From: an uncultured candidate division Zixibacteria bacterium | GTDB lineage: Bacteria > Zixibacteria > MSB-5A5 > UBA10806 | Length of the DNA: 64,000 nt | Direction: 5' to 3' | NCBI GenBank assembly: GCA_963801605.1 | Contig: CAWDFP010000011.1 | Coordinates: forward strand, 166,907 to 230,906 | In this document: piece after piece, positions 1 to 64,000 of the stretch | How the letters are laid out: the number at the start of each line of letters is the position of its first letter | Numbering within the stretch: position 1 is the first letter of the stretch | Translations under genes and position numbers: made by a program | The notes under the pieces: model-generated | Told to the model about the DNA's origin: nothing | Seen by the model: the letters and a program-made list of their open reading frames with translations, nothing else | The model's database searches: none

Positions 1-508
1 CCAATGAATCGACCGCTTTGCGCTGAAGTTTTTCATCCTGATAGCCATAGCTCTTGTTAGCCATTGAATTCGGATCGCAGGAAGCTTCCAGGCCCTCGCC
101 CACCAACCCCGCAGTTTGCCAGATTGGCTTGGAGGCGAGCTCATTCGCGGGCAGGATGCCTGTTAAAATCACTGGGACTTCGTTGATCTTGATTCTTCGA
201 GTCAATCTGGGGGAAAGGTTATCGACACCCGGCAGCATCGAGTTGGTCAGACGGTCGACATATTCCTCAGGAAATGTCGGGGCGTCGATATCGGCTGAAT
301 AGTAATCATCAACAGAGGCCGCCTGTGGAAGAATCATGATATTGGCGCCGAGGTTGTCGAGCTTGACCTTTACCGCCGTTTCCGACACAACCGAAACGGT
401 CTGAATGCCAACGATTACAGCGATGCCTAACGTCACCGCCAGAAGGGCCGAAACGAGCTGCGATTTTCGAAGCCAGAGCTCTTTCCAGATAATTGTATTA
501 AGCTTCAT
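1..508 (-). CDS. ABC transporter permease, MacB/FtsX family (N-terminal part; runs off the window edge)
   Basis: Not in the ORF track; read manually from ATG at 508: MKLNTIIWKELWLRKSQLVSALLAVTLGIAVIVGIQTVS...LDNLGANIMILP. This is the typical MacB first TM helix followed by the periplasmic core. It starts 11 nt downstream of the stop of the preceding gene. Confidence 0.8.
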   Translation of the reverse strand, partial: MKLNTIIWKELWLRKSQLVSALLAVTLGIAVIVGIQTVSVVSETAVKVKLDNLGANIMILPQAASVDDYYSADIDAPTFPEEYVDRLTNSMLPGVDNLSPRLTRRIKINEVPVILTGILPANELASKPIWQTAGLVGEGLEASCDPNSMANKSYGYQDEKLQRKAVDSL

Positions 509-519
509 TTATCGGCCGC

Positions 520-1275
520 TTACTTTTTGGTTGTCGGCGCACAAGAAGCGTTCGGCTTGGCGACTGTCGATGGACAGCAACCACCCACTTTCTTGGTAGC
601 CGTAGTCACCAACTGAGTGACTTGAACTTCGCCATTAAAGGTACCGGCGATCTGTCCCTGTGGATTAGCCACTACTGTGATAGGCACGGTAGATGCCATA
701 TTGATTTTCATTTCTTTAAGGAAATATTGTTCAGCCGGATCATCCATATCAACTTTCACCTGAACCGATTTTCCGGCCATCTGCTGACAGGCGGCAGCGC
801 ATGATTGGTCGACTGTCTCAACCGGCATGCCCTGGCGATAGGCAGTGATGAAGACCGCGTTCCCCAGAGTAAGGGCGTCGATTATTTCAGCCTTCTTGGG
901 CGAAGGTATCATTTTGGCAAGCGCTTCTGGAGTCGCCTTCTCGGCCTGCATGGCGCCGCTTACCGTTCCATTTGGATTGACTACCAGTATCATCGGTACA
1001 GGGATTGTGGCTATTTTATATTTGGCGACGATGTCGGAATTTTCAGGTTTGCTGCGGTCAAGTTCGACCATTGTCGATTTTTTGTTTTGCTCCGTTACCC
1101 CTTTAATAGTTGCCTTGGCGCCAGATACGTCAGCGGATGTACCGTCAGTCACCAATATGAATGCGACTTGCCCTTTTTTTGTTGCCTTTTCCAAGTCCTT
1201 GGATACTGAAGCCCACACCGTTGATGACACGATCAAAAGACTCACTCCAATACATGCGACACGCTTGATAAACAT
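520..1275 (-). CDS. Secreted/periplasmic protein with two thioredoxin-like repeats and a Cys-rich C-terminus
   Basis: Signal peptide MFIKRVACIGVSLLIVSSTVWA. Two similar halves (..VPMILVVNPNGTVSG.. and ..VPITVVANPQGQIAG..). CAAAC motif and C-terminal GGCC..SC. RBS GGAGAAGGAG upstream of ATG 1275. Confidence 0.6.
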   Translation of the reverse strand: MFIKRVACIGVSLLIVSSTVWASVSKDLEKATKKGQVAFILVTDGTSADVSGAKATIKGVTEQNKKSTMVELDRSKPENSDIVAKYKIATIPVPMILVVNPNGTVSGAMQAEKATPEALAKMIPSPKKAEIIDALTLGNAVFITAYRQGMPVETVDQSCAAACQQMAGKSVQVKVDMDDPAEQYFLKEMKINMASTVPITVVANPQGQIAGTFNGEVQVTQLVTTATKKVGGCCPSTVAKPNASCAPTTKK

Positions 1276-1357
1276 ACGTTTCTCCTTCTCCAGAATCACT
1301 TATTCAATTTTTTAATATTCAGCTCAATTTCTTTAGCCCAAGAAGATGCCTTTGTAG

Positions 1358-1798
1358 CTATTCTTCCGACAAGTGGAGCTCATGAAGCCAACCTGATATT
1401 TTACCTCTTATCAGTTCGCGCACCCGGCGATACTGAGATAACACTTCTTCCTCAGTGCCCGTAAATTTGGAAGGATCTTCGAAAGGCCAGTGAAGGCGGG
1501 TAGTTTCACCAGGAAAAAAGGGGCAAGCCTCAGCTGCCTCATCGCAAACCGTGATAACATAATCGAATTTTTGACCAGCAAACTCATTGACATGTTTGGC
1601 GTAATTCTTCGATATATCGATGCCTATTTCTTTTAAGACTCTAATGGCGTTTGTATTGACACTTCGGGGGTCGTTGCCTGCCGAATACACCTCAAGCCTC
1701 CCACCGCCCAGGGAACGCATTATTCCTTCTGCCATCTGAGAGCGATTGGAATTATGCGTGCAGAGCACAAGTACGCGAAGCTTCTTCGGGTTTGTCAT
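1358..1798 (-). CDS. arsC: Arsenate reductase, thioredoxin-coupled LMW-PTP family
   Basis: P-loop CTHNSNRSQMAE, resolving cysteines VCDEAAEACP, and HWPFEDP. Its ATG overlaps the arsR stop (ATGA). Confidence 0.92.
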   Translation of the reverse strand: MTNPKKLRVLVLCTHNSNRSQMAEGIMRSLGGGRLEVYSAGNDPRSVNTNAIRVLKEIGIDISKNYAKHVNEFAGQKFDYVITVCDEAAEACPFFPGETTRLHWPFEDPSKFTGTEEEVLSQYRRVRELIRGKISGWLHELHLSEE

Positions 1799-2130
1799 TC
1801 GCATCGGTCTTTCAAGTTGAGATATTTTTCTAACTTTTGTAAATCGGACCGGTGAGGTTCATCGGCAGTAAGATCCTTTGTTAGAAACTTATGAATGTTT
1901 TGAGAAAGTCCGTTATTGACCAAGCTGTAGTGCACCCATTTACCGGCTCTGCGGTCAACTACCAATCCCGCGGATTTTAATCGGGCCATGTGTCGCGATA
2001 TTGTCGACTGCGGCATGTCCAACACTTCCATGAGGTCGCAAACGCAAAGTTCCCCATGCGTTAAAAGAGCCGTAATCCGAAGCCTGGTCTTATCCGATAA
2101 CGCTTTGAAAAGATGGGCGGTCTCAGGCAT
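1795..2130 (-). CDS. arsR: ArsR/SmtB family As(III)-responsive repressor
   Basis: [12 protein letters not shown], metal-binding motif [35 protein letters not shown] before ATG 2130. Confidence 0.92.
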
Positions 2131-3193
2131 GGCTGGCCTCCTTTTCGCCAATGACGATTTCGGTCGAATAATAACGCTTTCTAAAATATAGGGCGACGTT
2201 GACCAGGCCAATCATGACTGGGACTTCAACCAATGGCCCAATAACCGCCGCAAAGGCAACCCCGGAGTGAATTCCGAAGACCGCTACGGCAACGGCTATG
2301 GCCAACTCGAAATTATTCGAGGCGGCTGTAAATGCAAGGGTCGTGGAGCGTCCATAATCGGCGCCGACTTTCTTGCTCAAGAAGAAACTCACCAAAAACA
2401 TGGCGACAAAATAGATCAGGAGCGGTATGGCAATGCGAACGACATCCATTGGAATTTTGACGATATGCTCGCCCTTAAGAGAGAACATGACAATGATTGT
2501 AAAGAGAAGCGCAATCAATGTAATGGGTGAAATAAGCGGTATAAATTTCCTGTGATACCAATCCTTGCCCTTAATGCTTATGAGAGAGAATCGCGTGATA
2601 ATGCCAGCCAGGAAAGGAATTCCCAAATAGATAAAGACGCTCTTGGCGATCTGACCGATTGTTATTTGGACAACCGCGCCGGATAGGCCGAAAAGTGGCG
2701 GCAGTTTGGTCACAAATATCCACGCGAAAACCGAATAAAAGAGAATCTGAAAGACGCTGTTGAATGCCACTAGCCCAGCGGCATATTCCGGATCGCCGGA
2801 GGCCAGGTCGTTCCAGACAATGACCATGGCAATGCAGCGAGCCAGGCCAATCATGATAAGCCCTACCATATATTCCGGATAAGCAGGCAAAAAGACGATG
2901 GCCAGAAAAAACATCAGTATCGGCCCAATGACCCAGTTTTGAACCAACGACAAGCTCAGGACCTTCCAATCACGAAATACCCGTCCCATCTCTTCATAAC
3001 GTACCTTGGCCAGAGGCGGGTACATCATTAGTATCAGCCCTACGGCTATAGGAATATTGGTGGTCCCGACATTAAAGCGGTTCCAGAAAGCAGGTATATT
3101 AGGCACAAGATACCCCATGCTAACCCCAACAGCCATAGCCAGGAATATCCAAAGAGTCAGGAAGCGGTCTAAAAAGCTTAGTTTTTTTCTCAT
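2123..3193 (-). CDS. acr3: Acr3 family arsenite efflux transporter
   Basis: [51 protein letters not shown]. Confidence 0.95.
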
Positions 3194-3256
3194 ATCCTGT
3201 AGTATTTCTCCTTACATCGTATCATTAACTGGTTTTTAAACCAGCGTCATATTCAC

Positions 3257-3299
3257 ATATCCGCTTAAGCGAATATAATAATTGAAAAAATAATGTCAA
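3257..3299 (-). promoter_or_regulatory. Sigma70 promoter of the ars operon overlapped by a palindromic operator (probable ArsR site)
   Basis: Minus strand TTGACA(3299-3294)-N16-TATATT(3277-3272). Near-perfect palindrome ATATCCGCTTAAGCGAATAT at 3257-3276 overlaps the -10 element. Confidence 0.65.
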
Positions 3300-3466
3300 G
3301 ATTTTTGGTTTACAGGTGGGAGATATTATCAGCAATTTTCAATGCAAAATTCAATTGCATTTGCTTATTAGCATAGTATAATTTTAATGAAATATCTTGG
3401 CACCTTGAAATTAATCAGCTATTTGTAAAAAGGCTGTAACGAGCTAACTATTAATAGGACCTCAAA

Positions 3467-3988
3467 ATGAATCCCGAATATTCAATCGCTCTCGGCATTT
3501 TTTTAACATGTCTCGCAATACGCACAAGCTATGAGATATTAAAGAGAGCTGGAAAGATAAATCCCAAAAGCACAATTCTTTTTCTACTGATTCTACTGGC
3601 AATGTGCCTTTTATGGATAAGCTGGTTTGGCATGTGCCCTCAGGACCCATTGCAGCTCAAAGTACCTGACCCGGTGAGATGGATTGGATTGGGAATCCTC
3701 TTGATAGGCCTGGGACTGGCGATCGGCGCCTTAATTCAGCTTAGGGGCGTTGAAAACATCGATCATCTTGTAACCACCGGGTTGTTCAGGAGACTGCGGC
3801 ATCCAATGTACCTGGGATTCATCTTATGGATTTTTGGCTGGGCAATCTTTCATGGCGCCGTGGCGAGCCTTATCGCCGGTTTCGTTGGTATTGGTAATAT
3901 ATTTTATTGGCGGCATCTTGAAGAAGTTCATCTGGCGAAAACGTATGGGGAGGAATATTACAGATACCGCAAACAAACCTGGTTTTAG
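3467..3988 (+). CDS. Isoprenylcysteine carboxylmethyltransferase / PEMT family membrane methyltransferase
   Basis: LVTTGLFRRLRHPMYLG and EEVHLAKTYGEEYYRY motifs; multiple TM helices. Confidence 0.85.
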   Translation: MNPEYSIALGIFLTCLAIRTSYEILKRAGKINPKSTILFLLILLAMCLLWISWFGMCPQDPLQLKVPDPVRWIGLGILLIGLGLAIGALIQLRGVENIDHLVTTGLFRRLRHPMYLGFILWIFGWAIFHGAVASLIAGFVGIGNIFYWRHLEEVHLAKTYGEEYYRYRKQTWF

Positions 3989-4016
3989 GGATAATATTCG
4001 TTAAAGGAGATTGATT

Positions 4017-4577
4017 ATGCTTCGGGCCTGGGTGGTGACAGTGTTTCCGGTTTTATTTCTGATTATTTTATTTGGCGGAGGAACCCTTTTTAAGAAACGA
4101 AAAATCGACATGGATGGAGAACCTCCAATTAACCGCACTATCTTTATATCCAGTAAGTACCTGATTATATTAGTCTGGGTAGCGATGGTTATGCAAAATT
4201 GGGGTATAAATCTCAGTTTTTTTAGCCTTCCGAACTTTGTCAAACGTCTTTCACTGGTCTTATGGATTGTCGGTTTTTCGCTATTGTTCATCGGGCGGTT
4301 TGGCATGGGCGATTCTTTCAGGATTGGATCTCCCAAGGAAAGCACCGGCCTGAAAGTAAACGGCCTGTTCAGGATCAGCAGAAATCCGATGTATCTGGGA
4401 GTGTTTACGACTCTTCTCGCGGCCGTGCTTTGCACTCTCAATCCGCTGTTGCTGTTGATAGTGATATTTATCGTCGCAGTACATCATCAAATTGTTCTGG
4501 CCGAGGAAATATATTTGCAAAAAACATTCGGGGAAGAATATCTTTCTTATTGTCTCAGAGTTAGACGATATATATGA
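4017..4577 (+). CDS. Isoprenylcysteine carboxylmethyltransferase / PEMT family membrane methyltransferase
   Basis: LKVNGLFRISRNPMYLG and EEIYLQKTFGEEYLSYCLRVRRY. RBS AAGGAG; start is ATG 4017 or TTG 4011. Confidence 0.85.
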   Translation: MLRAWVVTVFPVLFLIILFGGGTLFKKRKIDMDGEPPINRTIFISSKYLIILVWVAMVMQNWGINLSFFSLPNFVKRLSLVLWIVGFSLLFIGRFGMGDSFRIGSPKESTGLKVNGLFRISRNPMYLGVFTTLLAAVLCTLNPLLLLIVIFIVAVHHQIVLAEEIYLQKTFGEEYLSYCLRVRRYI

Positions 4578-4786
4578 CAGTAGAATTGTAGATTTTCGAA
4601 ATAAATTCCTGTGACAGAATTATACTGGAATCACAGATGGACAAGACCAAAGTTTTTACTTTTTAATAAGTATTGCGATCCTGAGAAATAGAATATTACG
4701 GTCCTGTTTTAGGCATCTTGGACGCATTTGGGGCACTATCTGGGCATCATAATATTCAATCACTTTTCGCCGGCATTTTCATTTAA

Positions 4787-5467
4787 TCAGCCGACATTCA
4801 GCCTATATCCCACTCCGGGCTCGGTTATTATCAATCGGGGCCGCGAGGGGTCTCCTTCAAGTTTGTGACGAAGCTGAGCTATATAGATGCGCAGATAATG
4901 CGTGTGCTCGATAGCCGAAATTCCCCAAATCTCTTTTAGAAGTTGCCTCTGGGTCATCAGCTTTCCGGCGTTCCTCGCTAGCAGGCTTAAGAGACGGTAT
5001 TCAGTATCGGTTAGTTTAATTTCTTCGCCGTTCAGTTTCACCAGATGGGCCGCGTAATCGATTTCGAGTGAACTAACCTTAAAAATCGCTTCCTCGCCTG
5101 TCGATTGCGATAATCTTAGCGCCGCCCGGATTCGAGCTAACAACTCCGGTACACCAAACGGTTTGGTGATATAATCATTCGCACCGGAATCGAGTAAGGC
5201 TACTTTGTCAATTTCGGAATCCCTGACAGTTAGAATAATTATCGGAATTTGACTCCACTCGCGAATTGATTTTAAAACCTTGAGGCCATCTATATCGGGC
5301 AATCCCAAATCCAAAACGATGAGATCAGGATGCGAAATTGCCGCCTGCTCAATCCCTTCTTTGCCTCCGGCAGCTTCGATTATTGTATATCCCTGCGATT
5401 TCAAACTTACCTTTAACAGCCGCCGGATTGCAGCCTCATCATCAATTATAAGTATCTTACCTGCCAT
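4787..5467 (-). CDS. kdpE: Response regulator KdpE (OmpR family)
   Basis: ILIIDDE, LDLGLPD, DYITKPF, YLRIYIAQLRHKLE, ITEPGVGY. Overlaps the end of kdpD. Confidence 0.93.
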   Translation of the reverse strand: MAGKILIIDDEAAIRRLLKVSLKSQGYTIIEAAGGKEGIEQAAISHPDLIVLDLGLPDIDGLKVLKSIREWSQIPIIILTVRDSEIDKVALLDSGANDYITKPFGVPELLARIRAALRLSQSTGEEAIFKVSSLEIDYAAHLVKLNGEEIKLTDTEYRLLSLLARNAGKLMTQRQLLKEIWGISAIEHTHYLRIYIAQLRHKLEGDPSRPRLIITEPGVGYRLNVG

Positions 5468-8147
5468 ATTCTGCCTCTGGTGGTATTTCCGGTTGAATCT
5501 TGAGGGGAAGCGAAATGACAAATATCGCCCCGGCGCCCGGTCGGTTGTGTACTGATATTTTGCCACCATGCAATTCCACAATATTTTTGGCCAGCCAAAG
5601 CCCAAGTCCTATGCCGCCTGCAGGTGTCCCGGTCACTCTATAGAAGCGATTGAATATATTTTGTATCGCATATTCAGGTATGCCCGGGCCGGAATCGGAA
5701 ACAACTATTTCAAGCGTTTCGGTCTTCGGTTTTACCTCGATTTTTATTTCCATGCCAATCGGGGTAGCATTGGCAGCGTTGCGAACGAGGTTGGAAAGGA
5801 CCTGTTCCATCAGATGAAAATCGATATAAATCAACGGCAGTTTCTCTGGCACATCAAAATCCACCTTATAAGTTTCCAATATCTTATCAAGTCTTTCAAG
5901 TGTAATCGAAATTAAATCTTTGGGATCACACCATTCCAGTTTAAGCTTGATCATACCGGAATTCAGGCGCGACGTATCCAATAGGTTTTCGATAACCTGA
6001 TTAAGCCGCTCGGATGAATCGATCAGCTCCCTGGCTAATTCATTCCTGGCGTCAACATTACTGACTATCTCCGGGTCCTGCAGCGCGGAGGAGGCTCCCA
6101 TAATTGCCGTTAACGGTGTTCGGATTTCGTGAGAAATCGAATCCAGAATAGTTTGATGCAGCCTTTCTGATTCCTGCAATTGTAGCGCCTTTCGAGATTT
6201 CTCGTTAAGCATTTCTCGTTCGATACCAATGGCAAGCTGCCGCACTACAGTATTCAGGAACCCCGAATCATCGGGCAAAAGTCGGATTTTGGATTGCGAT
6301 CGAAAAATAAATACGCCGACGATACTTGAAGTTCCAATCAACGGCAAATAAAGCGAATCTGCCGATGGCAGCGTATCCGTCGACCATCCAGCGGGCCGGT
6401 TATTAGCAAACGCATAGTTGGCTACGGCCATCTCTTGCTCATTCGGCACCCATTTCCTGCCGGGCGTATTCACCGGCGCAAGATTTCCGCCCGAATCATC
6501 CAGCAAAACCGCGCAATCGGCTTTAAGAATAGCCCCAACGCGATTGATGCTCACATCGATAAAACTTTCCCTGCTGCTCGATCCGGCAATCGCTTTGACA
6601 ATTTCATAGAGAATATCTGTACGTTCCTCTCTTTGCCTGAGCATTTGTTCGCGGTTGCGGATTCGGTGAGTCAGGGTGCCGGTAACTACCGCCACCACAA
6701 AATAGGCAACACCCATAATGATATCTTCGGGCGCTCTGATCGTGAATTTTCCAACCGGCGGAATGAAGAAATAATCCCAAATAAAGGTGCTGAGAATGGC
6801 GGCTAAGAGTATCGGACCCAGGGATACAAATAAGCTTACCAGCAGTATCGATAATAGAAATACGAATCCAACCGCTCTGTACCCTATGGTCGGGTTCAAA
6901 ATACTATTGAGAAGGGAGATTGCCGCAATGATCCAGAGCACATACCAGTAGGATAGAAATCCTGATTTAGGCATAAAATTAAAGAAACGATTCTTAGGCT
7001 TTGAAACCGGTTTCTCATGCCGCAAAACTAAAACATCGAAATGAGCGCTTTCTCTGACAAGCCTATCCAACGGCGTACCGCCGCTAAAAATATCCTTAAG
7101 CCAGTGGCGCATCGGCCTGCCGAATATTATCTGGGTTATATTCCTCTGTTCGGCAATTCGCAGTAAAGCCTTCCCCAGATCAGGATCGGCCGTTGAGACG
7201 ATTTCTCCGCCCAGCTCTCCAACTAATGCCAGATTTTTAACAAGCTGCGCTTTATCCTGCTCCGTTAGGGTGATTCCCGTATCAACATAAGCCGCGATCC
7301 AGGGAGCATCCAGGCTGAAAGCGATACGCCGCGCGGTCCGGATCAGGCTCTCCGATGTTGGGCTGTGGCTGATTGCAACCATTAAGCGTTCCGTGGACCG
7401 CCATCCGGATACCCGGCCACGCAAAGCCATCAGAGTTTGAAGATCATTTTCAACTTTCTCGGCTGTCAATCGAAGCGCAATCTCGCGCAAGGCGCTCAAA
7501 TGATCTTCCTTGAAAAATCCCTCGATGGCGCGTTGAGCCAAATCGCCCAAATAAACTTTGCCATCATTCAAACGCTTGAGCAAATCGGCAGGCGTGATAT
7601 CGACTAACTCTATTTGTGCAGCTCGTTCTAATATGGAATCGGGAACAGTCTCTCTAATTGTAACTCCCGTGATATTTTCGACAGTATCTTTGCGGCTTTC
7701 GATATGCTGGACATTTAAGGTAGTATAGACATCAATTCCGGCATCGAGAATTTCGATCACGTCCTGCCATCGTTTTTGGTGCCGCGAACCGGGAACGTTG
7801 GTATGGGCGAGCTCATCAACCAATACCAGGGCGGGATGACGCGATAACACGGCATCAATATCGAACTCCTCGATTGTCGTATCTCGATAGGGAATAATTT
7901 TTCTGGGAATTGTTGGTAAATCCTTGATCAGAGCTTCAGTTTCAGTTCGTCCGTGGGTTTCCACCAGACCAATAATAACATCGACGCCTTCCTTAAGCCG
8001 TGCCTGAGCCGCCTCCAGCATGGCGTAGGTTTTTCCTACCCCGGCAGCCATGCCAAAAAAGATGCCAAGTTTCCCCTTTTTACCGCCAAAATCAGTTTTT
8101 TGAAGCGCCTTTAAAAGGGCATCCGGATTTGGTCTGATATCATCCAT
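5457..8147 (-). CDS. kdpD: Sensor histidine kinase KdpD
   Basis: GMAAGVGKTYAML, LVDELAHTN, Usp-like region, four TM helices, SISHEIRTPL and an HATPase domain. Confidence 0.96.
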   Translation of the reverse strand: MDDIRPNPDALLKALQKTDFGGKKGKLGIFFGMAAGVGKTYAMLEAAQARLKEGVDVIIGLVETHGRTETEALIKDLPTIPRKIIPYRDTTIEEFDIDAVLSRHPALVLVDELAHTNVPGSRHQKRWQDVIEILDAGIDVYTTLNVQHIESRKDTVENITGVTIRETVPDSILERAAQIELVDITPADLLKRLNDGKVYLGDLAQRAIEGFFKEDHLSALREIALRLTAEKVENDLQTLMALRGRVSGWRSTERLMVAISHSPTSESLIRTARRIAFSLDAPWIAAYVDTGITLTEQDKAQLVKNLALVGELGGEIVSTADPDLGKALLRIAEQRNITQIIFGRPMRHWLKDIFSGGTPLDRLVRESAHFDVLVLRHEKPVSKPKNRFFNFMPKSGFLSYWYVLWIIAAISLLNSILNPTIGYRAVGFVFLLSILLVSLFVSLGPILLAAILSTFIWDYFFIPPVGKFTIRAPEDIIMGVAYFVVAVVTGTLTHRIRNREQMLRQREERTDILYEIVKAIAGSSSRESFIDVSINRVGAILKADCAVLLDDSGGNLAPVNTPGRKWVPNEQEMAVANYAFANNRPAGWSTDTLPSADSLYLPLIGTSSIVGVFIFRSQSKIRLLPDDSGFLNTVVRQLAIGIEREMLNEKSRKALQLQESERLHQTILDSISHEIRTPLTAIMGASSALQDPEIVSNVDARNELARELIDSSERLNQVIENLLDTSRLNSGMIKLKLEWCDPKDLISITLERLDKILETYKVDFDVPEKLPLIYIDFHLMEQVLSNLVRNAANATPIGMEIKIEVKPKTETLEIVVSDSGPGIPEYAIQNIFNRFYRVTGTPAGGIGLGLWLAKNIVELHGGKISVHNRPGAGAIFVISLPLKIQPEIPPEAEYGR

Positions 8148-8154
8148 AATCGTT

Positions 8155-8727
8155 CTAATTTACGAAAGTCGAATCAAGCGCCAGATTTAGCAATAGGACA
8201 TTTACCCTCGGCTCTCCGAATATTCTAAAGTCTGGCTGCTCAATACTATTTTCGACAAGCTTAATTAGCTTTATTTTTTGGTTATTGTCAAGCCCTCGCG
8301 CGCCTGCCACCCTTTCAATTTGAAATCTGGCTGCTTCGGGTGATATATCGGGATCAAGCCCGCTCGCGGAACTAAAGAGCAGGTCCGAGGGAACTCGCCC
8401 CGAATAAGCGTTGGACCTTTGCAAAAACTCCTTTCGCGCCTTTACCGAATCTTTGAGTGCGGCGCTGGTTGGCCCCAGGTTTGACGCTCCTGACGGCAAA
8501 GGATTATAATCTGTTGCCGACGGCCGCGGCCAGAAATACTTTTTCCCTATAAATTTCTGCCCCAGGAGAGTTGAGCCAATAGCTTTACCATCGACCTTTA
8601 TTATGCTGCCGTTAGACTTGCTCGGGAAAATGGCCTGACCCAATAGCGTAATCAGGAGTGGATAAATAATCCCTGTCACCAGAGTCATTATCAGAAATAA
8701 TTTTAAGGCTTGAATTATCGTTTTCAT
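8155..8727 (-). CDS. kdpC: K+-transporting ATPase subunit C
   Basis: YFWPRPSA, SGASNLGPTS, SASGLDPDIS, GEPRVNVLLLNLALD. Alternative GTG start at 8736. Confidence 0.95.
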   Translation of the reverse strand: MKTIIQALKLFLIMTLVTGIIYPLLITLLGQAIFPSKSNGSIIKVDGKAIGSTLLGQKFIGKKYFWPRPSATDYNPLPSGASNLGPTSAALKDSVKARKEFLQRSNAYSGRVPSDLLFSSASGLDPDISPEAARFQIERVAGARGLDNNQKIKLIKLVENSIEQPDFRIFGEPRVNVLLLNLALDSTFVN

Positions 8728-8732
8728 AAATA

Positions 8733-10830
8733 TCACCTGACCAATCCAATCGTCGTAATTAACAGATCGAGAGCCTTTATTCCGATAAACGGAGCTAACA
8801 AACCCCCGACGCCATATATCAATAAATTCTTACGCAACAAGGTTGAGGCATTCTGCGCTCTATAATGAACTCCTCGCAGTGCCAGTGGAATTAAAGCTAC
8901 TATGATTAAAGCATTAAATATTATCGCACTTAATATGGCGCTTTGCGGCGAATGCAGCTTCATAATGTTTAAGGCCGAAAGCGGCCCAACCGAGTTCCCC
9001 GATACTGCATAGAGCGTTCCAAATATCGCCGGTATAATTGCGAAATATTTCGCCACGTCATTGGCTATACTGAATGTGGTCAGAGCGCCTCTGGTCATCA
9101 GCAACTGCTTTCCGATTTCCACTATTTGAATCAGCTTTGTCGGATTGCTATCCAGATCAACCATGTTGCCGGCCTCGCGAGCTGCCTGAGTGCCGGTGTT
9201 CATGGCAACAGCCACATCGGCCTGGGCCAGCGCCGGAGCATCATTGGTGCCATCGCCAGTCATGGCCACCAGATGACCTGCCGCCTGTTCTGCCCGGATA
9301 CGATCAAGTTTGGATTCAGGTGTTGCCTGAGCGATAAAATCATCAACTCCCGCCTCAGCCGCAATTGCTGCCGCGGTCATGGGATTATCGCCTGTAATCA
9401 TAACAGTTTTGATACCCATATTTCGTAATTCGGCAAAACGCTCTTTGATCCCGCCTTTGACAACATCCTTTAAATGTACGATTCCCAGATAATTCTTCTC
9501 ATCTGCTACCGCCAGCGGCGTGCCACCGGAATGCGATATTCGAACCACAGCCTCCTGAAGAGCCGTAGGAAAACTACTGCCGTTACCTTCAACATACTCG
9601 CGGATAGCATCCACTGCCCCCTTTCTGATCGATAAAGATGGTGAACCATCATCATCTAAAACATCGATACCGCTCATTCTGGTCTGGGCCGAAAATGGCA
9701 CGAATCTAGCCTGGCTGGGTGTTATGGTCTGAGCGCGAAGATCCGAATTTCTCTTTGGCTAATACCACTATGGAGCGCCCCTCGGGAGTTTCATCAGCTA
9801 ATGATGCCAGTTGGGCAGCTTCGGCTAAATGCATTGTGGAAATCATAGGCGCGGGAATAAATTCAACCGCCATGCGATTGCCGAATGTGATCGTACCGGT
9901 TTTATCGAGCAGCAGGATATCTATATCACCCGAGGCCTCGATTGCCCGTCCGCTTCTGGCTATTACATTTTGACGGATCAATCTGCCCATTCCGGCAATT
10001 CCAACGGCGCTTAGCAAACCGCCAATTGTGGTGGGAATAAGACATACCAACAGCGCGACAAGTACCGGCACGGTAACAATATTAGACAAATCCTGATCGC
10101 TGGCTTTACCGCTGTAATCGGCAAAGAATTTAAGCGTCGCTACTGCCAATAGAAAAATGATAGTCATCCCCGCCAAAACAATATTAAGAGCGATTTCATT
10201 TGGGGTTTTCTGCCGTCTGGCGCCCTCGATCATGGCAATTATATGGTCGATAAATGAATTTCCGGGTGTCGATGTTACCTGCATCACGATCCGATCGCTT
10301 ATCACTTTTGTCCCGCCGGTAACTGCGCTTCTATCACCGCCGCTTTCGCGGATCACCGGCGCCGATTCGCCGGTAATGGCGGATTCATCCACGCTGGCAA
10401 TTCCCTCGATAACTTCGCCATCGGCCGGAATGATATTGCCGGCTTCACATACGACAATATCGCCCTTTTTTAATACCGATGCCGGAATGCTCGTTTCGAT
10501 TCCATTTTTAAGCAATCTGGCATTGATCTCGACTCTGGTTCGTTTGAGACTTTCGGCCATCGCTTTGCCTTGTCCTTCGGCAATAGCTTCCGCAAAATTG
10601 GCGAAGAGCACCGTAAACCAAAGCCAGAGTGCAATCTGAAATTCAAATCCGGAAAAAGCGCCGCCAAACGCCCTTAATAGGAAGATTACCGATGTCATCA
10701 TCGCCCCGACCCATGTTACAAACATTACCGGGTTTCTGATTTCTTCCCGAGGAGTAAGCTTTTTAAAAGCTCCGATAATTGAGCTTTTAATAAGCTTTCT
10801 ATCAAACATATTTATCGCTTTTGTTACCAT
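8733..10830 (-). CDS. kdpB: K+-transporting ATPase subunit B (one-base frameshift near 9743, probably a sequencing error)
   Basis: TGES, DKTGT, KGAVD, TGDN and GDGTND are spread over two ORFs. Removing one base at ~9743 gives the continuous sequence [29 protein letters not shown]. Confidence 0.93.
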
Positions 10831-10838
10831 AATATCAC

Positions 10839-12527
10839 CTAAAACACCCTTCCCGCATTCATCAGAAAATGCTCTGCAATCGGGCCCAAAGATAATGATG
10901 GGAAAAAGGTAAGAGCGCCGACAATTAGAATCACCGAAACAAGCAATATTGCAAATGTGGCGTTGTCGGTGCTGAATGTACCTGCCGACGCCGCGGTCAC
11001 CTTCTTTTGCGCCAGGTTACCGGCTATTACAAGAGCCGGTACAATGACCGCAAAGCGTCCGATAAGCATGGCCAGTCCCAGTGATAGATTATAGAAAACC
11101 GTATTGGCATTTAACCCTGCAAAGGCGCTGCCATTATTGCCCACCGCTGATGTAAATGCATATAGTATTTCGCTGAGCCCATGCGGCCCGTTATTTGCCA
11201 AACTGGATAGACCAGCCGGCAGCACCGACGCAAATCCCGCTCCAACCAGGATGGCGGCGCATTGAGCAAGAATCGCAAGCAATGTCATTTGCATTTCGCG
11301 GGCTTCAATCTTCTTGCCAAGATATTCGGGGGTTCGTCCTACCATGAGGCCGGCCAGGAATACAGTCAACATAATAAAGAGGAGCATGCCGTACATGCCT
11401 GCCCCTACTCCTCCAAATATGATTTCACCCAGCATGATATTGAACATGGCCACTCCGCCGGCTATTGGCGTCAGGCTGTCATGCATGGAATTAACCGATC
11501 CATTGGAAGCTACAGTCGTTGCGGTTGACCAGATAACGCTATTGGCAACGCCGAACCTCGTTTCCTTTCCCTCCATAGAAATGCCGCCATAGATCGGATT
11601 GCCCCTGTATTCGGAATATAGCGAGAGTCCGAGGCTCGCAAACCACATGACGAACATGACGCCAAAAATAATCCAGCCATGACGTTTGTTTTTTACCATT
11701 CTGCCATAGGTAAACGTAAGTCCCGCGGGGATTAGAAGTATTGAAATCATTTCAAGAAAGTTTGTGAATGGCGTGGGATTTTCGAAAGGATGGGCGCTAT
11801 TGGCATTGAAAAAGCCGCCGCCATTGGTGCCAAGCTGCTTGATTGCAATCTGTGACGCTGCCGGGCCAAGTGGAATTACCTGCTTGATACCCTCGACGGT
11901 AGTAATTTCTTTATAATGAGAAAATGTTTGGACCACACCCTGGCTGATCAGGATTACTGCGAAAATCATAGTTAGCGGAAGCAATACATACAGCGTGGAT
12001 TTGACAACATCCGACCAGAAATTCCCGATGAATTTAGTTGTTTTGCGGATTATGCCTCTGGTAAGCGCCAGAAATACCGCTATGCCGGTCGCTGCGCTTA
12101 AAAAGTTTTGAACTGATAATCCCAGCATCTGGGTCAGGTAACTCATGGTAGTTTCGCCTGCGTACCCCTGCCAGTTGGTATTGGTCATAAAACTTATCGC
12201 GGTATTGATGGACGAGTGCCAGGAGACAATGGGTAATCCTTGCGGATTTAGCGGCAAACGTGATTGAAACATTTGCAAAAAAAAGACGGCCAAAAACCCA
12301 AACGCGTTGAACGCCAGCAGGGCGCCCGTATAATGTTTCCAGGTCATCTCTTCCGATGGGTCAATCCTGCAAACCCGGTAAATCCATCTTTCAGCCCGCC
12401 CGAAAACACTCTGCAATAAGTGATTCTTGCCTGAAAATACAGCCGCAATATATGCTCCGATAATCGGGGTTAATGCTATCAGAACGCCTATATATATAAC
12501 TACCTGCAGTAAATCATTGATCGGCAT
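10839..12527 (-). CDS. kdpA: K+-transporting ATPase subunit A
   Basis: [38 protein letters not shown]. Confidence 0.96.
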
Positions 12528-12535
12528 GGCAACAC

Positions 12536-12622
12536 CTATTTCAGTTTATCCGGGTTAAAGATCACATAGACCAGATATATCAGGAGCCCGATTGAAATAA
12601 TTCCAGCTATAATGAAATCCAT
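12536..12622 (-). CDS. kdpF: K+-transporting ATPase subunit F (28 aa)
   Basis: Below the ORF-track cutoff: MDFIIAGIISIGLLIYLVYVIFNPDKLK, matching the KdpF pattern YL.Y....P. RBS AAGGAG; directly upstream of kdpA. Confidence 0.85.
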   Translation of the reverse strand: MDFIIAGIISIGLLIYLVYVIFNPDKLK

Positions 12623-12700
12623 TTATTTCTCCTTTCGAAATCGTCATTTAATCGGCCGCTATTGGAAAGCGGCTAATCAGCTTCTTATGACGACCTGGAT

Positions 12701-12763
12701 ATACTATCAAGGCATGTAAAGATTTCGTAAAATGCCGGAGATGAGATATAAGGATTTTGTAAA
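12701..12763 (-). promoter_or_regulatory. Putative KdpE-dependent promoter with two tandem-repeat binding sites
   Basis: Minus strand TTTACAaaatcCTTATA and TTTACGaaatcTTTACA (11-bp periodic half-sites), followed by an extended -10 TGaTAGTAT. Confidence 0.55.
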
Positions 12764-12921
12764 GAGTTATTCGGCTAATCTTAATATTAAATTAAATACC
12801 AAATTCTTAAAGATTAGTGGGTAAAAGAGGTTAATATCGACCCCATTTGAGCGCCACAGCCGTAAGCCTATATTCTGCATGGCAAAAATAGGTTTTCAAT
12901 TCCTCCCTCCTCCATATATGC

Positions 12922-12963
12922 TTTAGGCTTCCGAACTCATTGAAAGAGTTGAGGAAGCCTAAA
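12922..12963 (-). terminator. Hairpin downstream of the barrel gene (probable terminator)
   Basis: TTTAGGCTTCC..AACTC-loop-GAGTT..GGAAGCCTAAA inverted repeat. Confidence 0.5.
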
Positions 12964-12984
12964 TCGTAAAAGATAATATGAAAC

Positions 12985-13740
12985 TTAAAAATCGATATCC
13001 ACTTGAAGCGTAGCTGTATCTATGAGATTTGAATTGTTGTACAAATCATATCCAGCTAAAAGCGCTACGTTGGACGCGAATTTCCAGGAAGCGCCTACAT
13101 TTAGAGTTCCGTACACGCTATTGGTACCCATATATTCTATGCAAAACCAAAACCTATCAGATAACTCCGGAAAAGTACGCTCCCAGGCGGCCATTATTCC
13201 GCTGTTATCCTTCTCAAATTTATCATTTACCAAAAGATTTTTATTGCCGGAAAAATATCCTATCGAAAAGCGCCCCAGAGTTGTCTTATTCAAAGAAACC
13301 GATTTGGCAAGCTTACCATAGAAGACATTGTAATTGGTAATATTCTTCTTGGCGCCAATATCGAACGCTCCTACCGCGAAAGCCGGGGAAAATGAACCCA
13401 GAGCATTCTCCGGTACGCCTATTTTAAAGTTGCCATATATTGGATAATCGTCGGCTATTCCCAAACCGGACTTATGATCCACTCCAATTTCGGCATTGAG
13501 ATTCTTAAACGGTAATACGCCAACCGTCAACCCCAGGTTGGTAACGGTAGACAAGCGGTTGCCGAAATTATCCTTCTCAACAGGCACGTACATATCGCTT
13601 GTTACATGCCATAATTTGAATGCCTGGACATCGGTCGATGGCGCCCAAATATGTGTTGTGGCGGTGGCCCGAGCTTTGTGGTTTGAGATTATAAAAGCAA
13701 AGGCAGCTATCCAAAGGACGATAACAGTTTTTGGTTTCAT
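12985..13740 (-). CDS. Putative outer-membrane beta-barrel protein (hypothetical porin)
   Basis: Signal peptide ending ARA, alternating amphipathic strands, C-terminal beta-signal LQVDIDF. Confidence 0.6.
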   Translation of the reverse strand: MKPKTVIVLWIAAFAFIISNHKARATATTHIWAPSTDVQAFKLWHVTSDMYVPVEKDNFGNRLSTVTNLGLTVGVLPFKNLNAEIGVDHKSGLGIADDYPIYGNFKIGVPENALGSFSPAFAVGAFDIGAKKNITNYNVFYGKLAKSVSLNKTTLGRFSIGYFSGNKNLLVNDKFEKDNSGIMAAWERTFPELSDRFWFCIEYMGTNSVYGTLNVGASWKFASNVALLAGYDLYNNSNLIDTATLQVDIDF

Positions 13741-13782
13741 GTTGAGGCTCCGGATATTTTAATTTATTGATTAGGCAAAAGC

Positions 13783-13812
13783 GCAGGGTGAAGCCTTAAT
13801 ACTTCACCCTGC
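13783..13812 (-). terminator. Hairpin between amtB and the barrel gene
   Basis: GCAGGGTGAAG-N8-CTTCACCCTGC perfect 11-bp stem, followed by GCTTTT on the minus strand. Confidence 0.55.
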
Positions 13813-13856
13813 CCTGTAAATACTTTTGGACTCTTTTCAAGCTATATAAATCTCGA

Positions 13857-15080
13857 TTATATTCCGCCCTGATAAGCCGCTTCTCCATGCAGGGAAGCAT
13901 CGAGGCCTTCCTCTTCTTCGCCTTCTGTAGTGCGTACGCGTGTAAAAATATTGATGATCTTAAGCATCGCGAATGTGAACCCGAAAGCGTAAATGGAGGA
14001 TACTACAATCGTAAGTAGCTGGATTAAAAAGAAATGAGAATTACCATGAAATAAGCCGTCAGCGCCTGCGGGATTAACGGCCTTACTGGCCAAAAGACCG
14101 AGCATAACAATCCCAAGCGCGCCTCCGACACCATGGACGCCCCAAACATCGAGAGCATCATCCCATCCCAATCTGTTCTTGAGGCTGACGGCGAAATAGC
14201 AGACCATACCAGCTAAAATACCAATGAACATAGCGCTGACCGGAGTGACATATCCGGCGCAAGGGGTTATAGTGGCAAGACCGGCCACGGCGCCGGTTAA
14301 AAGTCCAAGGAATTTCGGTTTTTTCTCAATTATCCATGCTAAAAGCATCCACACCGGACCGGCGAATGATGCGGCTATATCCGTATTTAAAAAGGCGAGA
14401 CCCGTTACGGCATCCACTCTCAGCTCGCTTCCGGCATTGAAACCATACCATCCAAACCACAGCAATCCGGTGCCCAGAGCTACCAATGGGATACTGTGCG
14501 GAATGTTATCCCCGACTCGCCGTTTACCAACATAAAGAACAGAGGCTAACGCTGCCATTCCCGCGATATTGTGAACTACTATTCCACCGGCAAAATCAAG
14601 CACTCCCCATTTGGCCAATAGACCGTTTCCCCAGACCATGTGTACGAACGGGAAATATACGAATGTCAGCCAGGCGATGAGGAAAAGCAAATATGCTCCG
14701 AACCTCACCCGGTTTGAAAATGCCCCCGTAATCAGGGCCGGAGTAATAATGGCAAACATCATTTGATAGGCCATGAAAACAAATTCGGGAATATTCCCCG
14801 AACCGAATGGCGATGGCGTCGTGAGCGTTACACCGGCCATGAAAGCTTTATCAAAATTGCCAATAAGGCCGCCCACTCCTCCGCTGAAACAGAGCGAATA
14901 ACCATAAGCGTACCAGATTATGGTGGTAACGCCCATGGAAACGAAACTTTGAATCATAATCGTGAGAACATTTTTACGGCCAACCAGCCCGCCGTAAAAA
15001 AACGCCAGACCCGGCGTCATCAGCATCACCAGGCTGGTGGCGACCAGCATGAATCCGGTGTTTCCGGTGTCAAACATCAT
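13857..15080 (-). CDS. amtB: Ammonium transporter (Amt family)
   Basis: LMTPGLAFFYGG, DFAGGIVVH, LWFGWYGFNAGS, DDALDVWGVHG, GLDASLHGE. Confidence 0.96.
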   Translation of the reverse strand: MMFDTGNTGFMLVATSLVMLMTPGLAFFYGGLVGRKNVLTIMIQSFVSMGVTTIIWYAYGYSLCFSGGVGGLIGNFDKAFMAGVTLTTPSPFGSGNIPEFVFMAYQMMFAIITPALITGAFSNRVRFGAYLLFLIAWLTFVYFPFVHMVWGNGLLAKWGVLDFAGGIVVHNIAGMAALASVLYVGKRRVGDNIPHSIPLVALGTGLLWFGWYGFNAGSELRVDAVTGLAFLNTDIAASFAGPVWMLLAWIIEKKPKFLGLLTGAVAGLATITPCAGYVTPVSAMFIGILAGMVCYFAVSLKNRLGWDDALDVWGVHGVGGALGIVMLGLLASKAVNPAGADGLFHGNSHFFLIQLLTIVVSSIYAFGFTFAMLKIINIFTRVRTTEGEEEEGLDASLHGEAAYQGGI

Positions 15081-15156
15081 TTACCTCCACATTAAAACCG
15101 GTCTTTACCCAATTTATCATTACTGCAATTTAGGCCTCTGGAGGATAAAGCGGCAA

Positions 15157-15193
15157 TCGGGGATTCCCTGATATTTAATAGGGAAATCCCTTA
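15157..15193. promoter_or_regulatory. Tandem palindromic sites upstream of amtB (putative NarL/LuxR-type operator)
   Basis: TCGGGGATTCCCTGA (15157-15171) and TAGGGAAATCCCTTA (15179-15193), spaced 22 bp start to start. Confidence 0.5.
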
Positions 15194-15242
15194 GTCCAAC
15201 CAATGTCGGGCAATTATCGGGATATGGTGTTTAATCGATCGT

Positions 15243-15896
15243 TTATTGATCGAGGGACGTCAGCCCCTCGCGAATGGCATATTTAGTTAGCTGGGCGATA
15301 TTGTGAATATCGAGTTTGTCCATCAACTGCTTGCGGTGAGTTTCCACAGTTTTAACGCTGATATTGATTTTGTCTGCAATCTCTTTGGTGCTGAATCCCT
15401 CTGCCATAAGCTGAAGCACCTCGCGTTCTCTCGAACTTAAAACCGCAAAAACCGAATCCGGCTGATTAGCATGGAGAATCACGAAATCCTTAATGACGGC
15501 ACTGGCAATAGTCCTGTCGAGATAATATTGGTTTTCGTTTACGGTATGAATGGCGTCTAAAAGGGAATCGATAGCGCAATCTTTTAAGATATATCCGACC
15601 GCTCCCGCCGTGAACGATTCCTGTACAAATCTGCGATCGGAATGCATGGAAAGCATGATAATTTTCGTCTTTGGACATTCCCTGGTGATCTTTCTGGCTG
15701 CTTCAATCCCATTCAAGTTGGGCATCGATATATCCATCAAGATTATATCCGGTTTGTGCTCTTTAGCCGCCTGAATCGTCGCCAGACCATCGGTGGTTTC
15801 AGCAACAACCTTGATCTCCGGGTCCTGCTGAAGCAAAGTCCGGAGGCCATCCCGGAAAAGACGATGATCATCAGCCAGGATTACGTGAATTGCCAT
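15243..15896 (-). CDS. NarL/FixJ family response regulator (REC + LuxR HTH)
   Basis: ILADDH, LMDISMP, GYILKD, LSSREREVLQLMAEG, SVKTVETHR. Confidence 0.93.
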   Translation of the reverse strand: MAIHVILADDHRLFRDGLRTLLQQDPEIKVVAETTDGLATIQAAKEHKPDIILMDISMPNLNGIEAARKITRECPKTKIIMLSMHSDRRFVQESFTAGAVGYILKDCAIDSLLDAIHTVNENQYYLDRTIASAVIKDFVILHANQPDSVFAVLSSREREVLQLMAEGFSTKEIADKINISVKTVETHRKQLMDKLDIHNIAQLTKYAIREGLTSLDQ

Positions 15897-17094
15897 CTTT
15901 CGTACCTTTGCTAAAAGGGAGATTCAATATTACTGTCGTACCGGATCCGATTTTTGATTCAATTCTGGCCTCGCCGCCGAGATAACTGAGGCGCTCCCTG
16001 ATATTAAAAAGCCCGAACCTGTTGGTATTTGACGAGGTCGAATCGAGGATCCCGACATCAAATCCACATCCATTATCCGCCACCTTGATACGAAGGCGCT
16101 CGGCGTTGATTTCATAATCGATCGCAATCTTCGTTGCGCCGGAATGCTTGACCGTGTTCATGAGAAGCTCCTGGATGGATTTGAAGATCGTAATCCGGCA
16201 ATCATCATCTATTTCGTGGATTTCGCCGATTTTCTGAACTGTTATGGCGATATTGTGTTTTTCCCTGAACCTCTCTGCTAACCATTCCAAAGTTGCCGGC
16301 AGCCCAAGCTCATAGATAACCGGCGGACTGATTTCGATAGTCAGATCGCGGGTATATTTAATTGTTTGATCGAGTAATTTCATCAGGTTTTCGATATTGC
16401 TTTCGAACCCGCAAAAAATGGCATTCCCCCGCAGGACAGAGATGTTCATTTTAATATAGGCCAGCGCCTGGCCGATATGGTCGTGCAGGTCTTCAGCTAT
16501 GCCTCGGCGTTCCCTGGATTCTGTTAAAGAAAGCTCTGATGTCAACTGCCGAAGTTTTCCCTGGTACGATTCGATTTGCCTTTGTGCGTTTTGGCAGGCA
16601 GCGACCTGTTCCAGCAAGGCGGCATTGACATCGCTGAGTTCTCGGGTGCGGGCTCGAACCTGCGCTTCCAGGTTGTCCAGAGTCTGTCGTAATTCCAGGG
16701 CGGCCTGCCGACGTTGAAAATACGACCCCAGCATATCGGCTAACGATTCGATCAGGTCTCGTTCCTCTTTTAGAAAGGGACCTTCATCGGACGCCTGGCG
16801 CATTTCAAGATAATAAATCTCGATGCTGCCGATCTGTTCGTTTATTGTCGAGAAATACGCTTTTTGACTCCATTGAGATTCTCTGAATCGAGGGGTAACA
16901 CAATATATATCCCCAAATTTAATACGGGCGACTGTAATCTCCGGATACTGCCAGGCCGGAGGAAGAAGCAGGGTGATTTTTTCTACTATCTCATTGGGAG
17001 CCTTGGAATCATCTTGAATAATTCTCGCCACAGCATGGAGGGCGGTGAGCTCTTTGATTCTTTCCTGTAATTTGTGAAGGATATTATGCGTCAT
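15871..17094 (-). CDS. Soluble sensor histidine kinase (HisKA_3 type) with an N-terminal GAF-like domain
   Basis: ERRGIAEDLHDHIGQ, QELLMNTVKH, DNGCGF, FGLFNIRER. No TM segment. Confidence 0.9.
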   Translation of the reverse strand: MTHNILHKLQERIKELTALHAVARIIQDDSKAPNEIVEKITLLLPPAWQYPEITVARIKFGDIYCVTPRFRESQWSQKAYFSTINEQIGSIEIYYLEMRQASDEGPFLKEERDLIESLADMLGSYFQRRQAALELRQTLDNLEAQVRARTRELSDVNAALLEQVAACQNAQRQIESYQGKLRQLTSELSLTESRERRGIAEDLHDHIGQALAYIKMNISVLRGNAIFCGFESNIENLMKLLDQTIKYTRDLTIEISPPVIYELGLPATLEWLAERFREKHNIAITVQKIGEIHEIDDDCRITIFKSIQELLMNTVKHSGATKIAIDYEINAERLRIKVADNGCGFDVGILDSTSSNTNRFGLFNIRERLSYLGGEARIESKIGSGTTVILNLPFSKGTKDGNSRNPG

Positions 17095-17578
17095 TAAATT
17101 TCTCCAGAAGTACCCTCAAGATCAATATAACCATACGATTTTATCAAAGCCATACTTTCTTACACCATATAGTCTTTGTCGTTAATTACAGTTTTTCAAA
17201 CTTTTTAATAAGGGAAGTCAATGATAAACATTGTCGCTTTCAGTCATATTTTCGCAAGATTGATCCTTAAGAAATTCATATCAACCAAACTCTGGATAAT
17301 TATTATTTAGCTGGCCTAATATTATGTTTTGAAGGTTAAGTATCATGAATTAAGAGGGAATTATCGCCATTATCATTGTTAGACTCTTTTGGTAAATAAT
17401 ACCCGGGGCTGTCATTCGGCTGATAAATCAGTTGTCTTTTGCCATGTAGGTGCTATAATTAAACCCGGTAATCGGGAAGTGAATTGATAGGCCTCTTTGT
17501 ATTTGGGCCGGGCTGGTTATAACGGCTGGGTTTTGACAGAGGAGGATAATATGAATCGATCGTTAGAGGGAAAATCGT

Positions 17579-18325
17579 TTGAAATATAACGGAGAACTTC
17601 TTGAGACCTACATCGATAAATCGGTGGGAGTGATCAAACTCAAAGATAAAGTATTTGATATTGCGACAGAAATATCGCTAAAAGAAGTGTTTTTTAGCAG
17701 GATAAAGCTGGCCAGCTTGTCGCCCGAAATCAGGGTGTTGTTAATACTCAGTTGCAGGTCCGTGATGGGGGACGTAAAGCATGATCAATTCGTGAAATCG
17801 CTGTCGGGATCTCTCGATGGGGAAATGAAGCAATATCGTGAAGAGAATGCCTTGTCTCAGTTTATTAAACTGATGTGCGGTTTCGATAAGCTAATTGTAA
17901 CTGGAGTCTGCGGTTCGGTTATTGGTTCATTTCTGGGAGCAATCCTTTCTACCGACTACAGAATCGTTTCCGAAGGTACCGTATTTTCCTTTCCGCATAT
18001 CAAGTATGAGACAGTTCCGCAAGGCGGCCTGGCCTATTTCTTACCTCGATATTTGGGTATGGCGAAAGCAAAAAAAATCCTGCTTAGCGGTGAACCGCTT
18101 ACCGCCTCCAAAGCCTGCGAATTAGGTTTAGTAGATGAGGTTGTTGCGGACGGTGTTTTCGAGGAAAAGTGTCTGGAGATTGCGGAAAAAATGACGAAAG
18201 TTCCACCGGGAGTAGTCAGCATGACAAAGCGTCTGATGGGAATTGATGTCAAGGGATTGGAAGCATATTTTAAGATGGAAACCGAACTGGCGATTTTGCA
18301 TAAAATGAAAATGCCATCCGATTAA
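17579..18325 (+). CDS. Enoyl-CoA hydratase/isomerase (crotonase) family protein, divergent
   Basis: DKLIVTGVCG, STDYRIVSE, LPRYLGMAKAKKILLSGEPLTASKACELGLVDEV. Start uncertain: an RBS-preceded ATG at 17551 is out of frame. Confidence 0.8.
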   Translation: MKYNGELLETYIDKSVGVIKLKDKVFDIATEISLKEVFFSRIKLASLSPEIRVLLILSCRSVMGDVKHDQFVKSLSGSLDGEMKQYREENALSQFIKLMCGFDKLIVTGVCGSVIGSFLGAILSTDYRIVSEGTVFSFPHIKYETVPQGGLAYFLPRYLGMAKAKKILLSGEPLTASKACELGLVDEVVADGVFEEKCLEIAEKMTKVPPGVVSMTKRLMGIDVKGLEAYFKMETELAILHKMKMPSD

Positions 18326-18421
18326 AACGAGATGGAACTTTCGAATTATAAACGTTCAGTATTTGACTATATAGCCTAAAAAATTAATAGCAACCCGTCC
18401 GCCCGGATTTTATCGTTCTAC

Positions 18422-19300
18422 TTATATTACGTAGGTAACTAACAGCACACCTATTACCGCCAGCCCCACTCCCAGAACCTTCCTGAAACTGAGTTTTTCA
18501 TTTAAGAATAGAATTGCAAATAAATATATGAATATTGTGGATGTTTGATTTAAGGCGGCTGCAATCGATGTCAGAGTGAATTTCATTCCAGCTAACCAGA
18601 GAAACATCGAAAGATAAGCTCCCATAAATGAGCCGGTAATTGTAAATCCCCAGGATCCTCGAATTTTTAAGGTTGATAAAATATCTTTTCTTTTTTTCAT
18701 AAAAATGAAAATAATTAACAAACCGATAATCCCGCCCAGAATACGATAAGTCGATACCCAGACCAGGGGAGAAGCGTTGAGTATCGGTTTTATCATCACA
18801 ACCGCTACAGCGTTCATCATTGTGCCCAGGGCGCCGAACGTAACGCCCTTAATGAGGTTGCTTTTAGAATAACGGGACTTTTCCTTTGTATAGGTCGCGA
18901 TTATGACCGCTGAAATAATCAACACGGCTCCAAACAATTGCGATGCGGCCAGACGCTCATCCAGGAAAATCATCGAAAGGACAATGATGAAGGGGCTGTA
19001 CAGACAGGCAATAATTGCAGTGATTCCGGCGCCTACCGAATTTAACGCTATAAAATAAAAAGTATCAGCTAAGCTTATCCCCATAATGCCGCTTAACAGA
19101 ATCAATGAATAATCGGAAATTGAGGCTTTTATAAAAAGGCTCTCTCCAAAAATATAAATCGTGGGAATAAAAAGCGCTATCGCCAGGAAATTCTTAAACA
19201 GATTCAACGCAATAGGGTGAACGCTCTCGCCGCTTTTCTTGAAAAGAACGACCGCGATGCCCCAAACAACGGCCGTAGCCAGAGCAAAATATTCACCCAT
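18422..19300 (-). CDS. DMT/EamA family transporter
   Basis: About ten TM helices in two repeats; LSMIFLDERL and AILFLNEKL. Confidence 0.88.
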   Translation of the reverse strand: MGEYFALATAVVWGIAVVLFKKSGESVHPIALNLFKNFLAIALFIPTIYIFGESLFIKASISDYSLILLSGIMGISLADTFYFIALNSVGAGITAIIACLYSPFIIVLSMIFLDERLAASQLFGAVLIISAVIIATYTKEKSRYSKSNLIKGVTFGALGTMMNAVAVVMIKPILNASPLVWVSTYRILGGIIGLLIIFIFMKKRKDILSTLKIRGSWGFTITGSFMGAYLSMFLWLAGMKFTLTSIAAALNQTSTIFIYLFAILFLNEKLSFRKVLGVGLAVIGVLLVTYVI

Positions 19301-19473
19301 AATCAGCGGCCCGCCGCCTGGCGCCGGTAATTCACTATTTTCAAGGGTTCCAAAATTCTAAATATCAACAACGGCAAACGCCTTAACTTAAAATAATTAT
19401 TTCAATCGGGATTAATTATAACCGATGCCGAAACTTCCCTGATTAGTTCGAAATAATACTTTAGTTTTATCGG

Positions 19474-19683
19474 TTAATCCTTCACTATTAGTACATTTAC
19501 CGCTTTTGCGATAACTCTTACTTTATCGCCCTTTTTAAGCTTGAGTTCCTTGAGAGAATCAAGCGTCATCACCGAACTCATTGTTGATGCTTTGGGGATT
19601 TCGAGTTTTACCTCGCACATCAATCCACCCTTTTTAATCCCCTTGACCTTACCGATCAACTGGTTTCTTGCGCCGATTTTCAT
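19474..19683 (-). CDS. Molbindin / single TOBE-domain molybdate-binding protein
   Basis: MKIGARNQLIGKV, SVMTLDSLKELKLKKGDKV, KAVNV. Confidence 0.88.
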   Translation of the reverse strand: MKIGARNQLIGKVKGIKKGGLMCEVKLEIPKASTMSSVMTLDSLKELKLKKGDKVRVIAKAVNVLIVKD

Positions 19684-19859
19684 AAATGCTCCTTTCCGAA
19701 CATTATTTTTCTCTGCCGTCTGCCTTTATAGCATCAGGCCTATTTGAACGCAATCCTAAAGAACGAGAATCTTCACGCGAAATAAACTCCGATTTTTTCG
19801 CACATAAGCCAAATCCCGAAAACAATGTCTTCGCATTCCAAACCATAAATTCCAGGCCC

Positions 19860-20378
19860 TCAATCGGAAATATAGCGTTGGTCTTGCGTAAATCGGTCAA
19901 TATCGTTTTTACTTCTTAATATAATCAGATTACCGTTTAGGAAATATTTCTGAATCTTTTCGAACATTCTTGGATAATTATTTCTGCGAAAGTTCCATAC
20001 CCACTTTATAAAAGGAATATCCAGTTTTTCAGGGCATCCCTGGGCCATATCGAATCGAACTTGTCCCCAACTGAATGTAATGCGCTTCAGGATTCGCCAG
20101 AAACAGATATATCGCGGGAAATCCAGAAATATGACAGTATCCGCACGCAATAATCTGATTTCGAGACTACTATCGTAAGTGCCGTCGATAATCCACTCAT
20201 CACCACTTGCCAATTCGCCCACCCGGCCGCGCCATTTATCTTTCGGCATTTCAACCCAACCGGGCTGCCAGAATTCTTTGTCGAGATGAATAACAGGCAA
20301 ATGGATTAATTTACCAAGCTGCACCGCCAATGTTGATTTGCCGGCGCCCGGACTTCCGATTATAAGTATTCGTTTCAT
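19860..20378 (-). CDS. P-loop kinase, adenylate-kinase-like (DNA topology modulation protein / FlaR family)
   Basis: RILIIGSPGAGKSTLA, HLDKEFWQPGW, WIIDG, ADTVIFLD, GCPEK. Confidence 0.85.
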   Translation of the reverse strand: MKRILIIGSPGAGKSTLAVQLGKLIHLPVIHLDKEFWQPGWVEMPKDKWRGRVGELASGDEWIIDGTYDSSLEIRLLRADTVIFLDFPRYICFWRILKRITFSWGQVRFDMAQGCPEKLDIPFIKWVWNFRRNNYPRMFEKIQKYFLNGNLIILRSKNDIDRFTQDQRYISD

Positions 20379-20647
20379 TAAATCCAGAATCAGGCACTAT
20401 TGTTAAATTGTCAATACTAAAAATAACCATGCTCTTAATGTCTAATATTATTAGAGTATAGGTTTGAGGTATCTCATAGCGCCAGGAACAAACTATTCTT
20501 CTATGTGGTTGCTCATTCAAAATGGTATCGTTTTATAATGATTGTACACAGTAGGATTAATTATGGCGCCGTTTTTATTCGGACGTTATAATATTTTCGT
20601 ACGGATAATATAATAATATCCGGGCCAATTCAAATATAGGAGGAAAA

Positions 20648-21253
20648 ATGTTTAAGAAAACAATTCCATTGATGGCAATGATTATTGTGATTGCTTCATC
20701 AAGCTATGCCGGTATGACAGGTCTCGGTTTTGGGATCCACGGCGGGATGGTTTCGGGCTACAATAACCTTACTTTGGAACAAAGCGTTAAAGATGCTTAC
20801 GGTGGTTTCTCGCTCAAAACGAGTATGCCGGATATCGGGTTCCATTTGATTGTCGGTACCTTACGGGTCGTCACAGTTGACGGCAGTATCGATTACGGCT
20901 GGAAAAAGGCCGAAATATACCAGGGACTAAGCCTTACTTATTCCACTTTATCGGCTACGGCCGCCGTACGAGGTTCAATTCCGCTGGCTGTGGTGAGCCC
21001 CTATGCGGGAGTTGGTCTGGGATTATATCGCAACGCCTATTCTCTTTCCGGTGGGCCATTAAATCATGAGGTCATTGTGCTTCCATCTAAAGAGACCAAA
21101 GTAGGCTATCTTGTTAAAGGCGGAGTCAATGTTAATATTCCGCTCTTTCCCTTTACACCGTTTGCGGAATTTAGATACAATCATATCCCGACCAGTGGCA
21201 AGGCAACCCACTTTTATCAGGTTTTGGCGGGCATAACGCTTAATCTGCCCTAA
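20648..21253 (+). CDS. Small outer-membrane beta-barrel protein (OmpA/OmpW-like)
   Basis: Signal peptide ending SYA; SPYAGVGLG, PFAEFRY and a terminal strand LAGITLNL. Confidence 0.72.
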   Translation: MFKKTIPLMAMIIVIASSSYAGMTGLGFGIHGGMVSGYNNLTLEQSVKDAYGGFSLKTSMPDIGFHLIVGTLRVVTVDGSIDYGWKKAEIYQGLSLTYSTLSATAAVRGSIPLAVVSPYAGVGLGLYRNAYSLSGGPLNHEVIVLPSKETKVGYLVKGGVNVNIPLFPFTPFAEFRYNHIPTSGKATHFYQVLAGITLNLP

Positions 21254-21325
21254 AGTGGGAATTTGTAGCGATCGATTCCCACAATTGAAAAATAGCCGCG
21301 GACCCCAAGAACGGAGTAACACCCG

Positions 21326-22417
21326 GTGTTCATGAGAATGTTTTTCATTGCCTGGTCGGTATTGCATATCTATGTGTTCTGGCGTTTGACATCGATCCCG
21401 ATTGTTGTTCGATATATTCCACGCAAAATATTGATTGTAATTGGCGTAATTCTCTGGACCACAATTCTGTTGCGTCAATTTGCGAATTTGCCGGAAATTT
21501 TCGTGATGAATTGGCTGGGGATTTTATTTCTTATATTTGTCAGCTTTTTGGTGGTCGATATTATCACAGCATTCGGTTTTCTATTCCGACGCCAGGCGCC
21601 ATCGTTGCGCGCTCTCGGACTCTTAGCAGGGGTTGTGCTTTCTGCGACGGCCTTGATTCAGGGAATGCGGCCGCCCGTAGTGCATGATTACGAAGTCCGG
21701 CTGCCCGGCTTGCCGGTTGAGGATGATGGTCTCGTTATTGCGGTGATATCTGATTTGCATGTCGGGCAGCTTTTGGACGGACAGTGGTTAGCAGCCCGTA
21801 TCGCTCAGGTGCAGGCGCTGAAACCTGATCTGGTGTTTATATTAGGTGATGTTTTTGAAGGTGATAGTCAATCTGAGCGCCAGGATAATATGAATTCGAT
21901 ACTAAAGGCTCTTCAGGCCCGTTATGGCGTCTGGGGGGTTACCGGCAATCATGAATCGCATGGCGGAGTAGATTCCAGTGTGCATTTCCTCGAAAGCGCC
22001 GGAGTGCGCCTGCTTCGCAATGAATGGGTCGAGGTGATACCGGGCTTGGCTCTCGGTGGTATCGATGACGGTGGGCATCAGGATTCACCGGGTGTAACGG
22101 CCGATCGTCTTAAACGTATACTGGCCGCAAAACCAAATATTCCTGCCGCTGTGTTTTTATCTCATCGCCCCCAAAATGCCGAGGAAATCGCCGGTTCCGG
22201 GGTAGGATTAATGCTGTCCGGTCATACTCATGGAGGGCAAATCTGGCCGTTCAGCTACATCACCGGATTAGTAAACCCGTTTTTGGCGGGGAGGTATAAG
22301 GTAGGAAGGATGTCGTTAATCGTCACTCGCGGTACCGGAACATGGGGACCACGTATGCGTCTTTGGGCTCCGTCCGAAATTCTTCGAATTACGCTTAAAG
22401 CAGATTCAGTTAAATAA
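21326..22417 (+). CDS. Membrane-anchored metallophosphoesterase (calcineurin-like)
   Basis: SDLH, GD, GNHE, LSH, SGHTHGGQ; N-terminal TM helices. Confidence 0.92.
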   Translation: MFMRMFFIAWSVLHIYVFWRLTSIPIVVRYIPRKILIVIGVILWTTILLRQFANLPEIFVMNWLGILFLIFVSFLVVDIITAFGFLFRRQAPSLRALGLLAGVVLSATALIQGMRPPVVHDYEVRLPGLPVEDDGLVIAVISDLHVGQLLDGQWLAARIAQVQALKPDLVFILGDVFEGDSQSERQDNMNSILKALQARYGVWGVTGNHESHGGVDSSVHFLESAGVRLLRNEWVEVIPGLALGGIDDGGHQDSPGVTADRLKRILAAKPNIPAAVFLSHRPQNAEEIAGSGVGLMLSGHTHGGQIWPFSYITGLVNPFLAGRYKVGRMSLIVTRGTGTWGPRMRLWAPSEILRITLKADSVK

Positions 22418-22751
22418 TTCTGCCCAATAAAGCGCAGACGACGCTTGACAATATTCGGGAAATAATAATACCGAGGCTTTCAAAGTAATAATAGCCTCAG
22501 CGATAATATTTAGAGCCTCCATGACCGAAGATTGAAATCGATTTAATAAAATAAGCCCTATTTCCGACAGCTTTATTTACAAATCTATTTAAATTTCTTT
22601 TTAGCTATTTAATTACTCAGAATAGCAAATCTTGATTTAGCCAAAAATCATCCAATAATCTTGGCAACCGGATATTAAAGCTCACTGCTTTTTGAGATAA
22701 AGCAGACCGATTTCCGCCGCATTTAGCGCCCCCCAAATACAAAGATGGAAA

Positions 22752-22779
22752 TTGACAATTTTCCACTTAATTGTATATT
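22752..22779 (+). promoter_or_regulatory. Sigma70-like promoter upstream of the secreted-protein cluster
   Basis: TTGACA-N16-TATATT. Confidence 0.45.
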
Positions 22780-23082
22780 AGTTTTGGCGCTTCTGTTTTA
22801 CGCCTCAATTTGCATACTACGGCTTGTTTTGGAAAACTGATTGTTTCTGGAGTCATTAACCTGATTAGGTTCGGCACTTTCTACCCGGAGAAATTATGAG
22901 GCGCTTGTTATTACCTCGACTGCTAATTTTGACTTCAAATGCTGCTTATACGCCCCATGCTACTGATGATAAATTTGCAAAATGAAAATATGAAGACAAA
23001 AATTGATGACCTCGAAAGGAGACTTTCGGAACCTGAAAAACGCTAAGTAGCTGTTGGTGAAAAAACAACTTTGGAGAAATTT

Positions 23083-24838
23083 ATGAAATTCTTGCTACCT
23101 CTTGTTATTGGTTTGATGCTGACGATGAGCGTTGTTGCCGTCGCGGGCGGCCCTGGGATGATAAACTATCAGGGACAATTAAATGACAATTCGGGTAATC
23201 CCGTCCCTGACGGAAATTACAATGTAGTTTTTTCGATTTACAACCAGCTTGCCGGTGGCTTGCCGGTTTGGGCCGAGACAACCTCGGTTACAGTTGTCAA
23301 TGGTATCTTTACGAAGACACTTGGTTCCACACACGCCATCGCTCGCACTATATTTGAGGATGACCCCACATACCTGGGCATAAAAGTTGGAACTAACGCG
23401 GAGATGACGCCTCGCGCTCGCCTGGTTTCCGTTCCCTATGCCATACAGGCAAACAGAGCTGACACTGCCAGCGTCTCGCTCTCCGGCCCTGTAGGTAATG
23501 GCGGTTGGAGCTGATAACGGCAGCACGGTAACTTTGACCACGGCAACGGATAGAGTATTAATTAAATTCAACATCTACGACTGGTAAGCTGGCGTCTATT
23601 CGTCGCGGCACCGCAATTGTTGGCGAATGCAGCGCAATGATGGGCGCATCGGAATATGGAAAGGCATATGGCAGCTTTGGTCAGGGGTTCGAGGTTATGC
23701 CACAGGTCAAGCGGTAACGGAGTTATGGTATTGCGGACTAGCGCAACCACTATCGGTGTTTATGGCTTGCTAAAGATATTGACAAATGGAAAAGGGGTCC
23801 AGGGCGTTATCCGAGGGTGACGGTGACGGCGTTTATGGCGAGTCCCAGGGAACAGGGCGCGGCGTTGTTGCTCTATGCCTCGGGAACCGGTATGGGCCTG
23901 GTGGCTACTTCCGAACAAAGCATTGGCGTGTTTGCAACCTCAAACAAATCCATCGAGGGCATGGGTATATTCGGTCTGGCCAGCGGCAGCCACCCCACCG
24001 GAATCAAGGGTTACTCCAGTGGCACCTATGCTACCGGCGTTCATGGACAAGCCGCCAGCCGAGATGGTATTGGCGTTTATGGCCAGGCCGATAGCGCCGA
24101 TGGTATCGCGGTAAAAGGCTCTTCGAATGGATTACGAGGAAAGGGCCTCCTTGGCACCGCATCCGGCCCCAGCGGCATTGGAATTTATGGTGAAAATACC
24201 TATAACAATGGCGTTGCTATAAAGGGCATAGCGACCAACGCCACAGCAGGCACTGGAGTTGAAGGCGAAGGTGCGTCAATTGGAGTATACGCCCATGGTA
24301 TAAGCGCCACCGCCACCGGAATAAGGGCTGTAGCAGGCGGTCCAAACGCTAAGGCGGCCATACTCGTAGGCAATTTACTTATGTATGGTGTAACCTCAGG
24401 CGAAGTTGTCATGGAGCTCGGCGAGGGACTCGATTATGCCGAGGCTTTTGATATTTCCGAAGGCGTTGATATCGCTCCTGGTACAGTGGTGGCAATCGAT
24501 TCCAAAAATCCCGGCAAGTTGGCGGTTTGTCAGAGTGCTTATGATAAAAAAGTTGCCGGTATTGTGGCTGGAGCAAATGGCTTGGGCTCCGGTGTTCGTT
24601 TGGGAACCGGGAAATATGATAAGGATGTGGCCTTGGCAGGCAGAGTATACTGCCAGGTTGAAGCTCTGGATGAAGCTATCGAGCCGGGCGATCTTCTCAC
24701 CACATCAGTCAACTCCGGGATATGCCATGAAAGCTAACTGATCATTTGAAAGCTCAGGGCGCAATCTTGGGTAAAGCGATGGAGCCATTGGCCAGGGGGC
24801 AAAAGGGAATGATTTTGGTGCTGGTAACTTTACAGTAG
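23083..24838 (+). CDS. Secreted tail-fibre-like protein with Gly-rich GVxG repeats and a C-terminal peptidase G2-like intramolecular chaperone domain (several frameshifts)
   Basis: Signal peptide; N-domain INYQGQLND..G.PVPDGNY..VFSIY; repeats GVYG/GIYG/AIKG. The C-terminus DYAEAFD..PGTVV..AYDKKVAGIV..VALAGRVY..IEPGDLLTTS..PGYAMKA..GAILGKAMEPL..GMILVLVTLQ is pieced together across indels at ~23509-23810 and ~24710-24740. Confidence 0.7.
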
Positions 24839-24853
24839 GCGATGGAGGAAAAA

Positions 24854-26322
24854 ATGAAATTAATATTATTTTTAATTATCCTCTGCGCTTCGCTGTTTGC
24901 AATTGTACCCACCGCATTTGCTCAGCCGATCACCAGTCAGGAAGCTGCCATTGTGGCCAGCAATTGGTTGACTTTGGTATGGTCTAAGACCGGCGATTGG
25001 GGTGGCACAACAAGGCCCTCTCTAGCGAATGTGGAGGAATATAAGCGCGGAAACAGAACTCTGGGTTATTTCTGCAAAGTAAACCCAAGTGGATATATAC
25101 TCGTATCCCTGCTCAGAGGATTACCGCCTATTACGGCTTATTCGACAACATGCAATCTCGATCTCAGCGTTGATGAAGGGCCGGGAGATCTCTTAAAATA
25201 TTGGCCCGAACGGGTCTTAAATCAAATCGAAAAACAACTTGGACCATTATCTGGTGTTACGCCCGACCGATTGCGTCCGCTCTTGGCGATTGATAATACT
25301 GACGTGTGGAATATGCTGAGCCAGAGACCCGGTAAATTTTCAATACTCAGCTCGAAAATGGCACTATCGCCCGAGGATTATTATCAAGGCGATATTCTTT
25401 TAACATCCAACTGGCATCAGTTTGAGCCATATAACAACAATTGCCCATCTAATTCTGATGTCTGCGATAATCCCCACTGTGCGGCTGGATGCGTAGCTAC
25501 CGCAGCGGCTCAAATAGTCAGATATTGGTCGTGGCCTCCTGGTCGCGATTTTATGAGCATGAGAGATTACGTCTACACATCCGATTCAACGCAATGGCAG
25601 GCCACCGTGGCCGAACTGAGCTCTTTTCTCGGTTTAGCGGTAGATATGGATTATTGCGAGAACGACGGCTGCGCGTCCGGATCTTTCATTGTCGATATGG
25701 AAGTGGTTTTGGAAGATCTGTCGTATGACCAAGCCTGCTGGGTTGCCTTTCGATCGGATTACGCTGAAGATCCGATGGGTTGGTGGGGTCTGATTACGAC
25801 GATCTCGATGCCAACCGGCCAATTGAATATGGTATCCCCGGTCATGCCATAGTTTGCGATGGCTATAACAATATGGGCGGCCAGTGGAATTACCACATGA
25901 ATTATGGCTGGGCAGGCATGCGCGATTCCTTTAGTACTTGGTATGCCCTGGATAATTTATATTATCCCGCCGAAGGGGATTTATCCGAGGAAAAAATGCT
26001 CATAGGAATCCGGCCAAACTCAAACATCGGCTCGATGGGCTGGTTTGATTATTCTGGTTACAGCTATGTGACCCGCGATTTTGTCGGCGGCAATGCTCAT
26101 TTTAATCCCGGAAGCAGAATTCAATTCCTTACTCAACCGGCGACGGTACTTGGCGCCTCAGCTAATAGTGTTAGGATAGATGGTGCACCTTCAGCAATTA
26201 CGAAGCTTTATGCCATCGACGAAACGCAGGGAATAGTAATTACTAATGCGAGCATAATAATCAATAATGGTGGAGGAATTCAGATGATCCGCGAGAGGCC
26301 GGGGATATATGATTTAAGGTGA
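24854..26322 (+). CDS. C10 family (streptopain/SpeB-like) cysteine protease with propeptide (frameshift near 25798)
   Basis: WHQFEPYN, catalytic AGCVATAAAQI, GHAIVCDGY, HMNYGWAG. Adding one G at ~25798 gives WWGLITDDLDANRPIEYG. Confidence 0.88.
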
Positions 26323-26416
26323 CCCAAAAATCTTGAACCACCCGGCTTAATCGACTTTGATGAATTGATTGGAAATTGATGGATAGAAGAATTAAAGAAA
26401 TTTGAAAGGAGTAACC

Positions 26417-28256
26417 ATGCGCAATGTTTTAGTACCCTGTTTATTCGTCTTCATTTTCCTTATGATGATTGTGCCCGTTGTAACGGCCCAGGATGGCCGG
26501 CCGGAGCCGCCGCGTCTGCATTATCAGGCTGCACTCCACAATCAGCTCGGTGAAATCGTACCGGATAGTAATTATTTTATGACATTCAGGATATTTTCCG
26601 ATTCGATAGGCGGGACTTTGTTATGGTCAGAGACCCATCCCGGTGTACCGGTTAGAGGCGGGTCGTTTAATGCCGAATTAGGGAGTGTCAATCCATGCTC
26701 CCTTAGTTTGTTCAATTTCGGACGGCTCTATCTCGAAACGCAAATCGGCGATGACGCTATTCCATTGAGCCCGCGAGCCAGGTTAGGCTCGGCGCCATCA
26801 TCAGGTTCGTCTCAAAGGGTATCAGGCGATATTAGTACATCACCGGGCTTAATTCGCATGTTTGCGCCGCAGCCTGAACCGCCAGATCAATCCATTGTTG
26901 AGATCGAAAACCAATCTCGGCGGAGAAGCCAGTCTTGTTATGTTCGCTCCCCAACCTGAACCTCCGGCCCGAGCCATTCAAAACAATGGAGATAAGTTCA
27001 TCACCATCCGGTGGAGCGAGTTTCGGCATGTCTGCAGTTCAAGGCAGTTACGCCAAACAGATATTCGGTGTCCAAACTAATCTGTCAGGAACTGATATGC
27101 AGTTCTTTGCTCCTCAGGCCGGTGGCGCTCGGTTGGTCAATAATAATCCTCAGATTCAGGCTTAAGGCTGGATAGTTTATATACCCGCAGGATGTTAATT
27201 CAAAGAGCCCGTTCACCTGACCGGAGGCCCATCCGACAGTACCGGAGTCTCGATGAAGGCCGATTCAATAAATAGCAAGTTTTCCTTATTCAGCAGCAAT
27301 AATCCCCAGGTCAAGGTTACAGCCTACATCGAGGCGGTGGAGCAATGAACCTGTTCAGTCATGGCTCTGAGTATATGGGCATTGAACCAAGCCCGTTTAA
27401 CAGCGGTGGCGCCGTAAGGATGTATGACGGCGCTGGGGCGAAATCTCTTGAAATTACATCTGAAGGGTCTGCCAGTTTTCTTAATGATGGTACCGAATAC
27501 ATGGGCGTCGGGCCAAGCCCATTTCATCCTGGCGGTGATTTTGTGATGATTGATACCAACGGGGTTAATACAATGGCTTTTAGCTCTCAAGGTATTGCAA
27601 GTTTCTTTAGCGATGGTACTGAGTTTATGGGCGTTGAGCCTAGCCCGTTTAATCCTGTCGGCACTCTAAAGATGTATGATAGCACTGGCGTATCTACCAT
27701 TGAGCTTTCCTCCAGCGGCTCAGCCAACTTCAAGCGTAACGGCACCGAATATATGGGTATTGGACCAAGTCCGTTTAATGGCACCGGAGTTTTAACAATG
27801 TATGGCGGTGCTCCTATTGGAACTCGGGTTATTCTTTCTTCGGATGGCAAATTGAGCCTCGGCACTTCAAGCACTTCAAACATCCTGACTATCCAGCAAT
27901 ATTCAATTACTGATCCAATTGCCGATGCCTGGACCACATACAGCTCGCGCCGCTGGAAAACAAACATTCAACCAATGCAGGGTTCGCTTGCCAGAGTAAT
28001 GAAGCTTCAAGGCGTATCGTACGATCAAAAAGAAGGTGGCAAGCATGAAATCGGCTTGATCGCCGAAGATGTTGGCCAGGTTGTGCCGGAAGTTGTCGCT
28101 TATGAAGACAATGGTATTGACGCCAAGTCAATCGACTATGCCCGCTTGACGGCGTTGTTAGTCGAAGCAGTCAAGGAGCAGCAAAAGACTATTGAAAATC
28201 AAAATCTCAAAATCGAAAAGCTTCAGAGTGAAATAAATAAATTAAGTGAAAAATAA
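26417..28256 (+). CDS. Secreted tail-fibre-like repeat protein with a C-terminal peptidase S74 chaperone domain (several frameshifts)
   Basis: Same N-domain type as the 23083 gene (LHYQAALHNQLGEIVPDSNY..TFRIF). FAPQPEPP and EYMG.EPSPF repeats. S74 signature YSSRRWKTNI..IGLIAEDV..VPEVV..IDYARLTALLVEAVKEQQ. Indels between ~26907 and ~27330. Confidence 0.78.
27369..27778 (+). repeat. Four copies of an intragenic 126-nt (42-aa) tandem repeat
   Basis: E(Y/F)MG(I/V)(E/G)PSPF begins at 27369, 27495, 27621 and 27747. Confidence 0.9.
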
Positions 28257-28261
28257 AGGGA

Positions 28262-28849
28262 ATGACCATGAAAACCAGAATTACCTTATTATTATTTTTA
28301 ATGCTGGTATCAGTCGCATCCGCCCAAACTTACCAAATCGATTGGTATGTTATCGGCGCCGGAGGCGGCCATTCCCAATCGGGAAGCTATCAGCTTGATG
28401 GCACCATCGGCCAGCCGATAGTAGGGAAATCGAGTTCTGCCAGCTATTCTCTCGATGCGGGATTTTGGGTGGGAACATCCACCACCGGACCCGCCTGCGA
28501 TTATTCCGTCGGTGACGCCAACAACAGCCATAGTTTCAATGGCCTCGATGTTACCTATAGTGTGGGCTATTTTAAGGGTGGTCCAGCGCCGCCATACACC
28601 TGCGAATGCACACCGGGACACACCTGGTACGTAGCCGGGGACGTGAACGCGTCCTGTTCGTTTAACGGCCTTGATGTTACCTACATGGTGAGTTATTTCA
28701 AGGGTGGGCCGGCGGTTCATCCATGCGGCGATTGTCCCCCGGGAGGAATGTTTGCTCCGCCTGTTCCGGGAATAGAGCCGACACCGGCAGTTCAACCGGT
28801 ACTAAATTCCGAGCTTTATGCTAAGCCTGCCGCGCCCGGACAGGAGTAG
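28262..28849 (+). CDS. Secreted protein with a dockerin-like duplicated Ca-binding domain
   Basis: Signal peptide; YQIDWYVIGAGGGHS.SGSYQLDGTIGQP domain; duplicated GDANNSHSFNGLDVTYSVGYFKGG / GDVNASCSFNGLDVTYMVSYFKGG. Confidence 0.8.
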   Translation: MTMKTRITLLLFLMLVSVASAQTYQIDWYVIGAGGGHSQSGSYQLDGTIGQPIVGKSSSASYSLDAGFWVGTSTTGPACDYSVGDANNSHSFNGLDVTYSVGYFKGGPAPPYTCECTPGHTWYVAGDVNASCSFNGLDVTYMVSYFKGGPAVHPCGDCPPGGMFAPPVPGIEPTPAVQPVLNSELYAKPAAPGQE

Positions 28850-28877
28850 CCGGGATTATAGTATTAATCAAAACATT

Positions 28878-28904
28878 AGGGCAGCCATGCGGGCTGCCCT
28901 TTTT
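28878..28904 (+). terminator. Rho-independent terminator
   Basis: AGGGCAGCC-ATGCG-GGCTGCCCT followed by TTTT. Confidence 0.8.
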
Positions 28905-28976
28905 GTTGCTGATATTTCCACTTAAGCTATCTAAGCCTTTGACTTTGTTGTCTATATGCTTTTGATAGCGGAAGCG

Positions 28977-31649
28977 CTAACCATTCCTGAAAAAATCGAT
29001 TATCAATCCAATTAATGGCCAGCTCCTGTATTTCCTGAAATAATTATTTAGTTTTTTTCTATTGGCCAGGTAAAACAGGATTGCAATAACAGCAATAGAA
29101 ATTAGGTTTATAAACAATTCCTTTTCAGTTCCCTTTGTATTTCCTGTCCAGATTTCGTAAATTACGTCAAATACCATGACACACTGAATGGCGCCCAAAA
29201 GGACCAAAAGAACATTCATTAAATTAAGACGCTTTCGCTCCTGATCCTCGCGCTTTTTTGTCCTTTGATTTTGAATTCGTTGAATTACAGCAGTCATGGC
29301 CTGCTGTCCCGATGTTAAATTCTGGATTTTAATTTGAAGGTCGTTAGTAAGCTCGGGCATCGAAAGCGATGAGAATGCTTTTCGAAGAAGCAGGGCATGA
29401 TCGGCATATTGCGAGACTGTTGCCGAATTGACGTGATCCAGCGCAGTCAGGGCCAGCGCTCCGAATTTCTGAACATCCAGATGCATGTTATAAACTTTAT
29501 GCTCGAAATCGTCGAGCTTGGCGTCATCAAGAACATCATCGATAACCGGGAATACATCGCTGATCATATTAATGGTGGCTTTAAGATTTTCCAGAGGTTT
29601 ATCGCTCTCTGCCAGACAATACAAAATCAGCGTTCGTATCAGGATAATCCATTTGGTGGTTTCGATATACTGCAGGACTATAAATTCGGGATCATCCCGC
29701 ATAAAAATGATGGCATAGTTTTCGGTTAGTCCAAAGAAATCACTTTTATGGCCCCTGACCTGCGCCAGGTTTTTGATATTGATATCGTCCAATGAGATTC
29801 CAATCCAATCGTCGACACTGGCCTTATCAGCGCGATGGTAGGACCAGATACCCGGCCATTCGGGGTTGGCGGCTAAATTTTTGCTATCAATCGCATTACC
29901 GTGTTCATCTGTAATATTATAGAACCTGATACTGGTAAACCAGGTTTGGCTGGGTTCCATCCAGCGATCAGGTTCAGATAACACGGCAATATCGTTCTCG
30001 GGATGTTCGGTTTTTGGCCTGAAGCCCTTTAGTTCATCCTGATAGAATTGATCTATCAGCTTATGATATTCCTCAAATATTTTTTCAGCCAATTCGGGTA
30101 CTCGTCCCCATGACGTTGTAGGATATTCCGCTTTTGACGCTACTTTTTCGGGAGTATCGTCGGGATCAATTTTGTTGTCGAATGCCATTTCATATCGAGC
30201 CGCGTGGGGGCAGATCATGTTTTTGATTACTTGAAAATCAGACACGGTAAATTTGGTTTTATTTCGATCGTCCGGTTTTTCGATTTCAAAATTAATTATC
30301 CCCACGCCAATCCGGCAATGCAGTAGTTTAGGCTTAAGCTTAAGAGGAAAGACCGGATCGTTCGGATCGAATTTTTGAAATGGCAGTTTGTTGACTACCA
30401 GTGTGGGAAATTCAATAAGTATATTTTCAAAATGCTTGGACCCGATATTCGTTTCAAGTATATCGGGCGCCGGGTCGTTTGACGCTGCCAGAATTGGGAA
30501 TGATCCAATGCCATGATCTACATTTAATTTTTTACGTAATTTATCGAAAATGCTGAGAGCTTTCAGTTCTGTCTGGTCGGCTTTTGCGGGTTCGTTTGAG
30601 GATATGGGCGTCGGGAAATTATTTTTTCCGGCGGCGGTACCTTTTTCCGGGGCCTCAACTTTCTCCGAATCCTCTTTCCACTGAAATCCTGATACATCCA
30701 AATAGAAACCCACCATTAACTGACCATCAATTTGGTCAATTCTTAGTCTGGGGTTTCCTCTTTGAGCGGCGAATCTATCGAGAGTAACCAGATGTCCCCG
30801 CATTTCCGATGCCGATTCAAAATCCGGAAATTTTACTTTGCCGGCTGCTTTATTATTCTCATATTTTTCGAGATAAGAAATGCATTCTATTAACTGCGGC
30901 CGGAATGATGGGTATTCTGTATAGAACCTATTGCGATCCTTCTGACAATAATCCATATATTCCGTGGTTTTAACCAGGCATTCATGATGTTTAACGGATT
31001 GCGTTATAAAGTCATCCAGATTTTCGGCGAAATCTTTCAATTCAGGATCAGGTGATGAAAATACATTTTTGAGCTTTTTTGACGCCTCATCGCTTAATTC
31101 GAGATATCGTTTGGCATGGTGCCGCATTTCGAGCGGGTCATTGGCGATCATGCCATTTTCGATAAGCGACTGGTGCAGGACGCGTTGAGCCAGAAACGAA
31201 AGCGCCTCGAAAAGATTCTTCGTATACGAATCTATACCCGGATGAGCTTTCGCGGTGAAATCGGCTATCAATTTGGATGACACCAGGCCGCAGCCGATAC
31301 AATCGTAATTGAAACTGTCTTCCCATCTTTCATAAGCGGAACAATGGAGATAAAAGTAGAGCGCCAGAAATTTATCGATATTTATCGACGAGGCGTTCTG
31401 GAATATCGGTTTTAATACTTCTTTCCAGCGCTGGCATTCCCACATATCGGATTTTAACCCGCAATGCAGTTCTCCGCAGGGATGATGCTTATCCTCGCGA
31501 CCCCTTTCGGGAAGCCCGTGAACGCAATCATCCACGTTTTCGGGAAGCTTATCTTTGTTGGAAAAAAGTATCTCTTCGGTAATAAGCCGGGCGTTTTCCT
31601 GCTCGCACTCGATATAATAATCAAGCATTACATTAAAATCTTTGGTCAT
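28977..31649 (-). CDS. Hypothetical 890-aa protein: Cys/His-rich N-terminus, long coiled coil and two C-terminal TM helices (CorA-like topology)
   Basis: Long uninterrupted ORF with RBS GGAGG. TM1 LMNVLLVLLGAIQCVMVF, TM2 LFINLISIAVIAILFYLA, basic tail. No GMN motif. Confidence 0.75.
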   Translation of the reverse strand: MTKDFNVMLDYYIECEQENARLITEEILFSNKDKLPENVDDCVHGLPERGREDKHHPCGELHCGLKSDMWECQRWKEVLKPIFQNASSINIDKFLALYFYLHCSAYERWEDSFNYDCIGCGLVSSKLIADFTAKAHPGIDSYTKNLFEALSFLAQRVLHQSLIENGMIANDPLEMRHHAKRYLELSDEASKKLKNVFSSPDPELKDFAENLDDFITQSVKHHECLVKTTEYMDYCQKDRNRFYTEYPSFRPQLIECISYLEKYENNKAAGKVKFPDFESASEMRGHLVTLDRFAAQRGNPRLRIDQIDGQLMVGFYLDVSGFQWKEDSEKVEAPEKGTAAGKNNFPTPISSNEPAKADQTELKALSIFDKLRKKLNVDHGIGSFPILAASNDPAPDILETNIGSKHFENILIEFPTLVVNKLPFQKFDPNDPVFPLKLKPKLLHCRIGVGIINFEIEKPDDRNKTKFTVSDFQVIKNMICPHAARYEMAFDNKIDPDDTPEKVASKAEYPTTSWGRVPELAEKIFEEYHKLIDQFYQDELKGFRPKTEHPENDIAVLSEPDRWMEPSQTWFTSIRFYNITDEHGNAIDSKNLAANPEWPGIWSYHRADKASVDDWIGISLDDINIKNLAQVRGHKSDFFGLTENYAIIFMRDDPEFIVLQYIETTKWIILIRTLILYCLAESDKPLENLKATINMISDVFPVIDDVLDDAKLDDFEHKVYNMHLDVQKFGALALTALDHVNSATVSQYADHALLLRKAFSSLSMPELTNDLQIKIQNLTSGQQAMTAVIQRIQNQRTKKREDQERKRLNLMNVLLVLLGAIQCVMVFDVIYEIWTGNTKGTEKELFINLISIAVIAILFYLANRKKLNNYFRKYRSWPLIGLIIDFFRNG

Positions 31650-31698
31650 TTTTCGTCCTCCCTAAAAGGCGGACTCGAATCAAAGAAGAGACGTTGAT

Positions 31699-33693
31699 CT
31701 AGCGTTTTCGAGCCGACAATGCTCTATTGGCCAATACAAGTGTTTCCCGACGGTCAATAGTAAAACGATGATTTTTATAGTATTCCGGCAAGATTTTCTG
31801 AAAGTAACCGGTTTTCGACACAAACGATGGAATTGCTTCCTTTTCAGTAGGGAAAGGCACCAATTTAGTCGGCGCGTCATTCAGTAAACCGTATTTGACG
31901 TTAACTCGGTCCCATCCGATTCCTTTTCCCATTGAACCGCCTCCGCAAACCGAAAAATAATCGAGCATCAAATCGGCGGCTTCAAGCGACAGCGGGACCT
32001 TATTGCCCTGGGGCGTAAAGGCCCTGATACATAGAAACATCGGCACCGAATTCCAGGCATCCGAATCAAAATGATCGAGATGATAATCGGTATCCGGTTG
32101 AGCATAACGATATGGCCAGATTACCTTGCGCCCCGATTTGCCATGGAATGTCAAGCGACGCATGGAGCCTTCACCGCGAGGTCCGGGATCGGGAAATTCC
32201 ACTTCCGATAGCTCAAACTTCAGTGCCGGCTGCTTTAGAGCGCTCCAATCGCAATCTCCCAAAGCGGCTTTGGCCTCGACTAAATGATTATTGGCAGCTT
32301 GCCAAACGAATGAATTCAAGAATGATCCCAATCCCTTAGACCTGAGCTTGTCGTCAGTGGCGATATGGGATGCATAAAAAATTGTGTTTTTTCGGTCGGC
32401 AATAACGGCGCCATCAGCAGCGCATACTACCTTGCCTGACGGATCCACCAGTACTAACATTGTCCAGCGGTACCATATCGGACGTTCGCTGCCGGGTTCA
32501 CCGACGTTCGAAATTCTTCCGCCGTGTATGCGGTTTGCTTTCATAAAAGAAACGATCATACCAGGGCCGTCGATCTCATCCGGAGCAAACCAGCGGGCCA
32601 GCAGCGCATATCCCTCTTTGGCCAGTCGGCAGCTGAAATCGAGTATCTCATACGGTTTGTATCCGGGCTTTTTACGAATGAGGTCCTTGATAAAAAATGC
32701 CGTACTCGATTTTTCGATAAGTTGGACAGAATCTTTATTATTTTCGCTGAAAACCGAATCGCCGTTAACCTGCTTAATTCTTTCGAGGAAACTTTCGCCA
32801 TAGCTTTCGAGACAGCGCAAAGCGTCCTTTGTTTCCGCCGAAAGATATAAATACTGAAGGGCGCCTTTTTCGGTTAGCAGCAGGTCATCATCGAGCGCAT
32901 TATCCAGTGATTTAAGGATGTTTGAACTGTAATTTTTTAGGAATTCCTTATATGATACCGCCAGCTTCCTGGCAAAAGAATCGCGTTGTTTGCTGATTTC
33001 ATTTATTTGGCTTACGATTGTTTTCAGGAAATTTCTAATACGAACCGAGTATAATTTCAAACCCGCCTCTCTAGCGGTTTTTTCATAACCGTTACAGGTA
33101 TAGCCCAGTATATCCTCCAGAAAAAATGTCTCGTAATCCGGCGAATGACGCAGCTCCTTTTCAATTCGAACATAATCGAAATCATTCTCGTCATAGAGCA
33201 TGACCGTTTTCCACCAATCGAGGGGAGCATCCAATTCACGCATGGCGGCCGTACCATTTACGGCGAAATTCCTGACATATTTTTCGTATTCGGGCCAGTG
33301 CACCATGGGGCAATCGTGCTGGTCGATTATAAACTCGATCCGTTTGCCCTTGATATCCATTATAATCGGATAAGTGTCGCACAAAATCGGCTTAACCGGC
33401 AGGGCCGTACAATGATATTCCTTATCCAGAAAAGGACAACCATTCTTCATTTTTAGGACATCGACATCGCCATAAGGGGTATTCAGGCGATCAAGATACT
33501 TGTTCTCAAAATCGTTTAGCGGCATGTTGAAATACGATGCCATATACTCTTTTTCGCCGGGGAGTAAGGTAGAGACCTTATATATTTCGCACTTGCCTCC
33601 GCAACGGGCGCAAGCGTCGTATGTATCCCCCTGAAAAGTGGAATGATACCTGTTGATTGATTTTGAGCAGTCAGGCATATTTTTCCTCGCCAT
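31699..33693 (-). CDS. Fusion of a YkgJ/CxxCxxCC-type cysteine-cluster domain and a GNAT-like acetyltransferase domain
   Basis: N-terminal CARCGGKC...CPFLDKEYHC...KPILCDTYP. C-terminal HIATDDKLRSKGLGSFL (GNAT motif A), EVE..RRLTFHGKSG..YAQP..PMFL. Confidence 0.75.
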   Translation of the reverse strand: MARKNMPDCSKSINRYHSTFQGDTYDACARCGGKCEIYKVSTLLPGEKEYMASYFNMPLNDFENKYLDRLNTPYGDVDVLKMKNGCPFLDKEYHCTALPVKPILCDTYPIIMDIKGKRIEFIIDQHDCPMVHWPEYEKYVRNFAVNGTAAMRELDAPLDWWKTVMLYDENDFDYVRIEKELRHSPDYETFFLEDILGYTCNGYEKTAREAGLKLYSVRIRNFLKTIVSQINEISKQRDSFARKLAVSYKEFLKNYSSNILKSLDNALDDDLLLTEKGALQYLYLSAETKDALRCLESYGESFLERIKQVNGDSVFSENNKDSVQLIEKSSTAFFIKDLIRKKPGYKPYEILDFSCRLAKEGYALLARWFAPDEIDGPGMIVSFMKANRIHGGRISNVGEPGSERPIWYRWTMLVLVDPSGKVVCAADGAVIADRKNTIFYASHIATDDKLRSKGLGSFLNSFVWQAANNHLVEAKAALGDCDWSALKQPALKFELSEVEFPDPGPRGEGSMRRLTFHGKSGRKVIWPYRYAQPDTDYHLDHFDSDAWNSVPMFLCIRAFTPQGNKVPLSLEAADLMLDYFSVCGGGSMGKGIGWDRVNVKYGLLNDAPTKLVPFPTEKEAIPSFVSKTGYFQKILPEYYKNHRFTIDRRETLVLANRALSARKR

Positions 33694-33855
33694 TAAGCTA
33701 AGTTGTCTCCGAGACAATACCTACTCTTTCCGGGAATTTAAATCATTTTATCTATCCGGGAAAGGACGATTTAAATAATTACAGATTAAATTAAACAAAG
33801 ATTCTAAAAACCGCTCCATAATAATCTTTGGGGAAAATATGGAGATCTCGATTTA

Positions 33856-33884
33856 AGATTAGGGTTGTAGGCGTTCAATGTCAA
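33856..33884 (-). promoter_or_regulatory. Sigma70-like promoter for the YkgJ-GNAT two-gene unit
   Basis: Minus strand TTGACA-N17-TAATCT. Confidence 0.45.
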
Positions 33885-34056
33885 TAATATTTATTGCGGG
33901 TTCAAAGGCGCGAAAATCATTTGCATTAGATAATTCGAAAAATTACATTAGGCGTATCGCGGGGGCAATGAGAGGCGGTAATAACGCTCTCGGAATTTGT
34001 TGTGATCTACTTATCTTCTAAAATTCAGCTCAGGTTAATTCGATACAGGCAATAAT

Positions 34057-35835
34057 ATGCATGCATCAACTTTGATTATTGTGGCATTGCTATTGTTTGC
34101 GTTGGCTTATCGTTTTTACGCCAAATTTATCATGACCAAGGTGTTGGTTTTCGATAGCGCCAAAGAAACTCCGGCTTATGCGCTTCGTGACGGCAAAGAC
34201 TATCATCCCACCAACAAATATGTTCTTTTCGGACATCATTTTGCGGCCATCTCGGGAGCGGGCCCTCTGGTTGGGCCGGTGTTGGCGGCCCAGTTTGGCT
34301 ATCTGCCTGGATACCTCTGGATTTTAATTGGCGCGGTGCTTGGCGGCGCAGTACACGATATGGTGATCCTCTTTGCCTCAGTGCGCTTAAAGGGGCTATC
34401 TCTAATTCACCTGGCCAAGGAGCATGCCGGCTCGGTGGCGGCGGTTTCGACGGCAATCGCCATCCTTTTTATAATCATCACCGCTTTAGCGGGCCTGGCG
34501 CTGGTGGTGGTTAATGCGCTCAACGAAAGTATCTGGGCAACCTTTACTATAGCCGTGACGATCCCGGCGGCCCTTCTGGTTGGATTATATATGTATAAGA
34601 TCAGGCCCGGTAAGCTCCTTGAGGCGTCGCTCTTTGGGGTAGCGATAGTAATCCTTGGGGTCATAGCCGGTGAACCGCTTTCGCGGACGAGTTTCGGTTC
34701 GATCTTTCTCCTTTCCAAACCAACTCTTTCGATTCTTCTTCCGCTTTACGGCCTGGTAGCGTCAACTTTACCAGTCTGGATGCTGCTTTGTCCGAGGGAT
34801 TATCTGAGCTCCTACATGAAAATCGGAACGATCGCGTTTTTAACGTTGGGAATTTTTATAGTCAACCCGGTTATACACATGCCGGCGGTTACCCCGTTTA
34901 TTCACGGGGGAGGGCCGATTATTCCCGGCAAGGTTTGGCCCTTTGTTTGCATTACGATTGCCTGCGGGGCCATCAGCGGATTTCACGCTTTAATCGGTTC
35001 GGGCACGACTCCCAAGATGATCTCGAACGAGAAAGATATTCTCTTTATAGGATATGGAGCGATGCTTACCGAAGCCGTCGTTTCGATCATGGCCCTGATC
35101 GCGGCCACGACTCTCATTCCGGCAGATTATTTTGCGATTAATCTTTCCCCCGAGGCTTTCAGCAAGCTGGGCATGAAAGTCAGCCAGTTGGGCGAGATTG
35201 AACGAATGACCGGCGAAACGCTTGTGGGAAGATCCGGCGGAGCAGTTTCACTGGCAGCCGGGATGGCGGTGATTCTTTCGGCAATCAAGGGCATGAAGCA
35301 TTTAATGAGCTATTGGTATCATTTCGCTATCATGTTCGAGGCGCTGTTCATTTTAACCACGGTCGATACGGGGACTCGCGTGGCGCGTTATGTGCTTCAG
35401 GAAATGCTCAAGCCGATTCATCCGCGTCTTGGCAGCACCACCTGGGTTCCGGGTGTATTATTAAGCGGTGCGATAATTAGTTTCTTATGGGGTTACCTCG
35501 TCTATAATGGCGATATCTCAACCATCTGGCCGATGTTTGGAGTTGCCAATCAGCTTCTGGCGACTCTGGCGCTGGCTCTGGGGACTATCTTTATTCTCAG
35601 GCATTCCGGTAAATGGTATTATGGCTTGATTACTTTTATACCGTCCGTATTTATGTTTGCTACCACCTTTGCGGCCGGGCTTGATAATATTATGGATAAT
35701 TACCTTCCCAAGCACACGCTTCAAGGCAATCTCAACGCCTTACTGACGGTTGTAATGCTGGTTTTGGTGATAATTATATTTTTTGAATCAAGCCGCAAAT
35801 CGGTGAAGTTTTTGGTGGATGCGAGTCGAGCTTAA
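34057..35835 (+). CDS. cstA: Carbon starvation protein A (peptide/pyruvate transporter)
   Basis: LFGHHFAAISGAGPLVGP, ITIACGAISGFH, DTGTRVARY, IWPMFGVANQLLA. Confidence 0.95.
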   Translation: MHASTLIIVALLLFALAYRFYAKFIMTKVLVFDSAKETPAYALRDGKDYHPTNKYVLFGHHFAAISGAGPLVGPVLAAQFGYLPGYLWILIGAVLGGAVHDMVILFASVRLKGLSLIHLAKEHAGSVAAVSTAIAILFIIITALAGLALVVVNALNESIWATFTIAVTIPAALLVGLYMYKIRPGKLLEASLFGVAIVILGVIAGEPLSRTSFGSIFLLSKPTLSILLPLYGLVASTLPVWMLLCPRDYLSSYMKIGTIAFLTLGIFIVNPVIHMPAVTPFIHGGGPIIPGKVWPFVCITIACGAISGFHALIGSGTTPKMISNEKDILFIGYGAMLTEAVVSIMALIAATTLIPADYFAINLSPEAFSKLGMKVSQLGEIERMTGETLVGRSGGAVSLAAGMAVILSAIKGMKHLMSYWYHFAIMFEALFILTTVDTGTRVARYVLQEMLKPIHPRLGSTTWVPGVLLSGAIISFLWGYLVYNGDISTIWPMFGVANQLLATLALALGTIFILRHSGKWYYGLITFIPSVFMFATTFAAGLDNIMDNYLPKHTLQGNLNALLTVVMLVLVIIIFFESSRKSVKFLVDASRA

Positions 35836-36060
35836 TATACTTATTGTTGCATAATAGCTTTTATCGGCATCTTTATAGTTATCCGAATATTACTTAATTA
35901 TTAAGAGAGTATTGAAGAAATGGCAACAATACGGCTTCTTTGTTTGCGCAATATTTTAACAATACACCCAACTCCAAATTTATATGGAACCGGTTGGATA
36001 GATTAGAGCGTTCTTGAATAAAATGGATAATATGAACACGATATTGAAGAGAGGTGTATT

Positions 36061-36498
36061 TTGGGATTGATAATTTCCGACGTTAAGGCAAAATATCTCG
36101 ATACCGGCCTGCTAATACTGAGAATCGGTTTGGGGATTATGTTTATCTATCATGGCGCCCCCAAATTGTTGGGAGGACCTGAGTTGTGGGCAAAAGTCGG
36201 CGGGGCCGCCGGCAATTTCGGATTATCGTTTATGCCTGCCTTCTGGGGATTTATGGCGGGTGTGGCGGAGTTTGGGGGAGGATTGTTTCTTCTGCTCGGA
36301 ATCCTTTATATTCCCGCTTGCATTCTGCTTGTAATCGATCTAACCGTAGCCTCATCCACGCATTTCCATGCCGGACAGGGACTGGGTGGCGCCTCGCATG
36401 CCATAGAAGATGCGATTGTTTTCTTAAGCCTGATCCTGATCGGCCCGGGACGATACAATCTGGGATTATTATTTAAGCCTAAAGAAAAAACGAACTGA
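36061..36498 (+). CDS. DoxX family membrane protein
   Basis: GLLILRIGLG.MF.YHG..K, AEFGGG, GPGRY. TTG start with RBS GAGGTG. Confidence 0.88.
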   Translation: MGLIISDVKAKYLDTGLLILRIGLGIMFIYHGAPKLLGGPELWAKVGGAAGNFGLSFMPAFWGFMAGVAEFGGGLFLLLGILYIPACILLVIDLTVASSTHFHAGQGLGGASHAIEDAIVFLSLILIGPGRYNLGLLFKPKEKTN

Positions 36499-36555
36499 AT
36501 GGTAATGTTTCCGAATTCAATCAAATAAAATTAGCGGCGAAGTTCATTCTGAATC

Positions 36556-36580
36556 GAGGCGATCCAAGGATCGCCTCTTT
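36556..36580 (+). terminator. Rho-independent terminator
   Basis: GAGGCGATCC-AA-GGATCGCCTC followed by TTT. Confidence 0.65.
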
Positions 36581-36938
36581 GCATTAAAATCAATCTATCC
36601 TTGCTTACTTAATAACTCGAAATTTCAAACAGACTTTATTAATTTACTGATTAATCAATTAAGATTCTTATACGCGCTTGATATTGTTCAATAATTTGCG
36701 TCTTCATTAATCATGGAAACTTCTTGACAACTATGGCAAAAAGCCTAAATTTGCCGCTTAAATTGTATCAGGCAATGTTTTTTGATGCAATGCTTTCGTG
36801 GGGGCATCGGGGATTTATTAGCGGGGGGAGTCTCTACCAGTATTTTATTCAAGGCCGCGACGAACTTGGTATCTGTTTATAATGATTACGTTTTTAAAGT
36901 AAATGCTTTGTTAATAAAAGGGTTGTCAGGGAGGTAAA

Positions 36939-37397
36939 ATGAAAAGGGCTGCGATCAAAGTCATTCTTATTATAATGGTTGGGTCAGCTTGTTCTGTTAT
37001 GGGACGAAAAACTATTCCCGATGGCCCGGTGCCATATAGCATTATCCTATCCGGTTCGCACAGCCAGGCTGATAGCTTTCAGGTCAAGCTAATCACCGGT
37101 CAAAATGATTGGGAAAAAGTCTGGCAAATAGTCTCCGGCAAAGAGGAACCGCTTCCCAATATCCCCACTGTGAATTTTAGCAATAATTATGTCATTGCCG
37201 CTTTTATGGGCGAACGCAGCAGCTCCGGATATAAAATTGAAATTCCGCAAATCGTAAAGCAGGGTCAAACCCTGAAAGTACATGTCAAATTGTACGAAAC
37301 TCCGGGAATGTTAACCGTTATAACCAATCCTTTTACGTTGGTGCGGATACCGCGCGGAAATTTTAAGCTCGAGGTTGTCCCCGAAACGGCTCAATGA
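36939..37397 (+). CDS. Lipoprotein with a PrcB C-terminal-like domain
   Basis: Lipobox GSAC; PTVNF..NYVIAAFMGERSSSGYKIEI and VITNPFTLVRIP. Confidence 0.75.
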   Translation: MKRAAIKVILIIMVGSACSVMGRKTIPDGPVPYSIILSGSHSQADSFQVKLITGQNDWEKVWQIVSGKEEPLPNIPTVNFSNNYVIAAFMGERSSSGYKIEIPQIVKQGQTLKVHVKLYETPGMLTVITNPFTLVRIPRGNFKLEVVPETAQ

Positions 37398-38377
37398 AAA
37401 AACGCCTTAAATTAGTTATTAATGTTACCCGGGATAAAAGGGTTCATAAAATTTTAGAAAACTTTATTGCCCGTAACCACGTAGTCTCTGGCATGTTTGA
37501 CAGGGTGTACGTAATGAGCCGCGCGGAGCTTATCCGGGAAATAGCCTCGGCAGATGTGCTGTTTTCGTTTGCCGTACCGGAGGAAGCCATTAAGACTGCC
37601 GACAATCTGAAATGGCTGCATTTCGCCTCGGCTGGAGTTGAAAAATCGCTTAACGCATCACTGCGCTCAAAAAAAATCAAGCTGTCCTGTTCGCGAGGAA
37701 TTCATGCCGCCGCAATCTCCGAATATGTGCTCATGCAAATGCTGGCCTTTTCGAAAAATCTGCGACGGGCTTATCAATTTCAGGATAAACATCAATGGCG
37801 ATTCGAGGCGCTGCTCCCCGGAAAATTTGATCTTGAGGGCAAAACCATCGCAATAATTGGATTAGGTTCAATCGGATTGAGAGTTGCGAAACTGGCCAAA
37901 GCATTTGAGATGAATGTAATTGGCACTGTGAATAGGGTACGCAAATTACCGTATGTCGATAAGGTTTATCCGCAATCGAAAATTGAGACATGTCTGAAGC
38001 CGGCAGATATTGTGGTAATAAGCGCTCCCCTCACGGATCGGACATTTCACATTATTGGGAAACGCGAGCTTTCGATAATGAAACCCGGATCGTACCTGAT
38101 CAATATCGGGCGCGGACAACTGATCGATGAAAAAGCGTTAATCGAAGCGCTCGAAGCCAAAAAGATTGCCGGAGCCGCCCTTGACGTTTTCGATACTGAG
38201 CCGTTGCCGTCAGATTCGCCTCTGTGGTCGATGGAAAATGTGGTGGTTACTCCGCACTATTCAGGCATGGCGGAAAATCTCTGGGAAAAGACGGCGGCTC
38301 GGTTTTGCGAAAATGCTATCAGGTTTAAAGATGGCAAACGGTTGATCGGCGCAGTTAGTATTGAAAAAGGATATTAG
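37394..38377 (+). CDS. D-2-hydroxyacid dehydrogenase family protein
   Basis: IIGLGSIG, LINIGRG, AALDVFDTEPLP, VTPHYSG. Confidence 0.92.
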   Translation: MKKRLKLVINVTRDKRVHKILENFIARNHVVSGMFDRVYVMSRAELIREIASADVLFSFAVPEEAIKTADNLKWLHFASAGVEKSLNASLRSKKIKLSCSRGIHAAAISEYVLMQMLAFSKNLRRAYQFQDKHQWRFEALLPGKFDLEGKTIAIIGLGSIGLRVAKLAKAFEMNVIGTVNRVRKLPYVDKVYPQSKIETCLKPADIVVISAPLTDRTFHIIGKRELSIMKPGSYLINIGRGQLIDEKALIEALEAKKIAGAALDVFDTEPLPSDSPLWSMENVVVTPHYSGMAENLWEKTAARFCENAIRFKDGKRLIGAVSIEKGY

Positions 38378-38432
38378 TAAATTGAATATAAATAGCTAAC
38401 GTTTTTTAGGAGTTTGAACAGAAGTAAAATAT

Positions 38433-39452
38433 ATGATTTACCAATCAGTATCAGTAGCTAAGGTTTACAGGGGGGCCGCGGTCGAATCGATCCATTGGGG
38501 TTCGAGCGCTGTAACGGACGCCAACGGCCGTTTGCTTTACAGGGTAGGCGATCCATATCTCGTGACCTTCATGAGATCGGCTTCAAAGCCTTTCCAGGCT
38601 ATTCCGGTAATTGAATCGGGAGCGGCCAAAAAATTTGATTTTTCATCAAAAGAGATCGCGATCATGTGCGGATCGCATTCGGGAGAATCATTTCATATCG
38701 AAATCGTGAAATCGATACTCGATAAAATCGGTCTTGATGAGAGTTATCTGCAATGCGGTGTCCATATTCCTCATCGTTACACGGTGCTGGAACAGATTCC
38801 AGAGCCGGGCAGGATTTTCACCCCTATCGAACATAACTGCTCGGGAAAACATGCCGGTATGCTGGCAGTGGCAGTACACAAAGGTTTCTCGCTCAACGAT
38901 TATCTCTGGCCGGATCATCCGGTGCAGAAGATGATAATTAAAAGCGTTTCCGAAATCTGCCAATTTCCGGAGGAAAAACTTGCGCTGGGTATCGACGGTT
39001 GTTCGGCGCCTAATTTTGCGTTGCCGTTATTCAATATGGCCCTGGGATATGCCAGATTAATTGCGCCCAATTCTGTTCCCAAGGATCGGGCCAAGGCCTA
39101 TGGAGTCATCTCTCGCGCCATGATGGAGCATCCCGAAATTGTGGCTGGAACGGGTCGTTTTGACACCGTGGCCGCAACATCTCCGGGCGAGCGCATAATC
39201 GCCAAGGCGGGAGCCGAGGCCGTGCAGAGTTTCGCTTTCGTGGATCGTCTTCAGGGCGCTGCCATTAAAATTGCCGACGGTTCGCCGCGAGCGCTTTATC
39301 CCACGGCAGTCGAATTTCTCTATAAAATGGGAGTACGCACTAAAAGCGATGCTTTCGCCGAATTTCATCGGCCCAAGATCTGGAACTGGCGCGATTTCGA
39401 GGTTGGCTATATTGAACCGGGTTTTGAAATAAACGAAATGGAACGTGAATAA
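38433..39452 (+). CDS. L-asparaginase II family (Rhizobium etli-type, class 3)
   Basis: RSASKPFQA, GSHSGE, HNCSGKHAGML, DGCSAP, AKAGAE. Confidence 0.88.
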   Translation: MIYQSVSVAKVYRGAAVESIHWGSSAVTDANGRLLYRVGDPYLVTFMRSASKPFQAIPVIESGAAKKFDFSSKEIAIMCGSHSGESFHIEIVKSILDKIGLDESYLQCGVHIPHRYTVLEQIPEPGRIFTPIEHNCSGKHAGMLAVAVHKGFSLNDYLWPDHPVQKMIIKSVSEICQFPEEKLALGIDGCSAPNFALPLFNMALGYARLIAPNSVPKDRAKAYGVISRAMMEHPEIVAGTGRFDTVAATSPGERIIAKAGAEAVQSFAFVDRLQGAAIKIADGSPRALYPTAVEFLYKMGVRTKSDAFAEFHRPKIWNWRDFEVGYIEPGFEINEMERE

Positions 39453-39579
39453 TAGTTTCCATTGCTTCGAAAATAATGGTAAATTCGATTTTCGAGGGGT
39501 GGCTGAGCTACGAAATTGTGATTGGATTCAATTGAGATACCCTGGTGTAAAAGTCGTTGGCGCGATCAAATAAGGAGTA

Positions 39580-40956
39580 ATGATGATTGATTTTCCCGCT
39601 GAGCCGTATCGTATTAAATCTGTTGAGGCGATTAAGCTCATAACCCGTGAGGAACGGGTCAAAAGAATAAAGGATGCTAAATATAATATTTTCAAAGTGG
39701 CAGCCGAGGATATTTATCTCGATTTTTTAACCGATTCCGGAACTTCAGCCATGTCGGACAATCAATGGGCGGGGATTCTGACCGGTGACGAGTCTTACGC
39801 CGGATGCCGGAACTTTTTTCATTTCGATGAGACCGTCAAATCAATTACCGGCTTTAAACAGATCATCCCAACACATCAGGGACGGGCTGCCGAGCACCTT
39901 CTTTTTTCCACCATCTTAAAGCCCGGTGACAAAGTACCATCCAATACCCATTTCGATACCACTCATGCCAATATCGAATTTCAGGGCGCCCAGCCGGTCG
40001 ATCTTGTAATTGAAGAGGGCTTACATGCTCAGGGCAATCATCCCTTCAAAGGTAATATGGATTTAGCCAGGCTCGAGGATTTCATTAAAAAGACCGGGCC
40101 TGAGAAAATTCCTATCGGGATGATTACCGTTACCAACAATTCCGGCGGCGGCCAACCGGTATCGCTTGAAAATATCAAACAGGTTTCGAAACTATATCAT
40201 AAATACGGAATTCCTTTTTTCATTGATGCCTGTCGTTATGCCGAAAACTGCTATTTCATCAAAACTCGCGAAAAGGGACAGGAAAATCGCTCGGTACGGG
40301 AGATCGCCCATGAGATGTTCTCTTATGCTGATGGTTGCACTATGTCCGCCAAGAAGGATGGCTTGGCCAATATCGGCGGCTTTCTCGGTGTAAACGATGA
40401 AAGTTGGCATAAAAGGTTAACCACTAAGCTTATTCTAATCGAGGGTTTCCGCACTTACGGCGGATTGGCAGGTCGCGATCTGGAGGCAATTGCCCGCGGT
40501 CTGGTTGAGGCGCTTGATGAGAACTACCTGGCGCATCGGATTGGCCAGATAAAGAGCTTCGGCGAGCTTCTCACAAGTGTTGGAGTGCCAATAGTGCAGC
40601 CAACCGGCGGCCATGCGGTCTTTGTCGATGCCGCGGCGTTCTTGCCTGATATTCCGAGGAAGAATTTACCAGGTTGGGGGCTAACAGTCGCGCTTTATCG
40701 TGAAGGCGGCATCAGGGCGGTGGAAATCGGTACGGTTATGTTTGGAGCTAAGGACGATAAAGGTAATGATATATTCCCCGCTATGGAATTAGTGAGGTTA
40801 GCTGTACCGCGGCGCGTTTATACCGAATCGCACTTTAAATATGTGGCGAATGTTTTCGCTCGGATTGCATCGGATAAAAAGTTGGTTCCGGGCGTCCGAA
40901 TTACCTATCAGCCTGAATTGTTACGTCACTTTACCGCGGAGTTTGAGGAGATTTAG
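39580..40956 (+). CDS. tnaA: Tryptophanase
   Basis: LTDSGT, GDESYAG, THQGR, PLP lysine in MSAKKD. RAVEIG and LRHFTA favour tryptophanase over tyrosine phenol-lyase. Confidence 0.9.
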   Translation: MMIDFPAEPYRIKSVEAIKLITREERVKRIKDAKYNIFKVAAEDIYLDFLTDSGTSAMSDNQWAGILTGDESYAGCRNFFHFDETVKSITGFKQIIPTHQGRAAEHLLFSTILKPGDKVPSNTHFDTTHANIEFQGAQPVDLVIEEGLHAQGNHPFKGNMDLARLEDFIKKTGPEKIPIGMITVTNNSGGGQPVSLENIKQVSKLYHKYGIPFFIDACRYAENCYFIKTREKGQENRSVREIAHEMFSYADGCTMSAKKDGLANIGGFLGVNDESWHKRLTTKLILIEGFRTYGGLAGRDLEAIARGLVEALDENYLAHRIGQIKSFGELLTSVGVPIVQPTGGHAVFVDAAAFLPDIPRKNLPGWGLTVALYREGGIRAVEIGTVMFGAKDDKGNDIFPAMELVRLAVPRRVYTESHFKYVANVFARIASDKKLVPGVRITYQPELLRHFTAEFEEI

Positions 40957-41021
40957 GGTTGTACATGCCTCAGGATTGAAACGAAGTAACATGCTGAGGC
41001 TCTTGTAATTGTAGACAGTTA

Positions 41022-41106
41022 CGTCAGGTCTTAGGCTTCCGAGACCTGACGCATAAATCAGGTAAACCGTCAGATTACACCGCCTTTGGTACCTAAGACC
41101 TGACGG
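41022..41106. repeat. REP-like palindromic element
   Basis: CGTCAGGTCT-N10-AGACCTGACG hairpin. CGTCAGGTCTTAGG (41022) is also the exact inverted repeat of CCTAAGACCTGACG (41092). Confidence 0.6.
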
Positions 41107-41140
41107 AACCTTTCATGACATAAACGGAAGGACCCACTCA

Positions 41141-42019
41141 TTGCCCCCCTTACGATATCCAATAGATAAACTCAAAGAAAAAGCCCTCTATATCCGCCGC
41201 GATATAATCACGATGCTCATGCAGTCTCAGAGCGGGCATACGGGCGGGCCGCTTTCATGCGCTGATTTTTGCACGGCGTTGGCATTTTACGAGGCCAACT
41301 ATGATCCCCAAAATCCCAAATGGCCGCAGCGAGATATGTGGTTTTTCTCGATTGGCCATGTAACGCCGGTGCATTACTCGATGTTAGCCGAGGCCGGATT
41401 TTTTCCGCTCAAAGACCTGATGAGTTTTCGCACTTTCGGGGCGCATCTGCAAGGTCATCCCAGTTGTATCGATACGCCCGGCGTGGAGGTATCATCGGGA
41501 TCGCTCGGGCAGGGGCTTTCGATTGCTTTGGGGGTCGCGCTTGGCAGCAGAATGAATCATCATCCCCGACGGGTCTATTGCATTATGGGTGATGGCGAAC
41601 AGCAGGAGGGAAGCGTCTGGGAAGCCGTTATGGCGGCCGCGCACTATAAGCTCGATAATCTTTGCGCTATCGTAGATTTCAACAAGGCCCAGATTGACGG
41701 TTTCGTTGAAAATGTCATTGGTATCGAATCGCTCGCAGATAAATACCGTGCCTTTAATTGGCATGTGATTGAAATCGATGGGCATAATATGGAGGCGATC
41801 GTTAAAGCATTCGATCAGGCCCGGACGATCAAAGGGCAGCCCACGGTGATTCTGGCACATACGGTGATGGGGAAGGGCGTCAGTTTCATGGAAAACGATC
41901 CCGGCTGGCATGGCAAACCGCCATCTCCGGAGCAGGGACGCAAAGCGCTGGTGGAATTGGGAACGAGCTGGGAGGAGTGGTCAGAGAGGCTGCTGGAGGG
42001 AAGAGGATTAATATTGTAG
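41141..42019 (+). CDS. Transketolase, N-terminal (TPP-binding) subunit
   Basis: SGHTGG, LQGHP, SGSLGQG, GDGEQQEG..WEA, GWHG. TTG start. Confidence 0.93.
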   Translation: MPPLRYPIDKLKEKALYIRRDIITMLMQSQSGHTGGPLSCADFCTALAFYEANYDPQNPKWPQRDMWFFSIGHVTPVHYSMLAEAGFFPLKDLMSFRTFGAHLQGHPSCIDTPGVEVSSGSLGQGLSIALGVALGSRMNHHPRRVYCIMGDGEQQEGSVWEAVMAAAHYKLDNLCAIVDFNKAQIDGFVENVIGIESLADKYRAFNWHVIEIDGHNMEAIVKAFDQARTIKGQPTVILAHTVMGKGVSFMENDPGWHGKPPSPEQGRKALVELGTSWEEWSERLLEGRGLIL

Positions 42020-42021
42020 AT

Positions 42022-42153
42022 GTAGGTCAGGCGCCCTGGCGCCTGACTTTGTTAAGACAGGTCAAAAGAGTCAGGTCGCAGGCGACCTGACCTACTACAA
42101 AAGATGTTTGACGGGAACGTCAGGATGTCGCATCTCAATGCTCCATCCTGCCG
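42022..42153. repeat. Inverted pair of GTAG-family REP-like palindromes plus a third related hairpin
   Basis: GTAGGTCAGGCGCCCTGGCGCCTGAC (42022-42047), inverted GTCAGGTCGCAGGCGACCTGACCTAC (42070-42095), and CGTCAGGATG..CATCCTGCCG (42118-42153). Confidence 0.7.
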
Positions 42154-42170
42154 CATACAAAAAAGAAGAA

Positions 42171-43136
42171 ATGAAAAAAGTTGAATACAAACTAACCCGT
42201 GAGGGCTGGGGCCGGGCGCTGGTGGAACTGGGCAAAGAGAATCCCAACGTCGTGGTTCTTGTTGGTGACCTGGCTGCTTCAACAAGCGTCAATCTTTTCA
42301 AAGAAGCATTTCCCGATCGCTTCATAGAATGCGGTATCGCCGAGCAAAATATGGCGACCATTGCGGCGGGTCTATCGCTTGTTGGTAAAATTCCATTTTT
42401 TGCCACTTACGGAGCCTTTGCATCCTGCCGGGCGGCTGACCAGATTCGAGTCACCATTTGTTATTCCAATCTCAATGTCAAAATCGGCGGGGCGCATGGC
42501 GGAATCTCCGTTGGCCCGGATGGGGCAACGCATCAGGCGATGGAGGAGATCGCGATCATGCGTTCTCTTCCCAATATGAAAATGATTGTGCCCTCCGATT
42601 ATTACGAAACGTTCAAAGCTACTAAAGCAGCCGCCGAAATTGATGGGCCGGTTTATATCAGATTTGGACGTGAAAAGGTCCCGGTTGTAACAGATGAAAA
42701 TACTCCCTTTGTTTTTGGTAAAGCCAATCTCATGCGCGATGGCTCCGATATCGCTCTAATTGCTTGCGGTGTAATGGTATATGAGGCGCTCCAGGCCGCC
42801 GAAATATTAGCTAAATCCGGCGTTTCGGCGAGAGTAATTAATATGCATACGCTCAAACCTCTGGATGAGGATGCAATCATTACGGCCGCTCGCGATTGTG
42901 GGGCAATTGTGACCGCCGAGGAACATCAGATTTACGGTGGGCTGGGTTCGGCTGTCGCTCAGGTTGTGGCGAGGGAATGTCCGGTGCCGATTGATTATGT
43001 CGCGGTCATGGATCGCTTTGGCGAATCGGGTAAGCCTGATGAACTTCTGGATGCTTTCGGACTGAGAAGCCGCAATATCGTCGAGAAAGCCAACCGAGTG
43101 CTAAAGATGAAGTTAGATGGCTGGCGCGCAATTTAG
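42171..43136 (+). CDS. Transketolase, C-terminal subunit
   Basis: GIAEQNM, GPDGATHQ, GPVYIRFGR, TLKPLD, EEHQIYGGLGS. Confidence 0.93.
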   Translation: MKKVEYKLTREGWGRALVELGKENPNVVVLVGDLAASTSVNLFKEAFPDRFIECGIAEQNMATIAAGLSLVGKIPFFATYGAFASCRAADQIRVTICYSNLNVKIGGAHGGISVGPDGATHQAMEEIAIMRSLPNMKMIVPSDYYETFKATKAAAEIDGPVYIRFGREKVPVVTDENTPFVFGKANLMRDGSDIALIACGVMVYEALQAAEILAKSGVSARVINMHTLKPLDEDAIITAARDCGAIVTAEEHQIYGGLGSAVAQVVARECPVPIDYVAVMDRFGESGKPDELLDAFGLRSRNIVEKANRVLKMKLDGWRAI

Positions 43137-43372
43137 CGGTATTTGTCAAATTTTCTGTTGAATCTTGCATATTACTTCCTATCTTAACAATTGATATTGA
43201 TTGACAATTATCTCATAAAAACCTAATATCTGGCGCGACAAGATTTCGAGTTTCTTAGGTTTTGTTAAAGTTGGATTAAGGCTCGATTAACCGATCGCAA
43301 GCGAGATTGATATCTTTCTTTGTAATAAAAAGATATTGAACTTTTGCCATGTATATTGTTACCTTAATTAGG

Positions 43373-43390
43373 ATGTGAATTGATTCACAA
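43373..43390. promoter_or_regulatory. Rex-like (also CRP-like) operator
   Basis: ATGTGAA-TTGA-TTCACAA; one mismatch to the Rex consensus TTGTGAA-N4-TTCACAA. Lies 25 nt upstream of the DUF1015 start. Confidence 0.6.
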
Positions 43391-43415
43391 CTTGTGTTAC
43401 TGCTAAGAGGAGATT

Positions 43416-44660
43416 ATGTCGATAGTACGTCCATTCAGAGGGTTAAGATCAAGACCGGAATTGGCCAAAACGGTAGCGTCGCCGCCATACGATGTTCTCA
43501 ATGCCAAAGAAGCCAGGGCGATGGCTGAGGGCAATCCCAATTCGTTTTTACGCGTCAATAAATCGGAGCTCGAATTTCCGGATACTATTAACCCTTACAG
43601 CGATGAAGTCTACAAACGCGCTAAGGAAAATCTGGAGAAACTCGAAAGCCGCGGGATCATGATTCGCGATCCCAAACCCTGCTTCTATCTCTACCGTCTC
43701 ACCATGAACGGCCGAAGCCAGACCGGCCTGGTGGCCCTAACATCGGTAGAAGAGTATGACGCCGGAAAAATTAAGAAACATGAGCATACCAGGCCCGAGA
43801 AAGTCGAAGATCGCGCTCATCATATCAGCATGGTTAACGCCCAGGTGGGGCCGGTCTTTACGACATTCAGATATAACGCCGAGATCGATAAACTATTTAA
43901 AAAAGTTACATCGACTCCGGCGCCGACCGATTTTGTCAGCGATGATGGCATCCGGCACGAGCTCTGGGTGGTCAGCGACGATAACACGATCAGCGATATC
44001 GTCAATGCTTTCGCCAAACTTGACGCTTTATATATTGCCGACGGTCATCACCGAAGCGAATCTGCCGCCGAGCTTGGACGTCGCATGCGCGCCCAGAATA
44101 AAAATCACACCGGACAAGAACCGTATAATTTTTTCCTCAACGTTCTTTTTGCAGACCGGGAATTGGCAATCATGCCTTACAATCGCGTTGTAAAAGATTT
44201 AAATGGGATGACCCTGGCGCAGTTCCTGGAAAAGATTAAAGATAAGTTCATGGTGACGCCGCAAGTCTCCGAGGTTAATCCTCAGAAATTGCATACATTC
44301 GGTTTCTATTGCGAGGGGAAATGGTATCTTCTGACCGCTAAAGAGGGGACATTCGATCCGAATCATCCGACGCGTTCCATCGATGCCAGTGTCTTAGCCG
44401 ATAATCTCATCGCGCCGGTATTAGGAATCACCAATCCTCGGACTGACAAGCGAATCGATTTCGTCGGCGGTATTCGGGGAACGAAAGAATTGGTGAGATT
44501 GGTAGATTCCGGCGAATTTAAGGCAGCTTTTTCACTTTATCCAACGACTATAGAACAATTGTTAAATGTAGCCGATCGCGGAGAAGTTATGCCGCCCAAA
44601 TCAACCTGGTTTGAGCCCAAGCTTCGCGACGGTATGGTGGTTAACCTGCTTAACGATTAA
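43416..44660 (+). CDS. DUF1015 family protein
   Basis: VRPFRGLR, SPPYDV, IKKHEHT, YIADGHHR, MPPKSTWFEPKLRDG. Confidence 0.9.
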   Translation: MSIVRPFRGLRSRPELAKTVASPPYDVLNAKEARAMAEGNPNSFLRVNKSELEFPDTINPYSDEVYKRAKENLEKLESRGIMIRDPKPCFYLYRLTMNGRSQTGLVALTSVEEYDAGKIKKHEHTRPEKVEDRAHHISMVNAQVGPVFTTFRYNAEIDKLFKKVTSTPAPTDFVSDDGIRHELWVVSDDNTISDIVNAFAKLDALYIADGHHRSESAAELGRRMRAQNKNHTGQEPYNFFLNVLFADRELAIMPYNRVVKDLNGMTLAQFLEKIKDKFMVTPQVSEVNPQKLHTFGFYCEGKWYLLTAKEGTFDPNHPTRSIDASVLADNLIAPVLGITNPRTDKRIDFVGGIRGTKELVRLVDSGEFKAAFSLYPTTIEQLLNVADRGEVMPPKSTWFEPKLRDGMVVNLLND

Positions 44661-44676
44661 CAAGGAGACCTCGAAT

Positions 44677-45564
44677 ATGTTAATCTTGATTTCAGATGCG
44701 TTTGATCCCGGTTTGCCGAAAGTGCTTTCCAAATATGGTGAAGTCACCGAAGACAAGGCAAAAGTAAATGAAGCCGAAATTATTTTAGTAAGAAGTAAAA
44801 CCAAAGTTACCAAGGAATATATGGTCGGGGCCCACAATCTCAAAATGGTGATCCGCGGCGGCGTGGGGCTCGACAATATCGACTTGGCTTACGCGGCCGA
44901 AAACGGCATCATCGTCAGAAATACTGCCGATGCATCCACCACGGCGGTGGCGGAGTTGGCCTTTGGCTTGATGATCTCTCTGGCTAACAACGTGGTCACA
45001 TCGACTATCGGCACCCGTGAGGGAAAATGGCTGAAAAAGGAAGTTAAGAGAGTTGAGCTTTATGGAAAAACGTTGGGTATCCTTGGTCTGGGTCGGATCG
45101 GTATCGCTCTGGCCAGTCGAGCCGCCGCATTTAAGATGAATGTTCTGGGATGGCACCCCGATGTTAATTTCACCGATTTTGCGGATATCCGTCATAGCAT
45201 GACCGAGGTGTTGGAACAGTCCGATTTCGTCTCTTTGCACATGCCGGCTCTTGAAGAAACCAAGGGGATAATTAACGCCAAAAACCTGGCACATTTCAAA
45301 GATGGCGCTTTCCTGATCAACACTGCCCGCGGCAAGTTGATCGTGGAAAATGATCTGGTGGATGCTCTCAAGAGCGGCAAGCTCAGAGGCTATGCCACCG
45401 ACGTATATTTCTCGGATCCTCCTCCGCCGGATTCCCCGATTCTCACCGCCCCCAATACGATTCTCATGCCGCATGTCGGCGCCGAAACAAAAGAGAATCT
45501 GCTGCGGATCGGCGTCGTAGTCGACCGTTTGATTGAAGAATACGCGAAAACGCATAAAAAATAA
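44677..45564 (+). CDS. serA: D-3-phosphoglycerate dehydrogenase (short type, no ACT domain)
   Basis: RGGVGLDNID, AVAEL, GLGRIG, INTARG, PHVGAET; located next to serC. Confidence 0.8.
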   Translation: MLILISDAFDPGLPKVLSKYGEVTEDKAKVNEAEIILVRSKTKVTKEYMVGAHNLKMVIRGGVGLDNIDLAYAAENGIIVRNTADASTTAVAELAFGLMISLANNVVTSTIGTREGKWLKKEVKRVELYGKTLGILGLGRIGIALASRAAAFKMNVLGWHPDVNFTDFADIRHSMTEVLEQSDFVSLHMPALEETKGIINAKNLAHFKDGAFLINTARGKLIVENDLVDALKSGKLRGYATDVYFSDPPPPDSPILTAPNTILMPHVGAETKENLLRIGVVVDRLIEEYAKTHKK

Positions 45565-45577
45565 GAAAGGCTAAGAT

Positions 45578-46664
45578 ATGGCTAAGAGAGTATTCAATTT
45601 CAATCCCGGCCCGGCGGTACTGCCTCTTGATGTCCTGGAGACAATCAAGGCGGATATCCCCGATTATCACGGCACGGGCATGTCGGTAATGGAAATTTCA
45701 CATCGTTCCAAGGATTTCGAGGAGATCAATAACGCCGCTATGGCCCTGATGCGCGAATTGATGGGTCTCGGAGAAAACTACAAAGTGCTGTTTTTGGGCG
45801 GCGGGGCTTCATCCCAATTCGCCATGATTCCGATGAATTTCCTTCACCCCGGCAAGACTGCTGCTTATGTCGATACCGGCGCCTGGTCGAGCAAAGCGGT
45901 TAAAGAAGGCAAGCTCCTGGGACAAGTTCATATTGCTGCCTCAACCAAAGATGTCAATTATACCAAGCTGCCTAAGATTGCGGATATAAAATTCCCATCC
46001 GATGCCGCTTATCTGAGCATCACATCGAACGAGACTATTCATGGCAATCAGTTTGACGCCTTCCCGGAAACCGGCAATGTGCCTCTTATCTGCGATATGT
46101 CGTCGGATTTCCTCTCCCGTCGCCGCGATTTCGGAAAGTTTTCGGTAATCTATGCCGGCGCTCAGAAGAATATCGGTCCGGCAGGCGTGACTGTGGTGGT
46201 AATGCGCGAGGAGATGCTGGCCAAATGCAAGGATGGCAATCCCACGATGTTCGATTACCGGACGCATGCCAAGGAAAACTCGCTCTATAACACTCCTCCG
46301 GCATTCGGAATTTACGTTGTCAGATTGGTGCTGGAATGGGTCAAAAAGCAGGGCGGTTTGGTAGGCGGTGGAAAAAATCAATTGCGCCAAGAAAGATCGT
46401 ATCTACGGTGTCATGGATGCCAATCCTGATTATTTCAAGGGCACGGTTGAGAAAGCAAGCCGCAGTTGGATGAATATTACCATGAGACTTCCCTCGGAGG
46501 ATCTGGAAACCAAGTTTATCGCCGAGGCCAAGGCCAAAGGCTTTATCGGTCTCAAGGGTCACAGAAGCGTAGGCGGCATTCGCGTCTCGCTTTACAACGC
46601 AATGACGCTCGATGGAGCCAATCAGTTGGCCGATTTCATGGAGGCCTTCAAGAAGGCGAATTAA
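45578..46664 (+). CDS. serC: Phosphoserine aminotransferase (one-base frameshift near 46365)
   Basis: NFNPGPA, MEISHRS, DMSSD, YAGAQKNIGP, LYNTPP, GHRSVGGIRVSLYNA. Removing one G gives GGLVAVEKIN. Confidence 0.93.
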
Positions 46665-46693
46665 GCGAAAATTAGTAAATTTGTTATTTTATC

Positions 46694-46724
46694 GTGGCGG
46701 GCAATGGTGCTCGCCACTTTTTTT
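46694..46724 (+). terminator. Rho-independent terminator
   Basis: GTGGCGGGCA-loop-TGCTCGCCAC followed by T7. Confidence 0.8.
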
Positions 46725-47079
46725 AAAAGCGGTCAATTATTATGCATTTTTGATAATAAGAGGCATTTGGGGTATGCCCGTTTTTGAATCACTATAATTA
46801 ATGATATTTTCCGATGGCAATCACTTCATAGTAATTAATACTAACAAGCTCACCTTTCAAACTTTGATTGAATCCGTAAGATCATCTATATCAAAAGATT
46901 AACAAATTTAAATTTAAAATATAGAATTTGCCTAAAATTTATAAAAATGCGGAATAAAAACTTAATTTCGCTGTAATGGCGATAAGGGAATTTCGTTTCC
47001 GACCGAAAAACCATTCGGGAGGGCTAAGGTGGCGAGGTTATGAAAATGAAATTCTTCCATGAAATATCTATAAAAAAAC

Positions 47080-47108
47080 TTGACTAAAACCTCGCTTGCT
47101 TATATAGT
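47080..47108 (+). promoter_or_regulatory. Sigma70-like promoter of the TonB-receptor locus
   Basis: TTGACT-N17-TATAGT. Confidence 0.5.
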
Positions 47109-47295
47109 TTTTGCAAAACGTGGAGATTTTTACACCTTTAATCTTGCGGTGCTGGTCATGTCATTTAACATAGAGCAAGGCCAATGTTCACAACAAATTA
47201 AGGGAATGGAGGGGAAATCGAAGCAGAAAAATTTCTTCAGACTTTGTAAATCGTTGAGAGAGAAAAAGTCAAACGTTTCACAAGGAGGGTGAGGT

Positions 47296-50200
47296 TTGTT
47301 TGTAAAACCTGCACTTAGGCTGGCCGTGTTAATGCTGATCTTAATGGCCGCTGTTTCAGCTTGGGCTGGAACCACCGGAAAGATCGCGGGCATTGTCACC
47401 GATAAAGAATCAGGCGAGCCCCTGCCAGGGGTAAACATGATGATTGTCGGAACGACAGTCGGCGCAGCCACGAACATCCACGGTGAGTTTTTCATTATCA
47501 ACGTTCCGCCCGGCACTTATACGCTCAGGGCTACGTTGATCGGTTATGGCCCGGTCGAAACTAAGAACGTCCAGGTCTCAGTTGATCTTACTACCACGAT
47601 CAATTTCCAACTGAGCACCCAGACGATTCAGATGGGCACCATCACGGTCGAGGCTCAAAAACCGCTAATTGAAAAAGATATCACCTCATCCAGGACGACC
47701 ATTACCCCAACTCAGCTGACCAATTCGGCTGTTGACGGTATTGTGAATCGCGCCAACCTTACGGCTGGTTCGGTCCTGGGTTCATTTCGCGGAGGCCGAG
47801 TCGATCAGGGAGAGGTCATCTTCATGCTGGATGGTGTCAACCTCTCCAATCCATTAGGCGAAACCAGAGTTGGCAGAAATCCCGGTTCTGGTACCAGTAC
47901 TGCCCTTTCGACCTATATCCCCAATGAGGCCATCGCCGAGGCCGAGGTTCTAACAGGGGGATTCGGGGCAGAGTATCCCAACGTACAATCGGCCATCATC
48001 AATATGGTCAGCAAAGAGGGCGGCGAAAAATACTCGGGCAAAATTAAATCGAAATCATCTCCCGAGGTCATTACCGGCAGCCATAATAATGTCAACGTCA
48101 ATTATTTGATTCCCGGCGCGGAAGGCAATCAGCTTGTCACGCTTAATCAGCCCAAAGTTGATAAATATGGCCGCAACAATTACTTCAACATGCGCCAGCA
48201 TGAATTCTCGTTTGGCGGGCCCATTCCAATCGCATCTGTCGACGTGCCCGGCAAACTATCATTCTTCACATCCGGTATATACTCTTCTACCCGAAGCTAT
48301 CAGGATCAGAGATCCTGGAGTAAATCGCAATCGATGATGGGTAAATTGGCGTACGATATTTCGGCATCCAAGAAACTCATCGTTTCGGGCTTAAAATCTT
48401 TTGGCAGCAGTCTGCCGTGGGACAGAGGCGAGTATTTCCATCTGTCCTGGGGTGCGCCAACATATTTCCATACCTATCCGCTCAGCACCGAAAACAACCA
48501 GCGTCAGACACTCGATCAATCCTATACGCCTTATAGCTGGATCGTTGCGCCCGGCCACGTTGAAGATCAGGCCGATACCGCCTTCTTCAGATACTTGTAC
48601 AACCACACATCCGACAGCACCTGGCTGACCACTCACTTTGGCCAATACGCCCTGGTGACCGATTCGTCATTATTAAACGGCGGTCGCGATAGCGTCAACA
48701 GCACCGGCTGGGCCAGAAGCTATTCGGGTTATGATATGGGCAACACCCTCGGCCGTCCTGAAACCTGGTCGAATCAATTTTCGGTCAATTTCACAAATAA
48801 TTTGAGCGTGAAGAGCTTCTACACCGTTAGCTATTCCAGATTCTTAAGCGCTCAAAGAGCCAGGGTATACGATCCCTGGGATGGCCATCCGCTTTCACCC
48901 GATGAGCTCGGACAGCAGAGATTTACGCCGAAAGTCACCGCCCTCTATGGTTCAATTCTGCGCGGTAACCCGATGTATATTTCGCGCTACAGTCAGGATG
49001 ATAAAGAAATCACCCAGAGCTTCAAGGCTGACTTCTCCAGCCAGGTGAATAGTTACAACTTTGTTAAAATCGGCGGCGAGAGCAAAAACTACGACCTTTT
49101 ATATGATTATCGCTCCAAAGCCTCCGGTAACAACGAATACAACTCATACTACCATGTAAAGCCGATACAACTCGGATTCTATGCCCAGGATAAGATCGAA
49201 ACTCAGGGTATGATCGTTAATGTCGGTTTGCGTTACGATTACTTCGATCCCAAGACCATCGTTCCGTTCAGCTTCCTGGACCCGCTCAATCCGGGTTATA
49301 ACGACGTGAACAGTCCTCTTTATGGACAGGTCGCCGATCTATCGGCCAGACTTGAAGAACCCATTCCCTGCGGAAGTGAAGCAACAGGTTTCGCCGCGTG
49401 TCGGTTTAAGCTTCCCGATTACCGAAAAGGACGTTTTGCACGTTACCTACGGGCATTATTTCCAATTGCCGGTATTTGATGATTTCTATACCAACCAGGC
49501 GTTCGATTTAAGAGGCGCCTTCAAGTATATCGGCAATCCCAATCTTGGTGCTGAAAAAACCGTGGCTTATGAAGCCGGTATCGAGCATGGCTTCAACGCC
49601 TACAACAAGGTGGCGGTAACTGGCTTCTTCAAGGATATCGCGGATCTTGTCAACCACAGGAGATATATCAATCCGGAGACCGGAAACATATTCTGGATTA
49701 ATTCCAATTCGGATTATGCCAGAGTCAAAGGATTCGAAATCACCTTAAGTCAAAGGCCGTGGCACAATTTCTCCGGCATCATTACTTACACTTATCAGAT
49801 TGCACGAGGAAAATCCTCTGATAAGACTCAGGACTTCCTCGACAACTACTACGGCTGGACGCCAAGGACCGAGGATTTCCCGTTGGATTGGGATCAGAGA
49901 CACACTGCCAAAGCTAATGTCAATTGGAGAAGTCCCAAGACATTGGGTCCGGCGTTGGGCGATTTCGGAATCGATGTGGTCTTCACGTTTGGTTCAGGCC
50001 GCCCGTTTACAGGTACCTCGAACGTGCTGCCGCCCAATCTGCCTGATATCAATAACAAGAGATTTCCGAACTCCTACCAACTCGATCTGCGCGTTGATAA
50101 GGGTATAGATTTTTACAGGGGCATGAATCTCGATGCTTTTGTTGAAATCCAGAATGTGACCAATAGAGCTAACATCAACCTGAACTCCGTCAACAGCGAC

Positions 50201-50314
50201 AACTTCAATGTCCAGTATTATGAGGTTTCCGATAATCCCACCGGGCAATTCGGAGATCCGACCTACTATACAACTCCGAGAAGAGTTCTCGCGGGTATCC
50301 AAATGGAGTTCTAG
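47296..50314 (+). CDS. TonB-dependent receptor with an N-terminal carboxypeptidase-regulatory-like domain (one-base frameshift near 49352)
   Basis: GTTGKIAG..DKESGEPLPGVN, plug motifs FRGGR and TGGFGAEY..SAIIN, YAQDKIE, GLRYDYF, SPRVGLSFP, GNPNL.AEKT..YE, terminal GIQMEF. Removing one T gives ARLKNPFPAEVK. Confidence 0.9.
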
Positions 50315-50362
50315 AATGGCATTTCGGGATCGAGACTTGTAAAAAAGAGAGGATTAGTAAAT

Positions 50363-52228
50363 ATGCGAAGAGAATTGTATAGGGGATCGGGACGAATGCT
50401 AATAGTACTGGGGCTTATCCTGGCTTTTAGTATGTCGGCCCTCGCCATGAAAAAAGAAATGGCCGACAATCCCCTTTTAGGTCATGGAGGTTTAGCCAAA
50501 CCTGAACTCAGCCAGGAGGTTGTCTGCCAGGTTGGCACAGTATTTAATAGAATTACAAATTCCACGGTTGAAAAGTTTAGCGGAACCAACGATTGGACCA
50601 TTTTAACCGGCGATGATGCCGCAATAATGCCGTCCATGAAACGCCAGGTTCCATCCAACTATGCCGCTATCAATAATTACTTGTACTTTGCAAGTTTCAG
50701 AGTTGGTATCGGTTCCAAATTGGTGCACTTTTCAACTGATACTTCACCGGGCATCACTGTAAAATCCACTAATAGTGATACCACCGCAATCAGCCAGTAT
50801 GACACCTATTATTCGATTTCGGACCAATCGCCATTGGTCGGTTCCGTTGATAAGATTAACGTCGAGGCGCATTGCAATACTTACGCCTGGTCGGAGTCTT
50901 ACAGATCCAATTTCATCGTTTACGATTATTGGATTCTTAACCTTAACGCCGACACTCTCCAGCCGCTGATCATGGCTTTTCACGCGGATTGTGACGTTTC
51001 CACAGCTGAAGGCGGATCGGGCGCTCAGGCCTGGTCACGCGATGACCTGGTGGATTATTACCGCAACGATGCTACCAAGGAATATATCTCCTATATGTAC
51101 GATGGTGATAATCCGAACGTAGCCGGAGATGATAACGGCGGCAATAAGATTCCAAAGGAATCGACCGGTTACATCGGTTCGAGACTTCTATTTTGTCCGG
51201 CGCGGATAGGCGATACCCAAACCGGTATTCAGGCCGGCCATGGCTGGTGGGATTGGAATTCCGACCCCGGTAGTGATGCCGACTGGATGCGCCTCATGAG
51301 CGACGGATTGTGGCTGTCGCCACCTCCATCCGTTCACGATTATCGTTTCCTTCAGAAACTGGGTCCGTTTGCCATTCCGCCAAACGATTCAATTAGAATC
51401 GTGTTCGCCTTTGGAGTAGGCGAAGGCCTTCAGGGTCTCAGAACTGATCTCGGCTGGGCCGATTCGCTTTACCGTCACAGCATTAATGCTGCCTATGGTT
51501 ACAGATGGCTTGGTCCATCGGCGCCCGCTTCGCCAACCATTGATTCGCTGGTTCCCGGCGATCGTCAGGTGAGACTCACCTGGGATAGCGTCGCTGAAAC
51601 TACCCCGGATCCGGCGACCGGTGAGATTGATTTCGAAGGATACCGCTTGTGGAGAAAAACCGGTAGCACTGGTAACTGGACCCTCCTTCTGGAGAGCGAT
51701 GTTATCGATGATATCGGCCTTAACACCGGGTTGGTACATGAGTATTTAGATACCGATGTGAGCAATGGATTCCAGTATTATTATGTCGTAACGGCGTATG
51801 ACAGAGGAAATCCTGCAATCGGCATTGAATCGTTTGAGTCTGGTAAATCTGGGGCTCGTAACGTAGAGCCCGGATTGAATGTTGGCACCGAGGGCGAAGC
51901 TAAATCGGGCATCCATGTGGTACCCAACCCATTCGTGCTATCGTCGCCGGTGGGTTTTGGTTTTACGCCTACCAACACCAATCCATCTCTTGAGAGAATA
52001 CTTTTCGTCAATCTGCCGCAAACGCCCAGCGTTACCATCACCATCTTTTCTCTCACGGGTGACGAGGTTATCAAGCTCTCTAAGGCAGACCCATTGTCAC
52101 GAACCCTGGATTGGGATTTAATCACCAAATCCAGACAAAAAGTCGTGGCCGGCGTCTACATGTACGTAGTCGAATCCGATGCTCCTGGTTTCAAGAATTT
52201 CATCGGTAAATTCATGGTTGTCCGCTAA
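50363..52228 (+). CDS. Secreted protein with an FN3-like domain and a T9SS type-A-like C-terminal sorting domain
   Basis: Signal peptide; PGDRQVRLTWD..FEGYRLWR..YYYVVTAYD; C-terminus IHVVPNPF..ILFVNLP..ITIFSLTGDEV..WDL..VVAGVYMYVV..GKFMVVR. Confidence 0.78.
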   Translation: MRRELYRGSGRMLIVLGLILAFSMSALAMKKEMADNPLLGHGGLAKPELSQEVVCQVGTVFNRITNSTVEKFSGTNDWTILTGDDAAIMPSMKRQVPSNYAAINNYLYFASFRVGIGSKLVHFSTDTSPGITVKSTNSDTTAISQYDTYYSISDQSPLVGSVDKINVEAHCNTYAWSESYRSNFIVYDYWILNLNADTLQPLIMAFHADCDVSTAEGGSGAQAWSRDDLVDYYRNDATKEYISYMYDGDNPNVAGDDNGGNKIPKESTGYIGSRLLFCPARIGDTQTGIQAGHGWWDWNSDPGSDADWMRLMSDGLWLSPPPSVHDYRFLQKLGPFAIPPNDSIRIVFAFGVGEGLQGLRTDLGWADSLYRHSINAAYGYRWLGPSAPASPTIDSLVPGDRQVRLTWDSVAETTPDPATGEIDFEGYRLWRKTGSTGNWTLLLESDVIDDIGLNTGLVHEYLDTDVSNGFQYYYVVTAYDRGNPAIGIESFESGKSGARNVEPGLNVGTEGEAKSGIHVVPNPFVLSSPVGFGFTPTNTNPSLERILFVNLPQTPSVTITIFSLTGDEVIKLSKADPLSRTLDWDLITKSRQKVVAGVYMYVVESDAPGFKNFIGKFMVVR

Positions 52229-52249
52229 GAAGTGGAGGTTGGAGATTAT

Positions 52250-53275
52250 ATGAGAAAAATACTTTTACCTGCGGTTCTAATTGCCGTCTTGGGTCTCTGC
52301 CTTCCAGCGCAGGCCCAATTCGCCAAGGTGGGCACCGTGGGATTGAAATTCCTGGATATAGGTGTAGGCGGTAGAGCGCTTGCCATGGGTGAGGCTTATG
52401 CTGCAGTCGCCAACGATGCCTCAGCCATATTTTGGAATCCGGCTGGCCTGGCCAATATAAAGAACGGCGATTTCTTTGCCGGTTATACGAACTGGCCGGC
52501 CGATATCAACCTGTATTCAGCGGCTTTTGCCAAGAAGACCAATTTTGGTCATATTGGTTTTGCTTTTACTACTCTTAATACCGGCCTTATGAACCGGACC
52601 ACTGCCCGCGACCCCGATGGCAACTCCAGCGGGACTTTCGCATTCGAAGATTGGTCGGCGGGTGCGTCTTATGCCCGTTACCTGACAGACCAGTTTGCGT
52701 TTGGCACCAACTTTAAGCTGCTGCGCGAAAAGTTGGCCGATTGGGATAAAACCAGTTGGGCAGTTGATATCGGAACCTATTATGACACCGGTTTCAAGTC
52801 GTTGCGGATCGGTCTTGCCATTCTCAATTTCGGGCCCGATATGCATTACAACATTGCTAACATCGATGGCGTTCCGACTGCTCCGCCATACAATGGCCAT
52901 CCCGATGGGCTGGACAACAATGGTGACGGTTTGGTCGACAACAGCGTCGAAAGCAAGGCTGTACCGCTGCCCCTGACTTTCAGGGCGGGTGTGGCTTTCG
53001 AGGTATACCAGACCGAAAATTCCAAGGCAACTGTTGCCGCCGAATTGATGCATCCCTCTGATAACGAGGAACGCTATAATTTCGGTGGCGAATATTGGTT
53101 CCAGGACTTGCTCGCTCTGCGCGCAGGTTATAAAATCAATATGGATGAGGGCGGTTTCACCGCCGGCTTGGGTATTAAGCTGCCAGTTTTGAGCGGAGCT
53201 CACTTTGATTATGCTTACACCAATATGGGTTTGTTGAAAGCTGTGCATCGCGGCTCTTTCAACATATCGTTTTAA
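52250..53275 (+). CDS. PorV/PorQ family outer-membrane beta-barrel
   Basis: FLDIGVGGRALAMGEAY.AVANDASAIFWNPAGLA, LALRAGY, FDYAY, terminal FNISF. Confidence 0.85.
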   Translation: MRKILLPAVLIAVLGLCLPAQAQFAKVGTVGLKFLDIGVGGRALAMGEAYAAVANDASAIFWNPAGLANIKNGDFFAGYTNWPADINLYSAAFAKKTNFGHIGFAFTTLNTGLMNRTTARDPDGNSSGTFAFEDWSAGASYARYLTDQFAFGTNFKLLREKLADWDKTSWAVDIGTYYDTGFKSLRIGLAILNFGPDMHYNIANIDGVPTAPPYNGHPDGLDNNGDGLVDNSVESKAVPLPLTFRAGVAFEVYQTENSKATVAAELMHPSDNEERYNFGGEYWFQDLLALRAGYKINMDEGGFTAGLGIKLPVLSGAHFDYAYTNMGLLKAVHRGSFNISF

Positions 53276-53302
53276 CGCAACGCCAATTAAGGAGGATTAA
53301 AA

Positions 53303-55042
53303 GTGAATTTACTTAGAAATCCAGTCCTGAAAGTGGTGGGGATATTGGCGTTGGCGATCGTGTTAGTCGCTGGCTGCACAAAAAAGCCAGCCGCACCAAA
53401 TGCTGATATTCCACCTATTACCAGGATTACCACTTATGGAATCGCCACGGTCCCCGATTCGGCGTCTTTCTATTTAGTCACCGTTTATTGGGGAGCCTCG
53501 GATCCTGACGGCCAGGCTGAGAAGTTTCGCTATTGGGTCGATCAAGCCGGACTCGCTGATTCCATGAAAACTGAGACTTACGAAACCAGCGTGACCACGA
53601 GATTGTTGTTCAATTCAACTGTGTCAACGCATACTTTTTATGTTCAAGCCAGAGATAACCGCGACATCTGGGATCCCAACGCCGCATCGATGGTTATTAG
53701 CATTGGCAACATTAGCAATGTCAACAGATTCAATCCAACGACTTTGCCGGTTACCGTTCCCCCCGATGGTGCCTTAACCTCGCGCGGGGTACATTTCGTG
53801 ATCAACGGCATAGACCTGGATGGTTCCGTTGTCAATTTCCAGCGCGCTGTCGATGATACCACCGAATGGGTTACGGTTGCTCCGTCATTTATTCTGGCCA
53901 GAGTGTCGACCCTTGAGCTCGACATAACTCCGACTGATCTTTCGCTTGGACCGCATGTTGTTTATGTCCGGGCGATCGACAACTTTGGCAATCTGGATGA
54001 GTCACCGCTAACGATCAGCTTTGTGGCGGTGGATACTCTTCGTCCGGATTTGTCCGTAGTAGCCGGAGCTATTCCGCACGCTTTCTATTTCCTGCCGTCT
54101 GGCGGAACTACGACCGATGTAGCAACTACCTGGGCCGGTGATGCGACCTGGTATTATAGTACTCTTCAGTACCGTTATGCGGTAGATGATACCGCCAATT
54201 GGTCAGACCCGATTACCGCCAGTCAGGCCAACCTTACCGGCTTGCAGGCTGGCGCCCATCAATTCTTCATTCAGGCTATCGACCAGGCCGGTAACGCCAC
54301 AACCTTCTCCACCGATTTTGGTGTAGGACAATTAACCGGCGAAAGAGGCATCCTGGTTATCAACGGCATCGATTGGTCGCAATATGCATCCGAAGCCGCG
54401 CCAATGTATGCGGCGAATGGTCCGTGGGGAAACCACACGGTTCAATTCTGGGATTTCTTCTCCGGTTTCCAGAGCGATTATCCGCCGAACATCGTACCGC
54501 TTTATAAAGGCTCAGGTGCAGTCCCCGGCGATACACTGGGGCATTACAGCGCGATCGTCATGATCATGAACGAGTATGCCAATAATCCGCCGAGCGATCT
54601 CGATATCTTCAATTCGATGCGGCCCCTATTCATGTCGTATCTTAACGGCGGTGGAGACATTCTATTGGCAACTCGTTTTGGCGCCGACTTCATTAAAGAA
54701 GATCTGGCTCATTATGGCCTTACTGCCCCCGATTCTTTAGAATTTAACCAGATTGGGGTTGATCCCAGCAGTAACGGCTTGGTTGCAGCGGTTAGCGGTT
54801 TGGTGAATATCACCAGAACCGCCGGTTGGTCTCTTACCGACCTGCTGGCGCCACCTACTGATCCGGCGGTAACCGTGCTGTTTAATACGCCAAGTTATCC
54901 ATCGTCTGTCGGTGGTGTCATCGTTCAGCCAACGGGCAAGGGCAAGCTTGCGTTCATAGCCGGCAGACCGTACCGTTTCGAGCACACTTCGATGGCGGCT
55001 GATTTTGACTATATTTTAACCCATTACTTTGGCGAGCAATAA
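53303..55042 (+). CDS. Surface lipoprotein with Ig-like repeats and a C-terminal alpha/beta domain
   Basis: Lipobox LVAGC; repeated W...D.DG....(F/Y)....D and H.F.V.A.D..GN motifs; C-domain ILVINGIDW..YLNGGGDILL. Confidence 0.72.
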   Translation: MNLLRNPVLKVVGILALAIVLVAGCTKKPAAPNADIPPITRITTYGIATVPDSASFYLVTVYWGASDPDGQAEKFRYWVDQAGLADSMKTETYETSVTTRLLFNSTVSTHTFYVQARDNRDIWDPNAASMVISIGNISNVNRFNPTTLPVTVPPDGALTSRGVHFVINGIDLDGSVVNFQRAVDDTTEWVTVAPSFILARVSTLELDITPTDLSLGPHVVYVRAIDNFGNLDESPLTISFVAVDTLRPDLSVVAGAIPHAFYFLPSGGTTTDVATTWAGDATWYYSTLQYRYAVDDTANWSDPITASQANLTGLQAGAHQFFIQAIDQAGNATTFSTDFGVGQLTGERGILVINGIDWSQYASEAAPMYAANGPWGNHTVQFWDFFSGFQSDYPPNIVPLYKGSGAVPGDTLGHYSAIVMIMNEYANNPPSDLDIFNSMRPLFMSYLNGGGDILLATRFGADFIKEDLAHYGLTAPDSLEFNQIGVDPSSNGLVAAVSGLVNITRTAGWSLTDLLAPPTDPAVTVLFNTPSYPSSVGGVIVQPTGKGKLAFIAGRPYRFEHTSMAADFDYILTHYFGEQ

Positions 55043-55055
55043 GGAGAGTATTGAG

Positions 55056-56473
55056 ATGATAAAAAAGACTCCTTTAACGTTTTGGATTGCCGGATTGCTG
55101 ACGGCGCTCGCCATCATCATCTCCGGCTGTTCAACCAAGAAACCCTGGGGTACGAACCCGAATATTCCGTTCGCGGTAAGTTTTATATCGGCGCCTACGG
55201 ATTCGGTTCCCGCAAATGTCCACACATCTTTTTCGTGGGCGGTTACTGGCGGAACAGGGGCGGTGACTTCTCAGTATAGAGTCGGCGATAACGCCTGGTC
55301 TGAGCAAGCCGCTATCACCACGGCCACTCTTTCGAACTTGGCGGTTGGGACATACACATTTTCTGTCCAGGCCCAGGATGCCGAAGGTCATACCGCGACT
55401 GCCAGCACCTCCTTTATCGTAAAGGAGGCAGCGGCCATACCTCCCGATACAATTCCACCGTATGTTTCAATCATTGGATCGCCGGCGGAAAGTTCATTTG
55501 TTGCCGTTGGATCGGTTGTGGCGTTTGCATGGACCGGCTTTGATTCCCTGGGAAGCGGTGCTGATCTGTTATTCCAGTACAGTTTCGGTGATGAAACATC
55601 AGAATGGCTTCCGATTCGTACGGTAACCTTCAACAATGTTTCCGCCGCCAATCCCGCCACGTTTACAGTTCGGGCCAAGGATGTCGCCGGTAATATTTCG
55701 ACTACGGCCAGTATGGTGTTCTTCATTAAGATCGCCAACATACTTTATGTTGATGATTATCAATGGCTCGATACTTATGGCTATGTCGATCGTGCCAAGG
55801 AAAGAGACCAGAAAGGTTTCTATCGCGAGGCTCTCAAGGGTTACGCATTTGCTGAGTGGGATATCGCCGCTCAGGGAATGCCGGATTCGGCTTATATAAT
55901 TCAATTCTCGACCGTCGTTTTCGCATCCGATACCAAATTGAATGATGGATCCGATACCTGGTGGGTAGATGTCGGCGATGTTCACGGTGGTGTGCTTCGT
56001 TATTATATGGAGCATAACGGTCACTTGCTGGCAACTGGAGCTTCAGTCCTCAGGTGGATTTATAACACTAATCCTCCAGCGGCCGGAGATTTCGAGTATG
56101 ATTGGTTTGGACTCGATTCCACCGGCGGATGGGATTATTGGGCCGATTTTACATGGGCTGTTAAAGCTCCGGCCACAAACCTGGATCTGCCGGATTCCAT
56201 GAAGATTGACGTTGCTAAAAATGGTACTCAGGTTGATTACGCCGAAAACATCTTCGGATTTAGACCCAATGTTCAATCGATTTTTGTTAAGGGTTTGGAT
56301 GTTGATGGCGGAGAACCGAGGATTATGGAGTATCAGTAGGGCACATTTATTCTCCTGCAGGACATGCCAGGAGCGCTCTAATTGATTTCGATACGTATTC
56401 CATGCCATTACCAGCAATACGTCAAACATTCCATACGATTCTCAATCAGTTCGGTGAAGGCCCCGGGCTTTAA
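55056..56473 (+). CDS. Surface lipoprotein with Ig-like repeats and a C-terminal alpha/beta domain (frameshift near 56318)
   Basis: Lipobox ISGC; YTFSVQAQDAEG and FTVRAKDVAGN; ILYVDD..YMEHNGHLL. Adding one base extends the ORF to ..TILNQFGEGPGL, resembling the ILTHYFGEQ ending of the upstream gene. Confidence 0.7.
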
Positions 56474-56494
56474 ACCAAACCGAGATCTGTAACG

Positions 56495-56533
56495 AGGCCC
56501 GCCCGCCACAATCGGCGGGTGGGCCTTTCTTTT
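56495..56533 (+). terminator. Strong hairpin with U-tract between the lipoprotein gene and dacB
   Basis: AGGCCCGCCCGCC-ACAATC-GGCGGGTGGGCCT followed by TTCTTTT. Confidence 0.7.
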
Positions 56534-56536
56534 AAG

Positions 56537-58007
56537 ATGAGTGAAATTTTGATTCGAATTATTTTAGTGCTAATTCTCTGTCTTACTGCGTCTGCCGGAG
56601 CCGCCGTAAATGATGTTTTAAGCAGGCTGCTGTCTGATTCCCTTCTTTCGAGCGCCTCGATTGGCGTTGAGCTGTTCGATATCGATGCCGACAGCGTCAT
56701 ACTGGAACATGAGAGCGGCAAACTATTTACTCCGGCTTCGAATCTCAAGCTGTTTACCAGCGCGGCCGCATTGGAGCGCCTGGGGCCAAGGTTTAGATTT
56801 AAAACAAATTTCTTTTATTCCGGTTCGATTGATAAAAAGGGGAAGCTCGATGGAAATCTTATTGTTGTTGGCGGAGGGGACCCACTGATCTCCGGGCGGT
56901 TTAGATCGGGTGTAACTGAAGTATTAGAATTTTGGGCTGATTCACTTAAAGCTCGGGGAATAAAAGAGATTCCGTTCGGGCTTCGGGTGGATAATTCCCT
57001 GTTTTCATCGCCAGAGTTGGGACCGGGATGGTCATGGGATGATCTGTCGTACTGGTATGCCTGCCCGATATCGGCGCTTTTCGTTTAACGATAATTGCGT
57101 GGATTTGAAATTTTTCCCCGGCAAGAAGGCGGGTGATCCTGCCAGGATCGAGTATAATCCGCAAGACTAATTATATATCGATATATAATATCGCCAAAAC
57201 TGTTGCCGGCGGAATCGAGTTTCACTCTCGATTATTACCGGATGCCTCAGAGACCAATAATGTCACCTTTTTCGGAGGCATTCCTCGATTTGCGACAGCG
57301 CCGGACGGTCAGATTACGTATCGGTTTACAGGCCGGAGATATATACGCTTACAATTTTCAAGGATGTCTTACAGAGAAAGGGGATCGAGGTAAACGGCGA
57401 TATATTGGCGATGACGGATATTAAGGAGATTCACACCTTCGATATGGAAAAATTAACTCCGCTGTTTACCTGGCAATCGGATTCGCTTCCGGTTGTCCTC
57501 AAGGTAATCAATACCAACAGCCAGAATTTTTTCGCGGAGCAGACGCTTAGGATGCTGGGCGTAGCGGAAGAAAGCGATGGGTCATTTAAGGGTGGCGTAA
57601 AGGCTGTGTATGAATATCTTTATTCGCTTGGAATAACAGATCGTGATATAATAATGTACGATGGTTCGGGATTGGCATATATGAATCTCGTCAAACCGAA
57701 CGCAGTAATCAGGCTTTTGACTGCCATGTCAAAAAGCCCCAATTTTGGAGTATATTTGGAATCTCTGGCAAATCCCGAAAAAGACAGGGCGCTTAGAAGC
57801 AGGCTCAAGGGCGTTTCGAATAGAGGCAACGTCTATGCTAAAACGGGTTATATCTCCGGAGCCAGCACATTTTCGGGATATATCAGGGCGCCCAAAAGCG
57901 GGCACTTATTAGCCTTTTCGATAATGGTAAATAATTACGCCTGTGACAACTCCTATTCCGAGGCCTGGCAGGATTCACTTGTGGCGGCGGTGCTCGGCGA
58001 ATATTAG
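56537..58007 (+). CDS. dacB: D-alanyl-D-alanine carboxypeptidase/endopeptidase PBP4 (S13) (several frameshifts, 57080-57400)
   Basis: SxxK in PASNLK, GGGDP, GWSWDD, SxN in NSQN, DGSGL, KTG in AKTGY, FSIMVN. Confidence 0.88.
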
Positions 58008-59288
58008 ATGGATTATTTTCAGTATCATAACGGCGAACTGTATTGCGAGGATGTTTCCATTCGGGAAATCGCCGATAAATATTCCACTCCCTTATTTATC
58101 TATAGCCTGAAGACGCTCTTACGTCATTTCCGCGTGACACAAGAGGCGTTTGGCGAAATTCCTCATATCATCTGCTATGCCGCCAAAGCCAATCCAAAAT
58201 TAGCGATCCTGAAGGTTGCCGCTATTTCGGGCGCTGGATGTGATGTCGTCTCCCAGGGCGAATTGCGGGCTGCTCTAATGGCTGGTATCGAGCCGCAAAA
58301 AATCGTTTTCTCCGGTGTAGGGAAGAGTGAGCAGGAGATCGAATACGCAATCTCGTCTAAAATCCTGTTCCTTTGTGCCGAATCGCTTGCGGAATTAGAG
58401 ACGATTGCAGAAATCGGCCGTCGGAAAAGAATTGTGGTTCCAATAGCAATTAGGGTCAATCCCGATATCGATCCGGGGACACATCCATATATCGCTACCG
58501 GGCTAAAGAAGACCAAGTTTGGACTTAGCGAGAAAACCGCCAAGGCGGCTTATAAGTTTGCAATGAAGGAAAAATGGCTGGAGCCGATCGGCATTTCCAT
58601 GCATATAGGCTCGCAAGTTGAATCGGTTAAACCATATATAGCGGCGGCCGGAAAAGTTGTAAATTTATACAAATATTTATGGAAACAAAGCATACATTTA
58701 AGATATATAGATATCGGCGGTGGATGGGCGGCGCATCTTAGAGTTAATAATCGCCTGCCAAACCCTGCCGATTACGTCTCGGCTGTCAAAGACCTCTTTA
58801 GCGGTTTGCCGGTTACGGTTATCGCCGAGCCTGGTAGATCGCTGGTTGGCAATGCCGGGATTTTGATTATGAGGACGATTGCGACCAAAAAAACCAATGT
58901 GAAGAATTTTTGCATTGTCGATGCCGGCATGAACGACTTTGTACGGCCGTCGCTCTACAACGCCAAACATCGGATTGAACCGGTAATCAGACGAGGCGGC
59001 GCTAAAGTGGAGTACGATGTCGTAGGACCGGTTTGCGAAAGCGGAGATTTCTTAGGTCGCGCGGTCAAACTGCCGAAAATATATAAGGGAGATCTGTTGT
59101 GCCTGTTCACGGCGGGAGCCTATGGATCGGCTATGAGCTCCAACTATAACAGCCGCAGGCGCGCTGCCGAGGTTGCCGTGGCGGGCAAAAAGGTTATATT
59201 AATTAAGAAACGGGAAACTTTTGATGATCTAATCGCCGGGCAATCCATAACCGGCATAGACGATAGATTAGTGAGGGGAATTAAGTGA
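58008..59288 (+). CDS. lysA: Diaminopimelate decarboxylase
   Basis: YAAKAN, RVNPD..THPYIATG..KFG, HIGSQ, EPGR, GPVCESGD, GAYG..MSSNYN. Confidence 0.94.
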   Translation: MDYFQYHNGELYCEDVSIREIADKYSTPLFIYSLKTLLRHFRVTQEAFGEIPHIICYAAKANPKLAILKVAAISGAGCDVVSQGELRAALMAGIEPQKIVFSGVGKSEQEIEYAISSKILFLCAESLAELETIAEIGRRKRIVVPIAIRVNPDIDPGTHPYIATGLKKTKFGLSEKTAKAAYKFAMKEKWLEPIGISMHIGSQVESVKPYIAAAGKVVNLYKYLWKQSIHLRYIDIGGGWAAHLRVNNRLPNPADYVSAVKDLFSGLPVTVIAEPGRSLVGNAGILIMRTIATKKTNVKNFCIVDAGMNDFVRPSLYNAKHRIEPVIRRGGAKVEYDVVGPVCESGDFLGRAVKLPKIYKGDLLCLFTAGAYGSAMSSNYNSRRRAAEVAVAGKKVILIKKRETFDDLIAGQSITGIDDRLVRGIK

Positions 59289-60397
59289 AAGGCAATCTCA
59301 GGCCCTCGCACATTGAAATTGACTTGAGGGCTCTTCGAAATAACCTCTCAGTTGTAAAAGGCTGGGCTGGCGCCAACTCCAAACTCATGGCTGTTGTTAA
59401 GGCCAACGCCTACGGGCACGGAGCGGTTAAGGTCTCGGAGGTTCTCTCCGAGGGTAAAGTTGATTTTTTGGGCGTGGCTTTTCTCGAGGAAGCCCGCGAG
59501 CTTAAAGAAGCCGGGATTAAGACTCCAATCGTATTACTCTATCCCGAAACAGACGAACGCAGCGCCGAGGCCGTCCGAAACGGTTTTCATATCACTATTA
59601 CGGACCTCGATCAATGCGATGCCATCAAAACGATCGTGGGGAATGATTATCCCATAAATTATTTCGTAAAACTTGAAACCGGAATGAACCGGTATGGCAT
59701 GCCCCCCGATGAAGTCGAAACTGCCGCCGAAACCAAAGACAGCCGGCCGGGTTCTCATCTGATGGGCATCACTACCAATTTGGCCGATTCCAATGGCAAC
59801 AATTCTCTTCTGGCCAAAAAGCAGGTTGGGAATTTTATGCATGTCATGGAATCGATCCAGAGACTCTCACAGAACGGCCTGCTCTATTCTCTGGAATCAT
59901 CCGGCATCCTCTGGAAAAATAAAAAGACTGATGGCAGCTTGGTACGCGTGGGGCATCTGCTTTATGGTCTGGTGCCCGGCGGCGCCTCTTCTTCTGAGCT
60001 TCAGCCAGTGATGTCCGTTAAGAGCCGCGTAGCCGAAATTCACAATCTCAAAGCTGGTGACGGCGTGGGATATGGATTCTCATTCGTAGCCTCGAAAGAG
60101 GCAAAAGTCGCCACGATTCCGATGGGTTATGCTGATGGCTATCCCTGGGCGCTTTCCAACAAAGGCCGCGTGGTAATCAAAGGGAAAAAAGCTCCAATCG
60201 TAGGGCGTATATGCATGGACGCTTTTATGATCGATATCACCGATATTCCCGGCTGTCAGGAGGGGGATGAGGTGGTGATCCTGGGGCAGATGGATGATGA
60301 GAAAATCGACGCTCATGAATTGGGACAATGGTCGGGATCGTTTTCTTATGAGATTCTATCGCGCTGGAGCCGGAGGCTTCCAAGAATTTATCTATGA
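59285..60397 (+). CDS. alr: Alanine racemase family protein (divergent)
   Basis: AVVKANAYGHG, ETGMNRYG, GVGYG, GYADG, GRICMD. Confidence 0.85.
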   Translation: MKGNLRPSHIEIDLRALRNNLSVVKGWAGANSKLMAVVKANAYGHGAVKVSEVLSEGKVDFLGVAFLEEARELKEAGIKTPIVLLYPETDERSAEAVRNGFHITITDLDQCDAIKTIVGNDYPINYFVKLETGMNRYGMPPDEVETAAETKDSRPGSHLMGITTNLADSNGNNSLLAKKQVGNFMHVMESIQRLSQNGLLYSLESSGILWKNKKTDGSLVRVGHLLYGLVPGGASSSELQPVMSVKSRVAEIHNLKAGDGVGYGFSFVASKEAKVATIPMGYADGYPWALSNKGRVVIKGKKAPIVGRICMDAFMIDITDIPGCQEGDEVVILGQMDDEKIDAHELGQWSGSFSYEILSRWSRRLPRIYL

Positions 60398-61176
60398 CAA
60401 TGCGTTTTAATGTCAGCGTAGCCGATCTTCGCAAAGAGTCCTCCAACCGCTCGGAGAGAGTCAGCCAGGGGCTTTTCAACGAAATTGTAGAGGTAACTGA
60501 AGATGGGGAGAAAATGCAAAAAGTGCGTTTCTCCGGCGGCTACGAGGGCTGGGTATTAAAGCAGTTTTTAAGCGATCATAATGGCTTTTATGGGCACGGT
60601 CCCTATATAATCGATAGCGGACTTGCTCCCGCCTTTGAAAAACCCGACCTGGTTTCGAAACGAGTAACGCTTATTCCTTATGGATGCAAGCTGTATGGAA
60701 CCAGCGAGGACGGCTTTCTTCGGATTAGAACCGACCGCTATGGTATAATCTTTATCTCCGGTTACAATATCATTGGCGGAGATGAGATTCAGCCTTTAAC
60801 CGATGACGATCCCTATATTTTAACCAAGGAAGCTGAGAAGTTTTTGGGATCGCCTTATCTCTGGGGCGGGCGAACGATGTTTGGGATCGACTGTTCGGCT
60901 TTCGTGGGGGCGATCGCGGCCAGATTTGGAGTAATATTACCACGCGATACCAAAGAACAAATCGCGGTCGGGACCAGGATCGCCAGAGAGGATGTCAAAC
61001 GCGGCGATTTGCTGTTTTTCCCCGGACATGTAGCCCTGGCAATCACCAATGATCTTTATATCCACTCCAGCCGATCTAACGGTGGAGTGGCTTACAATAG
61101 CTTCGATTTTAAGAGTTCCCTGTACAATGAATCGTTGCACAAATCGTTTATCATGGCGCGGAGAATTTTCGCGTGA
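60394..61176 (+). CDS. NlpC/P60 (C40) peptidase with SH3-like N-terminus (YkfC / dipeptidyl-peptidase VI-like)
   Basis: PYLWGG..GIDCSAF, LPRD, GDLLFFPGHV, YIHSS. No signal peptide. Confidence 0.88.
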   Translation: MTMRFNVSVADLRKESSNRSERVSQGLFNEIVEVTEDGEKMQKVRFSGGYEGWVLKQFLSDHNGFYGHGPYIIDSGLAPAFEKPDLVSKRVTLIPYGCKLYGTSEDGFLRIRTDRYGIIFISGYNIIGGDEIQPLTDDDPYILTKEAEKFLGSPYLWGGRTMFGIDCSAFVGAIAARFGVILPRDTKEQIAVGTRIAREDVKRGDLLFFPGHVALAITNDLYIHSSRSNGGVAYNSFDFKSSLYNESLHKSFIMARRIFA

Positions 61177-62297
61177 GAGCATTTCTCAAATTTGGAATTA
61201 TCGCTCTTACGTTTGCGGGAGCGCTCATTATACTCCTGTTATTGAAAGGAGAAAGTTTGTCGGGCAAAAAACTTCATACTATGATTTTCCTCGAAACCGC
61301 CGCCGATTGGCAGGGATGCTCAATTAAAAGCTGCCGCTTTGATGACAATTCCGTTTTTTTATTGAACTCCTCTGAGCCTGCGGAATTGACTACTCAACCG
61401 ATTACACCGGGCTTTCCGTTTGACGAGCTGATTCTCACCTGGAATGCGTCAGAACCGGATTCATTATCGGTTCTGGAATTTGATCTCGAGCTCTCCGCGG
61501 ATAAGGAAACCTGGTATCAATTCCATTACCAGACCTGGGGTCCGCTTATCGAATCAAAGTGGGGCAGCTCCGGCGTGTCTGAGCATAAGGGGGTTGGAAA
61601 GGTCAATACCGACTGTCTGAATCTCGAAACTCCGATGCGGTTCGTTAAGGTGCATGTCAGAGCTTTAGGCGATCCGGGCGCGAGAGACATCGAGCTTCGC
61701 AGATTAGCGTTTTCTTTCTCAAGTAAGAATTCCACATGGGATGATTATCAAACTCATCGTTGGAAAGGAAATGCCAATTTTGAGTATGTAAAATTAGCGG
61801 TGCCGTATTTTACGCAGAGGAATCTGCCCGAGGATATCTCCGGTAGTACCTGCTCGCCGACATCCGTAGGCATGGTGTTGAATTATTATGGTAAGGATAT
61901 AGACCCGGAGCAGTTTGCTCATCTGGCTTACGATCCGCGCGGCAAGATATTCGGCAATTGGCCTCATAATATGGCGGCAGCCTACGCTTGTGGAATGGCC
62001 AAAACCTGGGTGGAGAGCCATTCGAGTTTCGATGAAATCTCCAATGAGGTGCGCGCGGGGAAACCGGTAATTATCAGCATTGCCTATGGTTTTGATGAAC
62101 TGCCGCATTCTCCTATCCACGAGGCTCCGGACGGACACCTGATCTGCGTGGTTGGATTCAATGGCCCCGATACGGTTATCTGCAACGATCCGGCGGGGCA
62201 CAATATCGATGATGGCATAATCAGCTATCCTCGGCATGAATTGGAAAAGGTGTGGATTGGGCATGGGGGCATAGCGTATCATCTATGGCCAAACTGA
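61173..62297 (+). CDS. Peptidase C39-like family protein with an N-terminal membrane anchor
   Basis: VPYFTQ, CSPTSVGMVLNYYG, GNWPHN, GHLICVVGF, VICNDPA. Confidence 0.82.
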   Translation: MRAFLKFGIIALTFAGALIILLLLKGESLSGKKLHTMIFLETAADWQGCSIKSCRFDDNSVFLLNSSEPAELTTQPITPGFPFDELILTWNASEPDSLSVLEFDLELSADKETWYQFHYQTWGPLIESKWGSSGVSEHKGVGKVNTDCLNLETPMRFVKVHVRALGDPGARDIELRRLAFSFSSKNSTWDDYQTHRWKGNANFEYVKLAVPYFTQRNLPEDISGSTCSPTSVGMVLNYYGKDIDPEQFAHLAYDPRGKIFGNWPHNMAAAYACGMAKTWVESHSSFDEISNEVRAGKPVIISIAYGFDELPHSPIHEAPDGHLICVVGFNGPDTVICNDPAGHNIDDGIISYPRHELEKVWIGHGGIAYHLWPN

Positions 62298-63226
62298 TCA
62301 AACCAAAAAGACTCCGTGTAGGTTCGAACGTAGCGGTGATCGCTCCGTCAGGGCCTCCCAGGCCGGAGCGTTTAAGACGGGGCATCGAATTATTAACAAG
62401 GCATGGTTATAATTTACGGGTTTATCCTCAGGTAAGGCGGCAACGCGGCTATCTGGCAGGCGATGATAAAGTGCGAGCAGCAGCTCTCATGGATGCTTTC
62501 GCCGATACATCTATTGATGCCATCTTTGCGGCGCGCGGCGGTTTCGGCTGCCAGCGGCTCCTTCCATATATCGATTTTAAAATCATTAAACACAATCCCA
62601 AACCGATTGTAGGTTATTCCGATCTTACCGTTTTACTTTTATCCATATATAAAGAATGCGGGATGGTAACATTTCATGGCCCGATGGTCTCGATTGATTT
62701 CGGTTCCAGGCCGGGAAAGTTTATCGCGGGAAATTTTTATAAAGCTTTGGAAAGCACGGAGCCTATCGGCCTTATCCCCAACGCGCCTAAATATAAATAT
62801 GGCAGTATCCACGGCGGAAAGGCCGAAGGTGCAATTGTAGGGGGCAATCTCTCGCTGATCTCCCGCATGGTTGGCACCGGATTTCTGCCGTCGTTCAAAG
62901 ATAAAATCGTATTTCTGGAAGATACCGATGAGCAGCCTTACCGAATCGATTCCTATTTGGCACAGCTTTTTCAGGCTACCGATATTTCAGAGGGGAAGGG
63001 TTTTATAATCGGGGAAATTACCAATAGTCTGCCTCACGGGAAAAACGCCAAGAGCCTGACTATGGCCCAAGTGCTGAAAGATTATTTTGTGCCTTTGAAA
63101 AAACCGGTTATCACCGGTTATCCCTGCGGCCACGGAGACGAAAAGGTTACAATTCCTATCGGGGTAAGGGTCGCAATTGACGCCGATAAAAAGACTCTGG
63201 ATATAAAGGAGGCGGGTGTTATATGA
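62285..63226 (+). CDS. ldcA: Muramoyltetrapeptide LD-carboxypeptidase (S66)
   Basis: VIAPSG, RGGFG, GYSDLT, FHGPM, GGNL, FLED, GHG. Confidence 0.9.
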   Translation: MAKLIKPKRLRVGSNVAVIAPSGPPRPERLRRGIELLTRHGYNLRVYPQVRRQRGYLAGDDKVRAAALMDAFADTSIDAIFAARGGFGCQRLLPYIDFKIIKHNPKPIVGYSDLTVLLLSIYKECGMVTFHGPMVSIDFGSRPGKFIAGNFYKALESTEPIGLIPNAPKYKYGSIHGGKAEGAIVGGNLSLISRMVGTGFLPSFKDKIVFLEDTDEQPYRIDSYLAQLFQATDISEGKGFIIGEITNSLPHGKNAKSLTMAQVLKDYFVPLKKPVITGYPCGHGDEKVTIPIGVRVAIDADKKTLDIKEAGVI

Positions 63227-64000
63227 AAATGACGATCAGGGAACACGAGATTCATTTAATAAATACATTCCGAACGACTCATGGGGCCACAGATATTAAA
63301 AAGCCATTGATTGTCGATATTGATGGCGGTTTGGGCGAGGCGGCGTATGTCAATTATTATGGCGAAAGCTATGAAACCGTAAAAGCCTTTATTGAAAAAG
63401 CGAAGAATGTTATCGGCGACGATCCCTTTCAACTCGAAGAATTGGGGAAGAAGCTCGACGGTATCGCTGCCTGGAATTACAGCGCCAAGGCCGCCATCGA
63501 TATGGCCATGCATGATAAAGCCTGCAAAACTCTGGGAATTCCGCTCTACAAATATTTCGGTATTACGCCCAGGGAGGATATGGAGACATCGTTTACGATA
63601 TCTATTTCTAATCCGGATGATATGAAACGGCAAACCGAGGAATCCCCGGGATACCATGTTTATAAAGTCAAGGTTGGTGTGCCCGGCGATATCGAAATGG
63701 TAGCGGCGGTCAGGGAGGCTACATCGGCCAGGATAAGAGTTGACGCCAACGAAGGCTGGACTCTCAAAGAAGCGATGACGCGGATTAAAGAACTCGAAAA
63801 ACTCGATGTGGAATTTATCGAACAGCCTCTGCACCGTGATGATTTTGAGGGTTTCCGCATTCTTCGCCGAAACGTAGATATGCCCCTTTTCGCCGATGAG
63901 GGAATATTCCGAGCAGGGGATATCCCCAAGTACGTAGGTTTGGTTGATGGCATCAATATTAAGCTCTGCAAATCGGGCGGATTGCGGGAAGCTTTTAAGA
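63223..64000 (+). CDS. Dipeptide (L-Ala-D/L-Glu) epimerase, enolase superfamily (runs off the window edge)
   Basis: Not in the ORF track; read manually from ATG 63223: AAIDMAMHD, YKVKVG, RVDANEGW, FIEQP, FADE, NIKLCKSGG. Confidence 0.9.
   Translation, partial: MKMTIREHEIHLINTFRTTHGATDIKKPLIVDIDGGLGEAAYVNYYGESYETVKAFIEKAKNVIGDDPFQLEELGKKLDGIAAWNYSAKAAIDMAMHDKACKTLGIPLYKYFGITPREDMETSFTISISNPDDMKRQTEESPGYHVYKVKVGVPGDIEMVAAVREATSARIRVDANEGWTLKEAMTRIKELEKLDVEFIEQPLHRDDFEGFRILRRNVDMPLFADEGIFRAGDIPKYVGLVDGINIKLCKSGGLREAFK

Follow-up and report, generated by a model that had tools for sequence, protein, structure and literature searches.

A GNAT acetyltransferase gene paired with a gene for an extended CorA-like membrane protein in bacteria and Asgard archaea: a tentative case for an acetylation-controlled sensor

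What do two neighboring genes do together when one encodes a putative acetyltransferase with a cysteine-rich domain and the other a large membrane protein of CorA-like topology, and when neither product gives a significant match in Pfam, PADLOC or NCBIfam? The genes are located in a stretch of 64,000 nucleotides from a bacterium of the phylum Zixibacteria (the window, to which all coordinates refer; Table 1). A preliminary description had reported two long intact open reading frames 49 nt apart, oriented opposite to the genes on both sides and free of mobile-element marks, and these observations stand. Gene A (659 aa from an ATG preceded by a GAGGA ribosome site, or 672 aa if a TTG at 33717 is used) and gene B (890 aa, ribosome site GGGAGGA) are both intact on the minus strand, the plus strand carries the genes on either side (convergent to the left, divergent to the right), and no integrase or transposase was seen when the lists of open reading frames were inspected by eye. 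As to the candidate promoter noted for the pair, a site with a perfect TTGACA at 33884–33879, a 17-nt spacer and a weak −10 element (TAATCT, 3/6) can indeed be pointed out, but it is not listed by the promoter scanner, and with 9 promoter-like sites the region is not above shuffled sequences (10.8 ± 3.2), so that the promoter was dropped as supporting evidence. The GC content of the region is 44.1%, the 6th percentile among 1280 windows of the genome. A search of 285 genomes of the same phylum gave B in just one, and this points to horizontal acquisition of the gene.

Table 1 Features of the two-gene locus, in positions of the window
Feature	Position	Strand	Basis
Hairpin terminator-like site, common to B and the convergent left gene	28878-28900	both	site prediction
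Gene B, 890 aa, extended CorA-like two-TM protein without GxN	28977-31649	-	model, pLDDT 88.0
B residues 813-862, two TM helices, sequence unconserved	29064-29213	-	hydropathy; column conservation
B residues 661-808, CorA-type helical hairpin and stalk, Y-x-D-H motif	29226-29669	-	model, structure match, column conservation
B residues 297-660, alpha/beta cytoplasmic core, predicted ligand site	29670-30761	-	column conservation; HHalign
B residues 606-637, family motifs R-x-x-[RK]-A-S-x-D-D-W and N-L-A-x-I-R-x-H-x-x-D	29739-29834	-
B residues 1-295, helical repeat-like N-terminal domain	30765-31649	-	model, structure match, motif columns
Gene A, 659 aa, YkgJ-like Cys domain, three-helix bundle and GNAT	31699-33678	-	AF2 model, pLDDT 85.8
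A residues 335-585, GNAT acetyltransferase fold	31924-32676	-	structure match and motif columns
A residues 199-306, three-helix linker bundle	32761-33084	-	AF2 secondary structure
A residues 1-195, YkgJ/CxxCxxCC-like domain	33094-33678	-	PF03692 in homologues; Cys columns
Candidate sigma70-type promoter	33856-33884	-	-35/-10 sequence match; scanner and shuffle control

For gene A the preliminary description had claimed two group-transfer domains, of which the GNAT domain is borne out by fold and motif. Its C-terminal domain is structurally closest to a putative GNAT of Bacteroides thetaiotaomicron (PDB 3ey5; Z 14.5, rmsd 2.8 over 176 aligned residues), a stand-alone chain of 176 residues to which A adds the Cys domain, the helical bundle and a C-terminal extension. 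The GNAT fold is also recognized by Foldseek (E 2.8e-4). Motif A is intact (H438...R446-x-x-G449-x-G451, accompanied by a Y-x-Q-P motif), with R446 and G451 present in 16/16 and G449 in 15/16 of the homologues, nine of which match PF00583 at E<=0.1. Acyl-CoA is the predicted donor in the reaction of A. As to the acceptor, protein N-terminal acetyltransferases come next among the fold matches (Z 11–12.6), the best sequence match in the PDB is a diamine acetyltransferase (6yug, E 0.006, confined to motif A), and the fold matches by Foldseek and structure comparison carry no specificity for the polyamine-acetylating subfamily. Hydropathy gives no TM segment in A.

The second proposed modifier is less secure. 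The N-terminal domain of A has eight conserved cysteines (23, 26, 30, 81, 90, 100, 123 and 195) and matches PF03692 weakly (E 0.005; 17.9 bits, under the cut-off of 23), while 14 of the 16 homologues match it at E<=0.1, at best 4e-5. A Cys-rich N-terminus with eight conserved cysteines is also described for the [4Fe-4S] lysine methyltransferase FliB, in the part of PMC8598068 on which we draw, where the motif is CX4CX3CC; in A it reads C23-x2-C26-x3-C30, without the terminal CC. The YkgJ domain is absent from the GNAT partners at 10 Asgard loci and is thus optional, which leaves the term double modifier unproven. The idea that A is a derivative of the N-terminal helices of B was discarded, as profile comparison matched nothing but a YkgJ fusion.

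That B has a large cytoplasmic domain ending in two TM helices, as in CorA, agrees with hydropathy (two hydrophobic stretches, which begin at residues 813 and 844), with the model, in which a helix of residues 764–835 runs from the stalk into TM1, and with structure matches. These matches are moderate, and the CorA-like fold of the cytoplasmic part is a prediction: for Campylobacter jejuni CorA Z is 11.5–11.7 (rmsd 2.4–2.8, about 120 residues aligned), consistent with that fold but within the range of helical matches, and with the domain taken within whole B it is 10.9 for ZntB and about 9–9.8 for full-length CorA and Mrs2. Foldseek gives E 0.15 for CorA, the best profile E is 0.016, and Pfam gives no CorA match. 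With the 2-TM-GxN (MIT) proteins CorA, ZntB, CmaX and Mrs2 (PDB 8zah, 8zak, 3nwi, 7nh9, 4i0u), B has in common a predicted helical hairpin, the long stalk leading into TM1 and the C-terminal TM2. It differs in being nearly three times as long, in its consistent GNAT partner and in the missing GxN filter (G[MLV]N occurs within the last 120 aa of only 1 of 82 family sequences), and on this last ground an ordinary Mg channel was rejected.

Conservation in B is concentrated outside the membrane. Of polar or aromatic columns, the cytoplasmic part has 30 that are conserved, whereas the TM part has none (0/57 columns at >=70%); 17 of the 30, at >=70% of 82 sequences, are in the core of residues 297–660, for which HHalign gives 94–95% to two Asgard CorA-like families. 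Columns conserved at >=70% include seven Asp, four Arg and three His, whereas the best lysine column reaches 34%, so that B has no conserved lysine. In one whole clade of five sequences the TM part is missing, and hence a pore is not universal in the family. The N-terminal domain, with motifs WxxSYxY, EN and SELxAH, lies outside the coverage of the shorter Asgard relatives. Its match to Bro1 (Z 13.9) was rejected as evidence of a Bro1/ESCRT identity, since with rmsd 4.8 and 8% identity it is at the level of a generic helical match.

Evidence that A and B form one unit comes from their relatives. The B family comprised 103 matches, and gene neighborhoods were read at 16 loci. B directly follows full-length A at four of the five readable loci outside the window (from Bacteroidetes, an Asgard archaeon and metagenomes); the intergenic distance is 10, 6 or 32 nt at three of the four, and at the other the genes overlap by 4 nt. 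At further strong Asgard B loci a GNAT gene is adjacent in 10/10 cases, representing three clades and not ten events, where about 1–2% per locus would be expected by chance. Fusions, each known from one protein sequence alone, join B relatives to a GNAT at the N-terminus (P0054) or C-terminus (P0069), to an A-type YkgJ domain (P0065, E 1e-58) and to a deacetylase with its catalytic motifs present (P0021, PF00850, E 2.5e-60); they strengthen the logic of enzyme plus membrane protein from which the preliminary description had started. In all, the GNAT link is spread over six separate clades of the tree of 82 B sequences, across bacteria and archaea, and the GNAT partners are of three unrelated types, placed upstream, downstream, convergent or fused. 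Such interchangeability would suggest a shared chemistry over a fixed interface. Other partner enzymes of B relatives are Nudix and glutamine-amidotransferase-like proteins.

The distribution is patchy. B occurs in 1/301 genomes of Bacteroidota, 11/400 of Asgard archaea and 0/251 of Spirochaetota, and full-length A in 1/400 Asgard genomes; in Thorarchaeota-type genomes the pair is inherited lineage-wide (6 genomes). One locus has full-length A with no B downstream (L009), in another B is shortened (L010), and short forms of A lacking the GNAT occur in four genomes in which B was not found, including three of Spirochaetota. Searches for B in viral contigs, plasmids and BFVD folds, and for A in phages, gave no match.

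The explanation that we tentatively prefer, at somewhat less than an even chance, is that in this conserved unit B is a ligand-controlled channel or sensor of the CorA type and the GNAT of A determines whether a small amine is acetylated. A would move an acyl group from acyl-CoA onto a diffusible amine; B, probably an oligomer like CorA, would bind the free or the acetylated form at its conserved Asp/Arg/Trp/His cluster in a predicted cytoplasmic pocket, and binding would shift the stalk helix so that the two-helix pore opens or closes. In the TM-less clade binding may act on a fused GNAT instead. The Cys domain of A could serve as an optional metal or redox input, or as a second modifier. Acetylation as an off switch is slightly favored, by analogy, as other partner enzymes in the superfamily (NrN, Nudix, amidohydrolases) remove ligands. 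The ligand may be agmatine or a polyamine, the leading candidate to which two loci weakly point: at L001 the matched start of A has an agmatinase-like gene 25 nt upstream, and at L006 an arginine-decarboxylase-like gene is directly upstream. Polyamine genes are immediate neighbors at only these 2 of the 16 loci read, and the agmatinase-like gene was not found in 60 family relatives. Class III aminotransferases near two further loci (L051, L054) are 2.7–3.6 kb away and were excluded from the polyamine evidence.

A more far-reaching version, which we consider rather unlikely, is that a small amine messenger is switched between two states by a GNAT writer and an HDAC-family eraser, in bacteria as well as Asgard archaea, and that it opens a pore of the CorA type or turns on a fused enzyme. 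The messenger might be derived from agmatine or a polyamine, or be a conjugate that the Fe-S-like YkgJ domain makes from SAM. If true, SAM-AMP/CorA signaling would have a non-nucleotide counterpart here, itself one branch of a larger and uncharted group of CorA-like sensors associated with Nudix, amidohydrolase or acetyl-turnover enzymes.

Among the closest known systems is the type III CRISPR CorA effector of Bacteroides fragilis, which in the sections of PMC10600005 and PMC11229360 used here has, like B, a divergent CorA body, an enlarged cytoplasmic part, conserved Arg/Asp residues at a putative ligand site and an adjoining or fused small-molecule enzyme. It binds SAM-AMP and requires conserved Arg-Arg and Asp-Asp pairs (PMC10600005, same sections). 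Apart from the CRISPR effectors, we found no CorA relatives for which a response to an organic ligand is described. The partners of these effectors are NrN, SAM-AMP lyase or DEDD proteins, none of which is next to B at the loci read, where the partner is a GNAT; B is linked to an acetyltransferase or deacetylase and, in a comparison by profile and description only, differs by an extra helical domain of about 295 residues and by the absence of cas10 and of any link to CRISPR. In literature searches, supplementary domain-architecture tables aside, no description of the pairing was found, in line with the preliminary description, and this type of switch is apparently undescribed. The findings suggest that enzymes of acetyl chemistry, both writer and eraser, have been joined to a CorA body on repeated occasions outside CRISPR, also in Asgard archaea. 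The two-gene system offers a directly testable route to a new small-molecule messenger or a new form of pore gating, for which residues for mutation and, for structural work, a natural TM-less variant from Anaerolineae have been identified.

Of the other explanations, amine detoxification or scavenging survives best, and is still distinctly unlikely. Here the GNAT would acetylate a toxic amine or polyamine that B exports, or B would import an acetyl-amine from which the fused deacetylase frees the amine; B would then be a transporter and not a gated sensor. The genes for the Bacillus proteins BltD and Blt are co-transcribed. BltD is a polyamine acetyltransferase, and spermidine efflux by Blt appears as a cited title in PMC11998418. 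Like A and B, BltD (a spermidine acetyltransferase) and Blt combine a GNAT with a membrane protein, and acetylation of an amine would be common to both pairs. The agmatinase-like and arginine-decarboxylase-like neighbors, the housekeeping type of the neighborhoods and the stable inheritance in the six Thorarchaeota-type genomes would all fit. However, Blt, a multidrug transporter, is a multi-pass protein, unlike B with its two TM helices and large cytoplasmic part; the two helices of B have no conserved residue, unlike those of a selective transporter, one clade does without them, and a cytoplasmic part of 800 residues would be far beyond what export needs.

The preliminary description had also proposed that the enzyme might modify its partner or else make a ligand for it. 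In the first case A would acetylate B, or B would be a membrane scaffold that places the GNAT on proteins, with the deacetylase as reversal. In Nat complexes, helical auxiliary subunits position the catalytic subunit on protein substrates. The N-terminus of B weakly resembles auxiliary subunits of NatC and NatB (Z 10.3 and 9.4), the fold matches of A include the N-terminal acetyltransferases given above, and the YkgJ-like FliB modifies protein lysines, as reported in the cited part of PMC8598068. Nevertheless, a Z of about 10 is generic for helical proteins, and one interface would hardly serve three GNAT types that are unrelated. Together with the lack of a conserved lysine in B, this makes synthesis or destruction of a ligand the better fit, and we regard protein acetylation as quite improbable.

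An anti-phage role has a similarly low probability. The mechanism would be that of the ligand-controlled sensor, with infection altering the ligand or the activity of A and B depolarizing the membrane in abortive infection. Divergent CorA and two-TM proteins are known defense effectors (PMC10600005, PMC11229360); the patchy spread across domains is compatible with such a role, and a SocA/Panacea antitoxin-like gene lies near L003. The expected enrichment in defense islands did not materialize: among 117 neighbors at the 16 loci there was no defense gene at E<=1e-12, the screen giving only two ABC ATPases and one TnpB/Cas12f-like gene, and no cas genes were among the neighbors of the loci read. 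Neither A nor B matches PADLOC 2.0, whose library dates from 2023; its CorA profile matches neither B nor 22 relatives, with E 0.024 for a distant Asgard relative. Cas10 (TIGR02577) gave no match in three genomes, that of the window (G000, 87% complete), G061 and G062. Lineage-wide inheritance of the pair in the Thorarchaeota-type genomes also argues against defense.

Finally, that B is itself a membrane-tethered enzyme with an Asp/His/Arg active site, whose step precedes or follows that of the GNAT in a short pathway of biosynthesis or lipid modification, would agree with its conserved Asp, Arg and His columns and its unconserved, dispensable TM helices, but is very improbable, as its core matched CorA/ZntB/Mrs2 and helical bundles and no enzyme fold, and the unrelated Nudix and glutamine-amidotransferase-like partners fit a sensor better.

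The open reading frames confirm that A and B are two intact genes 49 nt apart, placed opposite to the genes on either side, as the preliminary description had stated (see the table). The promoter that had been proposed for the pair is a candidate with a perfect -35 element and a weak -10 element, and the number of such sites is not above chance. At 44.1%, the GC content of the pair falls on the 6th percentile of 1280 windows, and by GC3 B lies at the 10th and A at the 41st percentile of 552 long ORFs. Searched alone, neither protein gives a significant match in Pfam, NCBIfam or PADLOC.

Features of the window and of loci in other genomes
Feature	Position	Strand	Remarks
Gene A	33678-31699	minus	659 aa, ATG, GAGGA site
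Gene B	31649-28977	minus	890 aa
Hairpin	28878-28900		common to B side and convergent gene
Run of secreted-looking proteins	23071-28849	plus
Split-looking ORFs	24842-25852 / 25780-26322
Split-looking ORFs	26402-26959 / 27345-28256
Presumed kdp potassium-pump cluster	8155-12527		includes KdpB-like gene
KdpB-like gene, two ORFs	9706-10830 and 8733-9701		frameshift possible
SocA/Panacea antitoxin-like gene	L003:346-780		upstream of A, Promethearchaeota genome
NucS-like and ParA-like genes	L055:2032-3988		downstream of B fragment, Promethearchaeota genome
Arginine decarboxylase, then 1,9-bis(guanidino)-5-aza-nonane synthase	L062:1501-4037		homospermidine route, same genome as L001
Nudix-fused CorA-like protein, Asgard	L035:544-2280		~560-580 aa; also L043, L044, L045
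Short CorA-like protein, Asgard	L028:547-1941		~460 aa; also L029, L033, L034
Short A form	L002:9950-10945		also L004, L005
Short A form	L056:7101-7748

Eleven A-containing loci were available, of which three are cut off inside A, three carry a short A without GNAT, and the remaining five could be read beyond the end of a full-length A. In four of these five B follows directly (L001, Bacteroidetes; L003, Promethearchaeota; L006; L010), so that homologues of A and B do occur together and the pairing is conserved. The B of L010 is shortened to 385 aa, with the same product on other contigs; in L009 no B follows the full-length A, and the contig ends 151 bp upstream. Three further couples would also be adjacent, given their common source and equal-size contigs (12,245; 139,528; 4,979). 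The A/B module is real and conserved, its mechanism being what we infer. It is apparently undescribed: none of the publications listed by the literature searches deals with a GNAT/YkgJ protein paired with a CorA-like one.

The distribution is scattered in the manner of genes that spread horizontally. B occurs in one of 285 genomes of its own phylum, one of 301 Bacteroidota and none of the 251 Spirochaetota searched, and A-like matches in two of 61 relatives, the window's own genome being counted among them; the other match is a short form of 215 aa. In Thorarchaeota-type genomes, six in number, the pair is kept stably. The short forms of A, with the YkgJ domain and with or without the helical bundle, lack both GNAT and B; three of their carriers are Spirochaetota, and the fourth is a relative from the class of the window.

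In the loci read, the more general partner of the B family is a GNAT rather than A specifically. Among 400 Asgard genomes, ten besides that of L003 have a strong B match (E ≤ 1e-93), and each has a GNAT as immediate neighbour, nine recognized by PF00583 and the tenth because it is 48% identical to a member of the nine. The chance of such a neighbour is about 1-2% per locus, as estimated from four of the ten genomes, which have 18-43 GNATs each, and a profile built from the adjacent GNATs found no further GNAT-like ORF among 125 ORFs of nine loci. The ten loci form three clades of 6, 3 and 1 genomes (FastTree, midpoint root). Fusions, each known from one protein sequence, extend the link: a GNAT is fused N-terminally to a B relative in P0054 and C-terminally in P0069, the two being 29% identical and of the Y-x-Q-P type of A (HHalign 95% in global and 72% in local mode), P0065 bears the YkgJ domain of A (E 1e-58), and P0021, from the window's own clade, carries after TM2 a deacetylase with its catalytic motifs present (PF00850, E 2.5e-60). 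Loci and single-sequence fusions together, a minority of the family, show the GNAT link in six clades; the GNATs are of three types, and five arrangements occur.

A profile search of 1.84 billion representatives with B yielded 103 proteins at E ≤ 0.001. The structure model (pLDDT 88, from an alignment with 70 of the 103) predicts that a helical domain (1-295) is followed by an alpha/beta core and a helical hairpin, and that a stalk passes without a break into TM1, with TM2 after it, in agreement with the CorA-type topology proposed earlier; the resemblance of the C-terminal part to CorA, ZntB, CmaX and Mrs2 is consistent but moderate (Z 9-11.7; Foldseek E 0.15; profile E 0.016). GxN is absent from B and present in one of 82 family sequences, and of the polar or aromatic columns conserved in at least 70% of these, 30 are cytoplasmic and none falls among the 57 columns of the TM part. 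Lysine reaches at most 34% in any column of the same alignment. Two shorter Asgard families can be aligned with B over the whole of residues 297-870 (HHalign 94-95%, 413-427 columns). One carries a fused Nudix hydrolase C-terminal to its TM helices and has an NL-x-x-R...H motif in common with B; the other adjoins a class I glutamine-amidotransferase-like gene in four of six loci viewed. A TM-less clade (support 1.0) comprises five sequences ending before the TM helices (P0074, P0076, P0080, P0093 and P0069; two named Anaerolineae), and in P0069 the GNAT occupies the place of these helices.

The A family comprises 16 proteins including A, with 34-87% identity. In the confident model of A (pLDDT 85.8), residues 340-585 match the GNAT 3ey5 (Z 14.5, rmsd 2.8), which together with an intact motif A bears out the assignment to the GNAT fold. 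In 14 of the 16 members the N-terminal domain gives a weak PF03692 match, and it has eight conserved Cys, five in all 16 rows and three in the 14 rows reaching them. FliB, as described in PMC8598068, combines lysine methylation with a [4Fe-4S] cluster on a motif that is similar, not identical. Since the PF03692 match is weak and the FliB motif different, Fe-S binding or group transfer by this domain is, by analogy, only a possibility.

Partner enzymes of B appear interchangeable, with unrelated GNATs in any position and a deacetylase as fused partner. Because of this, the lack of a fixed lysine and the cytoplasmic location of the conserved surface, the simplest reading is that B would sense a diffusible, acetylatable ligand, a proposal that we regard as possible but somewhat more doubtful than probable. 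The B family is part of neither the canonical CorA channels nor the CRISPR CorA effectors, and by analogy probably works like the latter, which offer a precedent: PMC10600005 describes binding of SAM-AMP, a need for conserved Arg-Arg and Asp-Asp pairs and a required ligand-degrading partner, and for other clades other ligands are proposed in PMC11229360. R606/[RK]609 and D613/D614 of B are reminiscent of these pairs by residue pattern alone.

As to the nature of the ligand, polyamine-type neighbours occur in two of 16 loci, both scoring under family cut-offs: an agmatinase-like gene directly upstream in L001 (none was found in 60 family relatives) and an arginine-decarboxylase-like gene directly upstream in L006, where A stands in place of the 1,9-bis(guanidino)-5-aza-nonane synthase after the orthologous decarboxylase. 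The best PDB sequence match of A is a diamine acetyltransferase (E 0.006). The ligand could equally bear phosphate, given four conserved Arg columns of B. Four other readings compete with a ligand-sensing B: that the pair exports amines, acetylates proteins or serves defence, or that B is itself an enzyme. The defence role suggested in the preliminary description is possible but unsupported: the 117 neighbouring ORFs of 16 loci include no defence gene, the matches being two ABC ATPases and a TnpB-like gene, PADLOC likewise did not recognize the pair, the genome has no cas10 of the kind that a CRISPR-type context would call for, and the Thorarchaeota-type genomes inherit the pair stably. The Promethearchaeota locus of L003 and L055 is the only one with a mobile or defence flavour.

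Among the secreted-looking proteins beside the pair in the window are segments that we take to be phage-tail-fibre-like, peptidase C10-like and dockerin-like.

Follow-up and report, generated by a model that had tools for sequence, protein, structure and literature searches.

The genes for degrading peptidoglycan stem peptides are laid out as dpp-ykfABC in Bacillus subtilis and as ycjG-mpaA-mppA in Escherichia coli. For Bacteroides thetaiotaomicron, a passage of PMC4600125 proposes a stem-peptide recycling path through BT1087, BT1314 (YkfC) and BT1313 (YkfB). Fusobacterium nucleatum, according to an excerpt of PMC11602996, lacks a diaminopimelate (DAP) route, uses lanthionine in its wall and has a DapF homolog that is a histidine racemase; formation of lanthionine from Cys by a CBS is given in part of PMC9232105. 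The recycling chemistry itself is thus already described. Here we report a conserved gene row of an uncultured Zixibacteria bacterium with intact catalytic motifs, whose predicted activities make it a set for dismantling stem peptides. Among open-access titles and abstract openings on Zixibacteria, none was on the wall, DAP, lysine auxotrophy or necromass use.

Gene row and assembly state

The window (the whole stretch of DNA analysed, 64,000 nt) ends in seven genes that an earlier note had listed as dacB-lysA-alr-NlpC/P60-C39-ldcA-epimerase. All lie where it had placed them, together with the locus upstream:

47296..56474, + strand: TonB-dependent receptor, unknown 621-aa protein, PorV-like barrel and two lipoproteins
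56494..56533, + strand: conserved terminator-like hairpin and T-tract between the TonB/PorV lipoprotein and dacB
56537..58007, + strand: dacB, S13 DD-carboxy/endopeptidase (PBP4-like), hydrophobic N-terminus; ASNLK, SQN and KTG motifs
58008..59288, + strand: lysA, diaminopimelate decarboxylase (TIGR01048), only copy in the genome
59285..60397, + strand: alr, alanine racemase of an operon-linked clade, only copy in the genome
60394..61176, + strand: predicted YkfC-type SH3+NlpC/P60 gamma-D-Glu-diamino acid peptidase, no signal peptide
61173..62297, + strand: C39-like cysteine peptidase, membrane-anchored (N-terminal helix, beta-sandwich, papain-like domain)
62285..63226, + strand: ldcA, predicted S66 LD-carboxypeptidase, no signal peptide
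63223..64000, + strand: predicted YkfB-type L-Ala-D/L-Glu epimerase, cut by the contig end, C-terminus on contig C5

The six junctions given earlier (58007/58008, 59285, 60394, 61173, 62285 and 63223) were likewise borne out: the dacB stop codon runs to 58007, followed at 58008 by the ATG of lysA; genes overlap by 4 nt (GTGA or ATGA) at 59285, 60394, 61173 and 63223; and the overlap at 62285-62297 is 13 nt long. Pfam domains along the row are S13, Orn/DAP/Arg decarboxylase, Ala racemase, SH3 plus NlpC/P60, Peptidase_C39_2, S66 and MR/MLE; lysA and alr score above their respective NCBIfam cut-offs. The end of the window is also the end of contig C11 and falls inside the epimerase gene. Contig C5 starts with the remaining part of that gene, followed by an Amidase_3 gene (MurNAc-L-Ala amidase), which gene order in relatives shows to be the eighth of the row. 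The amidase that the earlier note had advised seeking downstream is therefore present; of its other two suggestions, no peptide transporter lies in the row, and AnmK was found, with NagZ, elsewhere in the genome.

In the host assembly (87% complete) dacB is broken by several frameshifts at about 57085-57400. Relatives holding a whole copy have one unbroken gene of 479-512 aa, and frameshifts in the host also affect murE, serC, the TonB receptor and a lipoprotein, so the breakage is probably sequence error. One relative of the same genus seemed to carry a lysA-alr fusion, which was rejected as a product of missing bases.

The full order dacB-lysA-alr-ykfC-C39-ldcA-ykfB-amidase is found in 10 of 20 relatives and the order from alr to epimerase-amidase in 19 of 20; the genomes compared are kin and their counts are not independent. 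Such conservation shows that the row is no chance arrangement. With the motifs intact and the missing amidase in place, the earlier reading of these genes as a set for dismantling stem peptides stands. Other families also have the core alr-(ykfC)-epimerase-amidase where both lysA and the TonB locus are absent.

Enzymes of the row

Epimerase. Searched with the full-length copy of a relative, the closest solved structure is 3IJI (E 7.7e-72). Alignment to 3IJI and 1JPM/1TKK places the enolase-fold KxK, the metal ligands, the DxD motif (DLD) and a loop Arg, which aligns with residue 24. The protein falls below every NCBIfam epimerase cut-off, the best being that for N-acetyl-D-Glu racemase DgcA (221.8 against 400). 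Since the row has no dipeptidase, the set stops at L-Ala-L-Glu, short of the complete conversion of stem peptides to L-amino acids that had been proposed.

YkfC. The protein combines SH3b and NlpC/P60 domains with a Cys-His-His triad, and its GYEGW Tyr (SH3b1) and PRD Asp (NlpC/P60) align with those of 3PVQ/3NPF. A passage of PMC4600125 states that this Tyr and Asp restrict YkfC peptidases to a free N-terminal L-Ala and mark recyclers of free peptides, a signature that agrees with the linked amidase. No Mpl scored over its cut-off in any of five genomes, so the expected fate of stems is degradation rather than re-ligation. AmpG was not found in five genomes and no stem importer was found; a tblastn search of the host genome gave no MurQ, MurP or MpaA. 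The NagZ-AnmK pair outside the row points to ordinary own-wall turnover as well.

C39-like peptidase. Gln215, Cys227, His322 and Asp339 are invariant. Structural matches include 3ERV (Z 17.7, rmsd 2.8, 156 aligned) and the pseudomurein endoisopeptidase PeiR (Z 16.7, rmsd 2.6, 151 aligned). The enzyme shares the papain-like fold and intact catalytic residues with these two and with Peptidase_C39_2 (PF13529); unlike them, it adds a membrane anchor and a beta-sandwich. Of 58 loci from other phyla, 8 place it with wall-recycling genes, three of these being YkfC fusions. The passage of PMC10318531 that ties the PF13529 family to transporters does not mention wall recycling, and the row would offer a testable role of that kind for an uncharacterised peptidase family (a PF13529 subgroup).

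Alr. The protein scores 319.3 bits against TIGR00492 (cut-off 168), its structural model has a pLDDT of 86.6, and the equivalents of Lys39, Arg136, Arg219, Tyr265 and Tyr354 are invariant in 120/120 homologs. His166, which relays to Tyr265 in alanine racemase according to passages of PMC6411801 and PMC4517790, is replaced by Asn in the host and His127 by Phe; across the 120 homologs, position 166 is Asn in 110, Gln in 9 and His in 1, and position 127 is always Phe or Tyr. The relay typical of alanine racemase is lost from the host enzyme, so activity on alanine is not assured, and a natural Alr clade without it is exposed. The host has Ddl. Because Alr is its only known D-Ala source, Alr probably also does housekeeping duty, and its recruitment to catabolism is not supported in the form that the earlier note gave it. 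A D-amino acid transaminase was considered as another source, but the one class-IV enzyme present is IlvE.

LysA and the DAP route

LysA scores 472.8 bits against TIGR01048 (cut-off 297.9) and has the PLP-Lys, HIGSQ, EPGR and GPVCESGD motifs. No second housekeeping copy of lysA or alr was found in the host genome, so neither gene is a spare catabolic copy. The other Ala_racemase_N match, considered as a second alr, is a 236-aa barrel-only protein. lysA is rare, occurring in 19 of 201 genomes of the phylum.

DapB was found in 0 of 41 genomes (1 of 201 across the phylum), the DapA family in 2 of 41 and the Asd/ArgC/LysY family in 0 of 14 genomes of the host's family. Queries with E. coli ThrA, Asd, DapA, DapB and DapD gave no tblastn match in the host genome, where the positive controls DnaK, IleS, IspH and CysK all matched. 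Aspartokinase was not found either; the two AA_kinase matches in the host genome resemble, by inspection, UMP kinase and carbamate kinase. The search for dap genes that the earlier note had recommended thus returned DapF and a DAP-type MurE, and not Asd, DapA or DapB, which together with aspartokinase would stand ahead of DapF and LysA in de novo synthesis. LysA cannot, then, end a known de novo route, which makes salvage of outside meso-DAP its likely job: it likely makes lysine from meso-DAP scavenged from the walls of other bacteria. No lysine 2,3-aminomutase exceeded its cut-off in five genomes, which suggests that lysine serves as a building block rather than a fuel.

DapF, encoded at C6:1043516-1044352 in the host, is present in 195 of the 201 genomes; it carries the motifs of a DAP epimerase, and its best matches are true DAP epimerases; in family f4 it is found in 0 of 5 genomes, with the core row present nonetheless. 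MurE has the DAP-type GGDRD and SDNPR motifs in the host and in 5/5 relatives. A MurE for a diamino-diacid thus coexists with the lack of a DAP route, the combination expected of a lanthionine wall. A short CBS-like protein encoded by a stand-alone gene, at C6:1733751-1734746 in the host, shows 62-82% conservation across families f1-f2, and the gene shares its context in f1, f2, f5, f7, f9 and f11. Its highest scores are with the models for CBS and cysteate synthase, neither of them reaching the cut-off; the 60 of 99 solved matches listed for it include no named lanthionine synthase, and in a tree the short copies do not all fall in one clade. From these genes we infer that the organism's own wall may carry lanthionine.

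Proposed mechanism and alternatives

On balance, and by a modest degree of confidence, we favor a reading in which the eight-gene row strips and cuts wall stems to amino acids and LysA makes lysine from foreign-wall DAP, with own stems likely holding lanthionine and the row likely read through a leaky terminator, all activities being predicted. Outside the inner membrane, stems would be freed and trimmed by the exported amidase together with DacB and the membrane-anchored C39-like peptidase, and a putative transporter would bring them in. LdcA would then take off D-Ala4, YkfC would release the diamino acid and the epimerase would yield L-Ala-L-Glu for a dipeptidase encoded elsewhere. Alr would interconvert D- and L-Ala in both directions, also supplying D-Ala to new wall. 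Own-cell stems would be recycled by the same enzymes, their third residue likely being meso-lanthionine, made by the CBS-like enzyme and DapF and added by the DAP-type MurE. Transcription would likely read through from an upstream promoter past the hairpin.

That hairpin (14 pairs, 11 G-C) occurs in 12/12 aligned sequences, with 98% of cells paired and 7 of 13 pairs changed on both sides; a promoter scan was uninformative, with 13 sites against 10.8 expected. It bears on the earlier view that the TonB receptor, lipoproteins and row form one necromass locus importing and catabolising foreign murein for growth, which we now consider improbable. The last lipoprotein gene does lie directly upstream of the row in 12/12 aligned junctions, a TonB...dacB-lysA block has been relocated as a unit, apart from alr...amidase, in genus g4 (3 genomes), and dacB mostly starts ~10-25 nt past the hairpin, with little space for its own promoter. 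However, the conserved terminator-like hairpin parts the two, and, while linkage to the TonB locus is kept in families f1-f3, the core row stands without it in f4, f6, f8, f11 and genus g9. The host genome has at least three TonB-PorV loci, unrelated neighbours (e.g. an opposite-strand ABC transporter) are equally syntenic, and lysine does not look like a fuel.

The DAP-type MurE and the lack of a de novo route would also suit DAP auxotrophs with a meso-DAP wall, in which the row frees scavenged DAP for MurE, LysA makes lysine from the surplus and DapF converts scavenged LL-DAP. An MFS-like gene (labelled by inspection) follows dapF in several families, and the muropeptide auxotrophy of Fidelibacter IA91 is a precedent (part of PMC11652737). 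We think this unlikely, since DapF is so widely kept though most scavenged DAP should already be meso, LysA would compete with MurE, an entire free-living phylum would depend on outside DAP, and MurE, MurF and Ddl are kept, unlike in IA91. Least probable in our estimate is ordinary own-wall recycling with an unrecognised LL-DAP route, lysA being the last biosynthetic step placed among wall genes. Single-copy lysA and alr and the presence of NagZ-AnmK are in keeping with it, as is a class-I aminotransferase gene directly ahead of dapF in most of 20 loci, perhaps part of such a route; yet that aminotransferase is far below DapL cut-offs, aspartokinase, Asd, DapA and DapB were not found, and lysA (19/201) is far rarer than dapF (195/201).

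A bolder extension of the favored reading is conceivable, if rather doubtful: the whole phylum would have a lanthionine-cross-linked wall made via the CBS-like synthase and DapF, one branch would have added LysA to the recycling operon so that only foreign DAP-type walls give lysine, and the anchored C39-like enzyme would represent a new class of isopeptidases or bridge-cutters for wall peptides, which other phyla have reused next to YkfC or as a fusion with it. If the favored reading is true, sediment and groundwater Zixibacteria would be lysine auxotrophs mining bacterial necromass; lysine, cysteine, DAP or sacculi would suggest themselves as medium supplements for this uncultured phylum; and the phylum would be predicted to join Fusobacteria as a second large lineage whose walls contain lanthionine.

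Comparison with known systems

Like dpp-ykfABC of B. subtilis and ycjG-mpaA-mppA of E. coli, the row has an LD-carboxypeptidase, a gamma-D-Glu-DAP peptidase and an Ala-Glu epimerase in series. Unlike those sets, it has no peptide transporter and adds lysA, alr, dacB, the amidase and the C39-like gene; MpaA, present in E. coli, was not found in the host genome. With F. nucleatum, as described in an excerpt of PMC11602996, the Zixibacteria share the lack of a DAP pathway, a DapF homolog and a candidate synthase of CysK/CBS fold; they differ in that DapF keeps its DAP-epimerase motifs, some lineages have lysA, and the lanthionine wall is deduced from genes. Fidelibacter multiformis IA91 likewise relies on wall pieces of other bacteria in an energy-poor setting; according to part of PMC11652737 it has no wall synthesis genes, whereas in the Zixibacteria the Mur ligases and Ddl are retained and the gap is limited to the diamino-acid/lysine route. 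There is a likeness to B. thetaiotaomicron too: the closest solved relatives of the row NlpC/P60 protein and epimerase are Bacteroides proteins, and the path proposed in a passage of PMC4600125 has the same succession of amidase, D-Ala removal, YkfC and epimerase. Unlike B. thetaiotaomicron as described there, the Zixibacteria host has no known DAP route, and its steps are encoded in one coupled row together with DacB, Alr, LysA and the C39-like peptidase.

Gene row

The seven open reading frames proposed earlier as an operon, dacB-lysA-alr-nlpC (YkfC-type NlpC/P60)-C39-ldcA-epimerase (YkfB-type), were recovered with the same coordinates and junctions, and their family assignments stand after profile comparison. 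The window ends where contig C11 of the source genome (G000) ends. Inspection downstream, suggested in the earlier note, located the epimerase's final 73 residues and an Amidase_3 gene at the start of contig C5. Relatives have the same amidase after the epimerase, so that the row comprises eight genes. The frame changes in dacB are likely sequence error, because the gene is single and intact (479-512 aa) in relatives with a complete copy and further genes of the assembly are disrupted likewise. Frameshifts elsewhere (listed below) point to indel errors of the assembly.

Features in the window, elsewhere in G000 and at compared loci (L)
Window 39580-46664: upstream tryptophanase-like gene, split transketolase, DUF1015, serA-like and serC-like genes; some relatives keep the tryptophanase-transketolase block in synteny with the row
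Window 45578-46664: serC, frameshifted
Window 47296-50314: TonB receptor, frameshifted
Window 55056-56474: second lipoprotein, frameshifted
Window ~57085 to 57400: several frame changes in dacB
G000 C9:28585-37400: mur cluster, frameshifted
G000 C6:66913-67707: second, unlinked YkfC copy
G000 C6:1733751-1734746 (L180:6752-7747): short CBS-like gene, strongly conserved in families f1-f2
L031:7784-9504, also L034, L037, L032, L035: tandem duplicate of the YkfC gene in some genera, second copy with signal peptide
L181:5468-8821: nagZ-anmK-SpoIID-type row
L049:6293-10062, also L183-L202: class-I aminotransferase immediately 5' of dapF, in most families
L178:5257-13913: CysK-like and ThrC-like genes located beside xanthine-dehydrogenase-like genes in a cluster of the pyrimidine/purine degradation type (labelled by inspection)

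Conservation of the row and of the TonB link

Conservation was assessed in 20 of 27 C39-positive relatives. The complete eight-gene order is present in 10 of the 20 and alr...epimerase-amidase in 19, the contig of the remaining one beginning within nlpC. The row is broken between lysA and alr in genus g4, three genomes of which carry TonB...dacB-lysA as a block at another place; the genus g9 locus is without dacB, lysA and ldcA. Further alr loci have alr-(nlpC or C39)-epimerase-amidase in five genomes of f4, f6, f8 and f11, with no TonB or lysA match, and the alr genes of f5, f9, f10, f13 and one f7 genome are unlinked. Row-linked Alrs (14 of 25 rows) form a single clade in a midpoint-rooted tree (support 99/98). 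Since the core occurs without lysA in other families and its Alrs are one clade, these comparisons identify alr, peptidase, epimerase and amidase as the ancient core and lysA as a later addition. Most of the nearest named relatives of the C39 gene carry Zixibacteria titles, and the source names of Alr and LysA homologs do so likewise.

Synteny with the TonB locus holds in part. A hairpin and T-tract lie directly 3' of the last lipoprotein gene at 12 of 12 aligned junctions, and the link is not present in other families. The hairpin has both-side changes in 7 of 13 pairs, a level reached by 0 of 500 shuffles, though kinship inflates this. Because the next start codon is mostly no more than about 25 nt away, read-through past the hairpin is suggested rather than a separate promoter. 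Murein import by the receptor stays a hypothesis, given that the link is missing elsewhere, G000 has at least three TonB-PorV loci, and unrelated neighbour genes are as syntenic with the row.

Stem-peptide enzymes

Hydrophobic N-termini were found on DacB, the C39-like protein and the amidase, and on none of LysA, Alr, NlpC/P60, LdcA and the epimerase. The structures nearest to NlpC/P60 are Bacteroides YkfC, and it has the Tyr and Asp described as restricting such enzymes to stems with free L-Ala (PMC4600125), a predicted preference that agrees with the linked amidase. The epimerase is nearest to 3IJI, yet falls below every NCBIfam cut-off. Conversion of stems entirely to L-amino acids, as proposed earlier, is predicted as far as L-Ala-L-Glu; the final step requires a dipeptidase from outside the row, and two M20-like genes exist.

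In the C39-like model (pLDDT 92.5) an anchor helix and a beta-sandwich accompany a papain-like domain whose Gln, Cys, His and Asp are invariant. By fold it is nearest to double-glycine peptidases, to 3ERV and to PeiR, an isopeptidase acting on pseudomurein. Outside Zixibacteria the gene is linked to wall recycling at 8 of 58 loci (below); three further loci stand 5' of an M23 peptidase, and no recycling link was seen at the others. Pfam assignments there cover 16 of the 22 long homologs, 32 of the 49 neighbours listed and two L110 genes. We infer from these contexts and the fold a stem or cross-link peptidase. The portion of PMC10318531 consulted gives no wall role for the PF13529-type family, and titles and abstract openings on PF13529 and peptidoglycan name no recycling role.

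C39 loci linked to wall recycling outside Zixibacteria
L117, L132, L140: C39 fused to SH3 and NlpC/P60
L110: C39-NlpC-amidase
L136: epimerase-Opp-C39-YkfC row
L138: Opp-C39-DppA
L118: MurQ...C39-peptide-binding protein
L127: epimerase-M20-C39

No Mpl above cut-off was found in any of five genomes, AmpG was found in 0 of 5, and MurQ was not found in G000 by tblastn. AnmK, which the earlier note suggested looking for downstream of the row, is encoded away from it in G000, beside nagZ and a SpoIID-type gene, and is present in 40 of 41 relatives; this indicates turnover of the own wall.

The DAP route, LysA and Alr

Of the 41 relatives searched, 0 gave a match to DapB, 2 to the DapA family and 6 to the Asd/ArgC/LysY family (0 of 14 within the source genome's own family); among 201 phylum genomes DapB turned up in 1. 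In these counts absence means not found in the genomes searched, kin are non-independent, G000 is 87% complete, and single-contig genomes show the pattern too. The same searches were positive in 11-14 of 14 control genomes. The scarcity of Asd/ArgC/LysY argues against the LysW route too. E. coli ThrA, Asd, DapA, DapB, DapD, ThrB, ThrC and CarA have no tblastn match in G000, where control proteins do match; across that whole genome Thr, Arg (ArgC family) and carbamoyl-phosphate synthase genes are without match, suggesting broad amino-acid auxotrophy.

DapF, with DAP-epimerase motifs, occurs in 195 of 201 phylum genomes, and MurE has GGDRD/SDNPR, which we take to be the DAP-type signature, in G000 and five of five relatives. 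Their occurrence phylum-wide without DapA/DapB is a well-supported genomic anomaly. Of the dap genes that the earlier note proposed to check, DapF is encoded in G000; DapA and DapB, like Asd, were not found there. The dapF block often follows dinB/lexA and precedes argS, an MFS-like gene or trpE; in some DapFs the second catalytic Cys is Ser.

Second housekeeping copies of lysA and alr were looked for, and each gene is single in G000; lysA occurs in just 19 of 201 phylum genomes. LysA has no known internal supply and, barring an unknown route, would have to receive its meso-DAP externally. It is likely a salvage enzyme, since DapF and DAP-type MurE occur without DapA/DapB across the phylum. 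Because Ddl is present and the sole class-IV aminotransferase is IlvE, Alr probably serves as the housekeeping source of D-Ala and would not be a purely catabolic recruit. All 120 of 120 homologs keep equivalents of Lys39, Arg136, Arg219, Tyr265 and Tyr354. At position 200, Ser has a precedent in DadX, which leaves the changes at His166 (Asn in 110, Gln in 9, His in 1) and His127 (Phe or Tyr) as the unusual ones. His166 belongs to the relay His200-Arg219-His166-Tyr265 described for alanine racemase (PMC6411801, PMC4517790); the specificity may be altered. Four genomes have a second Alr-fold copy (L061, L063, L065, L066); these copies form a clade apart, with KGNAY and without the Arg-Cys-Met-Asp motif, and are probably another racemase. 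An Alr-fold DAP epimerase, DapF2, is described in PMC13759103, whose text lacks the terms dapA and dapB.

Own wall and comparison with known systems

The best explanation for near-universal DapF where DapA/DapB are not found is an LL-diamino diacid that the cells make themselves, lanthionine being the simplest candidate. Three CysK/CBS paralogs are encoded in G000; a short stand-alone CBS-like copy, 62-82% identical across f1-f2 and with a gene context common to copies in f5, f7, f9 and f11, is a candidate lanthionine or cysteate synthase. F. nucleatum is described as using lanthionine without a DAP route (PMC11602996) and M. tuberculosis CBS as making it from Cys (PMC9232105). Against lanthionine, the short protein is closer to CBS and cysteate synthase models, its copies do not group as a single clade, the DapF homolog of Fusobacterium is reported as a histidine racemase (PMC11602996), and family f4 is without DapF (0 of 5: G025, G034 and three more). 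Both f4 genomes examined keep alr-nlpC-epimerase-amidase. DAP auxotrophy, for which Fidelibacter IA91 is the model (PMC11652737), is a possible alternative to the self-made diacid.

G000, in which no known DAP route was found, resembles F. nucleatum in this respect. A 2005 paper on lanthionine in M. smegmatis is reportedly a further precedent. For stem-peptide recycling the comparison is the dpp-ykf gene layout of B. subtilis. The chemistry of the row is known from recycling, and its arrangement is new.
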